Source of the DNA: a virus
Taxonomy: Duplodnaviria; Caudoviricetes
IMG/VR virus record: IMGVR_UViG_3300028045_000016
Coordinates: 1-57,630 of that record
DNA length: 57,630 nucleotides
Reading direction: 5' to 3' (one strand)
Under the pieces are notes generated by a model that was not told the origin of the DNA, made no database searches, and was given only the letters and a program-made list of their open reading frames with translations. Of this stretch, positions 1 to 57,630 are shown piece after piece. Position 1 is the first letter of the stretch; every line of letters begins with the position of its first letter. The position numbers were made by a program, and so were the translations under genes.

Positions 1-1
1 A

Positions 2-1711
2 GAGTCAAGAGCAATTGAATTTTGTGTCGATAGACAAACTTTGTCTGTAGTAAATGAAGAACTTACTATAAGCGATGGAAACACAGTAACCCTACCAACT
101 AATACCGGACCACAAGGACCTAAAGGAGACACCGGTGCTAAAGGTGATACGGGTAGTCGAGGACCAATAGGTTTGACAGGACCTGAAGGACCTGAAGGAC
201 CACAGGGTGACACCGGAGCAAAAGGAGATACCGGAGCACAAGGTCCAAGAGGATTGATAGGTGCTGATGGACCTGAAGGACCGCAAGGACCTCAGGGAGA
301 TGAGGGTGTTAAAGGAGACACAGGAAGCCAAGGAACTAAGGGTGACACAGGAAGCCAAGGTATTCAAGGACCTAAAGGAGATACAGGTGGTCAAGGTATT
401 CAAGGACCTAAAGGTGACACCGGAAGTCAAGGTCCACAGGGTGATATAGGTGACACAGGTGCTGCAGGAAAACAAGGGGATATTGGTCCTATTGGATTAA
501 CAGGACCGCAAGGTCCAAAAGGTGACACAGGTGGTCAAGGTATCCAAGGTCCTAAAGGAGATACCGGAGCAGCAGGTGCAAAGGGAGATACAGGTGCGGT
601 AGGACCTGAAGGACCGCAGGGTGCAAAAGGAAACACAGGTGCTCAAGGACCTCAAGGGGACATTGGTGACACGGGTGCACAAGGAAAGCAAGGAGACATT
701 GGACCTGAAGGACCGCAAGGAGCGAAAGGCTCTACGGGTTCTCAAGGACCTATTGGATTAACAGGACCTCAAGGAGCAAAAGGCGATACAGGAGCAGTTG
801 GAGGTGTAGGACCTGAAGGTCCTGCGGGAGCAAAAGGCGATACAGGTACTAAGGGTGATACAGGTTCTCAAGGACCCATTGGATTAACAGGACCTGCAGG
901 AGCGAAAGGTAATACAGGAGCACAAGGACCTCAAGGTGATATTGGAGATACAGGTGCTGCGGGAAAACAAGGAGACATTGGACCAACCGGACCTCAAGGT
1001 CCTGCCGGTGCAAAAGGTGCTGCAGGAACAAATGGTTCTGATGGAGCAACAGGACCTGAAGGACCTCAAGGACCGAAAGGAAGTACGGGTAGTACAGGTG
1101 GCATAGGTCCTCAAGGACCTGCCGGTGCAAAGGGAGACACGGGTGCAGTAGGTCCTCAAGGACCTGAAGGACCACAGGGTGCTAAAGGAACAGACGGAAC
1201 AAACGGTGCTGATGGAAAAAGTATAACAGGACCACAAGGTCCTGCCGGACCTGAAGGTCCAAAAGGTAGTACAGGAAACACCGGAGGAGTAGGACCACAA
1301 GGTCCTGCCGGAGCAAAAGGTAATACAGGTGCTGCCGGGACAAATGGTTCAGACGGAGCAACAGGACCACAAGGTCCTGAAGGTCCTGCCGGAGCAAAGG
1401 GTAATACAGGAAGTACAGGTCCTCAGGGTCCTGCCGGAGCAAAAGGTAGTACAGGAAGCACCGGACCACAAGGTCCTCAGGGAGCAACGGGTTCAAGGGG
1501 ACCTACAGGAGCAACGGGACCTACGGGACCTACGGGACCTCAAGGACCTGCAGGAAGTGATGGTGGTGGAGATATTTTTCTAAATGGAAAATCAACAACC
1601 ATAAAATCTCAAGAGTTCTTTACCGGAGGAAAGACACAATACTTACAGATTACTTTTGAAGATGGAAGCACAACTTGTATCCTTTTGCAAAATTGTGAAT
1701 TTGGTCGATAG
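2..1711 (+). CDS. Collagen-like (Gly-X-Y) tail fibre/whisker protein, 5'-partial
   Basis: Long uninterrupted GPQ/GAK/GDT triplet run. The frame is open back to position 2 ([17 protein letters not shown]), so the TTG at 41 is probably not the true start. Short globular C-terminus. Confidence 0.85.
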
Positions 1712-1719
1712 AAATTTCA

Positions 1720-1727
1720 TATCTTTG
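1720..1727 (+). promoter_or_regulatory. Bacteroidota sigma-A -7 element (TATCTTTG)
   Basis: Matches TAnnTTTG in the intergenic gap upstream of ORF 1757. Confidence 0.65.
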
Positions 1728-1756
1728 TAACTAATAATTAATTAAATATAAATCAA

Positions 1757-2011
1757 ATGGCAAAAAGTAAAAAACTAACAGAGCAAGAATTGACACAGGT
1801 TCAATCAATGTTGAACGCATTTAACCAATTGAAAATGCAATTAGGTGATGCAGTACTACAACAGACTTCAATCGTAGGAAAGATTGATGATTTAAAAGTA
1901 GAGTATGCAAAAGTAGAACTAGCACTTTCTGAAAAGTATGGTTCTGATTCACAAATTGATGTAAAGACAGGAGAGGTAAAAGCACTAGACAAGCTAGAAA
2001 AAGTAGAATAA
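1757..2011 (+). CDS. Small coiled-coil protein, possible fibre assembly chaperone
   Basis: 84 aa with a heptad pattern, lying between fibre genes. Confidence 0.55.
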   Translation: MAKSKKLTEQELTQVQSMLNAFNQLKMQLGDAVLQQTSIVGKIDDLKVEYAKVELALSEKYGSDSQIDVKTGEVKALDKLEKVE

Positions 2012-3198
2012 TGGCAAGAATAAAGACTTATGCAATAGATGCATTACCAACATTAGATGATAAGGTCATAGGAACCAACGTAGATAATTCTTCGTTGACT
2101 ATGAACTATAAAATTGGAGACATTATTGCGTTAGTCCCCGGAGGAGGTTCTTCGGTTCAGTCATTAAATACATTAACAGGTGTGTTAAACTTAGTCGGAG
2201 CCGGAGGTATTAGTATTAGTACTTCCGGTGATGATATTATTATTACCGGTTCAGGTGGTAGTAGTGGACTTACTAGCATTAACACAACTGCTACAGGACC
2301 CAACGTAAACATTGAAGGTAAAGGAGGTTTGGTTGTTACCGAAGTTGGTAACACAATATTCCTAGATACAACAGGTGTTGGTGATTTCACACTAACAACA
2401 ACAGGAACTTCAGGAGCAGCAACCTTAGTTGGAGGTGTTTTAAATATACCTCAATACTCAGGTGGAGGTGGTAGTGGAATTACAAGTATCAATACTACTG
2501 CAACGGGACCCAATGTAAACTTTGAAGGTAAAGGTGGAATCATTGTTACTGAAGTAGGTAATACTGTATTTATAGATGATTCAGGAACTGATGAAGATGT
2601 CAAGTTTAAAATTGATGCATCAGATACTCAAGCAGGTTATTGGGCAGACAAAGTATTTCCGGGAGGAGGTATAACTAAAACCACATCAACTGATGCACAA
2701 GGGGTTAAAACAGTACAACTTAATCAATCTCTTCCTTCAATTGTAAACAGTATTAAGGTAGGTAGTTCTATTGCTATAGGAACATTTGAATTTACAGGTT
2801 CAGGAGTTACAATGACTACCGGTACTCCTAATGTAATTGATTTTGCAGGTGGTGGTGCTTCATTGCCTTATACAACTTATGTTGCAAGGTTCAATACTAT
2901 TGGTACTTCAGTTAGCGTAAACGAATTAGAAAATACTACAGGTGGTACATTTACTTGGCAGAGAGTAACAGGCTTATCAGGGGAGAATATAATTATTAGA
3001 TACTCGGGAGTTTTGACAAATGATACTTTAGTTTTATGTAATGGAACTGCAGGAGATAAAAACTCAAGACAACAAGTCTTCTACAAATCACAAGATGGCA
3101 ATCAAACAATTACTCTAGATATTCTAGATTTTAATTTTAATCCTTCATCTGCAGATGTTAATGATGGCAACTTTGAGTTAAGGATATATCCTAAATAA
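2011..3198 (+). CDS. Tail fibre/virion structural protein with internal duplication
   Basis: Gly/Thr-rich, two copies of GxTSINTTATGPNVNxEGKGG, N-terminus similar to ORF 55440. Confidence 0.7.
   Translation: MARIKTYAIDALPTLDDKVIGTNVDNSSLTMNYKIGDIIALVPGGGSSVQSLNTLTGVLNLVGAGGISISTSGDDIIITGSGGSSGLTSINTTATGPNVNIEGKGGLVVTEVGNTIFLDTTGVGDFTLTTTGTSGAATLVGGVLNIPQYSGGGGSGITSINTTATGPNVNFEGKGGIIVTEVGNTVFIDDSGTDEDVKFKIDASDTQAGYWADKVFPGGGITKTTSTDAQGVKTVQLNQSLPSIVNSIKVGSSIAIGTFEFTGSGVTMTTGTPNVIDFAGGGASLPYTTYVARFNTIGTSVSVNELENTTGGTFTWQRVTGLSGENIIIRYSGVLTNDTLVLCNGTAGDKNSRQQVFYKSQDGNQTITLDILDFNFNPSSADVNDGNFELRIYPK
2257..2580 (+). repeat. Duplicated ~110-bp module within the fibre gene
   Basis: Copies near 2257-2367 and 2470-2580 encode TSINTTATGPNVN(I/F)EGKGG(L/I)xVTEVGNT(I/V)F(L/I)D. 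Confidence 0.8.
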
Positions 3199-3204
3199 AT
3201 AACT

Positions 3205-3432
3205 ATGGACATTAGAAAGGTTTCAGTAGGACCTGATTATAAGTCAGGTGCAATGCATTATATTGTAGGGCAGTCTGTTTTGAATGGAAGTTATGTTATT
3301 CATTTGATTAAACTTAATGAGGTTCGTAGTTCAATATTAATATACATAGAGAGTAATGGAGAAATAGTATTGTGGAAAGAATTCACGAATGCTATGCCAA
3401 TATCTATAGAATATAATATAAACTTTTTATAA
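3205..3432 (+). CDS. Hypothetical protein
   Basis: 75-aa ORF tightly packed in the operon. Confidence 0.7.
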   Translation: MDIRKVSVGPDYKSGAMHYIVGQSVLNGSYVIHLIKLNEVRSSILIYIESNGEIVLWKEFTNAMPISIEYNINFL

Positions 3433-3614
3433 TGTCAGAGCAGGAAAGAAAAGAACTTGTAGAAAAAATAGAGGTTCTTAAAACCCAAAAAGAAGATACG
3501 TCTGATTGGATGGAGCAGATGGGTATTGCTGATGAGATTCACAATATTGAAATGAAATTAAATGGAGTCAAGCCAACTGATTCACATATAGACTGTATTG
3601 GTTGTGGCTCATAA
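3432..3614 (+). CDS. Small helical protein ending in CxxCGS
   Basis: 60 aa, ends DCIGCGS, start overlaps the upstream stop. Confidence 0.7.
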   Translation: MSEQERKELVEKIEVLKTQKEDTSDWMEQMGIADEIHNIEMKLNGVKPTDSHIDCIGCGS

Positions 3615-3622
3615 ATTAAATT

Positions 3623-4186
3623 ATGAAATCACCATTTGCATTTATTACCAAACCTGTAAAAGGTAAAAGGTATAATAACACAAAAAATATTGGTGGGATA
3701 GACTTTATTGTAAGTACGTCTCAGGAAGATTTTAGATTTTCAAATCGAAAAGCAGAAGTAATAGAACTCCCCCTTGGATATAAAGGTCCAATAAAGGTGG
3801 GAGATTTTTTGTTAGTACACCATAATGTTTTCAAGTACTATAATGATATGAAAGGTAATCAGCAAAGTGGACGTAGCTACTTTAAAGATGACTTGTTCTT
3901 TGTTGAACCTGAGCAATTCTTTGCGTATCACAATGGTAAAAATTGGAATGCAGTAGATAGGTATTGTTTCATTAAACCTACAAAACCTGAAGATTCGTAT
4001 CTTTATAAAAACATTAAAGAAGAACCATTGGTTGGAATAGTTAAATACCCAAACAAATATTTAATTAGTCAAGGTGTTAACGAAGGAACCAAAGTTACTT
4101 TTAAACCTGATAGTGAATATGAGTTTAATATTGACGGGGAAAAGCTTTATAGAATGTATGACCATCAGATTACTATGAAACTATGA
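3623..4186 (+). CDS. GroES-like protein, probably two tandem Cpn10-like domains
   Basis: Segments AEVIELP..IKVGDFLLVHHN and GIVKY..GVNEGTKVTF..EFNIDGEKLYRM resemble GroES strands. Confidence 0.55.
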   Translation: MKSPFAFITKPVKGKRYNNTKNIGGIDFIVSTSQEDFRFSNRKAEVIELPLGYKGPIKVGDFLLVHHNVFKYYNDMKGNQQSGRSYFKDDLFFVEPEQFFAYHNGKNWNAVDRYCFIKPTKPEDSYLYKNIKEEPLVGIVKYPNKYLISQGVNEGTKVTFKPDSEYEFNIDGEKLYRMYDHQITMKL

Positions 4187-4755
4187 TATACATAAAAGAT
4201 AATTTTCTTAGTGAGTCTTCTTATATTCAATTAATGAATCACTTGAATAGTAATAAATTTAATGAGGTGGATACAGGAGAGAAGTCTTTTTGGGTTCAAC
4301 CAAGTAGTGAATCGTTTAATGAATTAGTTTCATTTGAGTTAGAGTTTATAGAGAGAAAGCCTGTAAAACCTTTGTTACAATTTTTTAGAGTATCGACTGA
4401 CAAGGTTGATACTGATTGGAGGATACACGCAGATACTATTATAAAAAATGAAAAACCCGATAGAGCAGTAGTTTTGTATTTATCAGAATCTAAATCAAAA
4501 GACTTACACGGTACTGCATTTTGGTCACATAAAAAAATGGGTGAATCAATGCCAACTGAAATATCAAACTTTGGGTTTGATGAAATGTTGAAAAATGATT
4601 CTAACAACTTAGATATGTGGGAGTTAAAAAGTGTTGTAGGATATAAACCAAATAGACTTATCTCTTACCCTGCTAATTATTTTCATAGTAAATATCCAAA
4701 CATTAGTTGGGAAGAGGGTAGAATAGTTTATGTAATGTTTTATAAAAATGAGTAA
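4183..4755 (+). CDS. Putative 2OG-Fe(II) oxygenase superfamily protein
   Basis: HxD (IHADT), VVLYL, GTAFW, NRLISY and a distal His (FHS) followed by Arg. Confidence 0.7.
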   Translation: MIYIKDNFLSESSYIQLMNHLNSNKFNEVDTGEKSFWVQPSSESFNELVSFELEFIERKPVKPLLQFFRVSTDKVDTDWRIHADTIIKNEKPDRAVVLYLSESKSKDLHGTAFWSHKKMGESMPTEISNFGFDEMLKNDSNNLDMWELKSVVGYKPNRLISYPANYFHSKYPNISWEEGRIVYVMFYKNE

Positions 4756-4820
4756 GTATATTTATTGGGAAGACGAATGGAATGAAGATATTCCATTAAA
4801 AAAAACAAAGCGTATTAGAA

Positions 4821-5102
4821 ATGAAATCAAAAGAAATAAAATTAAGAATAATAGAAGCAGGTCACAGGGCAGTAGAGCAACTGATACAGGTAGCGAAGGA
4901 AGCGATTATTAAGCACGACCCCGAGGATGACTTGTCGGCAGATAGATTAAAAAATGCAGCAGCGACAAAGAAGCTTTGTATTATGGATGCATTTGAAATA
5001 TTAAGCAGAATAGAATCAGAACAAGAAGCTATTGATTCTTTAGAAAACGGAGTAAGTAAAACACAAACTAAACAAGGATTTGCAGAGCGAAGGTCTAAAT
5101 AA
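4821..5102 (+). CDS. Putative terminase small subunit
   Basis: 93-aa helical protein directly upstream of and overlapping terL. Confidence 0.55.
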   Translation: MKSKEIKLRIIEAGHRAVEQLIQVAKEAIIKHDPEDDLSADRLKNAAATKKLCIMDAFEILSRIESEQEAIDSLENGVSKTQTKQGFAERRSK

Positions 5103-7308
5103 CTTATACATTAATCTTGAAGGCATTGTACCAAAAAATGTTTTAACGTCAAAGAACAGGGCGAGAACGTGGTTATATGGCTATAATGAGAAGTATGGCT
5201 TTATTGTTATATCTAAAACCGGACAGATTGAAAATGTTATTGAGATATCAGGACTTCGTATTGCACTACCTAAACCACCTAAGACAATAAACTCTAGGAG
5301 TAAAACAAAGTCCGAACAGTATTGGGAGCGTAACGAAATACCTAAAGCATTAAATAAAATAAACTCTATATTTCAATGGAATGAAATGTCTTCTGAATTT
5401 AAAGACAGATGGGTAGACTATGTAGAGACAGAGTTCGATAGAAGAGAACAAGGTTTATGGTTTATGTCTAATGGAGTACCTACCTATATTACAGGTGCAC
5501 ACTATATGTACCTTCAATGGACGAGCATAGATGTTGGGTACCCTGACTTCAGAGAAGCAAACAGAATATTGTATTTATATTGGGAAGCTTGTAAGGCTGA
5601 CAAAAGAAGCTTCGGTATGATTTATTTAAAGATAAGACGTTCAGGGTTTTCTTTTATGTCATCATCCGAATGTGTTAACACAGGTACATTAGCAAAAGAT
5701 TCTAGGGTAGGTATACTATCAAAGACAGGTTCTGATGCTAAGAAGATGTTTACAGATAAGGTTGTTCCAATTAATAGTAGGTTGCCATTTTTCTTCAAAC
5801 CAATTATGGATGGTATGGATAAGCCTAAAACAGAATTAGCTTTTAGAATACCTGCTGCTAAGATTACAAAGAAAAATATGTATGATACAACTGAAGATGA
5901 GTTGTATGGTTTGGATACAACAATTGATTGGAAAAATACAGACGACAATAGTTATGATGGTGAGAAATTATTATTATTAGTTCACGATGAAAGTGGTAAA
6001 TGGATAAAACCAAATAACATATTAAACAATTGGAGAGTAACAAAGACTTGTCTTCGATTAGGTAGTAAAGTTATTGGCAAATGTATGATGGGTTCTACGT
6101 CAAATGCTTTAGACAAAGGAGGTAGCAACTTTAAAAAATTATATACAGATTCTTATTCGGGAACACGAAATGCAAATGGTCAAACCAAAAGTGGAATGTA
6201 TTCACTTTTTATCCCAATGGAATGGAATATGGAGGGGTTTATAGATAGGTATGGAATGCCTGTTTTTAATACTCCTAAAAAACCTGTGCTAGGAATCGAC
6301 AATGAAATGATAAAACAGGGTGCTATTGATTATTGGGAAGCAGAAGTAGCTTCACTTAAACAAGACCCTGATGCATTGAATGAATATTATAGACAGTTCC
6401 CAAGAACTGAGTCTCACGCATTTAGAGATGAAAGCAAACAATCAATATTTAATCTCACAAAGATATACCAACAAATAGATTATAATGATTCATTAATCAT
6501 TCAGCAGCACGTTACTCGTGGAAATTTAAGTTGGCAGAATGGTGTAAAAGATTCTAAGGTAATTTTTTCCCCTGATAATAGAGGTAGATTTTATGTATCT
6601 TGGACTCCAAATGCATCGTTGCAAAATAATGTAATAGAAAAAAGAGGACTAAAATATCCGGGCAATAATCATATAGGTGCCTTTGGATGTGATAGTTATG
6701 ACATATCAGGTGTAGTTGGTGGTGGTGGTTCTAACGGAGCACTTCACGGTAAGACTATGTTTAATATGGATGAGGCACCAAGTAATGAATTCTTTTTAGA
6801 ATATGTAGCAAGACCACAGACTGCTGAGATATTTTTTGAAGATGTATTAAAAGCTTGTGTGTTTTATGGTATGCCAATATTGGTAGAGAATAATAAACCT
6901 AGATTGTTATATCATTTTAAAAACAGGGGGTACAGAAATTTCTGTATGAATAGACCTGACAAGATTTATACAAAGTTATCTAAAACAGAAAAGGAATTGG
7001 GAGGTATACCTAACTCTAGTGAGGATGTGAAACAAGCACACGCATCTGCAATAGAGTCTTATATTGAAAGCAGTATAGGGATGAAGGAAGATATGGAGAT
7101 GGGAGATATGGTTTTTATTAGGACCTTAGAGGATTGGGCAAAGTTCGATATTAGTAACAGAACTAAGTTTGATGCATCAATAAGTTCAGGGTTGGCTATT
7201 ATGGCAACGCAGAAACACCTCTATTTACCTGAGAAAAAAGTTTCAAAAATAAAGGTTAACTTTGCAAGGTATAGTAATAAGGGTAAATATAGCGAAATAA
7301 TTAGATGA
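5080..7308 (+). CDS. terL: Terminase large subunit
   Basis: Walker A-like KIRRSGFS, Walker B LLVHDESGKW, GST coupling motif, nuclease motifs GCDSYD and FDASIS. Exact start uncertain. Confidence 0.9.
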   Translation: MQSEGLNNLYINLEGIVPKNVLTSKNRARTWLYGYNEKYGFIVISKTGQIENVIEISGLRIALPKPPKTINSRSKTKSEQYWERNEIPKALNKINSIFQWNEMSSEFKDRWVDYVETEFDRREQGLWFMSNGVPTYITGAHYMYLQWTSIDVGYPDFREANRILYLYWEACKADKRSFGMIYLKIRRSGFSFMSSSECVNTGTLAKDSRVGILSKTGSDAKKMFTDKVVPINSRLPFFFKPIMDGMDKPKTELAFRIPAAKITKKNMYDTTEDELYGLDTTIDWKNTDDNSYDGEKLLLLVHDESGKWIKPNNILNNWRVTKTCLRLGSKVIGKCMMGSTSNALDKGGSNFKKLYTDSYSGTRNANGQTKSGMYSLFIPMEWNMEGFIDRYGMPVFNTPKKPVLGIDNEMIKQGAIDYWEAEVASLKQDPDALNEYYRQFPRTESHAFRDESKQSIFNLTKIYQQIDYNDSLIIQQHVTRGNLSWQNGVKDSKVIFSPDNRGRFYVSWTPNASLQNNVIEKRGLKYPGNNHIGAFGCDSYDISGVVGGGGSNGALHGKTMFNMDEAPSNEFFLEYVARPQTAEIFFEDVLKACVFYGMPILVENNKPRLLYHFKNRGYRNFCMNRPDKIYTKLSKTEKELGGIPNSSEDVKQAHASAIESYIESSIGMKEDMEMGDMVFIRTLEDWAKFDISNRTKFDASISSGLAIMATQKHLYLPEKKVSKIKVNFARYSNKGKYSEIIR

Positions 7309-9740
7309 AAAACGTAAACATAAACATATCATCTACAGGGTTTCCAAGTCAATTTGTATCTGATTCAGAGAAAGAAACTGTCGAATTCGGGTTACAAATT
7401 GGTCAAGCTATTCAATATGAATGGTTCAAAAAGGATGGGAATCAATGTAGATATTATAATCAATGGAGGGATTTTAACCGTTTAAGATTATATGCAAGAG
7501 GAGAACAGTCCACAGGAAAATATAAAAACGAATTAGCAGTAGACGGAGATTTGTCTTATCTAAATTTAGATTGGACACCTGTACCCGTTCTACCTAAGTT
7601 CGTAGACATTGTAGTTAACGGGATGCAAGACCGTGAGTTTCACGTTAAGGCATATGCTCAAGATGCATTGTCTCAATCTAAGAGAAGTAAATATCAGCAA
7701 ATGGTAGAAGGGCAAATGGTAGCTAAACCTATGCTCGAAACTATACAAAAAAAGACAGGTGCTAATCCTTTTACCGTTGAACCTGATTCACTTCCAAACT
7801 CAGATGAAGAACTAAAACTTTATATGCAAATGAATTACAAACCTGCTATTGAAATAGCAGAGGAGGAAGCCATTAGCACTTTGTTTGAATCTAATAAATA
7901 TAACGATACTAGAAAAAGATTGGATTATGACTTAGCAGTTATAGGAATATCTTGTGCTAAACACGAGTTCTTACCCGGAGCAGGTGTTAAGGTTGATTAC
8001 GTTGACCCGGCTAATATTGTTTATAGCTATACAGAAGACCCACACTTTAAAGATTGTTTTTATTGGGGGGAAATTAAAACATTACCTATTACTGAATTAG
8101 TAAAGATAGACCCTACACTAGACAACAAAGACTTAGAGGAAATATCACAATACTCTCAGAGTTGGTATGACTATTATAATACTGCACAGTTTTATGAGAA
8201 TGATATATTCTATAAAGATACTGCCACAGTTATGTACTTTAATTACAAAACTACAAAGAAGGTAGTTTATAAAAGAAAAGTAAAAGACAACGGTAACGTT
8301 AGTATGATTGAAAAGGATGACCAATTCAATCCACCTGTTGAAATGCAGGAGGAACAAAACTTTGAAAAGGTATCTAAGACTATTGACGTTTGGTATGAAG
8401 GTGTTATGGTTATGGGAACCAACATAGTTTTGAAGTGGCAGTTGATGGAGAATATGGTTAGACCACAATCTGCAACTCAACACGCTATTCCTAATTATGT
8501 AGCAGTAGCACCAAGAATGTATAAAGGTGCCATTGAATCTTTAGTTAGAAGAATGATTCCTTTTGCTGATTTAATTCAGGTTACACACTTGAAGCTACAA
8601 CAAGTTATATCTAGAGTTGTACCTGATGGTGTATTCATAGATGCTGATGGATTAAATGAAGTGGACCTCGGGACAGGTAATGCTTATAATCCCGAAGATG
8701 CTTTAAGATTATATTTCCAAACAGGTTCTGTTATTGGTAGAAGTTATACTCAAGACGGAGATTACAACCAAGGAAGAGTACCTATTAAAGAACTTCAGTC
8801 AAGTTCAGGTGCATCAAAAACACAGATGTTAATTGCTAACTATAATCATTATCTAAATCAAATTAGATTAGTTACAGGATTAAATGAAGCAAGAGACGGT
8901 TCTATGCCGGACCCTAATTCTTTAGTTGGCTTACAGAAAATGGCAGCATTAAATTCTAATGTAGCGACTAGACATATCTTAGAAGGAAGCTTGTATATTT
9001 ATAGAAGTATTGCAGAGGCTTTAACATACAGGGTTGCAGATATTCTTCAGTATGCAGATTTTAAAGAAGAGTTCATAAATCAAATAGGAAAGTATAATGT
9101 ATCAATATTAAATGATATTGCAGATTTATATATTTATGACTTTGGTATATTCATTGAACTGTCTCCTGACGAAGAACAGAAGCAGCAGCTTGAACAGAAT
9201 ATTCAAATGGCTTTATCTAAGAGCGATATAAATCTTGAGGATGCTATTGATATTAGAGAAATAAAAAATATCAAACTTGCAAACCAATTACTAAAATTAA
9301 AAAGAATTGGTAAACAAGAAAGAGAAGAGAAGATGCAAATGTCTCAACAGGCAATGCAGTCTCAACAACTTATGCAGCAACAGAAGATGGCACAAGAAAC
9401 TGCTATGCAAAAACTGCAGATGGAGACTCGTGCTAAGATGGAATACCGTCAAGCTGATATTGCATTTGAAATAGAGAAAATGAAAAACGAAGCTATGCTA
9501 AAATCTCAATTGATGGACAAAGAGTTCGAGTTGAATATGCAGTTAGCTGAGTTAAACAATAGAGGGTTAAAAGATAGAGAGGTTGGAAAGGAAGATGCAA
9601 AGTCTAAAAGAATTAGCCAAGCAAATACAGAACAATCTAAAATGATTAACCAACGTAAAAATAATTTACCTCCGATTAATTTTGAATCAAACGAGGATAG
9701 TTTGGATGGGTTTGATTTCGCAGAATTCAATCCAAGATAG
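7305..9740 (+). CDS. Portal protein
   Basis: 811 aa after terL, PKFVDIVVNG and TGLNEARDG motifs, Gln-rich coiled-coil C-terminus typical of podovirus portals. Confidence 0.85.
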   Translation: MKNVNINISSTGFPSQFVSDSEKETVEFGLQIGQAIQYEWFKKDGNQCRYYNQWRDFNRLRLYARGEQSTGKYKNELAVDGDLSYLNLDWTPVPVLPKFVDIVVNGMQDREFHVKAYAQDALSQSKRSKYQQMVEGQMVAKPMLETIQKKTGANPFTVEPDSLPNSDEELKLYMQMNYKPAIEIAEEEAISTLFESNKYNDTRKRLDYDLAVIGISCAKHEFLPGAGVKVDYVDPANIVYSYTEDPHFKDCFYWGEIKTLPITELVKIDPTLDNKDLEEISQYSQSWYDYYNTAQFYENDIFYKDTATVMYFNYKTTKKVVYKRKVKDNGNVSMIEKDDQFNPPVEMQEEQNFEKVSKTIDVWYEGVMVMGTNIVLKWQLMENMVRPQSATQHAIPNYVAVAPRMYKGAIESLVRRMIPFADLIQVTHLKLQQVISRVVPDGVFIDADGLNEVDLGTGNAYNPEDALRLYFQTGSVIGRSYTQDGDYNQGRVPIKELQSSSGASKTQMLIANYNHYLNQIRLVTGLNEARDGSMPDPNSLVGLQKMAALNSNVATRHILEGSLYIYRSIAEALTYRVADILQYADFKEEFINQIGKYNVSILNDIADLYIYDFGIFIELSPDEEQKQQLEQNIQMALSKSDINLEDAIDIREIKNIKLANQLLKLKRIGKQEREEKMQMSQQAMQSQQLMQQQKMAQETAMQKLQMETRAKMEYRQADIAFEIEKMKNEAMLKSQLMDKEFELNMQLAELNNRGLKDREVGKEDAKSKRISQANTEQSKMINQRKNNLPPINFESNEDSLDGFDFAEFNPR

Positions 9741-9767
9741 TTGTCTAAAACTATAATAATTTTTGTG

Positions 9768-9775
9768 TAACTTTG
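9768..9775 (+). promoter_or_regulatory. -7 promoter element (TAACTTTG)
   Basis: TAnnTTTG upstream of the scaffold gene. Confidence 0.6.
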
Positions 9776-9797
9776 TATAAATTAAATTTAATAAAAT

Positions 9798-10937
9798 ATG
9801 GAAATTAAAGTAAAAGCAGTTGACGGTGCTGACGAAAAGTCTGTACAACAAGTTGAGCAAGAACTTTTAGATAAGCACGAACAAAGTCTAGAAGCAGGAA
9901 CCGATTCAGTTGATACTCCTAAAGCGATTATTAAGGAAGAGGTTAAAGAAGAAGTGGTTGAAACCGTAAATGATGGTTTAGAAACAAAAGATAAAACTCA
10001 GTCCTCAGAGTTAAACGAGGAAGACGTTCTTTCATTTATTAAAAACAGATACGGAAGAGAGATTAATTCTCTTGATGATTTAAATCAAGTAAGAGAAGAA
10101 GAACCTCTCCCCGAAGATGTGGCTAAATACTTAAAGTATAAAAAAGATACAGGTCGTGGATTCAATGATTTTGCAAATCTGCAAAAGGATTATGAAGATA
10201 TGGAACCTAATAGATTGCTTAGAGAGTATCTCAAGGCAACGGAAAAAGGATTGGATGATGACGACATTAATGATTTAATGGAAGATTATTCTTATGATGA
10301 AGACCTCGATGACGAGAAGCAAATAAGAAAAATTAAGTTAGCCAAAAAGAAAACAATTGCGAAAGCAAAAGATTATTTTGTAGAACAACAAGAACAGTAT
10401 AAGGTCCCTCTCGAGTCGAGAAGGGAGTCAACCGGTTCCGATGAGAATACAGAAGAGTTAAATGCTTACCGTGATTATATAGCGAATGCTAAGACAGTTC
10501 AGGAACAACAATCTCGTTTGAAGGAGTTGTATGATAAAAAGACTAATGATGTTTTTAGTGAGTTCAAAGGTTTTGAGTTTACGTTAGAAGATAACAACAC
10601 AGTTTATTTTTCTCCCGGTGATGCTACTGAAATTATGAATCAGCAAAACAACCCACAGAATTTTGTTAAAAAATTCTTAGGTGAAAATGGTGAGTTAGTA
10701 GATGGAGTAGGTTACCACAGGTCACTAGCAATGGCGATGCATCCTGATAAGTTTGCAAAGTTTTTTTATGAGCAAGGCAAATCTGCTTCGGCAGATGCAA
10801 CTATGAAGAAGTTAAAAAATGTAAATATGACAACTCGTAGTACTCCTGAAATTACTAAAGCAAATAACGGTTTGCAAATAAAGTCTGTAACTCCTGCTTC
10901 AAGCAGAGGGTTAAAGATTAGGAATAGAAATAAATAA
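9798..10937 (+). CDS. Capsid scaffolding protein
   Basis: Acidic, helical 379 aa between portal and capsid, basic C-terminal tip. Confidence 0.7.
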   Translation: MEIKVKAVDGADEKSVQQVEQELLDKHEQSLEAGTDSVDTPKAIIKEEVKEEVVETVNDGLETKDKTQSSELNEEDVLSFIKNRYGREINSLDDLNQVREEEPLPEDVAKYLKYKKDTGRGFNDFANLQKDYEDMEPNRLLREYLKATEKGLDDDDINDLMEDYSYDEDLDDEKQIRKIKLAKKKTIAKAKDYFVEQQEQYKVPLESRRESTGSDENTEELNAYRDYIANAKTVQEQQSRLKELYDKKTNDVFSEFKGFEFTLEDNNTVYFSPGDATEIMNQQNNPQNFVKKFLGENGELVDGVGYHRSLAMAMHPDKFAKFFYEQGKSASADATMKKLKNVNMTTRSTPEITKANNGLQIKSVTPASSRGLKIRNRNK

Positions 10938-10961
10938 TAACAAAACTAAAAAAAGAAAATT

Positions 10962-12395
10962 ATGAGTGTACAAAGCGTACCCGGATTTGATTTACAACCA
11001 TCAGCACAACAAGTGCCGGTTGCATCAAACTACATAACTAACTTTGATTTCTTGAATCAGTATCTTCCTGATACTTACGAAAAGGAATTTGAGCGTTATG
11101 GAAACAGAACAATCTCCTCATTCCTAAGAATGGTAGGAGCAGAAATGCCATCTAACTCTGACCTTATCAAATGGGCAGAACAAGGAAGATTGCATACTAA
11201 GTATACTGACTGTACAACTGCAGCAGTAATTAATGCTAAAGAAGCTACTTTTGCAGTAAACGATGCAGGTAACCCTGCTTTCGGTGCAAGTAACAGTATC
11301 GCTATTAGAAAAGGACAAACAGTAATGGTATCTGACAATGCAGGTGGTGGTTCCGTAAAAGGAATTGTAACTGATGTTGACTTAGCTAACTTTACTTTTG
11401 ACGTAGCATTTTACCCATTAGCAGGTATTCCTATTGCAGGAGCAGGTGCTAAGTTTACTGTGTTTATCTACGGTTCTGAATTTAAAAAAGGAACAGTAGG
11501 GATGGAAGGAAGCCTAGAAGCTGACGACCTAATCTTCGAGAACTCACCAATTATCATTAAAGATAAGTATGCAGTATCAGGTTCTGATATGGCACAAATC
11601 GGTTGGGTTGAAGTAACTACAGAGAACGGTGCTAACGGATACCTATGGTATTTGAAGTCTGAGCACGAAACTAGATTACGTTTTGACGATTATCTAGAGA
11701 CTGCAATGATTGAAGCAGTTCCTGCTGAAGCAGGTTCAGGTGCAGCAACCGGTGCTATTAACCCTGAGTACGGTAACAAAGGTTCTGAAGGAATCTTCTA
11801 TGTTGTTGGAAACAGAGGTAACGTATGGGCAGGTGGTTCACCAACGGCTCTAACACAATGGGATACTATTATCTCAAGACTTGATAAGCAAGGAGCAATT
11901 GAGGAAAACGTTGTATTTGTAGATAGAGATTTCTCTTTCGACATTGACGATATGCTTTCTCAGCAGTCTTCTAATGCAGCAGGTGGTGTATCTTACGGTC
12001 TTTTTGACAATGAAAAAGATATGGCATTGAACTTAGGATTTACAGGATTCCGTAGAGGTTACGATTTCTACAAGTCTGATTGGAAATACTTGAACGACCC
12101 AACAATGAGAGGTGGTCTTTCTGCAGCAGCAGGTTCAGGTAGAGTAAACGGATTGTTAGTACCTGCAGGTTCTACTTCAGTTTATGACCAAATCTTAGGA
12201 AAGAACGCTAAGAGACCATTCTTGCACGTTAGATATAGAGCTTCTGAAACAGAAGACAGACGTTACAAGACTTGGATTACAGGTTCAGCAGGTGGAGCAA
12301 GAACTTCTAGCTTAGATGCTATGGAGGTACACTTCTTATCTGAAAGAGCAGTATGTACTCTAGGTGCAAATAACTTTATGTTATTCCAATCGTAA
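10962..12395 (+). CDS. Major capsid protein
   Basis: 477 aa after the scaffold, codon usage suggesting high expression, followed by a strong terminator. Confidence 0.85.
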   Translation: MSVQSVPGFDLQPSAQQVPVASNYITNFDFLNQYLPDTYEKEFERYGNRTISSFLRMVGAEMPSNSDLIKWAEQGRLHTKYTDCTTAAVINAKEATFAVNDAGNPAFGASNSIAIRKGQTVMVSDNAGGGSVKGIVTDVDLANFTFDVAFYPLAGIPIAGAGAKFTVFIYGSEFKKGTVGMEGSLEADDLIFENSPIIIKDKYAVSGSDMAQIGWVEVTTENGANGYLWYLKSEHETRLRFDDYLETAMIEAVPAEAGSGAATGAINPEYGNKGSEGIFYVVGNRGNVWAGGSPTALTQWDTIISRLDKQGAIEENVVFVDRDFSFDIDDMLSQQSSNAAGGVSYGLFDNEKDMALNLGFTGFRRGYDFYKSDWKYLNDPTMRGGLSAAAGSGRVNGLLVPAGSTSVYDQILGKNAKRPFLHVRYRASETEDRRYKTWITGSAGGARTSSLDAMEVHFLSERAVCTLGANNFMLFQS

Positions 12396-12409
12396 GATTG
12401 ATTTTAATT

Positions 12410-12438
12410 GGGGGGAGACATTCTCCCCCCTTTTTTTT
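12410..12438 (+). terminator. Rho-independent terminator
   Basis: GGGGGGAGA-CAT-TCTCCCCCC followed by T8. Confidence 0.9.
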
Positions 12439-12461
12439 ACTTTAATTTAATTTTAAATACA

Positions 12462-13217
12462 ATGGCAAAACAAAAGAAACAAAAGTTTGTAGACAAAAGC
12501 TACAAGCTAACAAGAGGTGTAGCACCTTTATCCTATATGCTACCAACAAAACATTCTAAAAGATTTCAACTATTACATTTTGACGAGGATACGGGTACTA
12601 ACCGTGAACTCAGATATGCTCGTAATCAAAACTCCTGTTTTGTAGATGAGCAAGATAAGAATGTAGTATTAGAGCCTATCATTTTTGAAGATGGGTTTCT
12701 TTATGTAGAAAAAGCAAATCAGGTATTACAGAAATTCTTACACTATCATTCATTGAACGGCAAAGCGTTTGTTGAGATTGATGAAAGCAAAGATGCAACA
12801 GACGAGGTTGAAGTATTAATGATGGAAGCTGATGCTTTAGTGGAGGCTAAAACATTATCATTAGAACAACTAGAGAATGTATGTAGAGTATTGTTTGGTG
12901 TAGATACTTCTAAGGTGTCTACTGCAGAAATGAAACGTGATGTATTAGTGTATGCTAAAAACAATCCTAATGACTTCTTAGAGGTTATCGCTGACCCTGA
13001 CTTAAAACTTATGGGCACAGTACAAAGGTTGTTTGATAGTGGCTTTTTAAGTACAAGAAAAAGCAATAAAGAAGTATGGTATAGTACACCAACTAATAAA
13101 ACAAAAATGCTTAACGTACCATTTGGTGAAGAGCCTATAGATTCTGTATGTCAATACTTACAATCTGATGATGGCTTAGATGCCTTACAACATCTAGAAG
13201 CTTTGTTAGAAAAATAA
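12462..13217 (+). CDS. Conserved head-module protein of unknown function (start reassigned to ATG 12462)
   Basis: The track start at 12408 lies in the terminator. MAKQKKQKF follows an A/T-rich leader. Confidence 0.7.
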   Translation: MAKQKKQKFVDKSYKLTRGVAPLSYMLPTKHSKRFQLLHFDEDTGTNRELRYARNQNSCFVDEQDKNVVLEPIIFEDGFLYVEKANQVLQKFLHYHSLNGKAFVEIDESKDATDEVEVLMMEADALVEAKTLSLEQLENVCRVLFGVDTSKVSTAEMKRDVLVYAKNNPNDFLEVIADPDLKLMGTVQRLFDSGFLSTRKSNKEVWYSTPTNKTKMLNVPFGEEPIDSVCQYLQSDDGLDALQHLEALLEK

Positions 13218-13238
13218 GACTCTAACACTAACTATATT

Positions 13239-13275
13239 AAGGGACCTCTTCAAAAACGAAGGGGTCTTTTTTTTT
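13239..13275 (+). terminator. Rho-independent terminator
   Basis: AAGGGACCTCTTC-AAAAAC-GAAGGGGTCTTTT followed by a T run. Confidence 0.8.
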
Positions 13276-13278
13276 CAT

Positions 13279-13286
13279 TATCTTTG
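13279..13286 (+). promoter_or_regulatory. -7 promoter element (TATCTTTG)
   Basis: Immediately after the terminator and upstream of the tail genes. Confidence 0.65.
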
Positions 13287-13303
13287 TAGCAAAAGAATTA
13301 CAG

Positions 13304-14257
13304 ATGATAAATTCAGTTAGACAAACGGTAATGTCCGTCCTGAATAAAAATAACTATGGATACATATCTCCATCTGACTTCAACTTGTTTGCTAAACAAG
13401 CACAGTTGGATTTGTTTGAGAATTATTTTTATGCGTACAACTATCAGATTAGCAAGGAGAATGCTCGTAAATCAGGAACGGGTTATGCCGATATTACAAA
13501 AGGTTTAGAAGAGGTTATTGATACTTTTTCAATTACAAGACCATTAACTATATCTAGTGGTAGTGAATATTTTTTACCTTCATTACTTACAACAAACGAT
13601 GACTATTACTTACTAAATAAAATACTAATAAATAATGAAGTAATATTTAGTGGAACAACTACGACTAACGTAGGTGGTGCCAATCAGATTATTGATACCA
13701 ATGCAGACTTTATAGCGTTGGGAGTTATGGTTGGAGATATAGTTGGAGTTGAAGTACAGGGATACTCTTACAACTTAGTTGTAACAAATGTAACGGTAAA
13801 TACTCTTACAGTAACACCGGGTGTTTTAAATACCTTTCCTTTAAATTATACCATATACCAACCTGACGAAAAAAAGGAAGCAGAGAAAGTTACTCATAGT
13901 AAAATAACTATGTTAAACAATTCGTTGCTTACAAAACCTAACTTGTCATATCCGGCATATACTCAAGAAGGATTGGTTGGACAGGCTTATCCAACAACAA
14001 TAAATAATCCGGGACAATTAATTTGTCAATACATACGATTCCCGTATATCCCTAGATGGACATACGTTACACTATCAAGTGGAGAACCTGCCTTCGATGA
14101 GGGAGCAGCAGACTATCAAGATTTTGAATTACCAAATGATGATGAGGTGAACTTAGTTAATAAAATACTTCAATACGCAGGAATGTCTATTAGAGAAGTT
14201 AGTACGGTTCAGTTTGCTCAGGCAGAAGAGAATGTATCTAACCAACAAGAAAAATAA
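13304..14257 (+). CDS. Putative tail adaptor/ring protein
   Basis: Position after the head module, N-terminal GYISPSDFNLFAKQAQ and C-terminal FELP..LVNKILQYAG. Confidence 0.6.
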   Translation: MINSVRQTVMSVLNKNNYGYISPSDFNLFAKQAQLDLFENYFYAYNYQISKENARKSGTGYADITKGLEEVIDTFSITRPLTISSGSEYFLPSLLTTNDDYYLLNKILINNEVIFSGTTTTNVGGANQIIDTNADFIALGVMVGDIVGVEVQGYSYNLVVTNVTVNTLTVTPGVLNTFPLNYTIYQPDEKKEAEKVTHSKITMLNNSLLTKPNLSYPAYTQEGLVGQAYPTTINNPGQLICQYIRFPYIPRWTYVTLSSGEPAFDEGAADYQDFELPNDDEVNLVNKILQYAGMSIREVSTVQFAQAEENVSNQQEK

Positions 14258-14259
14258 TT

Positions 14260-15183
14260 ATGGCATATATTTCACAATATCAGTATTACGAAAACGGAGG
14301 AGCAAATCCGGAAGATGCCAATTGGGGGTCATATCAATATGTATCACTAGAGGACATCGTAAATAATTTTATGTTAATGTATACAGGAAATCATAGTCTT
14401 GTAAACAACGAAGAAAGATATAAAATTTTGTTTCACGCAAAGAGAGCAATACAAGAATTAAACTATGATGCATTTAAAGAAATAAAAATATTAGAGTTAA
14501 GTGTTTGTGACCAACTTCGATATGTATTACCATCTGACTATGTAAATTGGGTTCGTGTTTCTATTTATCAAAATGGTTTACTTAAACCACTTACAGAAAA
14601 TATTCAGACTAATTGGTCAGGTGCATACTTACAGGATAATGATTGCAGGATATTATTTGATATTGATGGAAACGCATTATCACCACAACAATCTACATTA
14701 GATTTTGATAGGATAAGAGGCACTAAGCAGTCAATATATTTAAACCAAAACTCAGAAATGTATGGCAAGTCAGGATACAACTGTGATGGTAATTGGTATT
14801 TTGAATATGGCATTGGTGCACGTTACGGACTTAATACAGAGACTGCAAATGCAAATCCTACATTTAAGATAAACCCTAAGGGTGGTGTAATAAATTTTAG
14901 TTCAGGAGTTTCAGGAGAGTTGATTGTCCTAGAATATGTTTCAGATGGTATGGAAAATGGTAACGACAGTTCTGTTAACGTAAACAAAATGTTTGAAGAA
15001 TTTATTTATGCTCACATAGAGTTTGCGATTCTTAATTCAAAGGTTGGTGTTCAGGAATATATTATTGCTAGAGCAAAGAAAAGAAAATCAGCATTACTAA
15101 GAAATGCTAAGATTAGAATAAGTAACATACACCCCGGTAGATTATTGATGAATATGAGGGGTAGAGACAAGTGGATTAAGTAA
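14260..15183 (+). CDS. Putative tail adaptor/ring protein 2
   Basis: LPSDYVNWVRV and LEYVSDG motifs, between the adaptor and nozzle genes. Confidence 0.6.
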   Translation: MAYISQYQYYENGGANPEDANWGSYQYVSLEDIVNNFMLMYTGNHSLVNNEERYKILFHAKRAIQELNYDAFKEIKILELSVCDQLRYVLPSDYVNWVRVSIYQNGLLKPLTENIQTNWSGAYLQDNDCRILFDIDGNALSPQQSTLDFDRIRGTKQSIYLNQNSEMYGKSGYNCDGNWYFEYGIGARYGLNTETANANPTFKINPKGGVINFSSGVSGELIVLEYVSDGMENGNDSSVNVNKMFEEFIYAHIEFAILNSKVGVQEYIIARAKKRKSALLRNAKIRISNIHPGRLLMNMRGRDKWIK

Positions 15184-15184
15184 T

Positions 15185-18100
15185 ATGGCGAATACAACAA
15201 GAAACTTTACTCAAGGTAAAATGAATAAGATGGTTGACGAAAGACTCGTTCCAAACGGGGAATACGTTGATGCATTAAATATTCGTATGGGTTCTACAGA
15301 AGGCTCTGAGATTGGAGTTATAGAGAACTCAAAAGGGAACACACAATTAACTACGCTCAGGTTTAATGGAAACCCATTAAGTGAAGGTGCTAGATGTATT
15401 GGTGCTTATGAAGATGGTACTAATGAAACCATTTATTGGTTTGTACACGACCCAACATTTGAAAGTCCCGGTACACCTACAGGTATTGTAGATATGATTG
15501 TATCGTATGACGATAACAGTAATTCAATAACGTATCACGTTATTAGTGTTAATGATGGTGGTGGTGAAAAGACAACATTAAATTTTAATCCTGAATATCT
15601 TATAACAGGAGTAAACTTAGTTGACTCTAAACTATTATTTTTTACAGACAATTATAATGCTCCTAGAAAAATAAACACAGAATTTAATTACGGAGACCCT
15701 ATAGCAGGAGTTGATGGATTTTCTTATGATGAAATATTAGTTATAAAAAAACCACCGGCTACATCTCCGAATGTTAGGCTTATAAACTCTGCAGGAGACT
15801 CTACTTATATGGAGGACAGGTTCTTGTGTTTTGGCTATAGGTACAAGTATAGTGATGATGAGTACTCTGCAACATCTCAGTTTTCAACTGCAGCTTTTAC
15901 TCCCGGAGCGTTTGAGTTTTCTCCTGATAGTTACCTCAACGAGGGTATGGTTAATTTCACAAATACTGCAGAAGTAACTTTTAATTCAGGTGGTCCTTTA
16001 GTGAAAGGTGTTGATATACTCTTCAAAGACAACGATACAAACGTAGTTAAAATTATAGAAAAATTAGATAAAAAGAAAAATGCCTATAGTGATTTTCAAG
16101 ACTATAGCTTTACTTTTACTAATAGTAAAATATTTACAATACTTCCTGAAGCAGAAGTTCTAAGGCTTTATGACAATGTTCCTAGATACGCACAGGCTCA
16201 AACCATTATGGGTAACAGGCTTATGTTTGGTAACTATGTAGAAGGTTATGACCTTACAGACGATGACGGAAATCCAACTCGACTTACTTTCTTTACGAGT
16301 CAAACAAACGAATCAATTGGTATTGAAGATGTGGAGGATGGTGTTAAGGAAGTAAATTATTCAATAGGTCCTGCCAACAATTCTCAGGCAGGTTTTGAAA
16401 TAGACTTCGGTCAAGACATAGACTTAATTGCAGGTTCAGCTATACAGGTGACAATGAGATTTAATCATTCATCTTTTAATGGTACTGCACCTTTCCCTAT
16501 AGAAGAACAAGCTGATACAGAAATTGGATACATATTTAATGTTCAACAAAACTTTAATAGTATTTATGAATATTCTGTAAGTCAATCTTTTTTAGAACAA
16601 GTAGGTACGCTTAGTAATATTAAGCCATTGCAAGATGCTGCAGACCCTGAAAACAATTCTTGTAACGGTGGAACTTTTACAGATGTTTTTTACTGTTCAA
16701 TAAACGCAGCTTTAGATACTTTAGTTAAGAAGGACGGTGGTGTTAGTGCAACAGGTCCACAACCTATACAAGTTATATCTACTCCGGGAAGCAATGTAAT
16801 AACATTAGAATTACCTGCAGTAGAGTTTGTAGATGATATAGCATTACCAACACAATCTGTTTATGAGTATTATGAAATAATTTTTGGTGAAGTTAGCTTT
16901 GCTAAGATTGGAGTAGCAGAAAGCTTACACAGTAACAGAGGGTATGAAGTTGGTATGGTTTATATGGATGAGTTTAATAGAGCAACACCTGCTCTAGTGA
17001 GTCCAAACAACACAGAGCATTTCCCTTGTGGAATGTCTGAATTTAAAAACAGTATTCAGGTAACAATACCAACAACACAGACGGCACCAAGTTGGGCAAA
17101 AAAATATAAATTTGTAGTTAAGCCTGATAAAGAAAAGTATGAAACAATTTATACTAATATATTCTTTGAAGACCCTAATACATCAGCAGCTTATTTTTTA
17201 TTAGAAGGTGAAAACTCACAAAAAATTACTGAGGGACAGAGGCTGATAGTAAAAGCAGATACGAGAGGTGCTTTAAGTAGATGTGTAAACGCTACGGTTT
17301 TAGAGAAAGAATCTAAGACTGCAGACTTCTTAGAAATTCCTGTAGAAGGTGGAGAGTCAGATGAGTTTGTCCCACAACCTGCAGGAACTTATATGAAGAT
17401 GAATACCAACAAGTTTAATGCTGAAGTTGGTAAGGATGCAGTTGTAGATTTTGGTAGAAGAGATAAAACTGCAGATAGAAGAGACCACTATCCTTTGGTA
17501 CAATACCCTGTGAATTTAAATGTAGCAGACCCTAACATACCGGGTTCAACCCATACTGATTATGATATACCTGCAGGTTCTAGAATAGTAATTGATTTAT
17601 TTTTTGAAAGAAAAGGTAGGTCTGACGGTAACAATGCTTGTGAAAGAAGGACATATGAGTTGACAGAAACATATTCTTCAAGTAGCAGTTATGATAGTTT
17701 TTTAGATTGGTTTAATGGAGATAATATTGGAGACACATTAAACAATGGAGTTGCTTTTGCAGGAGATAATTCTTGTCCACCGAATAATGAGTATCTTTCT
17801 ACATTACTTGAAAGTGATTTAGGAAATTCACCGAGTGATATCCCTCAAAGTCTATGTAATAATTACTATCAGTTTTATAGAAATAATACTACTAACGAAT
17901 TATTGTTTTTAGTAAGAGGAACAAGAGCCTGTAGTAGAACAAAAAAACAAAGGTCATATGCTAGGGTAAAGATAACAGTATTTAGAGCAGAGAATACATT
18001 GGTTTTTGAAACACCACCTATTGATGCTTCTCCTGATATTTGGTATGAAGGTGCAGACTCTTATGATGTTGTATCTAAAGATGGAATATGTTCTTTTGAC

Positions 18101-19864
18101 GTAACCGTAGCTGCTGCAGAGCCATCACCAATTGGGTTTGATTATATTGATATGGAAGGTATACCTAGACAGTTTACTGTAGCACCGGGGACTACTGTTA
18201 ATTCAGTTTATGGAGAGTGTGGGTCAATGGCTTTTAGTCCTGCGACACCCCCTGTTTTTGGTGGAAGTATAACTATTGATTCTACTGCAGTTTCAAAAGG
18301 AAATCATATTACTGACATTACACCACAAACAGATTCTCAAGCAGGGGTAGTAAACCTTGGTATGTATAATTGTTTTTCGTTTGGAAACGGTGTAGAAAGT
18401 TATAAGATAAGAGACAGTATACTTGGAAGGCAATTAATATTTGGTAACAGAGTTACCTCTACTCAGGCAATAGATTATGCTGAGGTAAATAGATTTGCCG
18501 ATATAACGTATAGTGGTGTTTACAATGACGAATCCAATGTCAATAGATTAAATGAATTTAATGGAGGTCTTCTAAACTTTAAAGCTTTAGAGGAATCTTT
18601 TGGACCAATTCAAAAACTATTTGCTAGAGAGACAGACGTGCTTACTCTGCAAGAAGATAAAATATCTTATGTATTGTCGGGTAAAAACATACTGTCTGAT
18701 GCAGGTGTTGGTAGTTTGTTACAATCAGTACCCGAAGTTCTAGGTACTCAAGTTGCAAGAATTGAAGAGTTTGGAATAAGCCACAACCCTGAAAGCTTTG
18801 CTCAATGGGGTCCTGAAAAGTATTTTACTGATTCAAAAAGAGGTGTGGTATTAATGCTATCGGGAAGTAGTTATCAAAATGACCAACTTGCAGTTATATC
18901 AGCGATGGGTATGCGTACTTGGTTTAGAGATTTATTTCAAGTTCAAGTCAACACACAGAAGCTAGGAGGATACGACCCTTATATGAATGAATATGTTATT
19001 ACAGGAAATAATGAAAAGCTTCCTGTGATGCTAGATTGTATTGATTGTGGTATAACATCTCAATATAATTTAGATGAACAATTATCTCAATGTTATGACC
19101 TAGGTAATTCCGTGGGTAATGTTGAAATAACTTATGAGATTATAAACATAGTAGGAACTGTTAATCTTGTAGCAACCTATAATAATTTCTCTACTCAGAC
19201 AGGACCTGTTAGTACATCAGGAACTTTGGTAGTTCAAAAAACACTAGCAAACATTAGTGAAATGCAATTAGAAATTATACCAACCGGTAGTGTTGATATT
19301 GAATTCACAGTTAACTGTCCTCTACAAAATGAAATGACTGTTATAAATATTTGTGCCACATCTGATGTTAACTCCGATGATACTGTTCACAATGATTTCA
19401 ATTGGAATCAAAATGGATACTCATCACCTGTTAACTCTGTGCCTATCATATTTGGTTCGGCTAACACAAATCCTGTGGTAAGTTATTATGAAGTAAACTC
19501 AGGAGTTCAAGGAATTGGTAACATACCACCTAACGGAAGTGTTGTAACATTAGCGTTTAACAAATACAGTACAGACGATGCAACGTTTAATTTGAATTTA
19601 AATAAGTTTAGATTTTTACGAAGCGATACATTATACCCTAATACACCTGCAGCAGTTTCTCAGGCAATAGCAGCTTCTACAATAGCATCGCCTATTGACA
19701 GTAGTTTAGCACCTAATTATTACAAAGCTGAATTTACTGTATCAGGAAGTGGAGAGTATCTGTATGTTATTTATGATTATAGAACACCAACATTAATAGA
19801 CCTTTGTCAATCAGATAGTGTACAAGCTGCCTGTTGTGGATGTGATGAGGGACCACAAGTTTAA
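15185..19864 (+). CDS. Tail nozzle/stabilisation protein (P22 gp10 or crAss muzzle-like), N-terminal part
   Basis: N-terminal GKMNKMVDERLVPNGEYVDALN, LFFTDNYNAPRKIN, and GISHNPESFA..YFTDSKRGVVL propeller motifs. Confidence 0.75.
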   Translation: MANTTRNFTQGKMNKMVDERLVPNGEYVDALNIRMGSTEGSEIGVIENSKGNTQLTTLRFNGNPLSEGARCIGAYEDGTNETIYWFVHDPTFESPGTPTGIVDMIVSYDDNSNSITYHVISVNDGGGEKTTLNFNPEYLITGVNLVDSKLLFFTDNYNAPRKINTEFNYGDPIAGVDGFSYDEILVIKKPPATSPNVRLINSAGDSTYMEDRFLCFGYRYKYSDDEYSATSQFSTAAFTPGAFEFSPDSYLNEGMVNFTNTAEVTFNSGGPLVKGVDILFKDNDTNVVKIIEKLDKKKNAYSDFQDYSFTFTNSKIFTILPEAEVLRLYDNVPRYAQAQTIMGNRLMFGNYVEGYDLTDDDGNPTRLTFFTSQTNESIGIEDVEDGVKEVNYSIGPANNSQAGFEIDFGQDIDLIAGSAIQVTMRFNHSSFNGTAPFPIEEQADTEIGYIFNVQQNFNSIYEYSVSQSFLEQVGTLSNIKPLQDAADPENNSCNGGTFTDVFYCSINAALDTLVKKDGGVSATGPQPIQVISTPGSNVITLELPAVEFVDDIALPTQSVYEYYEIIFGEVSFAKIGVAESLHSNRGYEVGMVYMDEFNRATPALVSPNNTEHFPCGMSEFKNSIQVTIPTTQTAPSWAKKYKFVVKPDKEKYETIYTNIFFEDPNTSAAYFLLEGENSQKITEGQRLIVKADTRGALSRCVNATVLEKESKTADFLEIPVEGGESDEFVPQPAGTYMKMNTNKFNAEVGKDAVVDFGRRDKTADRRDHYPLVQYPVNLNVADPNIPGSTHTDYDIPAGSRIVIDLFFERKGRSDGNNACERRTYELTETYSSSSSYDSFLDWFNGDNIGDTLNNGVAFAGDNSCPPNNEYLSTLLESDLGNSPSDIPQSLCNNYYQFYRNNTTNELLFLVRGTRACSRTKKQRSYARVKITVFRAENTLVFETPPIDASPDIWYEGADSYDVVSKDGICSFDVTVAAAEPSPIGFDYIDMEGIPRQFTVAPGTTVNSVYGECGSMAFSPATPPVFGGSITIDSTAVSKGNHITDITPQTDSQAGVVNLGMYNCFSFGNGVESYKIRDSILGRQLIFGNRVTSTQAIDYAEVNRFADITYSGVYNDESNVNRLNEFNGGLLNFKALEESFGPIQKLFARETDVLTLQEDKISYVLSGKNILSDAGVGSLLQSVPEVLGTQVARIEEFGISHNPESFAQWGPEKYFTDSKRGVVLMLSGSSYQNDQLAVISAMGMRTWFRDLFQVQVNTQKLGGYDPYMNEYVITGNNEKLPVMLDCIDCGITSQYNLDEQLSQCYDLGNSVGNVEITYEIINIVGTVNLVATYNNFSTQTGPVSTSGTLVVQKTLANISEMQLEIIPTGSVDIEFTVNCPLQNEMTVINICATSDVNSDDTVHNDFNWNQNGYSSPVNSVPIIFGSANTNPVVSYYEVNSGVQGIGNIPPNGSVVTLAFNKYSTDDATFNLNLNKFRFLRSDTLYPNTPAAVSQAIAASTIASPIDSSLAPNYYKAEFTVSGSGEYLYVIYDYRTPTLIDLCQSDSVQAACCGCDEGPQV

Positions 19865-19873
19865 AATTAAATT

Positions 19874-21031
19874 ATGCCAAATTATTATATTGACGGAACG
19901 AATTTAAATAATGCAGTAGCAGTTTACTCTGACCCTGCATTAACTCAATGTGCACCTGCAGGATTTTATTCTGATGGTGTAATAGCTAGAGAACAAGTAT
20001 TAGCAGGTTCGGTATGTAATTTATTACCACCTCAAGCTTGTCCTTCTTGTGCAACACCTTGTGGAGATAGTATTGCAGCTTCTACAAGTGATGCAGGTGT
20101 TTATTATTTAGATATGGATTTAGGTGGAACTACAACAGACACGGGTGCTATTGTTGTACTGTTTGACCCTAGGAGTTTCCCTGATGGAATCGAAGCTACT
20201 TATGATGGAGTTGTGTACAACACACTATCATCGCCTGTATATGGATTACTACAAGGGACTGCAGGTTTACCAACCTATGTTGGTTCTACGGCAGGAGACT
20301 GTGGAATTTCAGGGTCAACATATAATTTAGCAGTTAATCAATATGTTGGAACAGGGTTTCAACCTACAGGAAATACTGAAAGTGTTTTTGTTAATCCGGG
20401 TTCTGTTCAAGTTACTGCTCAATTACCGGGTGATAATATTATGGTTATACCTAAACCAAACCAAAGTCCAACAACTATAAACTTTAAGTTTATAGGTCCT
20501 TGTGGTGGGACAGTATTTGACCTTGCAGTAGATTGCCCTGCTGCTATTCCTTCTATGATTTCTAGTGGACCAAAAAACACAAGTGCCTTAGCTTGTGCTG
20601 CCTTACTTGATAATGTTTTATATCACGTTCCTGTAGTTAATAGAACCGTACAAAACGTAATAGAAATTAATGACTATGTTTTTGTAGATGAGAATGGAGC
20701 GACACCTGCTAATTTAGGTTGGTATCAACATTCTTCAGGATATGTTTTTGAAGTTGGACCATCGGGTGTTGTTATTGCAAAACAAACTAATTGTGGAACC
20801 ATTACAGTAGATGATTGTAACGGAGGTGGACTATACACAATGAATGATAGATTTGGAACTAATGTTACAGGAGAGGTTATTGAGTATAAGAGAATAAACC
20901 AAGTAACAGGAGTGTTAGAGAGTGGTATCTATTGTGGTACAATTCAAAGCACAGGAACAGGGGTTACAACAAACGCAATGCAATATAATTTCTTAGACCG
21001 TGATTGTGGAGATACAACTCATTGTCCTTAA
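19874..21031 (+). CDS. Cys-rich virion tail protein
   Basis: 385 aa, APAGFYSDG, CPSCATPCG, many Cys, in the tail module. Confidence 0.6.
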   Translation: MPNYYIDGTNLNNAVAVYSDPALTQCAPAGFYSDGVIAREQVLAGSVCNLLPPQACPSCATPCGDSIAASTSDAGVYYLDMDLGGTTTDTGAIVVLFDPRSFPDGIEATYDGVVYNTLSSPVYGLLQGTAGLPTYVGSTAGDCGISGSTYNLAVNQYVGTGFQPTGNTESVFVNPGSVQVTAQLPGDNIMVIPKPNQSPTTINFKFIGPCGGTVFDLAVDCPAAIPSMISSGPKNTSALACAALLDNVLYHVPVVNRTVQNVIEINDYVFVDENGATPANLGWYQHSSGYVFEVGPSGVVIAKQTNCGTITVDDCNGGGLYTMNDRFGTNVTGEVIEYKRINQVTGVLESGIYCGTIQSTGTGVTTNAMQYNFLDRDCGDTTHCP

Positions 21032-21043
21032 TAAAAATAAAAT

Positions 21044-21880
21044 ATGAGCAACCAAGTAATAGAAAATAAAAATTACACACTAAGCTATGATAGTGGTGTA
21101 AAAGGATTTCCTTCCTTTTATTCTTACGACCCTGAGTGGATGTTAGGAATGAATAATTTCTTTTATACGTTTAAAGGGGGTAACCTTTACCGTCATAACG
21201 TGAACGAGAGTAGAAACGAATATTATGGAACAAGGTATCCTTCTGTCGTTCAGTCAGTATTTAATGAGAACCCATTAGACAATAAACTTTTTAAGACAAT
21301 AAATCTTGAAGGTGATGACTCTTGGGATACATTGATATTTAGTGACCAACAAAACACAGGTTTTATTGAGGGTGGGCAACTAACTGCAGACAACTATTAC
21401 GAGACAAAAGAAGGTGCTCAATTTGCATTTATAAGAAACTCAGGTCAATCGTTTACTTCAAGTGCTAATAGTAATCAGTTTCCTTTACGCTCTTTAAATG
21501 GTATAGCAACTAGCAACGATATTGTTATTGGTGGAGGTAATACCACTACTGTTAATTTTCCAACATCTATTTTTATTGGTGGAATAATTAGTATCGGTGA
21601 TATGTTATATTTTACCGACAACGGGGTGCCAAAACTAATAGGCAGGGTTACTAGTATAGATGTAGATTTACCGGCAGGTATTAATAGAATTGTTACACAA
21701 AACAATATACCAACATCTCAAACTCCGGGACCAAGTGAATACATTTTATATTTAAAAAATTCCGTAGCAGAATCTCACGGTATTTTGGGACACTATGCAG
21801 TTTTTACTTTAACAAACTACAATGCTAATAAAACAGAGTTGTTTGCAGTTGAGAGTGAAGTAATGAAATCATACCCATAA
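21044..21880 (+). CDS. Tail protein resembling the C-terminal part of the nozzle/stabilisation protein
   Basis: YTLSYDSGVKGFPSFYSYDPE, KLFKTINLEG, KEG..FAFI and ELFAVESEVMKS. Confidence 0.6.
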   Translation: MSNQVIENKNYTLSYDSGVKGFPSFYSYDPEWMLGMNNFFYTFKGGNLYRHNVNESRNEYYGTRYPSVVQSVFNENPLDNKLFKTINLEGDDSWDTLIFSDQQNTGFIEGGQLTADNYYETKEGAQFAFIRNSGQSFTSSANSNQFPLRSLNGIATSNDIVIGGGNTTTVNFPTSIFIGGIISIGDMLYFTDNGVPKLIGRVTSIDVDLPAGINRIVTQNNIPTSQTPGPSEYILYLKNSVAESHGILGHYAVFTLTNYNANKTELFAVESEVMKSYP

Positions 21881-21886
21881 TTTTAG

Positions 21887-21894
21887 TATCTTTG
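21887..21894 (+). promoter_or_regulatory. -7 promoter element (TATCTTTG)
   Basis: Upstream of the GNAT and ejection-protein genes. Confidence 0.6.
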
Positions 21895-21903
21895 TAATGT
21901 ATA

Positions 21904-22317
21904 ATGACTTTTGACGTAAGACCACTTAACTTAGAAGATTACGACATCTATTTGAAAAAATGGTGGAGTGATTGGGGTTGGCAAACACCAACTAGAGATT
22001 TCCTTCCTGACAATGGCAAGGGTGGTATGATGATATTAGATGAAGACGGCACACCTATTTGTGCAGGATTTGTTTATATGACTAATTCTAAAGTAGCTTG
22101 GGTTGATTGGATTATATCAAATAAAGAATATAGAAAGAAGCCTGAAAGAACTAATGCTTTAGGTTTATTAATAGAGACTTTAACTAACTTATGTAAGAAT
22201 TTAGATGCTAAGTACTGTTATGCTTTAATAAAACACAAAGCTTTACAATCTACTTATGAAAAGGTAGGGTATCAAAAGGCAGATTCGTACTCACAAGAAA
22301 TGATAAAAATATTATAA
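21904..22317 (+). CDS. Putative GNAT-fold acetyltransferase (T7 gp13-like position)
   Basis: VRPLNLED, ICAGFVY, WIISNKEYR and YEKVGY GNAT-like pattern, directly before the internal virion proteins. Confidence 0.6.
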   Translation: MTFDVRPLNLEDYDIYLKKWWSDWGWQTPTRDFLPDNGKGGMMILDEDGTPICAGFVYMTNSKVAWVDWIISNKEYRKKPERTNALGLLIETLTNLCKNLDAKYCYALIKHKALQSTYEKVGYQKADSYSQEMIKIL

Positions 22318-22318
22318 T

Positions 22319-23143
22319 ATGGCAGTAGCAACGGCAGCAATTGGGGGTTTAGTTATCGCAGGTGCAAGTGCAGGGATGTCCTTTTCACAAGCTTCTAAAC
22401 AAAGAAAACTTCAGGCACAAGCTGAACAAGATGCAGCAGCAGCAATGCAAGAGGCTAGAAAAAAATTAGATGTAAACTTCGCAGAAAATATGTCCATTAA
22501 AAAGGAGGCATATGATTTAGAAAGAGAAGCATTGCTAAGTGCAGGTGCACAAGCAACGAATGCAGGTATGGAAAGTGAACGAGGCTCTGCAGCTACTGCA
22601 GGTAGAATCTATGCTGCACAACAACAAGGTCAGGCAGGTGTTCGAGGAGCAATGGCTGATGAAATGACAAATATTGAAAACGCTATTATAGAAGAGGACG
22701 GAAGACTAAGAGACTTAGATGTGGCTTTAGACTTAGAAGAAGTAGCAGGTAACCAACAGAAAGCTGCAGATGCACAAGCTAGAGCAGAAGCTGCAAAACA
22801 ACAGGGTATTCAATCTACAGTTGCTGCTGCTCAAGCAGGGATGCAATTAGTACCATTATACTCACAGAATATGTCGGCACAAAAAGCTGCAGTAGGTGGT
22901 ATGTCGCTAGACTCACAAGAGTTTCAAGATTTTGGAAATGTTATGGGTAAAAATGGTGGTGTATCTAAAAGTATGGGAGCAGCAGGGAGTGATGGCTTTA
23001 CTAATTTAGATTTAGGTGCAGTTGGTAATATGAGTAACAAACAGTTTAGACAGTTCAAAAGGGAACTAAGTCCTGAACAACAACGAATGTTGTTTCAAAA
23101 CTCACAATACATAAACGCATACAACAATCCTTTTAAAATTTAG
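22319..23143 (+). CDS. Putative ejection/pilot protein 1
   Basis: Ala/Gln/Gly-rich with a hydrophobic Gly-Ala N-terminus and coiled coil. Confidence 0.6.
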   Translation: MAVATAAIGGLVIAGASAGMSFSQASKQRKLQAQAEQDAAAAMQEARKKLDVNFAENMSIKKEAYDLEREALLSAGAQATNAGMESERGSAATAGRIYAAQQQGQAGVRGAMADEMTNIENAIIEEDGRLRDLDVALDLEEVAGNQQKAADAQARAEAAKQQGIQSTVAAAQAGMQLVPLYSQNMSAQKAAVGGMSLDSQEFQDFGNVMGKNGGVSKSMGAAGSDGFTNLDLGAVGNMSNKQFRQFKRELSPEQQRMLFQNSQYINAYNNPFKI

Positions 23144-23149
23144 AAAAAT

Positions 23150-25117
23150 ATGACTGCATATAAGTACGTTGAAAGGAAAGCAGAAGACCAAATAAATTGG
23201 GCAGAGGTAGGCAAGAATTTTTCAAATACACTACAAGAAGAAGTTCGTGTAAGACAAGAAAAAAAGGCTGCAATAGATGAAGCTTCAAGAGAATATCAAA
23301 GAGTTCTAGACAATACTCCTCAAGGGGAGTTTGGTTTAGCAAACACATTTGCATTAGACGGTGCTGCAAAACTTCAGAAACAAGCCTTAATGCAGAACAC
23401 TTTACTAAAGAGTGGTCAGCTTGACCCAAGAAGATATACCATTATGCAACAAAACCTTGTTGATGGTACAGACCAAATGTTTAGTCTAGCTGAAACATAT
23501 CAATCAGAGTATCAGAGAAAAATGAAACTGATGGCAGATGGTACTCCACCGGGTGAAAAACTTTCAGGACTTGAGGCAAACCTAATGGCATCTGTAGAGG
23601 GTTTAGGTAACTTAGAAAATCACGAGATGACCATAGACCCTAACACGGGTATGATAGGTGTAGGTAGATATAACTCAGATGGTGTACTAACTAATTCAAC
23701 TACTGCATTCGCATTAAAAAATAGATTAAAATCAAATACAAAAGAATTTGATATGGTCGGTGCTAGTGAGAAGTGGTTAAAGACATTAGGAACAAATAAG
23801 ACTGCTGAGTTTAAGAATTTAGGAAATAAACTTACTGCAGATGTTCTTTTAAAGATTAGCGACATTACTGCAAAGGTATCTCCCTCAGGGAATATGAGTG
23901 ATTTAAGTGATGAAGCATTAGCAGAAATGGCTGCAGCAACGGGTGTGGATATAGCAGACTTAAAAACTCTAACCCTGTACAAAGAGGCACAAATGAATTA
24001 TGTTAAGTCACAACTATCTCCTGATGCAAGTGGGACAAACGCAGCTTCTATGTTGTTTGACCACGTTGGAGGATATGATACATATATCATAGGTGAAGGA
24101 GACAATACTCAAGAGGCTTGGGATAAATTGTCTGAAGATGACAAGAAGAATAAGATTTTAGTTAAAACAAAAAACGGTAATCCTGAATTTGTTCTTAGCG
24201 ATGCTCAGGTTGAAGTTGCAGAGAGAGCATTCCAATCTCAAATAGATATTGGTTTAGATTACTCAGAAGAAGAAGAAGCAGTATACAGACAAAGAGAAGG
24301 TAAGAAAGATGGGTATGCACCTGATTATGTTAACAAGAATAACAAGGCTGATGAAGAGAAGAGAAACGATGTTAGTCAATGGATGAATATACGTTCCGAG
24401 CAAGACCCTGTTAAACGTAAAGTATTAGTAAACGCTATACTTCAAGACCCTAAAAGTATTCAGGCAGGACTTAAAGATATAAGATTTGCAACAAATGCAG
24501 CAGGTGAAACCACATTAGAAGTCGAGTATGCAAATTCTCAATTAAACAGAACAGGAGAAAATGCAATTATTGTTTCAGAAAAAGGTAAGGTTCCTACTCA
24601 AGAACAATGGGCACTAGCCGGTGTATCTATACACGGTGTATCTGACCCTACTAAAATAATGAATGCAGCCGGTGGATATAGTGTTGATGCAGATGATTTC
24701 GATTCTAAATATAAAGACCCAACAGGAATTGGTGCCAAGAAAGATGACCAACCATTAACACCTAGTCAGGCAGTTGACCTTGCATACAAAACTATGCAGC
24801 AACAGTTTGTATCACAAAACATCAAAGGATTATCTGATGATGATGTCCAAGCACCTGCATTAGCTAAGATTGGAAAGCCTTATGGAATTGTTGTAACAGA
24901 CGGTGTGAATACTGTTACAATTACTAAGCCGGGTCAAGAACCTAAGAAGTTCCCTCAGGATTCTATAGAAGCAATGATGACTTATATGTTAACAGATATA
25001 AATTCAGGACTAGCACAAAAGGCTGCTAATAAGAAAAATAAAAGAACCATTCAACAGATTATGACTGAGGATGGTGTAGATAGAGTGGAGGCAACAAAAA
25101 GATTTAAAGCACAATAA
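23150..25117 (+). CDS. Putative ejection protein 2
   Basis: 655-aa helical protein between the pilot and giant proteins. Confidence 0.55.
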   Translation: MTAYKYVERKAEDQINWAEVGKNFSNTLQEEVRVRQEKKAAIDEASREYQRVLDNTPQGEFGLANTFALDGAAKLQKQALMQNTLLKSGQLDPRRYTIMQQNLVDGTDQMFSLAETYQSEYQRKMKLMADGTPPGEKLSGLEANLMASVEGLGNLENHEMTIDPNTGMIGVGRYNSDGVLTNSTTAFALKNRLKSNTKEFDMVGASEKWLKTLGTNKTAEFKNLGNKLTADVLLKISDITAKVSPSGNMSDLSDEALAEMAAATGVDIADLKTLTLYKEAQMNYVKSQLSPDASGTNAASMLFDHVGGYDTYIIGEGDNTQEAWDKLSEDDKKNKILVKTKNGNPEFVLSDAQVEVAERAFQSQIDIGLDYSEEEEAVYRQREGKKDGYAPDYVNKNNKADEEKRNDVSQWMNIRSEQDPVKRKVLVNAILQDPKSIQAGLKDIRFATNAAGETTLEVEYANSQLNRTGENAIIVSEKGKVPTQEQWALAGVSIHGVSDPTKIMNAAGGYSVDADDFDSKYKDPTGIGAKKDDQPLTPSQAVDLAYKTMQQQFVSQNIKGLSDDDVQAPALAKIGKPYGIVVTDGVNTVTITKPGQEPKKFPQDSIEAMMTYMLTDINSGLAQKAANKKNKRTIQQIMTEDGVDRVEATKRFKAQ

Positions 25118-25119
25118 GT

Positions 25120-28100
25120 ATGAATGACGATTTGTATTCAATAATGATGGAAGGTGCCTTTGCCGATAGAGCAGAGTTCGATGCCTACGTTGGACAGTCA
25201 ACACCCGAAGAAATATATGAACTTGTAATGGAGGGTGCCTTTGCAAACTTTGAAGAGTTTAATGAATTATACTTTAAGGACGGGCAGGTTGATGAGAAAG
25301 TTGAAGACGTAAAAAAAAAAGACGAATCTCAAAACCCATTTGCTTCATCAGAAGAAGTGGTTCTCCCAAGTATGCCGGGTGGTACTGTGGATTCTTCAGA
25401 GTCAGAATCTTCATCGGATACTCCCGAAGAACTTGACCTTACAAAAGACAACTACGAGCAACCTGTAAATGAGGATATAAACCTAACAGATGCTTCTGTA
25501 GAGGACCCATTTTCAGAGTCAGTTAACAATGTAATAAACCCCGACCTATTAACGGATACTGAGGAATCAGTAATTCCTAAGATGAAAAATTATTTTTCTC
25601 AGTACGGTTTTACTTTTAAAACTGCAGACTATCTAGGTGATGGTATGAATATAGAAGCTGAGAATGGTAACAAGCTTTATGTAAATCTAGATAGAGCAAG
25701 TGATTTCTTTTCTATATCTGATTCTCAAGAAGATTCTGCAAAAGAACTTCAAGCTTTTTTAAGAGACAACAGAAGAGAAAACGAGGAGATTTTAAATCAA
25801 GCAGGTGTTGTAGTAGAGAATCAAAGAAAAGCTTACAACGAAAAAGAAATTCTTGAAACCGTAAAGAACTTCAACAAACAGGCACAGGGTTTTGAAAATC
25901 GTGTAAAGGAGTATGCATTGTACAAGAACAAACTTGACAAGTACTATGAGGTTAAACTTTCCAACGTAACAAAAGAGCAGCTAGAAAACGATGAAGTTTT
26001 AAGAGCAAACTACGAGCAATGGAATAAACTTAATGAAAGAGCAACAGAAATGCTATCTGATTTAAGAGTAGAAGATGAAAACTTTCAGATTCAAGGGCAG
26101 CAATTAGACAGAATGGCAGGTGAGTATTTAGAGATGCGACAGGATATGGGTTCATATTCAGGTGGTTTCTACAATGCATTGTTGGATGGTAGTGCTAGGA
26201 TAAGTGCAGGAGTAATGGATGCCTTGATTGATGGAACTACATACGCATTACCTAATGCAGGAATGTCCGAGAAGGAATATAAAAATGAGATTGCTAGAGT
26301 TGCCTTAGAGAACGGAGACTTTCCTTCAGGAAACTATAGAGAGACTATACCAAAAGAAGACATTGACGAGAACGGAATGGTTACTTTGAAAGACCCTGAG
26401 TTGGGTACGGATAAGAAAGTTAGTGTTAGTTTATTCCCTAGTGTTTTTGATTTAAGCAAAGACGAAATGGTTGAAATCCTTGGAGGAGATACCAATGATT
26501 GGAAGTTTGTTGGCAACGCAATAAACATTGCTTTAGCTACGGGAGTACCCGGACCCGGTGGTGCTAGGATACCCGTTTCCCCTGTCGGTGATATAACACC
26601 TAAGTCTGCATATGATAAGGCACATTCAAAAGTTTTAGACCTTGCGAGAAAAGGATTAAAATATGAGGAAGGATATGACCAAGCTAAGTCAAAAGATATG
26701 CAAGGTGGTAGGTACAGAAATTCATATTCAAGTACTGCTACAAACGCAGATACTTCATTGGGTATGCTTGAGGCTACTCGTGATGGTTTACGAGAAGTTG
26801 CAGGTGTAAAGCAAACAACAAAGGAATGGTCTGACTTAGAGAAGCAAAGCTTTTGGGGTGGTGCCTTACTTGGTGTTACAGAATCTTTACCGGCAATGCT
26901 TGGTGGTAGTAGTCCTGTAGGTTGGGCACAACGTACTGCTCAGATGTACTCTCAGGTTACAGACCACGTTAATGAAGAGATGGAAAAAGATGCTGCCTTC
27001 GATATGATTTCTGAAGCAGAAAAGCAATCAGTAAAAATACCAATTGGTGTAGCAGTAGGAACACTAGAAGCTATTGGACTTAGAAACGTACTAAGACAAA
27101 AAGGTTTCTTAAACGGTGTGATTGGTAGAGCAATGGCTAGGTCTAACAGTAAGACAACTGCAAAGACATTCTCTGAAATGATAAGACAAGATGTTTCTAG
27201 TATGATTGCTAGAGGTGGTCTTGTTATTACAGGAGCAGGTGCTGCAGAATACGAAACAGGTTTCTTACAAGAGGCTGCAGAACTTACAATAAAAGATATC
27301 TATAATGATTCCAAGGAGAAGGAAATGTTTAAGACTCCTGATACTTGGCAAGATTGGATTAGAAGAGTTAACCGTGCAGGTTTGCAGGAAGCAGTAGGTG
27401 GATTTGTATTGGGAGCACCAAGAGCAATGGCTACTGCCGTAAGTGGATTAGAGGTACAGAGTCTAGATGATAGGGTTTTTAAAATGTTTGAGCAAGTTAG
27501 TAAGGACCCTAACTATATGAATATGTACGTCACAAAATTGAAGCAACGTATTGCTGATACTAAGGATGCTACTACAAAGAAAGAAGCACAAGAAGAATTA
27601 GATTTAGTAAGACAACTTCAAGGTGCACTTGAACAGATTCCAAAGGAGTATAATACAAAACAAAAGAAAGAAGCTATACAGTTAATCTTCCAAAAGAATA
27701 AGTTGGACAATGAGATTCAATCTGAAGATAAAATTTTATCTAAGCCTAAGCAGGAATTGTTAAACAAAGTAAACGATAGACTTGCTGCTATTGTTGGAGA
27801 GGTGGTTATAGAACAACAACAGGGAAGAGTTAACGAACAAAAAATTCAAGACTTTGAAGATGGAACTACTGAAGTTCAGAACACTACACAAGTTACTCCT
27901 GAAGAGCAGAATGATATTGATGAATTCTTTAACGAGGAAAATGATAACTCTGATGTAAGGGCAGACAACCTTTCTATAAACAGAAACAATAAGGGTGGTA
28001 AAAATAAAAACCCATTTAGAAACGATGTTATTAGGATAGCAGAGTTAGGAGCCAAGGCAATAGCTAAGGTCTTACCTGATGTTAAAATAGTAATGCACGA

Positions 28101-31100
28101 AGACAACGAGCAGTTTTTAAAGTATGCAAAACTTGGTCAAGGTAGGGCAGAGTATAATCCGGACAACAAAACCATTCACGTTAACCTATCTTCTGCTAAA
28201 AAAACAACAGTACCTCACGAGATTTTTCACGCAGTACTGATGGACAAAATTAAAAGCGACCCTGCTATTGCGAAAGCTGCAGAGACTATGCTTATGTCTG
28301 TAAGAAAAGTAATGCCAAAGGGTAGTGAACTTAGTGAGCGTATTGAGAGATTCGCTAAAGGTTATGAAGGTGATATAGTTCAGAATGAAGAGAGACTTGC
28401 CGAGTTGATTGGTATACTATCTTCAGAATATAGAACCTTAACTAAGCCACAAAAAAACATTGTAGTTGATTTCTTAAAAACTATTGCAAGAACTTTAGGT
28501 ATAGAAAAAGTATTAGCTAAGTATGGTGTTGATGTTTCTTCAAGTGAATTCGGTAAAACCGATGCAGACATTGTAGACCTTCTTAATGCTATATCAACTA
28601 AGACTAGAAAGGGTGAAGCTTTGAATCAATCAGATATTCAAGCTTTAGAAACCATAAGTAAAGAACAAGAACAACAAGAACAACAAGAAGAAGAGCAAGG
28701 TTCAGAGGGTGAAGTTGGAACCCTACAATTTCCTAGACAACAAATAGAAATAATAGACTCGCCTAAAGTTCAAAACGACCCAAGACCTTGGGTTAAAGAA
28801 CTTGTTCAGGATGTGGATGTTTATACTCTAGATGGCAGAAACTTTGTGACTAATATGTACGACTATACTAACGCAGGTTTAACTGAGTTGGGTAATGGGT
28901 ACAGTATAAATCTTTTAGGTGGACGTAATTACGTTCCAATCATTATGAACAAAACGGGCAGAAAGTTAGGTGACGTATCTAACCTTGCTGCTTTCAATAC
29001 AAAGTCTCAAGCTGAAGGGTTTATTAGAAACGCAACAGAAGGTAAGGCAGATTTGTTTGCTCCACATTCCGGTACCTTAAACGGGTCTTGGCAATTTCAG
29101 CAACACATTTTTGAATCGTTAGTTGATTTAGTTCTTGATGAAAAAATACTTAGTAAGAAAAAACTTATTGATGCATTTAATAGTGGACTTCAATCTAAAG
29201 AAGGAAAGAGTGCGTTAGAAAAATTCAATAATAAAAACAACAGTAGATTAAAAAATCTAAATAGTTTTAAAGGAGACCCAAAAGCATTGGTTACTTTATT
29301 AGATATTGAAAACAATTATTCTCCTGACCTTAGAAAAATATTAAACCAAAAGATTGCATCTGATAAAACATTTCAGAAAGCAATTGGTGTAAAGAATCTA
29401 AACGAGTTTCATAGTAGAATGACCGACCCCTTAAACAAGGGAGTTGTTGGTGGTGAGATTATGTCCTTCGTTGAATTTGACCCGACAACATTTGAGGTTG
29501 CTAAAACGAATCCTAAAGATGTAGACCATCACCCATCATTTGGTTGGGTAGTTAAGGCTAAGATTAAAAAGATAATGCAGCCAAGCAAGTTCTTTAAATC
29601 TTACGATGTAACAGATACCTATACTAAATACAACACAGATGAGACGGTGGTATCAAGAAAAGCAGAACCTAATTTTGCTAAGTCAAATGTAACATCAAGT
29701 GCAGGTGCAATACCTAAGGTAGCTACTGTAAACAGAAAGCAAAGTAGTAGACAACAGAAAATAGACAAGGCATTGTCTAAGGCTTCAGGTACTACGCAAG
29801 TAGCAACAACCACAGGTAGCTATGTAAAAGCTGCAAACATTCTAAATAACCTAGAGATAAAAGGTGAGGTGTTAGACTTTGGTGCAGGTCTTGGACTTGG
29901 AACAGATGCAATGTCAAAGACATTAGGAAGTAAGGTTGATTCGTATGAAATAAATCCTGAAAGATGGAAGGGTAACAAGCCTGTAACATACACCAAGGTT
30001 GAAGACATAAATAAAAAATACGATGCTATTGTATCCCTGAATGTACTGAACGTTGTGCCTAAAGGGATTAGAGATGGTATTGTACAAGACATCTACACTA
30101 ATTTAAAACCGGGTGGTACTGCAGTTATTAGTACTAGAGGATTCAAGGGAGATATTAATAGTGCAAAAAACTTTGAGTTAGGTCCTGAAGAAAAAAGTTA
30201 TATCATCAAAAGAAAAAAAGATGGTGGTATTGTAGACGTATATCAAAAAGGATTTGACGGTAACGAACTCGTTGAATACATTCAAGATATATTAGGAGAC
30301 AAAGTAAAGGTTGCAAAGAAAGGTGGCTTTGGAAGTAGAGGTGTTATTGTACAGAAGCTTGATGGTGCTAAACCAAAAGGCAGACAACAAAAATCTATTG
30401 AAGAAATTGCAAGGTACTATCAAATGAATACTCAAGGGTTCTTCCCTAAGGGTGTTGACTTATATCGAGTAAAGAAATTACTCCCTCCCGGATATAGCGT
30501 TAAGCAATCTAAGTTTGACCAATATGGTAGAGGAGGTTCTTATTACTTAGTAAACTCTAGAGGATATAAGATTAATCCATACAAGAATAAAGGTAGACAA
30601 CAAAAAGAAATCGAAGATTATATTTTAGAGGCTAGGTCTAATAACTTTAAGGAAGGTCAGATAAAAGATTTCCTTATTAGAACAAAAAAGTTTCCTGCTA
30701 AATTAGTTAATCAGATGATGGAGATTGATGCAGACTTGTTTGAATCATTACCTAAAAGCTTTGGTAACATAGAGGGTGGGCAACAAGCAGGTATAAAACT
30801 ATATCAAAAGATTGAAGCTTACAAACAAAAGCTTACTAAGAATAACAAGAGAAGAAAAAACAAATTAACTCAACAAGAGATAGTTGATAAGACTATAGAG
30901 TTCTTAGAGCAGCAGCCTGAGTATATTGCCGAAGGTGATACATACACAGTTGGTAGTAAAAAGAAAGGAACTCAAGTTACAAAAACAAGAAAGGGTCTAT
31001 CCCTTCAACAGGCTCAGATGTTATCAGACTTACAGTCTTCGATAGATATTAGACCATCTCAGAATATGGGTGTTAAGTTAGCAAAAGCAAGACTGTTTTT

Positions 31101-34100
31101 AAGACAAGCCAAGAAGGGTGCAAGAGATTTACAGGCAGTAAAAACTCAGGTAAGAAACTTTATTCGTAAGTCTTTACCTAAAGAGATATACGATACTAAA
31201 GAAGTAATGGCTTTAATTAATGAAGTTACTGCTGCAGATACTTCCAATATAGATAACGTTATGGAAAGGGTTACAGAATTTGTAATCAAAACCAATGTTA
31301 AATCTTTGAAGAGAAAGATATCTCAAATCCTAAACGGAAAATATACTGAGGTTGTAAATAATAGAAAGAGACCAAAGAAAATTACAAGTGAAATTCTAAA
31401 AAGAATTGAATTTATTAAGAGCAATCTTCTTTCTGAGAAAGCTACACCTGAGGATATTGCAGAAGCAAACTTAGTTTTGTTGGCTAGATTTGATGAGTTG
31501 ATGGGTAAGCTTCAACAGACGGTAGCCGAGCAAGAAGAGATGGTTGATATTCAACTAGCTATGCAGTACAACAATGCACTAGGAATGGATAATGGTAACT
31601 CTCAAAAGGTTACTGAGTTAGATGGTGTTGCTAATACCTTAACGGAGTTAGTTAAATACGGTAGGTCTTTATTGAAAGAGGAACTATTAAAAATGCATCA
31701 GTATTACAACAAACAATTTGAGGAAGGGTACGAAGCCATAACAGAAACGAGGGTGGATATGACGGACCCTGATGCAAAGAGTGAATTGAATAACGTAAAG
31801 AGAAACCGTAAGTCAGACAGAAGAAAAAAGGAAGCGACTCGTGGTGTACTTAGAACATTCTTTAGTACTACCAAGAAGGGTATCTTTAATTTCATTGCCT
31901 CAGCAGAAGCATTAGATGGATTAATGATGAGGTTGGACAAACTTCCGGGTGAAATGTTTGGAGGAAGATTAAATGAAATGTTTACCGAAAGGATAGATGC
32001 ATCTTCTAGAATGTTTAAAGGAAGAATGTTATTAAACGAAACTGTAGTTCAAGATTTTCTTTTAGAAACTTATGGAAAAGGTTGGAAGAAAAAGTCAAGA
32101 GAGCACAGGGTAAGAGTAGACCACAACATACAGATAACTGATGGGGTTATGCTACCTGCTATGAGTCAAAACCAATTGGCTTACTTGTACAATATGTATA
32201 AGAATCCTGCTAACTTAGATTCATTTGCGAACCCTGAAATGTATGGTGTTGAGGTCATCAACAAGGAAGACTCAGCAAAAGAAAAGAACAGAAAGAAAAA
32301 AGAGAACAGAGCCAATGCAAGGAGAGTTATGTCTGAGATAGAATCAAAGATAGATGACGATGTTAAGACAGTTGCAGATTGGCAAGTAGAGGTTTTATAT
32401 CCTTCATTGTATAGTCACTATAATAAAACTTATAAGAAGCTTTATAGAACTGACTTGCCTTGGAATAACTACTACGCAGGTACCATCTACAGAGAAGGTA
32501 TTGCTGAGACAGAAACCGATGTAATGAATATCGTTGGTGCAGGTAATGTAATGAGAACTGCAGTTGGTGCTACTGCAACCAAGACTAGAATCAATAGTAC
32601 GCTACCAATAAGAGATATGGATATGATGGATGTGCTTAACACATACATTAATGAAATGGAATATGTAGCTGCCTATGGAGAAACAGTTAGGGATATGGAT
32701 AAGTTCTTTAAGAACAAGTATGTAAAGGATGCTATCATAGATATACACGGAGAAAATATCTACGGGTTTGTTAAAGATATGATAGAGAAGATTGCGACTA
32801 GAGGTACACAAACAGGATTGAAAGCTTCGGTAATAAACGGAATGAATAATGTTTTCATTTTGTCAAGACTTGCATTAAGTCCTGTGATTGCTATCAAGCA
32901 GCTTACGTCTACGTTTACTTATATGAATGATATAGGTCCTATCAATTGGTTGAAGTATGCAGCAAAGAATAAAACTCAACAACTAAAAGTTTGGAAAGAG
33001 GTTACTGCTAATTCTGTTTATATGCAAGACAGAAATAACCAAAGTATAATGAGAGCCATTGAAACCTACACGGATACTCAGATGAAAGAATTTATTCCTA
33101 GACCTGCAAAGGATTGGGCATTAAACTTTATGATGTATACTACAAAGTGGGGTGATAGAAATGCAATTATGTTAGGTGGTTTACCAAACTATTCTTACTA
33201 TAAGGCACAAGCTATTAAAGATGGAAAGAGTGAGCAGGAGGCAATTGATATTGCTATAAGAAAGTTTGAGAGAGATACAAAAAGAACTCAGCAATCTTCA
33301 GACCTTCAGGATAAAGATTTCTTACAGACAGGTGACCCAATAACTAGAGCATTAAATATGTTCTTGACAACACCAAAACAATATCTAAGAAAAGAAATTA
33401 TTGCGACAAGAGAACTGTATAGAATGGTTTCTAAGATGGATACTAAAGCAGGTAAAGGAACTCTAACTCAGAACCTAAGAACATTTGTAACGTATCATAT
33501 TTTTATGCCTGTGTTATTTCAATATGTATCTATGGGACTACCGGGATTACTTAGAGGCTTTAGAGACGATGATGATGAAGACCTAATAAGAGCAGCAGTC
33601 ATTGGTAACTTGAACGCTTTGTTCTTACTAGGAGAAGTTGTTACAATGGCAGGTGATTATTTAACGGACAAGCCTTGGGCAGGGAGTCAGTCAAAATCTG
33701 TAGGTGTGTTACAAATAGCAGGAAGCATTACTAGAAAGTTGGCAGCAGCAAGTAACACTAAGGACCCACAGAAAAGAGCAGATAACTTTATGAAAGTTTA
33801 TCTTGAGTTGGCTACCATAACAGGATTACCTGCACCAACAATTGCAAAGTTCTTTGACAACTACTCTAAGCTTGATGAAGGTGACCCGGGTGAAATGATA
33901 CTAAGGCTTTTGAATTACTCTAAGTATACAATAGAAGGTAGTAATAAATCAAAACGAAGTTCTACATCAAAAGTTAACTCGTCAGAAAAATATCTAAAGG
34001 ATTTAGAAAAAGCTGATAAAGAATTTTTGAAAGAACAAAAAGGTGAAAGTAAAAAGAAATCAGGCTTTGGTACAGGTGGCTTCGGTGGAGGTGGCTTTGG

Positions 34101-34134
34101 TACAGGTGGCTTCGGTGATGGAGGGTTTGATTAG
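25120..34134 (+). CDS. Giant polyvalent/ejection protein with zincin metallopeptidase and class I SAM methyltransferase domains
   Basis: 3004 aa. HEIFH at aa ~1033 with a downstream EE..AE, VLDFGAGLG and YDAIVSLNVLNVV methyltransferase motifs, helical C-terminal region with hydrophobic segments. Confidence 0.8.
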   Translation: MNDDLYSIMMEGAFADRAEFDAYVGQSTPEEIYELVMEGAFANFEEFNELYFKDGQVDEKVEDVKKKDESQNPFASSEEVVLPSMPGGTVDSSESESSSDTPEELDLTKDNYEQPVNEDINLTDASVEDPFSESVNNVINPDLLTDTEESVIPKMKNYFSQYGFTFKTADYLGDGMNIEAENGNKLYVNLDRASDFFSISDSQEDSAKELQAFLRDNRRENEEILNQAGVVVENQRKAYNEKEILETVKNFNKQAQGFENRVKEYALYKNKLDKYYEVKLSNVTKEQLENDEVLRANYEQWNKLNERATEMLSDLRVEDENFQIQGQQLDRMAGEYLEMRQDMGSYSGGFYNALLDGSARISAGVMDALIDGTTYALPNAGMSEKEYKNEIARVALENGDFPSGNYRETIPKEDIDENGMVTLKDPELGTDKKVSVSLFPSVFDLSKDEMVEILGGDTNDWKFVGNAINIALATGVPGPGGARIPVSPVGDITPKSAYDKAHSKVLDLARKGLKYEEGYDQAKSKDMQGGRYRNSYSSTATNADTSLGMLEATRDGLREVAGVKQTTKEWSDLEKQSFWGGALLGVTESLPAMLGGSSPVGWAQRTAQMYSQVTDHVNEEMEKDAAFDMISEAEKQSVKIPIGVAVGTLEAIGLRNVLRQKGFLNGVIGRAMARSNSKTTAKTFSEMIRQDVSSMIARGGLVITGAGAAEYETGFLQEAAELTIKDIYNDSKEKEMFKTPDTWQDWIRRVNRAGLQEAVGGFVLGAPRAMATAVSGLEVQSLDDRVFKMFEQVSKDPNYMNMYVTKLKQRIADTKDATTKKEAQEELDLVRQLQGALEQIPKEYNTKQKKEAIQLIFQKNKLDNEIQSEDKILSKPKQELLNKVNDRLAAIVGEVVIEQQQGRVNEQKIQDFEDGTTEVQNTTQVTPEEQNDIDEFFNEENDNSDVRADNLSINRNNKGGKNKNPFRNDVIRIAELGAKAIAKVLPDVKIVMHEDNEQFLKYAKLGQGRAEYNPDNKTIHVNLSSAKKTTVPHEIFHAVLMDKIKSDPAIAKAAETMLMSVRKVMPKGSELSERIERFAKGYEGDIVQNEERLAELIGILSSEYRTLTKPQKNIVVDFLKTIARTLGIEKVLAKYGVDVSSSEFGKTDADIVDLLNAISTKTRKGEALNQSDIQALETISKEQEQQEQQEEEQGSEGEVGTLQFPRQQIEIIDSPKVQNDPRPWVKELVQDVDVYTLDGRNFVTNMYDYTNAGLTELGNGYSINLLGGRNYVPIIMNKTGRKLGDVSNLAAFNTKSQAEGFIRNATEGKADLFAPHSGTLNGSWQFQQHIFESLVDLVLDEKILSKKKLIDAFNSGLQSKEGKSALEKFNNKNNSRLKNLNSFKGDPKALVTLLDIENNYSPDLRKILNQKIASDKTFQKAIGVKNLNEFHSRMTDPLNKGVVGGEIMSFVEFDPTTFEVAKTNPKDVDHHPSFGWVVKAKIKKIMQPSKFFKSYDVTDTYTKYNTDETVVSRKAEPNFAKSNVTSSAGAIPKVATVNRKQSSRQQKIDKALSKASGTTQVATTTGSYVKAANILNNLEIKGEVLDFGAGLGLGTDAMSKTLGSKVDSYEINPERWKGNKPVTYTKVEDINKKYDAIVSLNVLNVVPKGIRDGIVQDIYTNLKPGGTAVISTRGFKGDINSAKNFELGPEEKSYIIKRKKDGGIVDVYQKGFDGNELVEYIQDILGDKVKVAKKGGFGSRGVIVQKLDGAKPKGRQQKSIEEIARYYQMNTQGFFPKGVDLYRVKKLLPPGYSVKQSKFDQYGRGGSYYLVNSRGYKINPYKNKGRQQKEIEDYILEARSNNFKEGQIKDFLIRTKKFPAKLVNQMMEIDADLFESLPKSFGNIEGGQQAGIKLYQKIEAYKQKLTKNNKRRKNKLTQQEIVDKTIEFLEQQPEYIAEGDTYTVGSKKKGTQVTKTRKGLSLQQAQMLSDLQSSIDIRPSQNMGVKLAKARLFLRQAKKGARDLQAVKTQVRNFIRKSLPKEIYDTKEVMALINEVTAADTSNIDNVMERVTEFVIKTNVKSLKRKISQILNGKYTEVVNNRKRPKKITSEILKRIEFIKSNLLSEKATPEDIAEANLVLLARFDELMGKLQQTVAEQEEMVDIQLAMQYNNALGMDNGNSQKVTELDGVANTLTELVKYGRSLLKEELLKMHQYYNKQFEEGYEAITETRVDMTDPDAKSELNNVKRNRKSDRRKKEATRGVLRTFFSTTKKGIFNFIASAEALDGLMMRLDKLPGEMFGGRLNEMFTERIDASSRMFKGRMLLNETVVQDFLLETYGKGWKKKSREHRVRVDHNIQITDGVMLPAMSQNQLAYLYNMYKNPANLDSFANPEMYGVEVINKEDSAKEKNRKKKENRANARRVMSEIESKIDDDVKTVADWQVEVLYPSLYSHYNKTYKKLYRTDLPWNNYYAGTIYREGIAETETDVMNIVGAGNVMRTAVGATATKTRINSTLPIRDMDMMDVLNTYINEMEYVAAYGETVRDMDKFFKNKYVKDAIIDIHGENIYGFVKDMIEKIATRGTQTGLKASVINGMNNVFILSRLALSPVIAIKQLTSTFTYMNDIGPINWLKYAAKNKTQQLKVWKEVTANSVYMQDRNNQSIMRAIETYTDTQMKEFIPRPAKDWALNFMMYTTKWGDRNAIMLGGLPNYSYYKAQAIKDGKSEQEAIDIAIRKFERDTKRTQQSSDLQDKDFLQTGDPITRALNMFLTTPKQYLRKEIIATRELYRMVSKMDTKAGKGTLTQNLRTFVTYHIFMPVLFQYVSMGLPGLLRGFRDDDDEDLIRAAVIGNLNALFLLGEVVTMAGDYLTDKPWAGSQSKSVGVLQIAGSITRKLAAASNTKDPQKRADNFMKVYLELATITGLPAPTIAKFFDNYSKLDEGDPGEMILRLLNYSKYTIEGSNKSKRSSTSKVNSSEKYLKDLEKADKEFLKEQKGESKKKSGFGTGGFGGGGFGTGGFGDGGFD
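34063..34131 (+). repeat. 30-bp tandem repeat encoding a GFG-rich tail
   Basis: GGCTTTGGTACAGGTGGCTTCGGTG twice, giving GFGTGGFGGGGFGTGGFGDGGFD. Confidence 0.85.
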
Positions 34135-34547
34135 AAAGGAAGTTCAGAAGCAAGGGTGATAAGATTTATCCCCTTGCTCACATCTAACATCCCTATTTCT
34201 TTTGAAATGTTTTCTCTTTTTGAGAAGTCAGTTTGTTTTGGTAGTTCTTTTTCAACCCATTCAATCACTTGGTCTTTCAAATAAAAACCCCAAACACCTT
34301 TAGGTGTGGAGTTTATATAAACAGGATTAGGTTTAAGCATTAAGGAATCATACTTACCTCTCTCGATAATTAAAGTATCATAGTGCTTTCGCCTACACTT
34401 TAATTCTATATGCACATTATACATCTTAGAGTACCCATCATACCTATCTGTTTTAGTAGGGGGTGGTGTCAAGTCGCACACAAAGTGCTCTTTAATAAAT
34501 TCAAATAATTGTTTCTCTGTTGCAAATTGACTGTACTCATATGTCAT
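34131..34547 (-). CDS. PD-(D/E)XK nuclease-like protein
   Basis: RYDG...IELKCR motif. Confidence 0.6.
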   Translation of the reverse strand: MTYEYSQFATEKQLFEFIKEHFVCDLTPPPTKTDRYDGYSKMYNVHIELKCRRKHYDTLIIERGKYDSLMLKPNPVYINSTPKGVWGFYLKDQVIEWVEKELPKQTDFSKRENISKEIGMLDVSKGINLITLASELPF

Positions 34548-34731
34548 CCTCTGTTGAATCTAAAATGTCTTTTAGGGAGGACATCAAATGTTTTATTTCT
34601 TTTTTTAAAGTAGGAAAGTCTCTATCTATTAAGGACTCATATATTTCAGAAGTGGAGTCGTGAATATTATCCATCAGGTAATTGATGTGAGCAATACGTT
34701 CTTTATCATACGCTGACGGGTCTTGTGACAT
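34537..34731 (-). CDS. Hypothetical protein
   Basis: 64-aa helical ORF in a packed operon. Confidence 0.6.
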   Translation of the reverse strand: MSQDPSAYDKERIAHINYLMDNIHDSTSEIYESLIDRDFPTLKKEIKHLMSSLKDILDSTEDDI

Positions 34732-34734
34732 TTG

Positions 34735-34989
34735 CTATAGAGGTTCTTTTCTGTTCTTTTGGTCCATTGTTTGGAGGAATAAAACCCCCATATTGAAATT
34801 AATTGATTTGATTGCAGTATAGATTTTACGAGAAGTCTTCTTTACTTCTTCTCTTTCTTTTCTTGTTGAGTCTGTACCTAGGTTACAATACATAGAGCAG
34901 TCCATAAACAAAAGCTTATCCATTTTTCTTTTGTCGGACCAAGTCTTATAGTTAATTACCTTCTCAATTTCTGTGACTGTATATACCAT
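34735..34989 (-). CDS. Hypothetical protein
   Basis: 84-aa ORF in a packed operon. Confidence 0.65.
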   Translation of the reverse strand: MVYTVTEIEKVINYKTWSDKRKMDKLLFMDCSMYCNLGTDSTRKEREEVKKTSRKIYTAIKSINFNMGVLFLQTMDQKNRKEPL

Positions 34990-35527
34990 TGTACATTTGA
35001 TTTATCTTTAAGAGTACTCTGTCTTCTGTCCCGGGTCTTGTACGTTGCTCGATGCATTTAAATATATCATCAAACTTCTTAGACCTCTTGCCCTGTTCTG
35101 AGAGATTCTTCTTACAAAGTTCTAGTTCCGAAGATACTAATTCGTTTTTAATTCTCAAAGAAATTAATTCTTTTTTTAGTTCAACTTCTGATAGATAATA
35201 TATTGGGTCATACTCTCTATTAAACTCAGACTTTATTCTTTCATAACTGTTTCTGAATTGTACATCTGACTTAACATATCCATCAAAAGATTTGAAGTAA
35301 TGTAGTATTGTAGCGTGGTGCATCACCATTGACCTAGAGATTACACTACAACCATACCCGGCATCCCTTAATATGATAGCGTAAATCATCTTAGCATTTA
35401 CAATATGTTGAATCCTGCTCTTATCTTTTTGTACATCTACACCTGTTAGTGTTTTAATAATTTCCTGAAGATGTAAGAACTGTTTATCCTTCAGGTATAG
35501 TACATTCATTCTCTCCTGCTTGTCCAT
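34964..35527 (-). CDS. DnaA domain IV-like HTH protein with coiled coil
   Basis: KSRIQHIVNAKMIYAII..ISRSM..HHATILH resembles the DnaA C-terminal R...V.AR...DHTTV.H pattern. Confidence 0.65.
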   Translation of the reverse strand: MDKQERMNVLYLKDKQFLHLQEIIKTLTGVDVQKDKSRIQHIVNAKMIYAIILRDAGYGCSVISRSMVMHHATILHYFKSFDGYVKSDVQFRNSYERIKSEFNREYDPIYYLSEVELKKELISLRIKNELVSSELELCKKNLSEQGKRSKKFDDIFKCIEQRTRPGTEDRVLLKINQMYNGIYSHRN

Positions 35528-35861
35528 TTAAATATGATTTAATTGATTTCTTTTGATTTATAAAGTCTAGGTATTCGTCTACCTCAATTTCATTTAAGTC
35601 TATAAGTATTGTATTGTGTCCCTCTTCGTTTAAATATTCTATCCTAAAGAACAAAGGTTCAGCATCATCTCTATTGGTATTGATTACTCCGGCAACTTCT
35701 TGAGACCATCCACTTTGTTTTGGAAGTTCTGATAGTATAAGTATAGCTTGTCCAACAATTAAACTTGCCTCGTCTATAGTATACAATCCTAGTTGTTGAT
35801 AGAACCAATCATCTATTTCGTACTCTAATTTATCCTCTAAATATTTCAGTTGTAAATCCAT
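35484..35861 (-). CDS. Hypothetical acidic protein
   Basis: 125-aa ORF overlapping its neighbours. Confidence 0.6.
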   Translation of the reverse strand: MDLQLKYLEDKLEYEIDDWFYQQLGLYTIDEASLIVGQAILILSELPKQSGWSQEVAGVINTNRDDAEPLFFRIEYLNEEGHNTILIDLNEIEVDEYLDFINQKKSIKSYLNGQAGENECTIPEG

Positions 35862-36069
35862 ATTTCTCTAACTCTTTTAATCTATATTTTTGTAGTTCAG
35901 AGACCCTTCCTTTAGGGGTCTTAACTTCGCTGAAGATTACATTAGAGTTCGGAGGTATAGCGAGTAGGTCAGGGATACCATTCTTATTTGTCTTAACTAA
36001 TTTTAATACATAATATCCTTCTGCTTCTAACTGTTTTATTCTTTTAGCTTGTATCTGTTGTTCGGTCAT
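35830..36069 (-). CDS. VRR-NUC domain nuclease
   Basis: EQQIQ..GIPDLL..FSEVKTPKGRVSELQ. Confidence 0.85.
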   Translation of the reverse strand: MTEQQIQAKRIKQLEAEGYYVLKLVKTNKNGIPDLLAIPPNSNVIFSEVKTPKGRVSELQKYRLKELEKYGFTTEIFRG

Positions 36070-36248
36070 CCGTTTTGTCTATAGTCTTCAAAGAAGCCAA
36101 TGGCTACTATGAGGTTCATACTTATTGATGATGCAACTTCTATTGCCTCGTGATAGTTGTGAATGGATAGGTGTATGTGACCTACAATCCAAAAAGGGAT
36201 AGCTAGGTTTTGACTTATCCAAACTACCAAGAACCTAATGAATCTCAT
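36066..36248 (-). CDS. Small membrane protein
   Basis: 60 aa with two hydrophobic segments. Confidence 0.55.
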   Translation of the reverse strand: MRFIRFLVVWISQNLAIPFWIVGHIHLSIHNYHEAIEVASSISMNLIVAIGFFEDYRQNG

Positions 36249-36261
36249 AAGACAAATATAA

Positions 36262-36675
36262 TTAATCTTTCTTTATAGTATACAACTCATCCTGCTCATA
36301 ATAGTATAACATTAACTCTTTATCATTAGCAGAACCCGGTCTTGGTTTTCTCCCACCAATGGTAGCTTCTGCAATAAGGTTCTTTGTGTTACCGTAGATT
36401 AACCCATCATAACAATCCCATATTACAATTGATTGCTCACCTTTATCTACAAGCTTAACCATTTTTCTAGCAGCAACAGGTAGTGGATACGCATCTATCA
36501 TTGCTCTATTCCTTCCTTTAACTTCAACATAACATACCTTACCATCCCTTGTTACTTTGTAGTCTACATCATACCTGTCTAACTTCTTCCACTTTGCAAG
36601 AAACTTTTTACAGAACAATGCTATAGCTAAATGTTCTCTTTCTAAATCTTCTTTAGTTTCAAATCTCTTACTCAT
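36262..36675 (-). CDS. PD-(D/E)XK nuclease-like protein
   Basis: E..ED..RE, VDY...YVEVKGR. Confidence 0.6.
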   Translation of the reverse strand: MSKRFETKEDLEREHLAIALFCKKFLAKWKKLDRYDVDYKVTRDGKVCYVEVKGRNRAMIDAYPLPVAARKMVKLVDKGEQSIVIWDCYDGLIYGNTKNLIAEATIGGRKPRPGSANDKELMLYYYEQDELYTIKKD

Positions 36676-38144
36676 AATGTTTGTTTAAAATGATTAACCG
36701 TGAAGTCCTTCTTCTTTGATACGGCTTTATAGATGTCGTTTTCAATTCCACCTTTTGCAAAAATCCAATAGATATCAGACTCTAATCTTTCCTTAGTTGT
36801 CATCCTATCTCTTGATTGCCAATAGCTTGTTGCACTAAAGTCTATGTTGTAGTATACAAGTGCCTCTGCCTTTCGTAAGGATATACCCTCACGACCTGAT
36901 ACAATTTGTAACGCTATAGACTTACCGGTGTTATCAAAGTCTTCAAGTTCTGTACACAGTTGGTCACCGTATATTTTTTTTAAAGCGTTTAGTTCTTCTT
37001 TAAATTTATAAAAGATTCCAATCTTTACATCTCCAAAGTTGTCGTGTATGTATTGAGCCTTACTGTAATCTATAATTTTAGAGTTACCTGATTCAAACTT
37101 AACGGTTCCTGAATATAATTGATGAAGCTTCATCATTAGTTTTACAGGGGTATCTGCTAATATGGTTTCATCCTTACCCTCTATCACTAGATTTCTTTTT
37201 AACTGAGCCGTAAGCTTGTATGTAATCGGCTCAACATCTACCTCAAGGATATGCTCACGAGTATCAACCTTAAACCCTGCTTGTTTCTGAGAGAAAGATA
37301 TTGTGTAAGGCTTCATACTTTCAAGTATCGTAGGTAGTCCATCCGTGTAATCGTTTATGTAAAGAGAATTGATTTTTCTTTGCTTAACATTTACATACTG
37401 TTTAGAAAACTTATAAAAGTTTACAAAAGATTTAAATGGATTTCCTTCTATCCCATAAACCTGATGAAACATTTGACTGTATGATTCAGGTGTTGGGGTT
37501 CCTGATAGTAAAATTACATTGGGGTTCTTAGATAAAGACAACAATTGTTTTACTTGCTTGGCTCTCTTGCTTGGTTTAGGAAACGCACCCATACTGTGAG
37601 CCTCATCAAGTATAACTAAATCAAAAACACCTTCTACCTTGTGCAATGATTCATAGTTTATAACTACAATATCGAAGTCAGGTTTTAAAGCTAGGTAATC
37701 ATTCTGAATACTGCTTATTGCTTTCTTCTTGGTTACAAATAACACATTCTTTTTATTCATTAGCCTTCCAATTCCTAAACTCGTTAAGGTTTTTCCGGTC
37801 CTAACTTCCATTGTTAAATAAAGGAATCCGTGCTTAGTAAGGATGTGTGAGCCTTCAACAATTATTTTATTTTGGTAATCTCTAAATGTAATCTGTGATG
37901 GGTCTTTCATTTTTTCTTTATAATATTTTAAACTTTGAATCGCCCTGTCGTCCACCTCTTGTATGACATCATACTTTCTTACCTCTATAAACTTTGCGTT
38001 CTTACCTCTACCTACCTTTTGTTTTGTGGTTTTAAAAACAATATCGTGAAGAAGTTTTGATTGGTTATACATCATCTCATCCGAGAACCCGGTGATTCTA
38101 GTCATTACTGATGGGTGTCTAGGTATGTTTTTATGGCTATACAT
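36672..38144 (-). CDS. SF2 (SNF2-like) helicase
   Basis: FRDYQ, Walker A EVRTGKT, DEAH, LSGTP, SGREGISL, QSRDR. Confidence 0.9.
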   Translation of the reverse strand: MYSHKNIPRHPSVMTRITGFSDEMMYNQSKLLHDIVFKTTKQKVGRGKNAKFIEVRKYDVIQEVDDRAIQSLKYYKEKMKDPSQITFRDYQNKIIVEGSHILTKHGFLYLTMEVRTGKTLTSLGIGRLMNKKNVLFVTKKKAISSIQNDYLALKPDFDIVVINYESLHKVEGVFDLVILDEAHSMGAFPKPSKRAKQVKQLLSLSKNPNVILLSGTPTPESYSQMFHQVYGIEGNPFKSFVNFYKFSKQYVNVKQRKINSLYINDYTDGLPTILESMKPYTISFSQKQAGFKVDTREHILEVDVEPITYKLTAQLKRNLVIEGKDETILADTPVKLMMKLHQLYSGTVKFESGNSKIIDYSKAQYIHDNFGDVKIGIFYKFKEELNALKKIYGDQLCTELEDFDNTGKSIALQIVSGREGISLRKAEALVYYNIDFSATSYWQSRDRMTTKERLESDIYWIFAKGGIENDIYKAVSKKKDFTVNHFKQTL

Positions 38145-38338
38145 TTTTCAAAATCTTCTACCTCGGAGAAGTAGGTTAATAAATTTTCTAAATCTGTTCT
38201 TGTTGGTACTCGCTTCAATGCGTTATGAGCAAACACAACAACGTCACCTTCATCCTGATGTATCTCATCTATATCATATCCTAAAATAATAACACGAAAT
38301 GAGTTGACATAGGCTTTGTCTAGTTGTTCTTCTGTCAT
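38105..38338 (-). CDS. Hypothetical protein (UVR-like C-terminal motif)
   Basis: EVEDFEKCIAIK resembles the UVR-type E.FE.AA.IRD motif. Confidence 0.55.
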   Translation of the reverse strand: MTEEQLDKAYVNSFRVIILGYDIDEIHQDEGDVVVFAHNALKRVPTRTDLENLLTYFSEVEDFEKCIAIKTYLDTHQ

Positions 38339-40752
38339 AGTTCAAGGTTCTGTTGTACCTCACCTTCAGTCTTAGGTCTGATTCTAAACCATCTACCACT
38401 ATTATCTCTGCCCTCTTCAGGTTTCAATCCGGTTAAGTGTGTGCCATAAGAGTGCAACCATCTATAGAATCTTGTGCGACTGATTGTCATCTTAGCTTTT
38501 GGTCCATAGTCAGGATACTCTCCAATGAAATCAAAGTAAAGGTCCTGCATCGGGAGTCTTGCATTAACTCTAAGGCTTTCATTTTTCTTGTGACCATCTA
38601 CTAACCCAACCCATTCAATAAAATCGTGAGATGTTTCTGCAGACAGTTGTCTGATTTGTAGGTTAACAAACTGACTCTTAACTAAACCTGTGTTTAAATA
38701 ATCCTGTAAACAAGTAGTCATAAAATTATCAAACAAACACCATTCATCCTCGTTCCATTCAGCAAAGAAATGTTTTCCAAACTCATCCATTGGTGTGAAT
38801 GTTTTGGTATAGTACTGATGTAATTCTATCTCCCACTTTCTACGAGCAAACGAATTACCTGAACCCTTGATAGCATAGTTAGTTGTTATTCCAATCTTAG
38901 GTGACTTACTAAAAGGAATCTTAATAGCATCCTTATTCTTCTTCTCTAAGGTTAAACCCTCAGTCACAACACTAAACAATCTTTCAAAATCAAAATGTTT
39001 TTTAACATCATCGAAGCAAAGTATTTGTGTATCTGCTGATACTAACTGATAGGGAAATGATTTCTCAAAAGCAAAAGCTTTACCGTCAATCACAACAACC
39101 TTCTTCATTTGTGATAGTGCATTCATAAACAAACCTTTACCTGTACCACCTTCAGGGTTGTCAGATATTACCTCATCGTTTAATATAACTGCAGGACAAT
39201 AGCTTAAATTTTTATAACCGTGCATTAAGAATCCTATCGTAGATTCTAAAGTCTTAACTCTTTCCTCGTTGTTGTTGCAAATGTTTCCAATGAACCTTGA
39301 GTAATCACATTGATGCTCATCACAAATCCTAAACTTTCGTGGGATGATGTGGTCCTTCCAAACGTATCCACCTAAATCTAAATAGTCAATTGGTTCAATA
39401 GTACCCTTTGATATTTTTACTGCACAGTTTTGATAGTATAAATATGCAGAGTCTTTAGTGTCCTCTATGAAGTAAATATCTATAGTTGATAGTAGAGTAA
39501 GGAACTCTTCTCTAAAGTATCTAACGTGGTCTGCAAAGTGATTGTAGATACTTAAATCATCTATGTCTTGCAGGTAGTTTAATATAAAATCTTTTATTTC
39601 TTTCTCTGAGGTATGGTCTATTAAGTTATTAGTAACCTTAACGAACACATAATTCCGGCTACCTTCAGGACAGTACTTATAAAATCCATTCTCTTCTAGG
39701 AATTTTTTAAATGAGAAGTGAACAATCTTTATTGTACCCTTATCATTCTTCTCCCAAAACATTTGCTTTGCCTGTTCCTTTTCAATCTTATTTATAACAG
39801 ATGTAATTGCTTCGCCATCAATCCCTGCCTCTGTTAATTGGTGACGGATTTCTTTTTTTGATACACCTCTTCTTATCTTATCTTTAATTAACTGTACTCT
39901 CTCATCATCTTCATAGTACTTGGTATTAAAGTTTGTTGTATTAGCGTATGCTGATTCAATTGTTCTTGTGATTTCTGATTGAGGAAAACCTTTAGTCTCA
40001 TATTGGTTTAAGATATACCCTGCTAATGATTTGCTTATTCCATAATCATTAAAAGCCATAGCTAAAACAAAACAGTTTTGGTTTCTCTGACCCTCAGTCA
40101 TTGGATACTTTTTAGTCCACCACTTTACTAGAATGTCTACTACCTTATTCTCATCGGTGATTGGTATCGTTGGTGCATCTTGATAGGAATTCATTTCCTG
40201 ATATTCCTTTTCAGATATTGTATCCCATAGTTGTGAGTTTGGATTCACATAAAGTAATGGGTCATACGATTCATAACAAACCCTTGAAACATTCTTACAC
40301 ATCTTATCAAAGTAAGGTGAGTCAAAATATTTTTCTAATGCATTGAAGTAACTAATATGATTATCATTATTGGCAGGTATCTTAACCAAAACCTTTAAGC
40401 CATTACCTGATGGTGATATAAATACTGAATAAATATATTGGTCCTTGGTAAGTTTTTCTTTGTGCTCAAGAAGTAACTTTGTTTTTTCATACCCATCAAA
40501 GTCTAAGCAAATAATTCCTGAGTGCTCAACTAATGCTGAGTCTTTTCTTTTATTAAATACCCCGGAGAAACATAATGCAGGTAGCTTTTTCTTTAATTCA
40601 TTTCTCTCGGTCTTGTCCTTTGTGCTTCTTATATTCTTAACTAATTTCTTTGAAGCACCATCCTTGATTCTATCTAGGATTACATCCACCTCTCTATGAA
40701 ATGGAGTGTCTGTTTCTTTTATATTCTGAAAGATTGTAACCTTTGGTGTCAT
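38335..40752 (-). CDS. Primase-helicase (VirE-N/BT4734-like primase, PriCT, SF3/D5-like helicase)
   Basis: KKKLP..SG.ICLDFD, FISPSGNGLK, GQRN PriCT motif, Walker A GGTGKG, FDD, TTNY. Confidence 0.85.
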   Translation of the reverse strand: MTPKVTIFQNIKETDTPFHREVDVILDRIKDGASKKLVKNIRSTKDKTERNELKKKLPALCFSGVFNKRKDSALVEHSGIICLDFDGYEKTKLLLEHKEKLTKDQYIYSVFISPSGNGLKVLVKIPANNDNHISYFNALEKYFDSPYFDKMCKNVSRVCYESYDPLLYVNPNSQLWDTISEKEYQEMNSYQDAPTIPITDENKVVDILVKWWTKKYPMTEGQRNQNCFVLAMAFNDYGISKSLAGYILNQYETKGFPQSEITRTIESAYANTTNFNTKYYEDDERVQLIKDKIRRGVSKKEIRHQLTEAGIDGEAITSVINKIEKEQAKQMFWEKNDKGTIKIVHFSFKKFLEENGFYKYCPEGSRNYVFVKVTNNLIDHTSEKEIKDFILNYLQDIDDLSIYNHFADHVRYFREEFLTLLSTIDIYFIEDTKDSAYLYYQNCAVKISKGTIEPIDYLDLGGYVWKDHIIPRKFRICDEHQCDYSRFIGNICNNNEERVKTLESTIGFLMHGYKNLSYCPAVILNDEVISDNPEGGTGKGLFMNALSQMKKVVVIDGKAFAFEKSFPYQLVSADTQILCFDDVKKHFDFERLFSVVTEGLTLEKKNKDAIKIPFSKSPKIGITTNYAIKGSGNSFARRKWEIELHQYYTKTFTPMDEFGKHFFAEWNEDEWCLFDNFMTTCLQDYLNTGLVKSQFVNLQIRQLSAETSHDFIEWVGLVDGHKKNESLRVNARLPMQDLYFDFIGEYPDYGPKAKMTISRTRFYRWLHSYGTHLTGLKPEEGRDNSGRWFRIRPKTEGEVQQNLEL

Positions 40753-40755
40753 AAC

Positions 40756-40828
40756 TGTGTTGATTTTGTGTTGATTTAATTTTCCTAAGTGATTGATTCT
40801 CAGGACTTGTGTTGATAATGTTGATTTT
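40756..40828. repeat. Iteron-like element copy 1 (four GTGTTGAT-like repeats around an IHF-like site)
   Basis: Repeats at 40756, 40767, 40808 and 40818. TAAGTGATTGATT is the reverse complement of WATCAANNNNTTR. Confidence 0.75.
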
Positions 40829-40914
40829 TTCTTCTCGTATTAAGGAAGAATAGTAAGTTGTAAAGATAATTAAAAGTATAGATATCCACAACATTTTCAA
40901 CATCTATTGGGTAG

Positions 40915-40940
40915 AAAAAAGGGGGAAATTAATCCCCCTT
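40915..40940 (-). terminator. Rho-independent terminator after ssb
   Basis: Minus strand reads GGGGGA-TTAAT-TTCCCCC then T6. Confidence 0.8.
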
Positions 40941-40961
40941 GATTGCTACTAATCTGTGGTT

Positions 40962-41231
40962 CTAGAATGGTAGGTCCACCTCTTCCTTAGAAGCTTCCTG
41001 CTTAGGAGCATTGTCCTGTTTAGGTTTAGCTTCCCAAGTATCTAACTCGCAATAGTAGTTACCTCCTTTTGCACGTTTGATGTCTAGGTTTACCCATCCA
41101 TTCTTAGCATTTGCTTTCAAGAAAGCAATACCTTCATCCACTTTAATTGATTGCTTCCCTACTACAAATTCAGGAGCGTTGTCATTTCTCTTAAAAGAGA
41201 AACCGTCTGCAAAGATTTTTTCTTCTGCCAT
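40962..41231 (-). CDS. Putative single-stranded DNA-binding protein
   Basis: Short beta-rich core, flexible linker and acidic EEVDLPF tail. Confidence 0.65.
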   Translation of the reverse strand: MAEEKIFADGFSFKRNDNAPEFVVGKQSIKVDEGIAFLKANAKNGWVNLDIKRAKGGNYYCELDTWEAKPKQDNAPKQEASKEEVDLPF

Positions 41232-41233
41232 TT

Positions 41234-41383
41234 TTAATTGATTTTAATTGTGTGTTCCAAGTGATTAATAATTCCAATGATAAGTTCGTCCTTATCATCT
41301 CGGGTAGCACAGTTGATTGGAACTTCCAACCACATTACCCGGCACTTTTTTCTTTTAAAGAGTTTCTTCAATATAGTATTCAT
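41234..41383 (-). CDS. Small ORF (49 aa) not in the track
   Basis: MNTILKKLFKRKKCRVMWLEVPINCATRDDKDELIIGIINHLEHTIKIN fills the gap and ends 2 nt before the ssb ATG. Confidence 0.4.
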   Translation of the reverse strand: MNTILKKLFKRKKCRVMWLEVPINCATRDDKDELIIGIINHLEHTIKIN

Positions 41384-42077
41384 TGATATCATATTTAGGA
41401 TTCTCACTAAAGAAATTCTTATAAACCTCTATGGCTCTAATAACTTTCTGTTCTCCCCTGTCTACAAATTCTTGTGACGGTTTGAATATTCCAAGCTGCT
41501 TACTTGTTTTATCTACCACATAAAATACTAATGGCTTACCGAAAAGCTTTTGATAAATGAAACATTGACTGTCATAATTATATTTACGAGCCGACCACTT
41601 GAACTCAGAAATTGAACCACTTGTTTTTAAATCAATAAGTTTATCAGGACAAACAATATCTGCTTTGCCTTTCCAAGTTATGCCGTGTATCTCTGCTATT
41701 GCAGGTACCTCATACTCACAACCCTTCTCTCTGATTCCTTCAAAGAATGGTAGGTTTCCCATCATTGCCTGAACACAATCTCTAATCTCTTGTCCTTCCT
41801 TCTCAAGCATAATGATTCCATTGACTGCCTGTTCTTTATAAGCCTTGGTGTTTCTTGAAGATACGTCTACAAAGTTAGTCTCTGCAGCTTTCTCCGGCTC
41901 AAGTATTAACTGATGAAAATATCTACCCTTATGAAAGTTAACGTTATCATCTTGAGGTTTTCTAAATTGAGTTGGATTACTTAGAAGAGTTCCAATGTCT
42001 GAGTTAGAAAGATACTGCTTTCCAAATGCTCCGTAATATTCAGAGTCATCTCTTAGTTTGTTTAGTATATCCTTCAT
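41355..42077 (-). CDS. RecE/exonuclease VIII-like PD-(D/E)XK exonuclease (DUF3799-like)
   Basis: YLSNSDI, GRYFH..LEP, KGKADI..IDLKTS, YNYDSQ..Y. Confidence 0.8.
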   Translation of the reverse strand: MKDILNKLRDDSEYYGAFGKQYLSNSDIGTLLSNPTQFRKPQDDNVNFHKGRYFHQLILEPEKAAETNFVDVSSRNTKAYKEQAVNGIIMLEKEGQEIRDCVQAMMGNLPFFEGIREKGCEYEVPAIAEIHGITWKGKADIVCPDKLIDLKTSGSISEFKWSARKYNYDSQCFIYQKLFGKPLVFYVVDKTSKQLGIFKPSQEFVDRGEQKVIRAIEVYKNFFSENPKYDINEYYIEETL

Positions 42078-42751
42078 TACTTTATAAGGTTTTTAATTTC
42101 ATTCTTTACACTAGCACTCAAAGAATACTTAGTACCTATCTTATCACAAAGCTTCTTGAATCCTAGTGCTTTGTTTTCTTTACAGAAATTAGCCATTGCA
42201 TCCCACTTATCATCACCAACTTTTAGTATTGGTTTAGTACTTCCCTTTACCGGTGTTGTAGTAACCTTTGGCTTTACCTTGGCAACCTCTTCATCCATAG
42301 GCATATCCTCACCTGCATAAATATAAATCCCCATACCAAACATCGCTAGGTTCTTTACTAAACATCTCATTAATGTTTTATTAATATCAAAAGATGTTGC
42401 TGCAGCTACCTGCTTCTCACCATATCTTGTGGTGTAAGAGTAAGGAACTTTTCTCATTGCTTGATTCTTACTATCCATTACCGGCAACCACATTGAAAGT
42501 GTCTCGCCTTCGATAGTTACATTAGTCTCACACATAAACCCTAGCATCTCATCGTATACATAAGGATTCCCGTGCTCATCTTTTACTATCTCGTATGTAG
42601 CATCCGGACAAACCTTTTTAGTTTCTGCCCAAGCATATGCCCAAGATAAATAAGTTAGATTGTTTTTCTTTTCAATGTACTTGTTTACATTGACTGATGA
42701 AAGCTTCTCAAATGTTGTAAGCTTTGTTTTAGTTTGCGTTTTTGTCGCCAT
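42077..42751 (-). CDS. Sak/Rad52-like single-strand annealing protein (DUF1071-like)
   Basis: LTYLSWAYAW, MWLPVMD, INKTLMRCLVKNLAMFGMGIYIYAGED. Confidence 0.85.
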   Translation of the reverse strand: MATKTQTKTKLTTFEKLSSVNVNKYIEKKNNLTYLSWAYAWAETKKVCPDATYEIVKDEHGNPYVYDEMLGFMCETNVTIEGETLSMWLPVMDSKNQAMRKVPYSYTTRYGEKQVAAATSFDINKTLMRCLVKNLAMFGMGIYIYAGEDMPMDEEVAKVKPKVTTTPVKGSTKPILKVGDDKWDAMANFCKENKALGFKKLCDKIGTKYSLSASVKNEIKNLIK

Positions 42752-43163
42752 AATTATTTGATTTTAATTGATTAAATTTTTTATTGATTTCACTATACTG
42801 ATTCATTACCCTAGTCCGTTGACTCTTTAGTAAGGAAATTTGTTTAGATGATTTGTTACCGTTCATATGCTTCTGAATCCTTTGTTCTATCATCAGTAGT
42901 TTTGTACGGTAGTTAGACAAAGCTAAGACATAAACTCCACTTCTCCAACCTTTTTCTCTGAAAACATTTAACTCATCTAGTGTTAGGGGTTTGTAGTAAT
43001 CTCCTCCGGACATTGTGTTTAACATCTCAATCCGTTTTGATTCACTATCTTTTACAATCTTAATCCCATACACTAACCTTGATAAATATCCTTCACCATC
43101 TAGAGATATTGCATAGTCATCTTCCAATGACTGCTCAAATATTTCTTCTAAACTAAACTTCAC
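42729..43163 (-). CDS. Hypothetical protein
   Basis: 144-aa ORF in the operon. Confidence 0.65.
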   Translation of the reverse strand: MKFSLEEIFEQSLEDDYAISLDGEGYLSRLVYGIKIVKDSESKRIEMLNTMSGGDYYKPLTLDELNVFREKGWRSGVYVLALSNYRTKLLMIEQRIQKHMNGNKSSKQISLLKSQRTRVMNQYSEINKKFNQLKSNNYGDKNAN

Positions 43164-43449
43164 TTAAAATACTTTCTATAGTCTCGTTCCAATCTGCATC
43201 ATCCTCAACTTTCTTTTTTACTTGAGCAATGCCGTGATGAATTGAACTGTGGTTAATGTTGTATCCGTTTTCAGCCATATACTCTTGGATGTAAACTAAT
43301 CTCATTGGTCTTTGTGAACAGAGAAAATAAAGAAGATGCCTTGCATCTACAATATCTCTTCGCTTAGTCTTAGTAAATAGTGATTCACTATCTAGGTTAA
43401 ACAGGTAACATACCTTGCTCACATACTGATTAAAAATTTTCGTCTTCAC
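43153..43449 (-). CDS. DnaA domain IV-like HTH protein
   Basis: KTKRRDIVDARHLLYFLC..I..NHSSIHHG. Confidence 0.75.
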   Translation of the reverse strand: MKTKIFNQYVSKVCYLFNLDSESLFTKTKRRDIVDARHLLYFLCSQRPMRLVYIQEYMAENGYNINHSSIHHGIAQVKKKVEDDADWNETIESILSEV

Positions 43450-43633
43450 TTGATTTTGATTTTACTCTTCTTGCTCCAAAGATTTCTCCCCAAGCTTCAA
43501 AGATTTCGTTTAGTACTTCAGAATTTTGTTGGCTATGATACTCAGCAACCTGATAAGTATCGTCAAGGAAATCACCTAAAGTTTGTGAGTCCTCTTCCCT
43601 CTGTTCAATGAACATTTCTTTTGATTTTGACAT
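43430..43633 (-). CDS. Hypothetical acidic protein
   Basis: 67 aa, preceded by a TAAATTTG promoter at 43659-43666. Confidence 0.6.
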   Translation of the reverse strand: MSKSKEMFIEQREEDSQTLGDFLDDTYQVAEYHSQQNSEVLNEIFEAWGEIFGARRVKSKSSEDENF

Positions 43634-43691
43634 ATGATTTAATTTAATTGATTGAATGCAAATTTAAACTATTTAGAATTGTTTTCCAAAT

Positions 43692-43982
43692 TTAGTCTAA
43701 CTTTTTTTTAAATTCTTTTAACTCTTCCTTCTTGACTTGGACCCTGTAAAGTATCAGGTATCCAATTAAATCAAGAACAGTATCTTCTGTTTTATCATTG
43801 ATACCTACGGTCTTTATCCTGCTTAGTTTATCATCTATCCTTGCAAGGATTCCTTCCTTAGGTGATAGCTTAGAAAAGATTTTAGGTGGCTCGTTGGCAG
43901 TATCTCCATAAGCTTTATTCTTTTCTATTAAAAGCATTACAACTTCTCTGCCTACTTCTTTTATAATATCTTCTGTCTTCAT
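43692..43982 (-). CDS. Nucleotide modification-associated domain 1 (DUF1599/Nmad1-like)
   Basis: KNKAYGD..RIDDKLSRI..EDTVLDLIGY. Confidence 0.8.
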   Translation of the reverse strand: MKTEDIIKEVGREVVMLLIEKNKAYGDTANEPPKIFSKLSPKEGILARIDDKLSRIKTVGINDKTEDTVLDLIGYLILYRVQVKKEELKEFKKKLD

Positions 43983-44335
43983 TCTGAATCAAATATAATT
44001 GAACACATAAATTTTTCTAATGCAGCTAAAGATTTAAGTTGCTTGATGTTGTTTGCATCGTTGTCCCAATAGTGTTTGTCACCAATGACTTGAATATACA
44101 TACCTCCTAGATAAGTATAAACTTCTGTGCATTCCGGATGTACTTCGGGTGGGTTGGCAAATCTAAATAAGAACTCTTCCTTAGTTAGTCTTGCTCTTGT
44201 TTTTCTATAGTGCTTGGCACCATAAGATTTGTTGTCGATTGCCTGTTGAAGCTTTTGAATCTCCAACTTGTGGTCCTGCGAGGTATCATACTTTAACTCA
44301 AGTAGATGCTCTCTTTGTATGTAATTATAATTCAT
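43979..44335 (-). CDS. Hypothetical protein
   Basis: 118-aa ORF. Confidence 0.6.
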   Translation of the reverse strand: MNYNYIQREHLLELKYDTSQDHKLEIQKLQQAIDNKSYGAKHYRKTRARLTKEEFLFRFANPPEVHPECTEVYTYLGGMYIQVIGDKHYWDNDANNIKQLKSLAALEKFMCSIIFDSE

Positions 44336-44381
44336 TTAAAGTTATTTAATTTGTACTAAAATAATAAATTTATTGGACATT

Positions 44382-44633
44382 TTAAAATTTTATATCTGTT
44401 ACTTTAACGTACCAATATCCTGCAATACATTTTTTCTCTGCCTTATTGAACCAAGGTTCACCTTGTATCCAATGTGGTTTGCCCTCTTCGGGTTGCTCTA
44501 ATGCAGTCATTAACATTTGCAGTCCGGACATAACTCCTTCGTGCTCTGATTTGGAATGGCTATCGTTTACCCATTCATCATCGCTCATTATTTCATCAGC
44601 GATTTTTCTAATTTTTGACAGTTCTATTTTCAT
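44382..44633 (-). CDS. Hypothetical protein (start reassigned to ATG 44633)
   Basis: The MKIELSK start overlaps the stop of the upstream small ORF (ATGA). Confidence 0.55.
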   Translation of the reverse strand: MKIELSKIRKIADEIMSDDEWVNDSHSKSEHEGVMSGLQMLMTALEQPEEGKPHWIQGEPWFNKAEKKCIAGYWYVKVTDIKF

Positions 44634-44788
44634 AACATTTCTTTTTTTAATTTTTCTCTGTGGTCGCATAACAAATTCATAGCGAATTGTCTTGACCAAT
44701 TCTCATTGGCTATTGCTTCGTTGACCTCAGCCATATTCATTTTACTAATTGATTCGATAGTGTATACCGGTCCTTGACTATATCTCAT
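44630..44788 (-). CDS. Small ORF (52 aa) not in the track
   Basis: MRYSQGPVYTIESISKMNMAEVNEAIANENWSRQFAMNLLCDHREKLKKEML, overlaps both neighbours. Confidence 0.55.
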   Translation of the reverse strand: MRYSQGPVYTIESISKMNMAEVNEAIANENWSRQFAMNLLCDHREKLKKEML

Positions 44789-44969
44789 TTTTATCTTTCT
44801 TTAAATCTATAATTGTTATTGGAACATACATAGCTAGAACCCCTACAATAAACATAAGGGTTGCTACTGATTTGTCTCCATCTAGATAGCTAATGTATGC
44901 TGCCCTCCAAGTGTTGATACAGATGAACGCTGCAAATAAAATAATAAATACTCTTTGAATTTTTTTCAT
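44778..44969 (-). CDS. Two-TM small membrane protein
   Basis: 63 aa with two hydrophobic helices. Confidence 0.6.
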   Translation of the reverse strand: MKKIQRVFIILFAAFICINTWRAAYISYLDGDKSVATLMFIVGVLAMYVPITIIDLKKDKNEI

Positions 44970-44998
44970 TGGATATGATTTAGATTAATAATATTTTT

Positions 44999-45042
44999 TA
45001 CCACCAAAACCCGACCACTATTTCAAGGTCAGGTGAGGTGAG
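44999..45042 (-). other. Conserved hairpin leader element, copy A
   Basis: Minus strand ACCTGACC-TTGAAATAGT-GGTCGGGT-TTTGGTGGTA. Confidence 0.55.
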
Positions 45043-45074
45043 ATGCCTAGCACATCTTTCTAATTAATAATTAT

Positions 45075-45242
45075 CTAGGTTACTATGTAAACTTCATCTA
45101 AGAAGTATCCTTTGGTTCTACAGATATAGGATATAAAATTATCCATATGCTTTTGGTCTTTGAACTCCTTGGTTAGGGTCCAAAGAGATTTACCTTTGCC
45201 GTAGTTTATTTTGCCGGTCTCAAATTGTAGTGTTGCTTTCAT
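45075..45242 (-). CDS. Small ORF (55 aa) not in the track
   Basis: MKATLQFETG...DEVYIVT downstream of a TATATTTG promoter. Confidence 0.6.
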   Translation of the reverse strand: MKATLQFETGKINYGKGKSLWTLTKEFKDQKHMDNFISYICRTKGYFLDEVYIVT

Positions 45243-45260
45243 ATTTTTTTAATTAAAGTA

Positions 45261-45274
45261 CAAATATAGTCTAA
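45261..45274 (-). promoter_or_regulatory. Early promoter TTAGAC-TATATTTG
   Basis: -7 element with TTAGAC directly upstream, the same arrangement as at 48303 and 43687. Confidence 0.6.
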
Positions 45275-45279
45275 ATAAT

Positions 45280-45834
45280 TTATAATTCCAAATCTATTTT
45301 ATTCATCTTGTCTTCTATCTTCAGCCAATAGCCTAGCGTTGCTTTCTTTTTATGACCTCTGCCACCCCCATTCCATTTTCTAGCTACAGTCTCACAGAAC
45401 TCCATAAATGTTATGCCTATGCAACAGTACTCTTCTTCAGCCATTATATCAAACATATCAATTGACTTTTGTCTATCCCATCTATCTTCTAGAGTAAACC
45501 TTAAATCAGATTTATGCTTTCTTAAAACCCTGTTTACTTCTCTAACCATAATCGGTCTGATTTGTAAAACTCCTACTGCATTTTCTTTACGATTGTATGC
45601 CGAGTCTTGACCTCTGCTTTCTACCCATATTGTAGACTCTACAAAGTCCTGCCAATCTAACTCTCTGTATTCAATCACAGGGATGGTATCCTTAGTTGGC
45701 TCTATAGAATCTATGACTTGTTCTATGATTTCTTTCTGCTCTCTCACAGGGGTATGGTCCTTCAGTCCGAAAGCCATACCAATCCCTAGAGTCACAGGGA
45801 CTCCAAGGATTAGTTTTGCTATAGTTGTTTTCAT
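45280..45834 (-). CDS. Membrane-anchored lysozyme-fold/transglycosylase-like protein
   Basis: N-terminal hydrophobic anchor, VES catalytic Glu, AVGVLQI, ARKWNGG. Confidence 0.7.
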   Translation of the reverse strand: MKTTIAKLILGVPVTLGIGMAFGLKDHTPVREQKEIIEQVIDSIEPTKDTIPVIEYRELDWQDFVESTIWVESRGQDSAYNRKENAVGVLQIRPIMVREVNRVLRKHKSDLRFTLEDRWDRQKSIDMFDIMAEEEYCCIGITFMEFCETVARKWNGGGRGHKKKATLGYWLKIEDKMNKIDLEL

Positions 45835-45839
45835 ATATT

Positions 45840-46946
45840 TTATTTTTGTTTGTTAAATCTATCTGCCCAATTACTCCAATTAGAATAAGAAACTGCCTGT
45901 TCATCTTGCACCTTTGTTAACGTCAATGGCTCTTTGTTATTCCAAGTACTTATATCAAAGAATAATTTACTACCGGCTTTAAACGTAACAACCATCTTTC
46001 TGTTGGTGGTGGTGTACCGAGCCTTACCCTGTGTTATGGTCGCATTCGGGTATGCTTCTTTAATTAACTCTGATTGCTTATTGAACGCAGCTTCGTGCTC
46101 CATCCAAAGATTAAAACTGATTCGACAATTAGCGTTTCTCTCTTCAACCTTTTTAAGCATTCCTGCAGGTGTTAGTGCTCGGTTTGAACCTACAATGGTA
46201 TAAGACTCATACTTGTGCTCATTAGCTTTTTTAGATGGTGTTAACCAACGGCTTTTAAGATGTGGTGTTGTATCCTCATAATTAGATTCAGATGAAACAA
46301 AATCTACATACTTAATTTTTAGATTGCTTACTAATACTGAAATGCTAAAGGTATACTTCCTTCCATCTATGATTTGAGATTGGTATCTATCATATTCCTC
46401 GTGCTTTATTTTAACATTTTCATTGTCCATAAATCCGGCTCCAATAAACTTGGTCCAAGACTCAGTTACTAAAATGTTATTGGCATCTTCAGATACTTTT
46501 ATTTTATCCAATGCAGCGATATCTATTTTATCTCCTAGCTTTTCTTGTAGTTCTATAAATGCATCGCAGGTCTCTCCGTTTGGACTATAGTTATAATACA
46601 TATCCTGCTGAGGTAATGCTGATTCAATCCAACCAATCAACCTAGTGATTTGGCTTTCTGATTGCCATCCTAGAACATTGTTGTCGGTAGCGAATTCACC
46701 AACAAAAAATCTAGTTGATATCTCTTGTCTTTCGTCTTGGGTATCTTCCCATATCGCAACCTCAAAAGAAAGATATCTTCTGCGATTGTCAACCTTGTAG
46801 TAATCTCTTCCTACCGATGAGTAGAAACTTTCACCGGCAACTACTGATAGTTCGTACTTACCGATTTTTAATAATCCTTGTACACCTTCAGAGTTTCTGT
46901 GTTTCTTGAAAGTGATTGAGTCGAAGTTAAAAATTTGATTTTTCAT
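45840..46946 (-). CDS. Hypothetical early protein (multi-domain)
   Basis: 368 aa, N-terminal YELSVV..FEVAIW..VLGW domain. Confidence 0.65.
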   Translation of the reverse strand: MKNQIFNFDSITFKKHRNSEGVQGLLKIGKYELSVVAGESFYSSVGRDYYKVDNRRRYLSFEVAIWEDTQDERQEISTRFFVGEFATDNNVLGWQSESQITRLIGWIESALPQQDMYYNYSPNGETCDAFIELQEKLGDKIDIAALDKIKVSEDANNILVTESWTKFIGAGFMDNENVKIKHEEYDRYQSQIIDGRKYTFSISVLVSNLKIKYVDFVSSESNYEDTTPHLKSRWLTPSKKANEHKYESYTIVGSNRALTPAGMLKKVEERNANCRISFNLWMEHEAAFNKQSELIKEAYPNATITQGKARYTTTNRKMVVTFKAGSKLFFDISTWNNKEPLTLTKVQDEQAVSYSNWSNWADRFNKQK

Positions 46947-46975
46947 TTGATTTGATATTTATATTAATAATTTAG

Positions 46976-47239
46976 TTAAACGTATTTTACTACTTGTGTA
47001 TAGATTGGTCTCTTCGTTAAAACGATTCTTATTTGGTCATCTACATCAACGATAAATTGTTCGTCAGCCGTTGTACCGGTGTTTAAGATATTAGATGTAT
47101 CCAAGTCTAGTTTTTTAATCCAATGCTCTCTGATGTAAGCTAATGACTCTAAGGCTTTTTTCTTGTTTGTGAAATTGATATTCTCAAAGCAATAACCACT
47201 TGTCAAATTGAATCCGTGTAAGTTGTAAATGTATTTCAT
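46976..47239 (-). CDS. Hypothetical early protein (likely start MKYIY)
   Basis: ATG preceded by an AAATTCATATCAA leader like the one before ORF 44969. Confidence 0.55.
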   Translation of the reverse strand: MKYIYNLHGFNLTSGYCFENINFTNKKKALESLAYIREHWIKKLDLDTSNILNTGTTADEQFIVDVDDQIRIVLTKRPIYTQVVKYV

Positions 47240-47270
47240 TTGATATGAATTTAAATTAGGCAATATCACC

Positions 47271-47312
47271 TACCACCAAATCCCCACATCGTTTCTGATG
47301 TGAGGTTGGTAG
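47271..47312 (-). other. Conserved hairpin leader element, copy B
   Basis: Minus strand CTACCAA-CCTCACATC-AGAAAC-GATGTGGGG-ATTTGGTGGTA. Confidence 0.55.
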
Positions 47313-47327
47313 CTGAGGTTGGTTTTA

Positions 47328-48263
47328 TTATTCCTGCAGGTAGGCAACTACTTTTGTAGCTTGTTGCATCGCATAAACACATTCCTGTGGTTTATCTGAT
47401 AGGTTCTTGCACCATCCTTTGATATAGGCTTGGCTATTACCACCACCATCTTTTGGATTCAATCCTAACAACCCAACCAAGTACCAAGATGATATCTCAG
47501 CAACTAACTCTTCCTTAGCATAAGAATTGTCACCCCAAAAAGAAATCTCAGTCATAGACTTTCTATTCAATCTTGACTTGTGACCGGTGCTATGTGCCAA
47601 CTCGTGAAACAATGTCTTGTAGTAGCTATCAGCATCAATGAACGTTTCTAACATTGGCATATTCACAATGTCTTTTGATGGTGAGTAAAATGCTGAGTTT
47701 TCTCTGTGGGTTATCTTGAACCCGTTTTGCTTAGATACATAGTTACTTACTAATTCCTCAGCAACTTGGTTAGGTTCGTTAACTACATCAGATACAACCT
47801 CGTCTTTCACCATTGGTGAGATGCCTTCTGTTTGTGATACATTGAACACCTTGTAAAATCTTACAGAGAAAGTCTTTCTGTATCTATCTTTCCCGTCAGC
47901 CATTTTCTCACTTGGATTGATTCTAGCAATCATATTGGCAGGTACAAATTTACCGGTTTGATTGTCGAAGTAACCTATCTGCCAAAAGTATACTTCAGTA
48001 GATTTGCTACCCTTTAAAACTTTACCACCTGCAGCACTAATCTGTTTGAACGTCATCCATTGGTTGTGTTCCCAATCCATTTCACGCATTACACAATTCA
48101 ATAAAAAGATATTGAACCCGTTGTAGTATCTCTTGGTTTGTAGGTTGAATGGTGCATTCTCATTGCCACCTTTCCAAGGCTTGAACCATTGCATTCCTTC
48201 TTTCTCTAATCCCTTGATAACTAGGTCGTTAATTCTAGCAAATACGTCATTTTGATTTTTCAT
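47328..48263 (-). CDS. ardC: ArdC-family antirestriction protein (ssDNA-binding domain plus zincin metallopeptidase)
   Basis: WFKPW, YNGFN, WMTFKQ..GGKVLKGSKS, VFNVSQ, AFYSP, FHELAHSTGHKSRLNR, YAKEELVAE. Confidence 0.9.
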   Translation of the reverse strand: MKNQNDVFARINDLVIKGLEKEGMQWFKPWKGGNENAPFNLQTKRYYNGFNIFLLNCVMREMDWEHNQWMTFKQISAAGGKVLKGSKSTEVYFWQIGYFDNQTGKFVPANMIARINPSEKMADGKDRYRKTFSVRFYKVFNVSQTEGISPMVKDEVVSDVVNEPNQVAEELVSNYVSKQNGFKITHRENSAFYSPSKDIVNMPMLETFIDADSYYKTLFHELAHSTGHKSRLNRKSMTEISFWGDNSYAKEELVAEISSWYLVGLLGLNPKDGGGNSQAYIKGWCKNLSDKPQECVYAMQQATKVVAYLQE

Positions 48264-48302
48264 CTCGTTTAATTTAAGTTTATATAATTATTAATTAGAT
48301 TA

Positions 48303-48316
48303 CAAATTTAGTCTAA
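48303..48316 (-). promoter_or_regulatory. Early promoter TTAGAC-TAAATTTG upstream of ardC
   Basis: TAnnTTTG on the minus strand ~40 nt upstream of the ATG. Confidence 0.65.
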
Positions 48317-48485
48317 ATCTTTTAATAAACAACTATAATTTTCATTTTATTTCACAATTAGTTTTAACTCGCTGAAGTTCAGTAAGTTACACGGGTCTAA
48401 ATTACGTTCTTTTGTTTAGCCTATAAAACAACCCGTCAGAGGCTACCCCTTACCTCTCTTTATTTCAATATACTTTACCCCTTGT

Positions 48486-48511
48486 GGGGGTGGGGTGGGG
48501 TCATACAGGGG
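48486..48511 (+). other. Potential G-quadruplex
   Basis: GGGGG-T-GGGG-T-GGGG-TCATACA-GGGG. Confidence 0.6.
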
Positions 48512-48738
48512 ATATGTGGACGGATGGAAGGATAACAGGTACACAGGACCGGTGGTCCGGGGTTTAATGTAGATGGCAGCAGGTCAATATGGAAAGTCAA
48601 ATAAAAACCTAGAAAATCCTGCAGGGAAATTCAAAATCAAAGGGGTCCCCAATCAAAAAAAATCGGTTTCCTTTTTTGCAAAACGTAGGCAGCACCCTAT
48701 ATAACCTTTTGGTTACATATATCTAATAAAAATTTTTG

Positions 48739-48746
48739 TATCTTTG
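48739..48746 (+). promoter_or_regulatory. -7 promoter element (TATCTTTG)
   Basis: Upstream of ORF 48764. Confidence 0.6.
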
Positions 48747-48763
48747 TCTTAAACACAAACGAT

Positions 48764-48958
48764 ATGAAAGCAAAGTTTCAAAGTATGGGTGGACTAACCG
48801 TAAAGGATGGTAGACTCATTAACGATAGACCCAACGGTATTACAGGTATTGCACAAGCTGCACAATTAAAGAAGTCATCATATAGAGCCAAGAAGGTAGA
48901 TATGATGGCAGACGGTATTGAGTTAGCTGAAGGCAGAAAGAACTTCTACAGAATGTAG
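48764..48958 (+). CDS. Hypothetical protein (monocistronic)
   Basis: 64 aa with its own promoter and terminator. Confidence 0.65.
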   Translation: MKAKFQSMGGLTVKDGRLINDRPNGITGIAQAAQLKKSSYRAKKVDMMADGIELAEGRKNFYRM

Positions 48959-48989
48959 TTGATTTTGATTTGATTGATTGATAGGAAGG

Positions 48990-49020
48990 AGAGGAGCATA
49001 ATATGTTCCTCTTTTTTTTT
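48990..49020 (+). terminator. Rho-independent terminator
   Basis: AGAGGAGCAT-AAT-ATGTTCCTCT followed by a T run. Confidence 0.8.
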
Positions 49021-49021
49021 G

Positions 49022-49095
49022 TACCCCCTTCAGGACTCGAACCTGAAACCTACACATTAGAAGTGTGTTGCTCTATCCAATTGAGCTAAGAGGGC
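49022..49095 (-). tRNA. tRNA-Arg (anticodon TCT), no encoded CCA
   Basis: Acceptor GCCCTCT/AGGGGGT, D stem GCTC/GAGC, anticodon arm ACACA-CTTCTAA-TGTGT, T arm TCAGG-TTCGAGT-CCTGA. Confidence 0.93.
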
Positions 49096-49117
49096 AAGTG
49101 TTATCTTTTAATATATC

Positions 49118-49190
49118 CGTGTTGATTCTGTGTTGATTTTAAAAAGGTAAGTTATTGATAATCAGTAGTTGTGTTAATTATGTTGATTTT
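49118..49190. repeat. Iteron-like element copy 2
   Basis: Repeats at 49118, 49129, 49170 and 49180, IHF-like TAAGTTATTGATA at 49148, same offsets as copy 1. Confidence 0.75.
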
Positions 49191-49328
49191 AAATCCAAAA
49201 CACTAAGGGTTAATATTTAATCTACCTGTTATATCTACTACTACTATAAGGCGATGTAATAAACAACATATCAATTTAGACGAAAGTTATACATTAGCTT
49301 TTACTGAGGCTAAGATAAATATAATTAG

Positions 49329-49336
49329 TATCTTTG
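49329..49336 (+). promoter_or_regulatory. -7 promoter element (TATCTTTG)
   Basis: Upstream of groEL. Confidence 0.65.
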
Positions 49337-49359
49337 TCAAAACTTTAATTTAATATATT

Positions 49360-50943
49360 ATGTCAGAACTAGGATACACCCCTAAGAATCTATTGTTCGA
49401 CCAAGAGGGCAGACTAAAGCTTTCTAACGGAATCGAGAAAATAGCTAAAGCAGTTAAGTCAACTTTAGGTCCGGCAGGACAAACAGTATTAATTGAATCT
49501 CCACAACACACCCACGGAATCACAGTAACTAAGGACGGAGTAACAGTAGCTAAGTCTATTGCTTTGCTCGACCCTACTGAACATCTTGCCGTAAGAATTA
49601 TGCAAGAAGCTGCAGAAAAGACTGCAACAAGTGCAGGTGACGGAACAACAACTGCTATTGTTTTAACTGAAGCTTTAATAAAAGCAGGGAACAGACTTAT
49701 AAAAAATAACAAGACACAAGTCTTGAGGGACCTTGCTAGTGATACCAACTTAATTGTTTCTAACCTGAAGGCTAAAGCCAAGCAAGTTTCTAATAAGATG
49801 TTAGCTGACGTAGCATCCATATCTGCAAACAACGACAAAGATTTAGGTGATATTATATCAGAGGTGTATACCAAAGTAGGAAAGCACGGAATCGTTGCAG
49901 TTGATAAGTCAGAGACTTCAGAAACATATTATGATTATACTAATGGATTGAAAGTAGACAGAGGATACCAATCTCCATTATTCGTAAACAATCAAAAGAA
50001 AGATGAATGTATCTTAGAGGATGTACATATTTTAGTTAGTGATGCATCAATTGACAACATTCTTAATATTGAAAATATATTAAAGCCTGTTATACAGGAA
50101 GGTAAGAAATTACTAATCATTGCTCCAACCTCAACCAACGTAGTTAATACTTTAGCTGCTAACGTTATGAAAAACGGATTAAAGATTTGTACGGTACCCC
50201 CACCAAACTTTGGATATAAGCAACACGAACTTATGCAAGACATTGCTATTAGTGTTAACGCTACATACTTTAGTGAAAAGACGGGAGACGATTTAAGCTT
50301 GATGACAGTAAACGATTTGGGTCACGCTGCCAAGGTGATAGTTGGTCGTGACTCAACGGTCATCATTAAAGATAACGAAGAGGATTCTCAGCTTGGGATG
50401 TCTGAGCGTATAAAAGAATTACAGGAGGCTCATAAAAATGCTACTAAGAAACAAGACAAAGAATTTATTTTAAGCAGGATTGCCTCATTGAAAGGTGGTG
50501 TAGGGGTCATCTTTGTTGGTGGTAACACAGACCTTGAGCAGAAAGAATTGTATGACCGTGTTGATGATGCAGTATGTGCAGTACGTTCTGCACTAGAAGA
50601 GGGCATTGTTACCGGAGGTGGTCTTGCTTTATTTAGTGAGAGTTGTAATCTAGATGATTCAACAGTATCAAGTCAAATCTTAAAGGAAGCATTAAAGGCT
50701 CCTATAAACCAAATCATATCAAATGCAGGTTTGGACCCTGAGGAAATAACAGGAGAAAATTTAGTATCGGGTGACTATGGGTATGATGTAAAGAATGGTG
50801 TGTATGGAGATATGTATGATATGGGTATTATAGACCCATTGAAAGTTACAAGGTCTGCATTACAAAACGCAGTATCTGTAGCAACAACGATTTTATCAAC
50901 TAACGCTATTGTAACAATGGCAAGAACATACGAAGACAAATGA
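49360..50943 (+). CDS. groEL: Chaperonin GroEL (Cpn60)
   Basis: TLGPAG, TKDGVTVAK, AGDGTTTA, GIVTGGG, GIIDPLKVTRSALQNA. No GGM tail. Confidence 0.97.
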   Translation: MSELGYTPKNLLFDQEGRLKLSNGIEKIAKAVKSTLGPAGQTVLIESPQHTHGITVTKDGVTVAKSIALLDPTEHLAVRIMQEAAEKTATSAGDGTTTAIVLTEALIKAGNRLIKNNKTQVLRDLASDTNLIVSNLKAKAKQVSNKMLADVASISANNDKDLGDIISEVYTKVGKHGIVAVDKSETSETYYDYTNGLKVDRGYQSPLFVNNQKKDECILEDVHILVSDASIDNILNIENILKPVIQEGKKLLIIAPTSTNVVNTLAANVMKNGLKICTVPPPNFGYKQHELMQDIAISVNATYFSEKTGDDLSLMTVNDLGHAAKVIVGRDSTVIIKDNEEDSQLGMSERIKELQEAHKNATKKQDKEFILSRIASLKGGVGVIFVGGNTDLEQKELYDRVDDAVCAVRSALEEGIVTGGGLALFSESCNLDDSTVSSQILKEALKAPINQIISNAGLDPEEITGENLVSGDYGYDVKNGVYGDMYDMGIIDPLKVTRSALQNAVSVATTILSTNAIVTMARTYEDK

Positions 50944-51041
50944 TAGTAGATGTGATTATAGGAGTAGTGGTAGTAGGTATAGTGTTTGGTGGATTGGTTT
51001 GGAAAATGATTCAAGAAGACAAAAACAAATACGGTGATTAA
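50940..51041 (+). CDS. 33-aa single-TM peptide not in the track
   Basis: MIVDVIIGVVVVGIVFGGLVWKMIQEDKNKYGD, ATGA overlap with the groEL stop. Confidence 0.5.
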   Translation: MIVDVIIGVVVVGIVFGGLVWKMIQEDKNKYGD

Positions 51042-51084
51042 AAAAGAATGGCTCTTTATGGACAAGGCTGAAAAACAAAACACA

Positions 51085-51342
51085 ATGAAACCAATAGGTA
51101 AGTATATTTTAATAAACCCAATCACAGAAGAAATAAAAACCGAGTCAGGTATTTTACTATCTGCTGATGATGTTCAGAACATCAGGTATAGAAAAGCAAG
51201 TGTTGTAGTACCGGGTACAGATGTAGAAAATATTTCTACAGACGATGTAATCTATTATGATTCAAGAGCAGGTTACACAATGATGATTAAAGACAATATG
51301 TATACAGTTATTACTGAGAGGGATGTTGTTGTTGTCGAATAG
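51085..51342 (+). CDS. groES: Co-chaperonin GroES (Cpn10)
   Basis: MKPIGKYILI..KTESGILL mobile loop, ITERDVV. Start reassigned to ATG 51085. Confidence 0.9.
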   Translation: MKPIGKYILINPITEEIKTESGILLSADDVQNIRYRKASVVVPGTDVENISTDDVIYYDSRAGYTMMIKDNMYTVITERDVVVVE

Positions 51343-51739
51343 ACTTGTTTAATTTTTTTATATAATTCCTATACACCTTATCGTTATAGGAAACATTTTT
51401 CAGAAATAGAGGGTTAGAAGATGCACTTTCAGGTATCTCTTGACCCTCTAGTTTTTTATAGATAGAAGTAATTACTCGTTGAGCCTTGTATGATAATTGG
51501 TATACTGCTCTACGATTTCCCTTTCGTTTCCTAAAAGATTCTATCCAACCTTCCTTTCTTAGATTCTCAAATCTATTTTTATCCCAACTTACTAACTCAT
51601 TAAACTCATCAAAGTCGTTCTTGTCAAAATATTTTTCCGTATGTAAGAACAATAAGATGTCTAAGTCTGCTTGGCTTAAACCATACTTCGCTTTAATGAA
51701 GTATCGAATTACTCTCCAATATTTAAGGTAATCAGGCAT
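51311..51739 (-). CDS. Putative winged-helix DNA-binding regulator
   Basis: YGLSQADLDILLFL..LRKEGWIE..RAVYQLS MarR/wHTH-like pattern, lone minus-strand CDS in a plus-strand block. Confidence 0.6.
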   Translation of the reverse strand: MPDYLKYWRVIRYFIKAKYGLSQADLDILLFLHTEKYFDKNDFDEFNELVSWDKNRFENLRKEGWIESFRKRKGNRRAVYQLSYKAQRVITSIYKKLEGQEIPESASSNPLFLKNVSYNDKVYRNYIKKLNKSIRQQQHPSQ

Positions 51740-51753
51740 TCAATTAAATTTAA

Positions 51754-51772
51754 TATCTTTGTATCAAAGATA
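51754..51772. promoter_or_regulatory. Face-to-face overlapping -7 promoter pair
   Basis: TATCTTTG-TAT-CAAAGATA perfect inverted repeat. Confidence 0.7.
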
Positions 51773-51789
51773 ATAATAAATTACATCAT

Positions 51790-52068
51790 ATGAGTTGTGC
51801 AGGATTAAAAGGACAGGAATTAAAAGACTGTCAAGCTAAGTCTAAAAAAAGAAAAGGTGGTTATGAAGATGGTAGTGCTACCAAGAATACAACCGTAGAC
51901 CTTAATTCAATTAACTTTGCAAACAAGGATGTAGTTACTTGGGAAAAGAAAAAAGGTGGTGAAAGAAAAACATCATCAGGTGGTAACCTAGCATTTGGTG
52001 GAGCAAGTTTGAAAGGCTCAAAGATGAGATTACATAGAAAGAAAAACAATAGAAGTAAAAGAGCGTAA
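51790..52068 (+). CDS. Small basic protein (MSCxGLxGxxLKxC family)
   Basis: 92 aa, Lys/Arg-rich. Confidence 0.6.
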   Translation: MSCAGLKGQELKDCQAKSKKRKGGYEDGSATKNTTVDLNSINFANKDVVTWEKKKGGERKTSSGGNLAFGGASLKGSKMRLHRKKNNRSKRA

Positions 52069-52086
52069 AGCAAAAAGATAAACGAT

Positions 52087-52218
52087 ATGGCAAAACTACA
52101 AGAGTATTTTACACAAGCTAACAAATCAATGAAGGGTAAACCTGAAAAGCAGGGACTTCCTTCAAATCAGCAGATTGCAAATAGTGTGTATAAAAAGTGT
52201 GGCAAGAAAAAGAAATAG
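52087..52218 (+). CDS. Small basic protein (43 aa) not in the track
   Basis: MAKLQEYF...YKKCGKKKK fills the gap. Confidence 0.55.
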   Translation: MAKLQEYFTQANKSMKGKPEKQGLPSNQQIANSVYKKCGKKKK

Positions 52219-52221
52219 ACT

Positions 52222-52584
52222 ATGCCTAAAGATGCTTGTTATAAAAAGGTAATGAGGAGTTACGGCAAGTGGTCGGCTCGTGCTGCACAAGCAACTGCTA
52301 AGTGCAGAAAGAAAAAAGGAAAGGTTAGAAAAACTAAAGCAGGTTCTAACTTAAAGAGATGGGGGGAAGAAAAATGGATAGACACCCGTACTAACAAACC
52401 TTGTGGTACAGGAGGTAAGAGTGAATATTGTAGACCATCTAGACGAGTTTCTCGAAAGACACCCGTTACCAAAAAAGAAATGTCAGCTTCTACTTTAAGA
52501 AAAAAACAATCTGAAAAAGCGAGGATTGGTAAACAAGGAGCAGGAGGAAGAAAAGTTAAATCAGTTAGAAGAAAAAGAAAATAA
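52222..52584 (+). CDS. Highly basic Cys-containing protein
   Basis: DACYKKV..WSA, LKRW..EKW, PCG..YCRPSRRVS..TP. Confidence 0.7.
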   Translation: MPKDACYKKVMRSYGKWSARAAQATAKCRKKKGKVRKTKAGSNLKRWGEEKWIDTRTNKPCGTGGKSEYCRPSRRVSRKTPVTKKEMSASTLRKKQSEKARIGKQGAGGRKVKSVRRKRK

Positions 52585-52587
52585 GAT

Positions 52588-52872
52588 ATGAGTTGTAAAG
52601 GATTATCAGGAAGAAAACTAAAAAAATGTATGAAGGCTTATGTGAAGCAATCGACAAGGCAGTTCCCTACATTTAATCAAGCTACAGATACTGTAAGTAC
52701 TACAATCGCTTCTAACTCTGTAAATGGTGTAAGGTTTATGAGAGAAAAAACTCGCAATCCTAAAATAAAAAAAGAATTAAAAAATTCTATTTCAACACCT
52801 CTGCTTGTAAAAGCAAATGATAAAAACGATAGACATCCTTATAAATTAAAAACACATAGAAAAAAGAAGTAG
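52588..52872 (+). CDS. Small basic protein (MSCxGLxGxxLKxC family)
   Basis: 94 aa, Lys-rich. Confidence 0.6.
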   Translation: MSCKGLSGRKLKKCMKAYVKQSTRQFPTFNQATDTVSTTIASNSVNGVRFMREKTRNPKIKKELKNSISTPLLVKANDKNDRHPYKLKTHRKKK

Positions 52873-52873
52873 T

Positions 52874-53206
52874 ATGTCCAAGAAGAAAATAGGAGATGGC
52901 AAGACTATAGTTACAACTGCTACTATAAAGAAAGTAAAGAACGAGAATAGTAGTCGTAAAAGTAGAGCAACCTTTGAATCAGACAACAGGATATCAAAGA
53001 AGGTAACTAAGAACGATAAAGTAAAAAGAAAATCTGCCACCCTTCAAGATGATGGTAGTTTGGTTATCGCAACAAATAGTTCTTCTAATCCTGCAGGGAG
53101 AACAAGAACAATAAGAAATAAAAAACGAGCAGCAAAAAAATTAGCTAATATGACTGAAAGGTTTAATAAGCAGCAAAATCGTTTTAATAAAAGAGCAGAA
53201 TCATAA
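52874..53206 (+). CDS. Small basic protein
   Basis: 110 aa, Lys/Arg-rich. Confidence 0.6.
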   Translation: MSKKKIGDGKTIVTTATIKKVKNENSSRKSRATFESDNRISKKVTKNDKVKRKSATLQDDGSLVIATNSSSNPAGRTRTIRNKKRAAKKLANMTERFNKQQNRFNKRAES

Positions 53207-53496
53207 TGGCTGATAAGAGCAAAATGAAATGTAATGTCGTAAGAAGAAGCGACAGAGCAGGAAAAAAGAAAATGGTTAAAGCTTGTGCAGGTGGAAAAGA
53301 AAAGCTAATCCACTTTGGTGCAAAGGGTTACGGTCATAATTATTCTGCTGCTGCTAGAAAATCATTTAAGGCTCGTCATAAGTGTGGAACTGCTAAGTCT
53401 AAATTGACTGCTAGGTATTGGTCCTGCAAGAAACTATGGGCAGGTTCAGGGGGTAGTACAAAATCATCCCCTAAAAATAGACAAGGAAAATATTAG
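53206..53496 (+). CDS. Small basic protein with HFG..RH.C..ARYWS motif
   Basis: 96 aa, a pattern I recognise from small basic phage proteins. Confidence 0.7.
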   Translation: MADKSKMKCNVVRRSDRAGKKKMVKACAGGKEKLIHFGAKGYGHNYSAAARKSFKARHKCGTAKSKLTARYWSCKKLWAGSGGSTKSSPKNRQGKY

Positions 53497-53518
53497 TATA
53501 TTTGTAAAAAATAAAGTT

Positions 53519-53659
53519 ATGGGTAAACTCTTTGTGAGAATTGGATTGTGGATGCAATCAGTATGGTGTAAGTTTCAATGTCAATGGAATTGGTTAGTCT
53601 CTAAACTAATGTTTAGTGTTGCTACCTGCCCTAACAAATTATGTACTTGTAAAAAATAA
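53519..53659 (+). CDS. 46-aa Cys/Trp-rich peptide not in the track
   Basis: MGKLFVRIGLWMQSVWCKFQCQWNW..CPNKLCTCKK, with a TATATTTG promoter at 53497-53504. Confidence 0.55.
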   Translation: MGKLFVRIGLWMQSVWCKFQCQWNWLVSKLMFSVATCPNKLCTCKK

Positions 53660-53665
53660 AATCAA

Positions 53666-53821
53666 ATGAAATCAAAAGGACTAGGAGATACAGTAGAAAA
53701 AATAACTAAAGCAACAGGAATCAAAGCAGTCGTTGAGGCAGGAGCAAAAATCTTAAACAAAGATTGTGGTTGTTCAGAAAGGAAGGCTATGTTAAACAAC
53801 AAGTTTCCTTATAAAAAATAA
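53666..53821 (+). CDS. 51-aa protein not in the track
   Basis: MKSKGLGDTVEKITKATGIK..DCGCSERK..LN..FPY. Confidence 0.7.
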   Translation: MKSKGLGDTVEKITKATGIKAVVEAGAKILNKDCGCSERKAMLNNKFPYKK

Positions 53822-53827
53822 AAGATT

Positions 53828-54319
53828 ATGGCACAAAATATTATTCAAGGTAGACTCGCAGTAGAAGCATACCTTTCAGACAACGCAAACATTCCTTTCC
53901 CTGCAGTAAATGCGAAGGGAGATGTTTCAGAAACGAAGGTTAACTACTTGGTTGACAACTCGGGAACTTTCAAAGTAAGCAGAGCAAGAACAGGTGATAT
54001 CGTTTATAATGTAACTTTGGGAACCTCAGCTACAGTTATTGATGTTGAAGCCGAGACCGATTTACTATTGAATGACAATATCTTTACTGCAGTTGGACAA
54101 GAATATATTGTGTATAGTGCGAGTTCTGTAGATGATTTACAAAATGCAAACAATGGTTGTGTTTTATATGTAGGTTCTACAGGCGATTTAGAGGTAACAC
54201 CTTTAGGTCAAGATAGTCCTATTGTATTTAAGTCAGTTCCTGTAGGGTTTTTCCCGGTACAGGTAATTAAAGTATGGGTAAAGAACACTACTGCATCAGA
54301 AATCATAGCACTTTGGTAA
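53828..54319 (+). CDS. Putative virion structural protein
   Basis: 163 aa, beta-rich, LYVG..GDL.V..F..VP.GFFPVQV..V..T.A..IIALW. Confidence 0.6.
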   Translation: MAQNIIQGRLAVEAYLSDNANIPFPAVNAKGDVSETKVNYLVDNSGTFKVSRARTGDIVYNVTLGTSATVIDVEAETDLLLNDNIFTAVGQEYIVYSASSVDDLQNANNGCVLYVGSTGDLEVTPLGQDSPIVFKSVPVGFFPVQVIKVWVKNTTASEIIALW

Positions 54320-54420
54320 TGAAAATAACAATAGGCATAACAATAAAGATATGAAGAATTATTGGGTACATACCACCACATTTGGAGACCTAGAGATTAT
54401 TTATAAATTAATAAATAAAG

Positions 54421-54603
54421 ATGAATAATTGGATGGCAGACATTAAAATGTACCTATTAAACATAGGCACCCTTGCGATATCAATGTCGCAAATAGATAT
54501 GATATTAAAAATCACTTTGCTTTGTTTGTCGGTGGGGTACACGGCACAACGTTGGTACTTGCTAGACAAGGAACGCAGAAAGAATAATGAGAACGATAAG
54601 TAA
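54421..54603 (+). CDS. Putative holin or small membrane protein
   Basis: 60 aa, hydrophobic with a charged tail, directly upstream of the amidase. Confidence 0.55.
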   Translation: MNNWMADIKMYLLNIGTLAISMSQIDMILKITLLCLSVGYTAQRWYLLDKERRKNNENDK

Positions 54604-54997
54604 AATAATTATTCATTGTTCGGCTACTAGAGAGGGACAGGATATAACTTTAGACACCATAAGAAAATGGCACGTTGATGGTAGGGGATGGTCAGACATC
54701 GGTTACCATTTTTTGGTTATGCTAGATGGTAGTGTAAAAGTTGGAAGACCAATCGTTAGAGGTGGTGCTCACACAAAAGGAGAAAACAAATTTTCAATAG
54801 GAGTTTGTTATGTGGGTGGAGTAGATGAAGACCTTTGTCCAAAAGACACTAGAACAGATAGTCAAAAATTATCTTTAAAAAATTTAATGGTAACGTTAAA
54901 GGAAATATATCCTGAAGCAACCATACACGGACATAGAGATTTTTCCTCAAAGGCTTGTCCAAGTTTTGATGCAACAAAAGAATACAAACATATATGA
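54587..54997 (+). CDS. N-acetylmuramoyl-L-alanine amidase endolysin (Amidase_2, T7 lysozyme-like)
   Basis: IIIHCSAT, GWSDIGYH, GAH, SIGVCYVGG, GHRDF..KACPSF. Confidence 0.95.
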   Translation: MRTISKIIIHCSATREGQDITLDTIRKWHVDGRGWSDIGYHFLVMLDGSVKVGRPIVRGGAHTKGENKFSIGVCYVGGVDEDLCPKDTRTDSQKLSLKNLMVTLKEIYPEATIHGHRDFSSKACPSFDATKEYKHI

Positions 54998-55389
54998 AAA
55001 AAATAATTGAATGGTTCGGGGGTAGTGTAGTAAAAGATTTAATGTCAGGTCTTGATAAACTATTTACATCAAAGGAGGAAAAAATTCTAGCTGAGAATGC
55101 TATAAAACAAATTCTTATTCAAAAGCAATTAGAGTTGCAGAAAATGCAAACTGAAATCATAGTTACGGAAGCAAAAGGTAATTGGCTTCAAAGAAGTTGG
55201 AGACCTATCTTAATGTTAGCTTTTGGTTTTATAGTTATTTATGTAAAGTTCATAGCACCATTATTTGATTTAAGAATTCCGGAGTTAGAAAATGAATTTT
55301 GGAATCTACTACAAATAGGTATTGGTGGTTATGTTATAGGTAGAAGTGGGGAAAAAATGGTACGGTCATACTCAGAGTCTAAAAAATAA
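54994..55389 (+). CDS. Holin (3TM, GTA-holin-like)
   Basis: TSKEEK, WLQRSWRP, TM segments, GGYVIGRSGEK. Confidence 0.8.
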   Translation: MKKIIEWFGGSVVKDLMSGLDKLFTSKEEKILAENAIKQILIQKQLELQKMQTEIIVTEAKGNWLQRSWRPILMLAFGFIVIYVKFIAPLFDLRIPELENEFWNLLQIGIGGYVIGRSGEKMVRSYSESKK

Positions 55390-55407
55390 ACCGTCAAATA
55401 ATTTCAG

Positions 55408-55415
55408 TACCTTTG
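55408..55415 (+). promoter_or_regulatory. -7 promoter element (TACCTTTG)
   Basis: Upstream of the fibre genes. Confidence 0.6.
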
Positions 55416-55439
55416 TAATTATAAAAATGATTTCCATTA

Positions 55440-56177
55440 ATGGCTAGAATTATAACATATCCAATAGACTCGCAAGTAACAGGTGGAGATAAAGTCATAG
55501 GTACTGATTCTCAAACTTCGTTTACAAAGAATTTTTCTGTAAGCGATATTGTAGATTATATTAATATATCTTCTTCAGTAGATTCACAAACACTAAGATA
55601 TAGATTTCAAGTATTAACAGTAGCTAAACCTGATTTAGAAAAGGGTACAATATCTTTTGACCCACCGGTAGGTGATACCTATCCCTTCGATTCAGTATCT
55701 GATTTTGTTATAAGTGATTATAGTTTAAAGTATGTGAGTCAAGGAAAGTTAACTGATATTTCTAGTTTTTATAATAGTCTTATTGGTTCTCGTGTTTTAA
55801 TTACAAACACAAAAGATATTAGTGAGTTTGGTGTATATGATTGGGATTCATCATCTCCTTATAAACCAACACCTAACTATCACAACATAGGGTTAACTAA
55901 AATCTATGGTGCAGGTAGTTTAAAAAAGGATGAAGAATATTTTATATCTTTGTTGTCGTGGAATTCTTCTGTAATTGGAGGAGATAAAACCTTTGTGTTT
56001 ACACAAGGAACCCCTCTTCCTCAATGGGATATTGTACACAACCTAAATAAGTTTCCATCCGTAAGTGTGGTAAACTCATTTAAGGAAGAAGTATTTGGAA
56101 AAGTAGATTATATAAACAAAAATAGAGTAACTGTAACATTTGCAGCACCCTTCTCAGGTCAAGCGTACTGTAACTAA
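55440..56177 (+). CDS. Virion structural/fibre-associated protein
   Basis: N-terminus paralogous to ORF 2011, C-terminal W.IVHNLNKFPSVSVV..F...FSGQAYCN domain. Confidence 0.65.
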   Translation: MARIITYPIDSQVTGGDKVIGTDSQTSFTKNFSVSDIVDYINISSSVDSQTLRYRFQVLTVAKPDLEKGTISFDPPVGDTYPFDSVSDFVISDYSLKYVSQGKLTDISSFYNSLIGSRVLITNTKDISEFGVYDWDSSSPYKPTPNYHNIGLTKIYGAGSLKKDEEYFISLLSWNSSVIGGDKTFVFTQGTPLPQWDIVHNLNKFPSVSVVNSFKEEVFGKVDYINKNRVTVTFAAPFSGQAYCN

Positions 56178-56197
56178 ATTAAAAAAAAACAAAAATT

Positions 56198-57630
56198 ATG
56201 GCAATAAAGTATTTAGATGCGATTGACTTAACGGGATTAGAAATCCAAAATGTCCTCGCACAGAGCAATCCGGGTAATCCGGCAACGGCATTAGGCGAAG
56301 GACAATTCTTTTTCGACTCAACTGCGAAGACATTAAAGTATTATAACGGTACTGCTTGGGTAGAACTTGATGGACAAGGTGGCGTAACAGGAATTGTAGC
56401 AGGTAAAGGTATTACTGTATCTAATCCAACAGGGTCAGTTACGGTTGGTGCTGATTATTCAAGTGCAACAAACATTATTCTTTCTGCAACAAATGCAGCA
56501 GGTACTCCTGTTCCTCCGGAAGCACAGATTATCTACAACGAAAAGTCTGTAGTAAAGTATGCTCAGGTTCAAGATTTACCTTTTACTGCTAACCTAGGTA
56601 CAGTAACAAGTGTAGGTGTATCAAATGCAGCAGGAACTTTTGTAACTGTAGGTTCGTCAGGTGGAACAACTCCTGCAATCTCAGCAAACTTAAACGCAAC
56701 AGGAACTGCAAGTGCAACTACTTACCTAAGAGGTGATAACAGTTGGGCAACTATTCCTTCAGGATTCGCAGGATTCGATATTAGTGATGGAAAATCTCCA
56801 TTCTCTGTAGCTTCAGGAAACGTAGTTTTATTCTCATCTTCAACATTAGACATTGCTACAAGTACTGCTTTAACTGTTGATATTGAATTACCTGTTACAG
56901 GAATTACTGCAGGTGCTTATACCTCAGCAGATATTACGGTAGATGCTCAAGGTAGAGTAACTAAAGTTAGCGATGGTGGTGCAGGAACAATGAGTTCATT
57001 CACACTAACATCAGATAGTGGTACAGACCAAATAGTAACTGACGGACAGACACTTAATATAAGTGGTGGTACTGCATTGTCAGGTGTAGTTGGTGCTACA
57101 GATAAAGTGACTATTAATCACGATGCCTTTGGAACTGCAGGAACATATGCATATCCTTCACAGGTAGTTACAAACGCAACCGGTCACATCACCTCTATTA
57201 CTGCAGGTAGTGCTCCGGGAACAATGAGTTCGTTTACTATTGAAGCTGACTCAGGAACTGCTGAATCAATTAGCAATGGAAACTCAATAAACTTTGCCGG
57301 TGGTGAAGGTATTGTTACTGATGTAGCAGCTACAGATACTATTAATATTGTACTTGACCTTTCGGAACTTCCTACAAAAACTGCAAAGGTAGACCCTAAG
57401 ACAGATTACTTAGTTGGCTTGTTTGATAAAGGAGCAGACCAAAACAAGGTTATTATTAATGACCTTGGTCTTAGTCTTTGGGGAGCACCTACCGTGGATT
57501 TAAGTATGGCATCTAACAAAATTACTGATGTTACTAATCCAACGGCAGCACAGGATGCAGCAACTAAGAACTATGTAGATACAACATTCGCAGGTTCAGG
57601 AGCATTAATCTACCAAGGTGGATACGATGC
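56198..57630 (+). CDS. Tail fibre protein, 3'-partial (absent from the track because it has no stop)
   Basis: MAIKYLDAIDL..YYNGTAWV, GTVTSVG, ITVDAQGRVT, QDAATKNYVD, open to the window end. Confidence 0.85.
   Translation, partial: MAIKYLDAIDLTGLEIQNVLAQSNPGNPATALGEGQFFFDSTAKTLKYYNGTAWVELDGQGGVTGIVAGKGITVSNPTGSVTVGADYSSATNIILSATNAAGTPVPPEAQIIYNEKSVVKYAQVQDLPFTANLGTVTSVGVSNAAGTFVTVGSSGGTTPAISANLNATGTASATTYLRGDNSWATIPSGFAGFDISDGKSPFSVASGNVVLFSSSTLDIATSTALTVDIELPVTGITAGAYTSADITVDAQGRVTKVSDGGAGTMSSFTLTSDSGTDQIVTDGQTLNISGGTALSGVVGATDKVTINHDAFGTAGTYAYPSQVVTNATGHITSITAGSAPGTMSSFTIEADSGTAESISNGNSINFAGGEGIVTDVAATDTINIVLDLSELPTKTAKVDPKTDYLVGLFDKGADQNKVIINDLGLSLWGAPTVDLSMASNKITDVTNPTAAQDAATKNYVDTTFAGSGALIYQGGYD

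Follow-up and report, generated by a model that had tools for sequence, protein, structure and literature searches.

An R-x-Q tripeptide marks the cassette junctions of a giant zincin-bearing polyvalent phage protein and may be its processing signal

The window (the whole stretch of DNA analyzed, 57,630 nucleotides of the IMG/VR record IMGVR_UViG_3300028045_000016) is a phage genome throughout, according to a family scan of its ORFs. It contains, at 25120-34134 on the + strand, a reading frame uninterrupted over 3004 amino acid residues, here P0001, which occupies the cargo-gene position of the late operon, with terminase, portal, capsid and muzzle-like genes upstream on the same strand. Among the 28 ORFs of at least 150 residues that were scanned, a crAss_MUZ_C match was found, and the source is a marine Flavobacteriia phage, podovirus-like and with a muzzle of the crAss type. 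P0001 has 550 homologues at E≤1e-3, with lengths of 1652-5257 residues, and shows, in this order, an N-terminal part, a zincin, an E/Q-rich linker, self-contained modules whose number varies and a C-terminal part that is conserved over about 1180 residues; all these features lie on the + strand. Homologue HSPs extend over the N-terminal region (aa 1-939, 25120-27936), for which no family match was obtained in Pfam, PHROG or NCBIfam. The C-terminal part (aa 1829-3004, 30604-34131) ends in a Gly/Phe-rich tail, and its residues 2426-2939 match a "structural protein" of Tenacibaculum phage Gundel_1 (tblastn; 25% identity, E 2e-25). This label was assigned to the P0001 relatives by homology, and the term "mass spectrometry" has no hits in the text of the Gundel paper. 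In the ESM Atlas, the C-terminal part matched unnamed viral clusters only, the nearest named clusters being LPD39 or LPD38, which are leads only. The whole protein reached a best E of 0.41 with phmmer against PDB sequences, and NCBIfam gave no match either.

The zincin-like metallopeptidase module (aa 940-1176, 27937-28647) carries HEIFH (aa 1033-1037, 28216-28230) as the putative zinc-binding and catalytic motif. Residues H1033, E1034, H1037, E1090 and E1091 are invariant in an alignment of 23 sequences, A1; the last two (28387-28392; columns E151 and E152) belong to an invariant NEE..AEL stretch and are, by the general zincin pattern, presumably the candidate third zinc ligand of a gluzincin-like site. 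HExxH was found in 117 of the 120 listed homologues and, with a further acidic residue behind it, gives the module the predicted signature of a zincin. The zincin profile matched IrrE across the active-site stretch (E 0.025), as well as 948 representative clusters at E≤1e-3, of which the best 150 were listed. The structural model has a mean pLDDT of 58 and its fold matches are all below the trust level of the tools (Foldseek E of at least 0.07, Z of at most 7.2). The best VIA-align rows were all zincins, PPEP-2 (Z 7.2), collagenase T (Z 7.0) and anthrax LF (Z 6.1), and were graded as weak because all are under Z 8; the model thus suggests a weak resemblance to site-specific endopeptidases. Pfam MPTase-PolyVal (PF18818) gave no match in P0001 at E≤0.1, and matches another gene of the window, an ArdC-N/MPTase-PolyVal gene at 47328-48263 on the − strand (E 2.7e-32). 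The missing MPTase-PolyVal match and the poor model are points against this zincin as a cutter of its own protein. The module is followed by an E/Q-rich linker (28648-28734), which ends in a conserved EQG.EGEVGT anchor, the E/Q-rich stretch after HEIFH being SKEQEQQEQQEEEQGSEGEVGT. Both elements that the original prediction had placed ahead of an RQQ array, HEIFH (aa 1033, nt 28216) and the E/Q linker, are therefore present. A conserved NLSIN[RK] word upstream of the zincin was considered as an extra R-x-Q site and discarded, as it reads R[KQ]Q in only 13 of 70 cases and is modeled as a beta-strand.

RQQ occurs exactly four times in P0001, at aa 1206, 1544, 1755 and 1826 (nt 28735, 29749, 30382 and 30595), with the codings AGACAACAAA, AGACAACAGA, AGACAACAAA and AGACAACAAA, in that order, and with distances of 338, 211 and 71 residues between successive copies; a recount in the ORF reproduced the positions and spacings first given for them. 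The composition of P0001 predicts 0.32 copies, and at least four were obtained in 2 of 5000 residue shuffles. Across all stop-to-stop frames of at least 100 residues, the window has two further copies only, at nt 3067 and 51337, and the portal, capsid and other late proteins show no RQQ except for the copy at nt 3067. Site 1 (aa 1206-1208, 28735-28743) lies behind the GEVGT anchor, a position where many homologues show RQQ, REQ, RKQ or K.Q; it is no swap point in P0001, and in P0090 cassettes are inserted there. Site 2 (aa 1544-1546, 29749-29757) follows an SSAGAIPKVA anchor, and in the comparison of P0001 with 119 homologues 46 HSPs end at aa 1540-1559. The same comparison shows HSP starts at site 3 (aa 1755-1757, 30382-30390; 16 starts at aa 1750-1759) and site 4 (aa 1826-1828, 30595-30603; 21 starts at aa 1810-1829), so that HSP ends or starts cluster at three of the four sites. 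Where the anchor was found (63 of 120 homologues), the C-terminal part has an R.Q or K.Q tripeptide ahead of its conserved start.

According to the structural models, sites 1, 3 and 4 are predicted to lie in low-confidence linkers between folded domains and site 2 just behind one. The pLDDT is below 50 at aa 1147-1215 (model residues 208-276), which covers site 1, and, in the model of aa 1520-1900, at residues 231-237 (site 3), between the last methyltransferase strand and the first S71 helix, and at residues 305-309 (site 4). Site 2 closes a 22-residue stretch in which the pLDDT is below 50, and the model puts it where the N-terminal helix of the methyltransferase makes its first turn. This location in a helix turn, not in coil, is a point against cleavage at site 2.

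The first module between the sites, D338 (aa 1209-1543, 28744-29748), is strongly conserved (cluster 0, 14 members), with 74 invariant columns in 16 sequences, and gave no PDB match by sequence profile and no usable ESM Atlas hit. The second is a cassette (aa 1547-1754, 29758-30381) that Pfam and Foldseek assign as a class I SAM-dependent methyltransferase with a predicted Rossmann-like fold, in agreement with the original prediction: Methyltransf_23 matches aa 1578-1673 above the cut-off (E 3.1e-8; 33.9 bits, cut-off 27), and Foldseek gave at least 500 matches to the model at E≤0.001, led by GSMT and GNMT with E of about 1e-8. Stand-alone methyltransferase homologues of 205-226 residues have their termini within about 10 residues of both flanking RQQ, and in Microcystis phage MJing1 the homologue is a separate ORF of 231 residues. 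Methyltransferase homologues from other protein families show no R-x-Q flanks, with a K.Q word in about 3 of approximately 33. The third module, S71 (aa 1758-1825, 30391-30594), is a small basic/aromatic domain (cluster 2, 12 members).

In the homologue comparison, exchangeable cassettes, which are swapped, deleted and permuted, join exactly at RQQ, and the similarity between relatives starts or stops within about 3 residues of it. With site pairs selected by distal windows only, identity in 43 "upstream-only" pairs was 0.63-0.88 at positions -6, -5 and -2, and 0.14, 0.07, and 0.02 at +3, +4, and +5, respectively; in 137 "downstream-only" pairs it was 0.14-0.26 until -1 and then 0.74 at +3. 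The region between the anchors ranges from 19 residues, with a single RQQ or REQ kept in the listed proteins, up to 1065 residues with several sites. P0087 and P0090 show a permuted cassette order with breaks at RQQ, and P0059 retains a 13-residue remnant of an ART cassette between two RQQ. Pfam analysis of 14 homologues found ART-PolyVal in six (in P0118 below the curated cut-off), LPD23 in three, ParB_N, DUF6782, DUF7178 and L5_gp82 in one each, and a weak GNAT below the cut-off; the only cargo of P0001 itself recognized by Pfam is Methyltransf_23. The proposal that RQQ delimits plug-in cassettes, and that other cargo would appear between the sites, is thus borne out. No R-x-Q array is present in a phage whose portal is 75% identical but whose giant protein has other zincins (HEFGH, twice). 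The Flavobacterium elemo phages, by contrast, combine HEIFH with RQQK and RMQK.

Every module edge of the P0001-type proteins bears the junction peptide RQQ, usually as P-x-x-R-Q-Q-K/R, with Pro at -3 in 33% (an 11-fold excess) and K/R following QQ in 62%. More distant lineages show RKQ, REQ or K[AS]Q, mostly with one variant per protein: within-protein agreement was 0.348 vs. 0.187 ± 0.019, the observed value being reached in none of 5000 shuffles. Reading the motif automatically at the three anchors is noisy, as neighboring [RK].Q words are picked up; only 0.32 of the pairs within proteins were identical there, a point against the processing reading, and the counts and shuffles on the further representatives were relied on instead. 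In an unbiased tripeptide count of the zone behind the zincin in 96 further representatives, RKQ (90 vs. 39, 6.2-fold) and RQQ (65 vs. 30, 5.8-fold) ranked highest among the tripeptides not attributed to D338; outside the junction zone RQQ is not depleted (30 copies in 198,628 positions, about 21 being estimated from composition). Codon use at 51 non-redundant sites equals the background (AGA 0.69 vs. 0.66; CAA 0.71 and 0.73 vs. 0.70), and versions with CGT, CGC and CAG also occur; the DNA word common to the RQQ sites of P0001 is real, yet it is as codon bias predicts. Therefore, what is selected is the peptide rather than a DNA microhomology, and the suggestion that RQQ is a microhomology with a special role, conserved as DNA, was rejected.

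With a zincin, D338, a methyltransferase, S71 and the C-terminal part in one phage ORF, P0001 is a polyvalent protein. The main text of Iyer, Burroughs, Anand, de Souza and Aravind (2017; PMC5512222) describes such proteins as giant multidomain phage proteins that combine a zincin-like peptidase with variable effector domains, and proposes self-processing by the zincin. Effectors of polyvalent type in the P0001 family are ART-PolyVal, LPD23, ParB_N and the methyltransferase. However, the junctions of the P0001 family are defined to the residue, whereas the passages of PMC5512222 consulted give no cleavage or junction motif ("linker" has no hits), and the Pfam family of the polyvalent peptidases does not match the P0001 zincin. 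The claim of an undescribed system consequently does not hold for the architecture, which is already known; as to the residue-level junctions, neither an R-x-Q junction code nor a defined cleavage motif was found in the main texts of the published literature searched.

We propose that R-x-Q is a processing signal and that the built-in zincin cuts a polyprotein-like precursor and frees its modules, a reading to which we give roughly an even chance. The HExxH...NEE zincin would cut the precursor at the R-x-Q sites, either inside the capsid or once it has been ejected; this would free the methyltransferase and the remaining modules as separate proteins, as in viral polyprotein processing; and new cargo could be gained by any recombination event that leaves each junction with one site. 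Cleavage is plausible because the motif is conserved at the peptide level, lies in linkers and keeps one variant per protein, and because HExxH...NEE is intact. Glutamine at P1 is a hallmark of 3C-like proteases of the cysteine or serine type rather than of zincins, which counts against the zincin as the cutter. The polyproteins of RNA viruses are also single precursors with an embedded protease and a short Gln-containing site repeated at each domain border; there, the protease is a cysteine or serine enzyme of chymotrypsin-like type and the genome is RNA, whereas P0001 has an embedded zincin and belongs to a dsDNA phage, and the likeness is an analogy only.

It is possible, although considerably less probable, that the motif stays uncut and is kept as a hinge or junction peptide for another purpose: it could be the preferred crossover point in cassette exchange, a flexible spacer that lets the protein unfold and thread its way through the tail, or an element for docking or for cross-linking by Gln plus Lys. 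N4 vRNAP, ArdC and TraC1 carry such peptidases but travel uncut according to the main text of PMC5512222, which argues against cleavage, and the cassette breaks located exactly in the motif, like the ART remnant of P0059 between two RQQ, would fit a crossover point as well. Unfolding finds a parallel in the cargo of crAss001 (gp45, gp46 and gp47/49/50) as described in the main text of PMC10172136: its genes form a block that follows those of the muzzle and tail, as in our phage, and its large proteins are packaged in the virion, leave it before the DNA and are thought to be extruded partly unfolded; "proteoly*", "cleav*", "protease" and "peptidase" have no hits in that text. P0001 differs from this cargo in showing no sequence match to the solved chains and no RNA polymerase signature. 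Against an uncut motif, a crossover signal should be conserved as DNA and the uniformity of the motif DNA is only what codon bias predicts; a mere spacer would not call for fixed R and Q residues, for Pro at -3 or for one variant throughout a lineage; and site 1 is kept though the parts flanking it are conserved on both sides.

We consider it improbable that R-x-Q sites are cleaved by a protease other than the built-in zincin; in that case the zincin would have its targets in the host or in the cell wall. The cutter could be an unrecognized head-maturation protease, a host protease after ejection, or the ArdC-N/MPTase-PolyVal protein, whose gene is a second zincin gene in this genome. Head proteases are also known from T4 (gp21) and phiKZ (gp175). 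In SPN3US, gp245 cuts after A-X-E and processes ejection proteins, so that a three-residue motif is repeated in packaged, ejected proteins as in P0001 (PMC10052503, main text). As described there, however, the head protease is a separate protein that also cuts capsid and portal and removes mostly N-terminal propeptides, whereas the P0001 motif is confined to a protein with its own peptidase and separates whole domains. The scan of the 28 ORFs of at least 150 residues yielded no head-protease family, and nt 3067 is the only RQQ of the late proteins. Effector roles are listed for peptidases of this kind in the main text of PMC5512222, and a cell-wall role is suggested in the main text of a preprint on phi24B (bioRxiv 10.64898/2026.04.10.717836), whose gp47, a polyvalent protein of 2811 residues found in virions by proteomics, resembles P0001 as a giant LPD-bearing protein with a metallopeptidase, from a short-tailed phage, and is a proposed ejection protein. 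The gp47 peptidase belongs to a different family, MuF-C, and the passages of the preprint consulted report no junction motif. A different cutter is further disfavored by the company that the motif keeps: it accompanies this zincin family, is missing from the other methyltransferase-bearing families, and the phage with the 75%-identical portal and HEFGH zincins has no R-x-Q array. A chance or compositional origin in a K/Q/E-rich protein, conceivable for a short tripeptide in a long protein, has practically no probability and was rejected on the residue shuffles, the identity profile at the junctions and the zone enrichment in an independent representative set, many homologues also carrying the motif at the same positions.

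Polyvalent proteins are widespread weapons of phages and plasmids for which self-processing has been conjectured, without sites, since 2017, and a residue-level junction code makes this conjecture simply testable. The code also supplies domain boundaries for uncharacterized modules such as D338, S71 and U147, and shows how cargo plugs in. It would further offer a natural rule by which foreign proteins could be designed for loading into phage particles of laboratory strains.

Extending the cleavage reading, giant polyvalent phage proteins may be genuine polyproteins in which each family of built-in zincin has a private code, here R-x-Q, with code and protease co-evolving and a loop at aa 996-1007, which would sit just before the HExxH strand, reading the middle residue. 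Any domain with the code on its flanks would then be an injectable effector that releases itself, and for many uncharacterized phage effectors the mature termini would be predictable from sequence alone; this we advance tentatively, as falling somewhat short of an even chance. Of 13 REQ-class zincins, 11 have a K or R in at least one of the aligned positions aa 996, 1005 and 1007, vs. 3 of 39 in the other classes, an exploratory pattern with a Fisher p of 4e-7 that ignores kinship. The RKQ class is essentially one clade, its RQQ-class neighbors have the same zincin residues, and both the concerted variants and the charge pattern could stem from shared ancestry. In L037 the S71 module has RKQK on either side, and in L031 its flanks are REQR and RQQV.

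The giant protein of 3004 residues (P0001) is encoded at 25120-34134 (+), and a direct recount found its four RQQ tripeptides at residues 1206, 1544, 1755 and 1826 (nt 28735, 29749, 30382 and 30595), each with the predicted codons. Composition alone predicts 0.32 occurrences, four or more were reached in 2 of 5000 shuffles, and all other long frames of the window hold only two more RQQ. As the original prediction had it, an HEIFH metallopeptidase motif (residue 1033) and an E/Q-rich stretch precede the array, and the 211-aa interval between the second and third sites is a class I SAM methyltransferase. The protein has just one strongly hydrophobic 19-mer, at aa 2823-2843, and is closed by a Gly/Phe repeat (GFGTGGFGGGGFGTGGFGDGGFD) at about 34060-34131 (+).

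Of 7998 candidates scored in a search with aa 950-1900, 550 proteins passed E<=1e-3 (length 1652-5257 aa), and 120 of them are listed. RQQ was found in 83 of these 120, nearly always within the central third, and the sequence contexts show that its flanks recombine freely. The end of D338, the 338-aa module between the first two sites (..SSAGAIPKVA..), is followed, depending on the protein, by the methyltransferase, the 71-aa module that lies between the last two sites of P0001, an ART-PolyVal domain (RTERLAPNG..), several unknown modules, or directly by the conserved C-terminal part. The homologues P0087 and P0090 share their modules but order them differently, and each break is at RQQ. Local alignments of P0001 with the 119 other proteins show 46 ends at aa 1540-1559, and starts clustered at 1750-1759 (16) and 1810-1829 (21). 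Across the set, to which 66 of 99 non-redundant proteins contributed, 6.8% of 17,889 internal alignment endpoints lie within five residues of an RQQ, in relation to 0.7% of random positions.

The sharpness of these breaks was measured on site pairs picked by their distal windows only (-40 to -16 and +18 to +42), to avoid circularity. Where only the upstream side is alike (43 pairs), identity runs at 0.63-0.88 at -6, -5 and -2 and drops to 0.14, 0.07 and 0.02 at +3 to +5; where only the downstream side is alike (137 pairs), it stays at 0.14-0.26 as far as -1 and reaches 0.74 at +3. The similarity step falls on the RQQ tripeptide itself, the site pairs being non-independent.

The distance between two conserved anchors ranges from 19 to 1065 aa across homologues. 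Where about 20 aa separate them (e.g., P0010, P0030, P0060-62 and P0064, or P0018-20 with REQ), one RQQ or REQ junction is kept; two RQQ sites are seen in homologues whose only module is the 71-aa one, and more modules come with more sites. Cut at RQQ, the homologues yield 74 distinct segments, which fall into 28 clusters; the largest are D338 (14), the methyltransferase (12), the 71-aa module (12), ART-PolyVal (5) and an unknown module of ~147 aa (4). Pfam domains in 14 homologues include ART-PolyVal, LPD23, ParB_N, DUF6782 (a putative peptidase), DUF7178, Phage_L5_gp82 and a weak GNAT. Thus, the orthologue comparison that had been proposed found module breaks that coincide with RQQ as well as other cargo, such as ART-PolyVal, LPD23 and ParB_N, and shows that the modules of this polyvalent protein are exchangeable units bounded by a conserved peptide.

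In one homologue, P0059, two RQQ 16 residues apart (aa 1911-1930) enclose the 13 N-terminal residues of an ART-type cassette (RTERLAPNGKQSS), and the methyltransferase cassette comes next. The 13-residue piece resembles a scar left when a cassette was lost or exchanged. D338 (28744-29748, +) is much more conserved than the neighbouring modules, with 74 invariant columns in 16 sequences, including the stretches NFVTNMYD, PH.GT...SWQFQ and D.D.HPSF. It looks enzyme-like in its sequence, and no family, PDB or Atlas match was obtained.

Structure prediction places the junction peptide in or at the edge of linkers. In the model of aa 940-1215, pLDDT is below 50 over aa 1147-1215, including the first site. 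The model of aa 1520-1900 has a mean pLDDT of 71.9, and the third and fourth sites fall within short segments below 50 (model residues 231-237 and 305-309), while ten-residue blocks of the folded parts around them mostly average 65-93. The second site closes a 22-residue segment of low confidence, within the opening turn of the methyltransferase N-terminal helix. Stand-alone methyltransferase homologues (205-226 aa), several of them on contigs of 47-292 kb, have both termini within about 10 residues of the flanking RQQ of the cassette, and these termini give independent support for the cassette edges. In Microcystis phage MJing1, the methyltransferase module is a gene of its own, of 231 aa, next to a portal-sized gene.

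The original prediction had read RQQ as a cleavage signal and/or as a DNA microhomology for swapping cassettes; its bounding of exchangeable cassettes was upheld, but the microhomology was not. In 51 non-redundant RQQ sites (window and 45 IMG/VR loci), the frequency of AGA is 0.69 versus 0.66 in the rest of the genes and that of CAA 0.71/0.73 versus 0.70, and CGT, CGC and CAG versions are found. Since codon use at the sites equals the background, the shared word AGACAACA(A/G)A is a product of codon bias, and selection acts on the peptide, not on the DNA word. Around RQQ (n=97), position -3 is Pro in 33% (x11), position -1 tends to be small or polar, and QQ is followed by K or R in 62%.

In homologues lacking RQQ, the same anchors are accompanied by REQ, RKQ, RNQ, RSQ, RFQ or K[AS]Q. 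When the zincin (HEIFH metallopeptidase) region was run as a profile against 1.84 billion proteins, it matched 948 representative clusters (E<=1e-3), mostly proteins of 2000-3800 aa. All tripeptides were counted in 96 new representatives of at least 2000 aa among the matches listed, with the region that follows the zincin set against the remainder of the protein: RKQ (90 versus 39, x6.2) and RQQ (65 versus 30, x5.8) are the top-ranked once the tripeptides attributed to D338 are set aside. Proteins tend to use one variant: in 76 proteins, same-variant pairs reach 0.348 versus 0.187 +/- 0.019 when shuffled, and 0 of 5000 shuffles were as high. One lineage has RKQK on either side of the 71-aa module; its flanks in the lineage of the window are RQQK.

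The R-x-Q peptide is probably a protease site. That it is instead an uncut hinge or crossover peptide would agree with the uncut travel of some zincin-bearing polyvalent proteins, reported by Iyer et al. 2017 (PMC5512222), but this explanation is weakened by the absent DNA-level conservation, the specific residues and the concerted variants within proteins.

Of the 120 listed homologues, 117 have the HExxH motif and the other three are short or truncated; H1033, E1034, H1037, E1090 and E1091 (NEE..AEL stretch) are invariant in 23 aligned sequences. The profile matched IrrE with E 0.025, over ..I.IN...T.AHE..HA, and Pfam MPTase-PolyVal did not match the zincin of P0001. Foldseek gave collagenase peptidase domains and IrrE/PprI as top rows (E of at least 0.07), and the best full-domain rows of an exhaustive structural aligner, all below its trust level of Z 8, were Pro-Pro endopeptidase (Z 7.2), collagenase T (Z 7.0) and anthrax lethal factor (Z 6.1). 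These likenesses are weak, yet all in one direction; the peptidase is classed as a zincin by signature rather than by fold. Ahead of the zincin, 70 homologues share a conserved NLSIN[RK] word (27967-27984, +; aa 950-955 in the window); it was rejected as an R-x-Q site and is modelled as a beta-strand.

Methyltransferase homologues within other protein families had no R-x-Q flanks, with a K.Q word in about 3 of about 33, and gp52 of Pelagibacter phage HTVC103P showed neither HExxH nor R-x-Q sites. The giant protein of Flavobacterium phage elemo (3694 aa) has a 31% identical HEIFH module, and RQQK and RMQK 223 residues apart. MW202828 (MW202828.1, L050), an uncultured podovirus record, is the closest relative by portal (75% identity). 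It encodes a syntenic 3859-aa protein with two HEFGH motifs (741-12320, -), which lacks an R-x-Q array and is almost unrelated to P0001; between close phages, the giant cargo gene is replaced wholesale. The label of the 3859-aa protein, 'reticulocyte binding/rhoptry protein', is evidently a mislabel. Cutting of the R-x-Q peptides by another protease is made less likely by the restriction of RQQ to the giant protein within the window and of R-x-Q to this zincin family.

In an exploratory scan of 52 zincin sequences, the columns most tied to motif class were aa 996-1007, directly before the strand leading into HExxH: K or R at 996, 1005 or 1007 occurs in 11 of 13 REQ-class sequences versus 3 of 39 of other classes (Fisher p 4e-7, with no phylogenetic correction). 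The REQ class is spread over several branches of the zincin tree, while the RKQ class is essentially one clade, in which RQQ-class neighbours carry the same acidic residues. A link between the middle motif residue and residues 996-1007 is only hinted at.

The embedded zincin has close to an even chance of being the cutting protease. It would cut at the R-x-Q sites in the capsid or after ejection, somewhere within R-Q-Q-K (sequence alone does not place the scissile bond), and would free the methyltransferase, D338, the 71-aa module and the C-terminal part. The exactness of this prediction makes a bench test worthwhile. The architecture is common to the polyvalent proteins of Iyer et al. 2017 (PMC5512222), who proposed zincin self-processing; the covered text contains no cleavage-site or linker motif. 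Proteolysis is absent from the covered text of the crAss001 atlas (PMC10172136), and the covered part of a phi24B preprint (bioRxiv 10.64898/2026.04.10.717836) presents a virion polyvalent protein with no junction motif. The nearest functional parallel lies in head-protease motifs such as the A-X-E of SPN3US (PMC10052503). Architecture and self-processing idea are already known; no description of the R-x-Q junction code was found in the literature searched.

The window is the entire record for this phage genome, a single contig of 57,630 bp. Its plus strand carries the large terminase (5080-7308), the portal (7305-9740), virion structural families (10962-12395 and 13304-15183), a 1559-aa structural protein (15185-19864) and an ORF with a crassvirus muzzle C-terminal domain (21044-21880; PF25729, E 4.1e-14); the giant ORF comes after this ORF and two further late ORFs, and replication and recombination genes lie behind it on the minus strand. 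In crAss001, the genes of the virion cargo proteins take this place, and gene position and relatives suggest that the giant protein is packaged in the virion. Apart from MW202828, Maribacter and Flavobacterium phages have portals with 45-48% identity to this one, which is also matched by Cellulophaga and Tenacibaculum phages; because relatives infect these four genera, the host is most likely a member of Flavobacteriia.

An ORF open at its 3' end (56198-57628, +) runs on in frame into a 5'-open collagen-repeat tail-fibre ORF (2-1711, +), the last two bases and base 1 together making up a codon, so that the genome is complete and the contig either circularly closed or permuted. Owing to the collagen repeats, GC is 0.478 in the first 2 kb, versus 0.32-0.39 in the rest. 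The sole tRNA gene, tRNA-Arg(TCT) (49021-49095, -), decodes AGA, the codon used for 66% of the arginines in the giant genes of this phage group. The early/replication block encodes the second zincin of the genome, a 311-aa ArdC-N and MPTase-PolyVal protein of classic anti-restriction architecture (47328-48263, -; PF08401 E 4.9e-24, PF18818 E 2.7e-32). Furthermore, the genome encodes a GroEL-type chaperonin (49360-50943, +; PF00118, E 3.9e-55) and a GroES-like protein (3623-4186, +; phrog_13932); cpn10 is counted among the core genes of the proposed Pervagoviridae.
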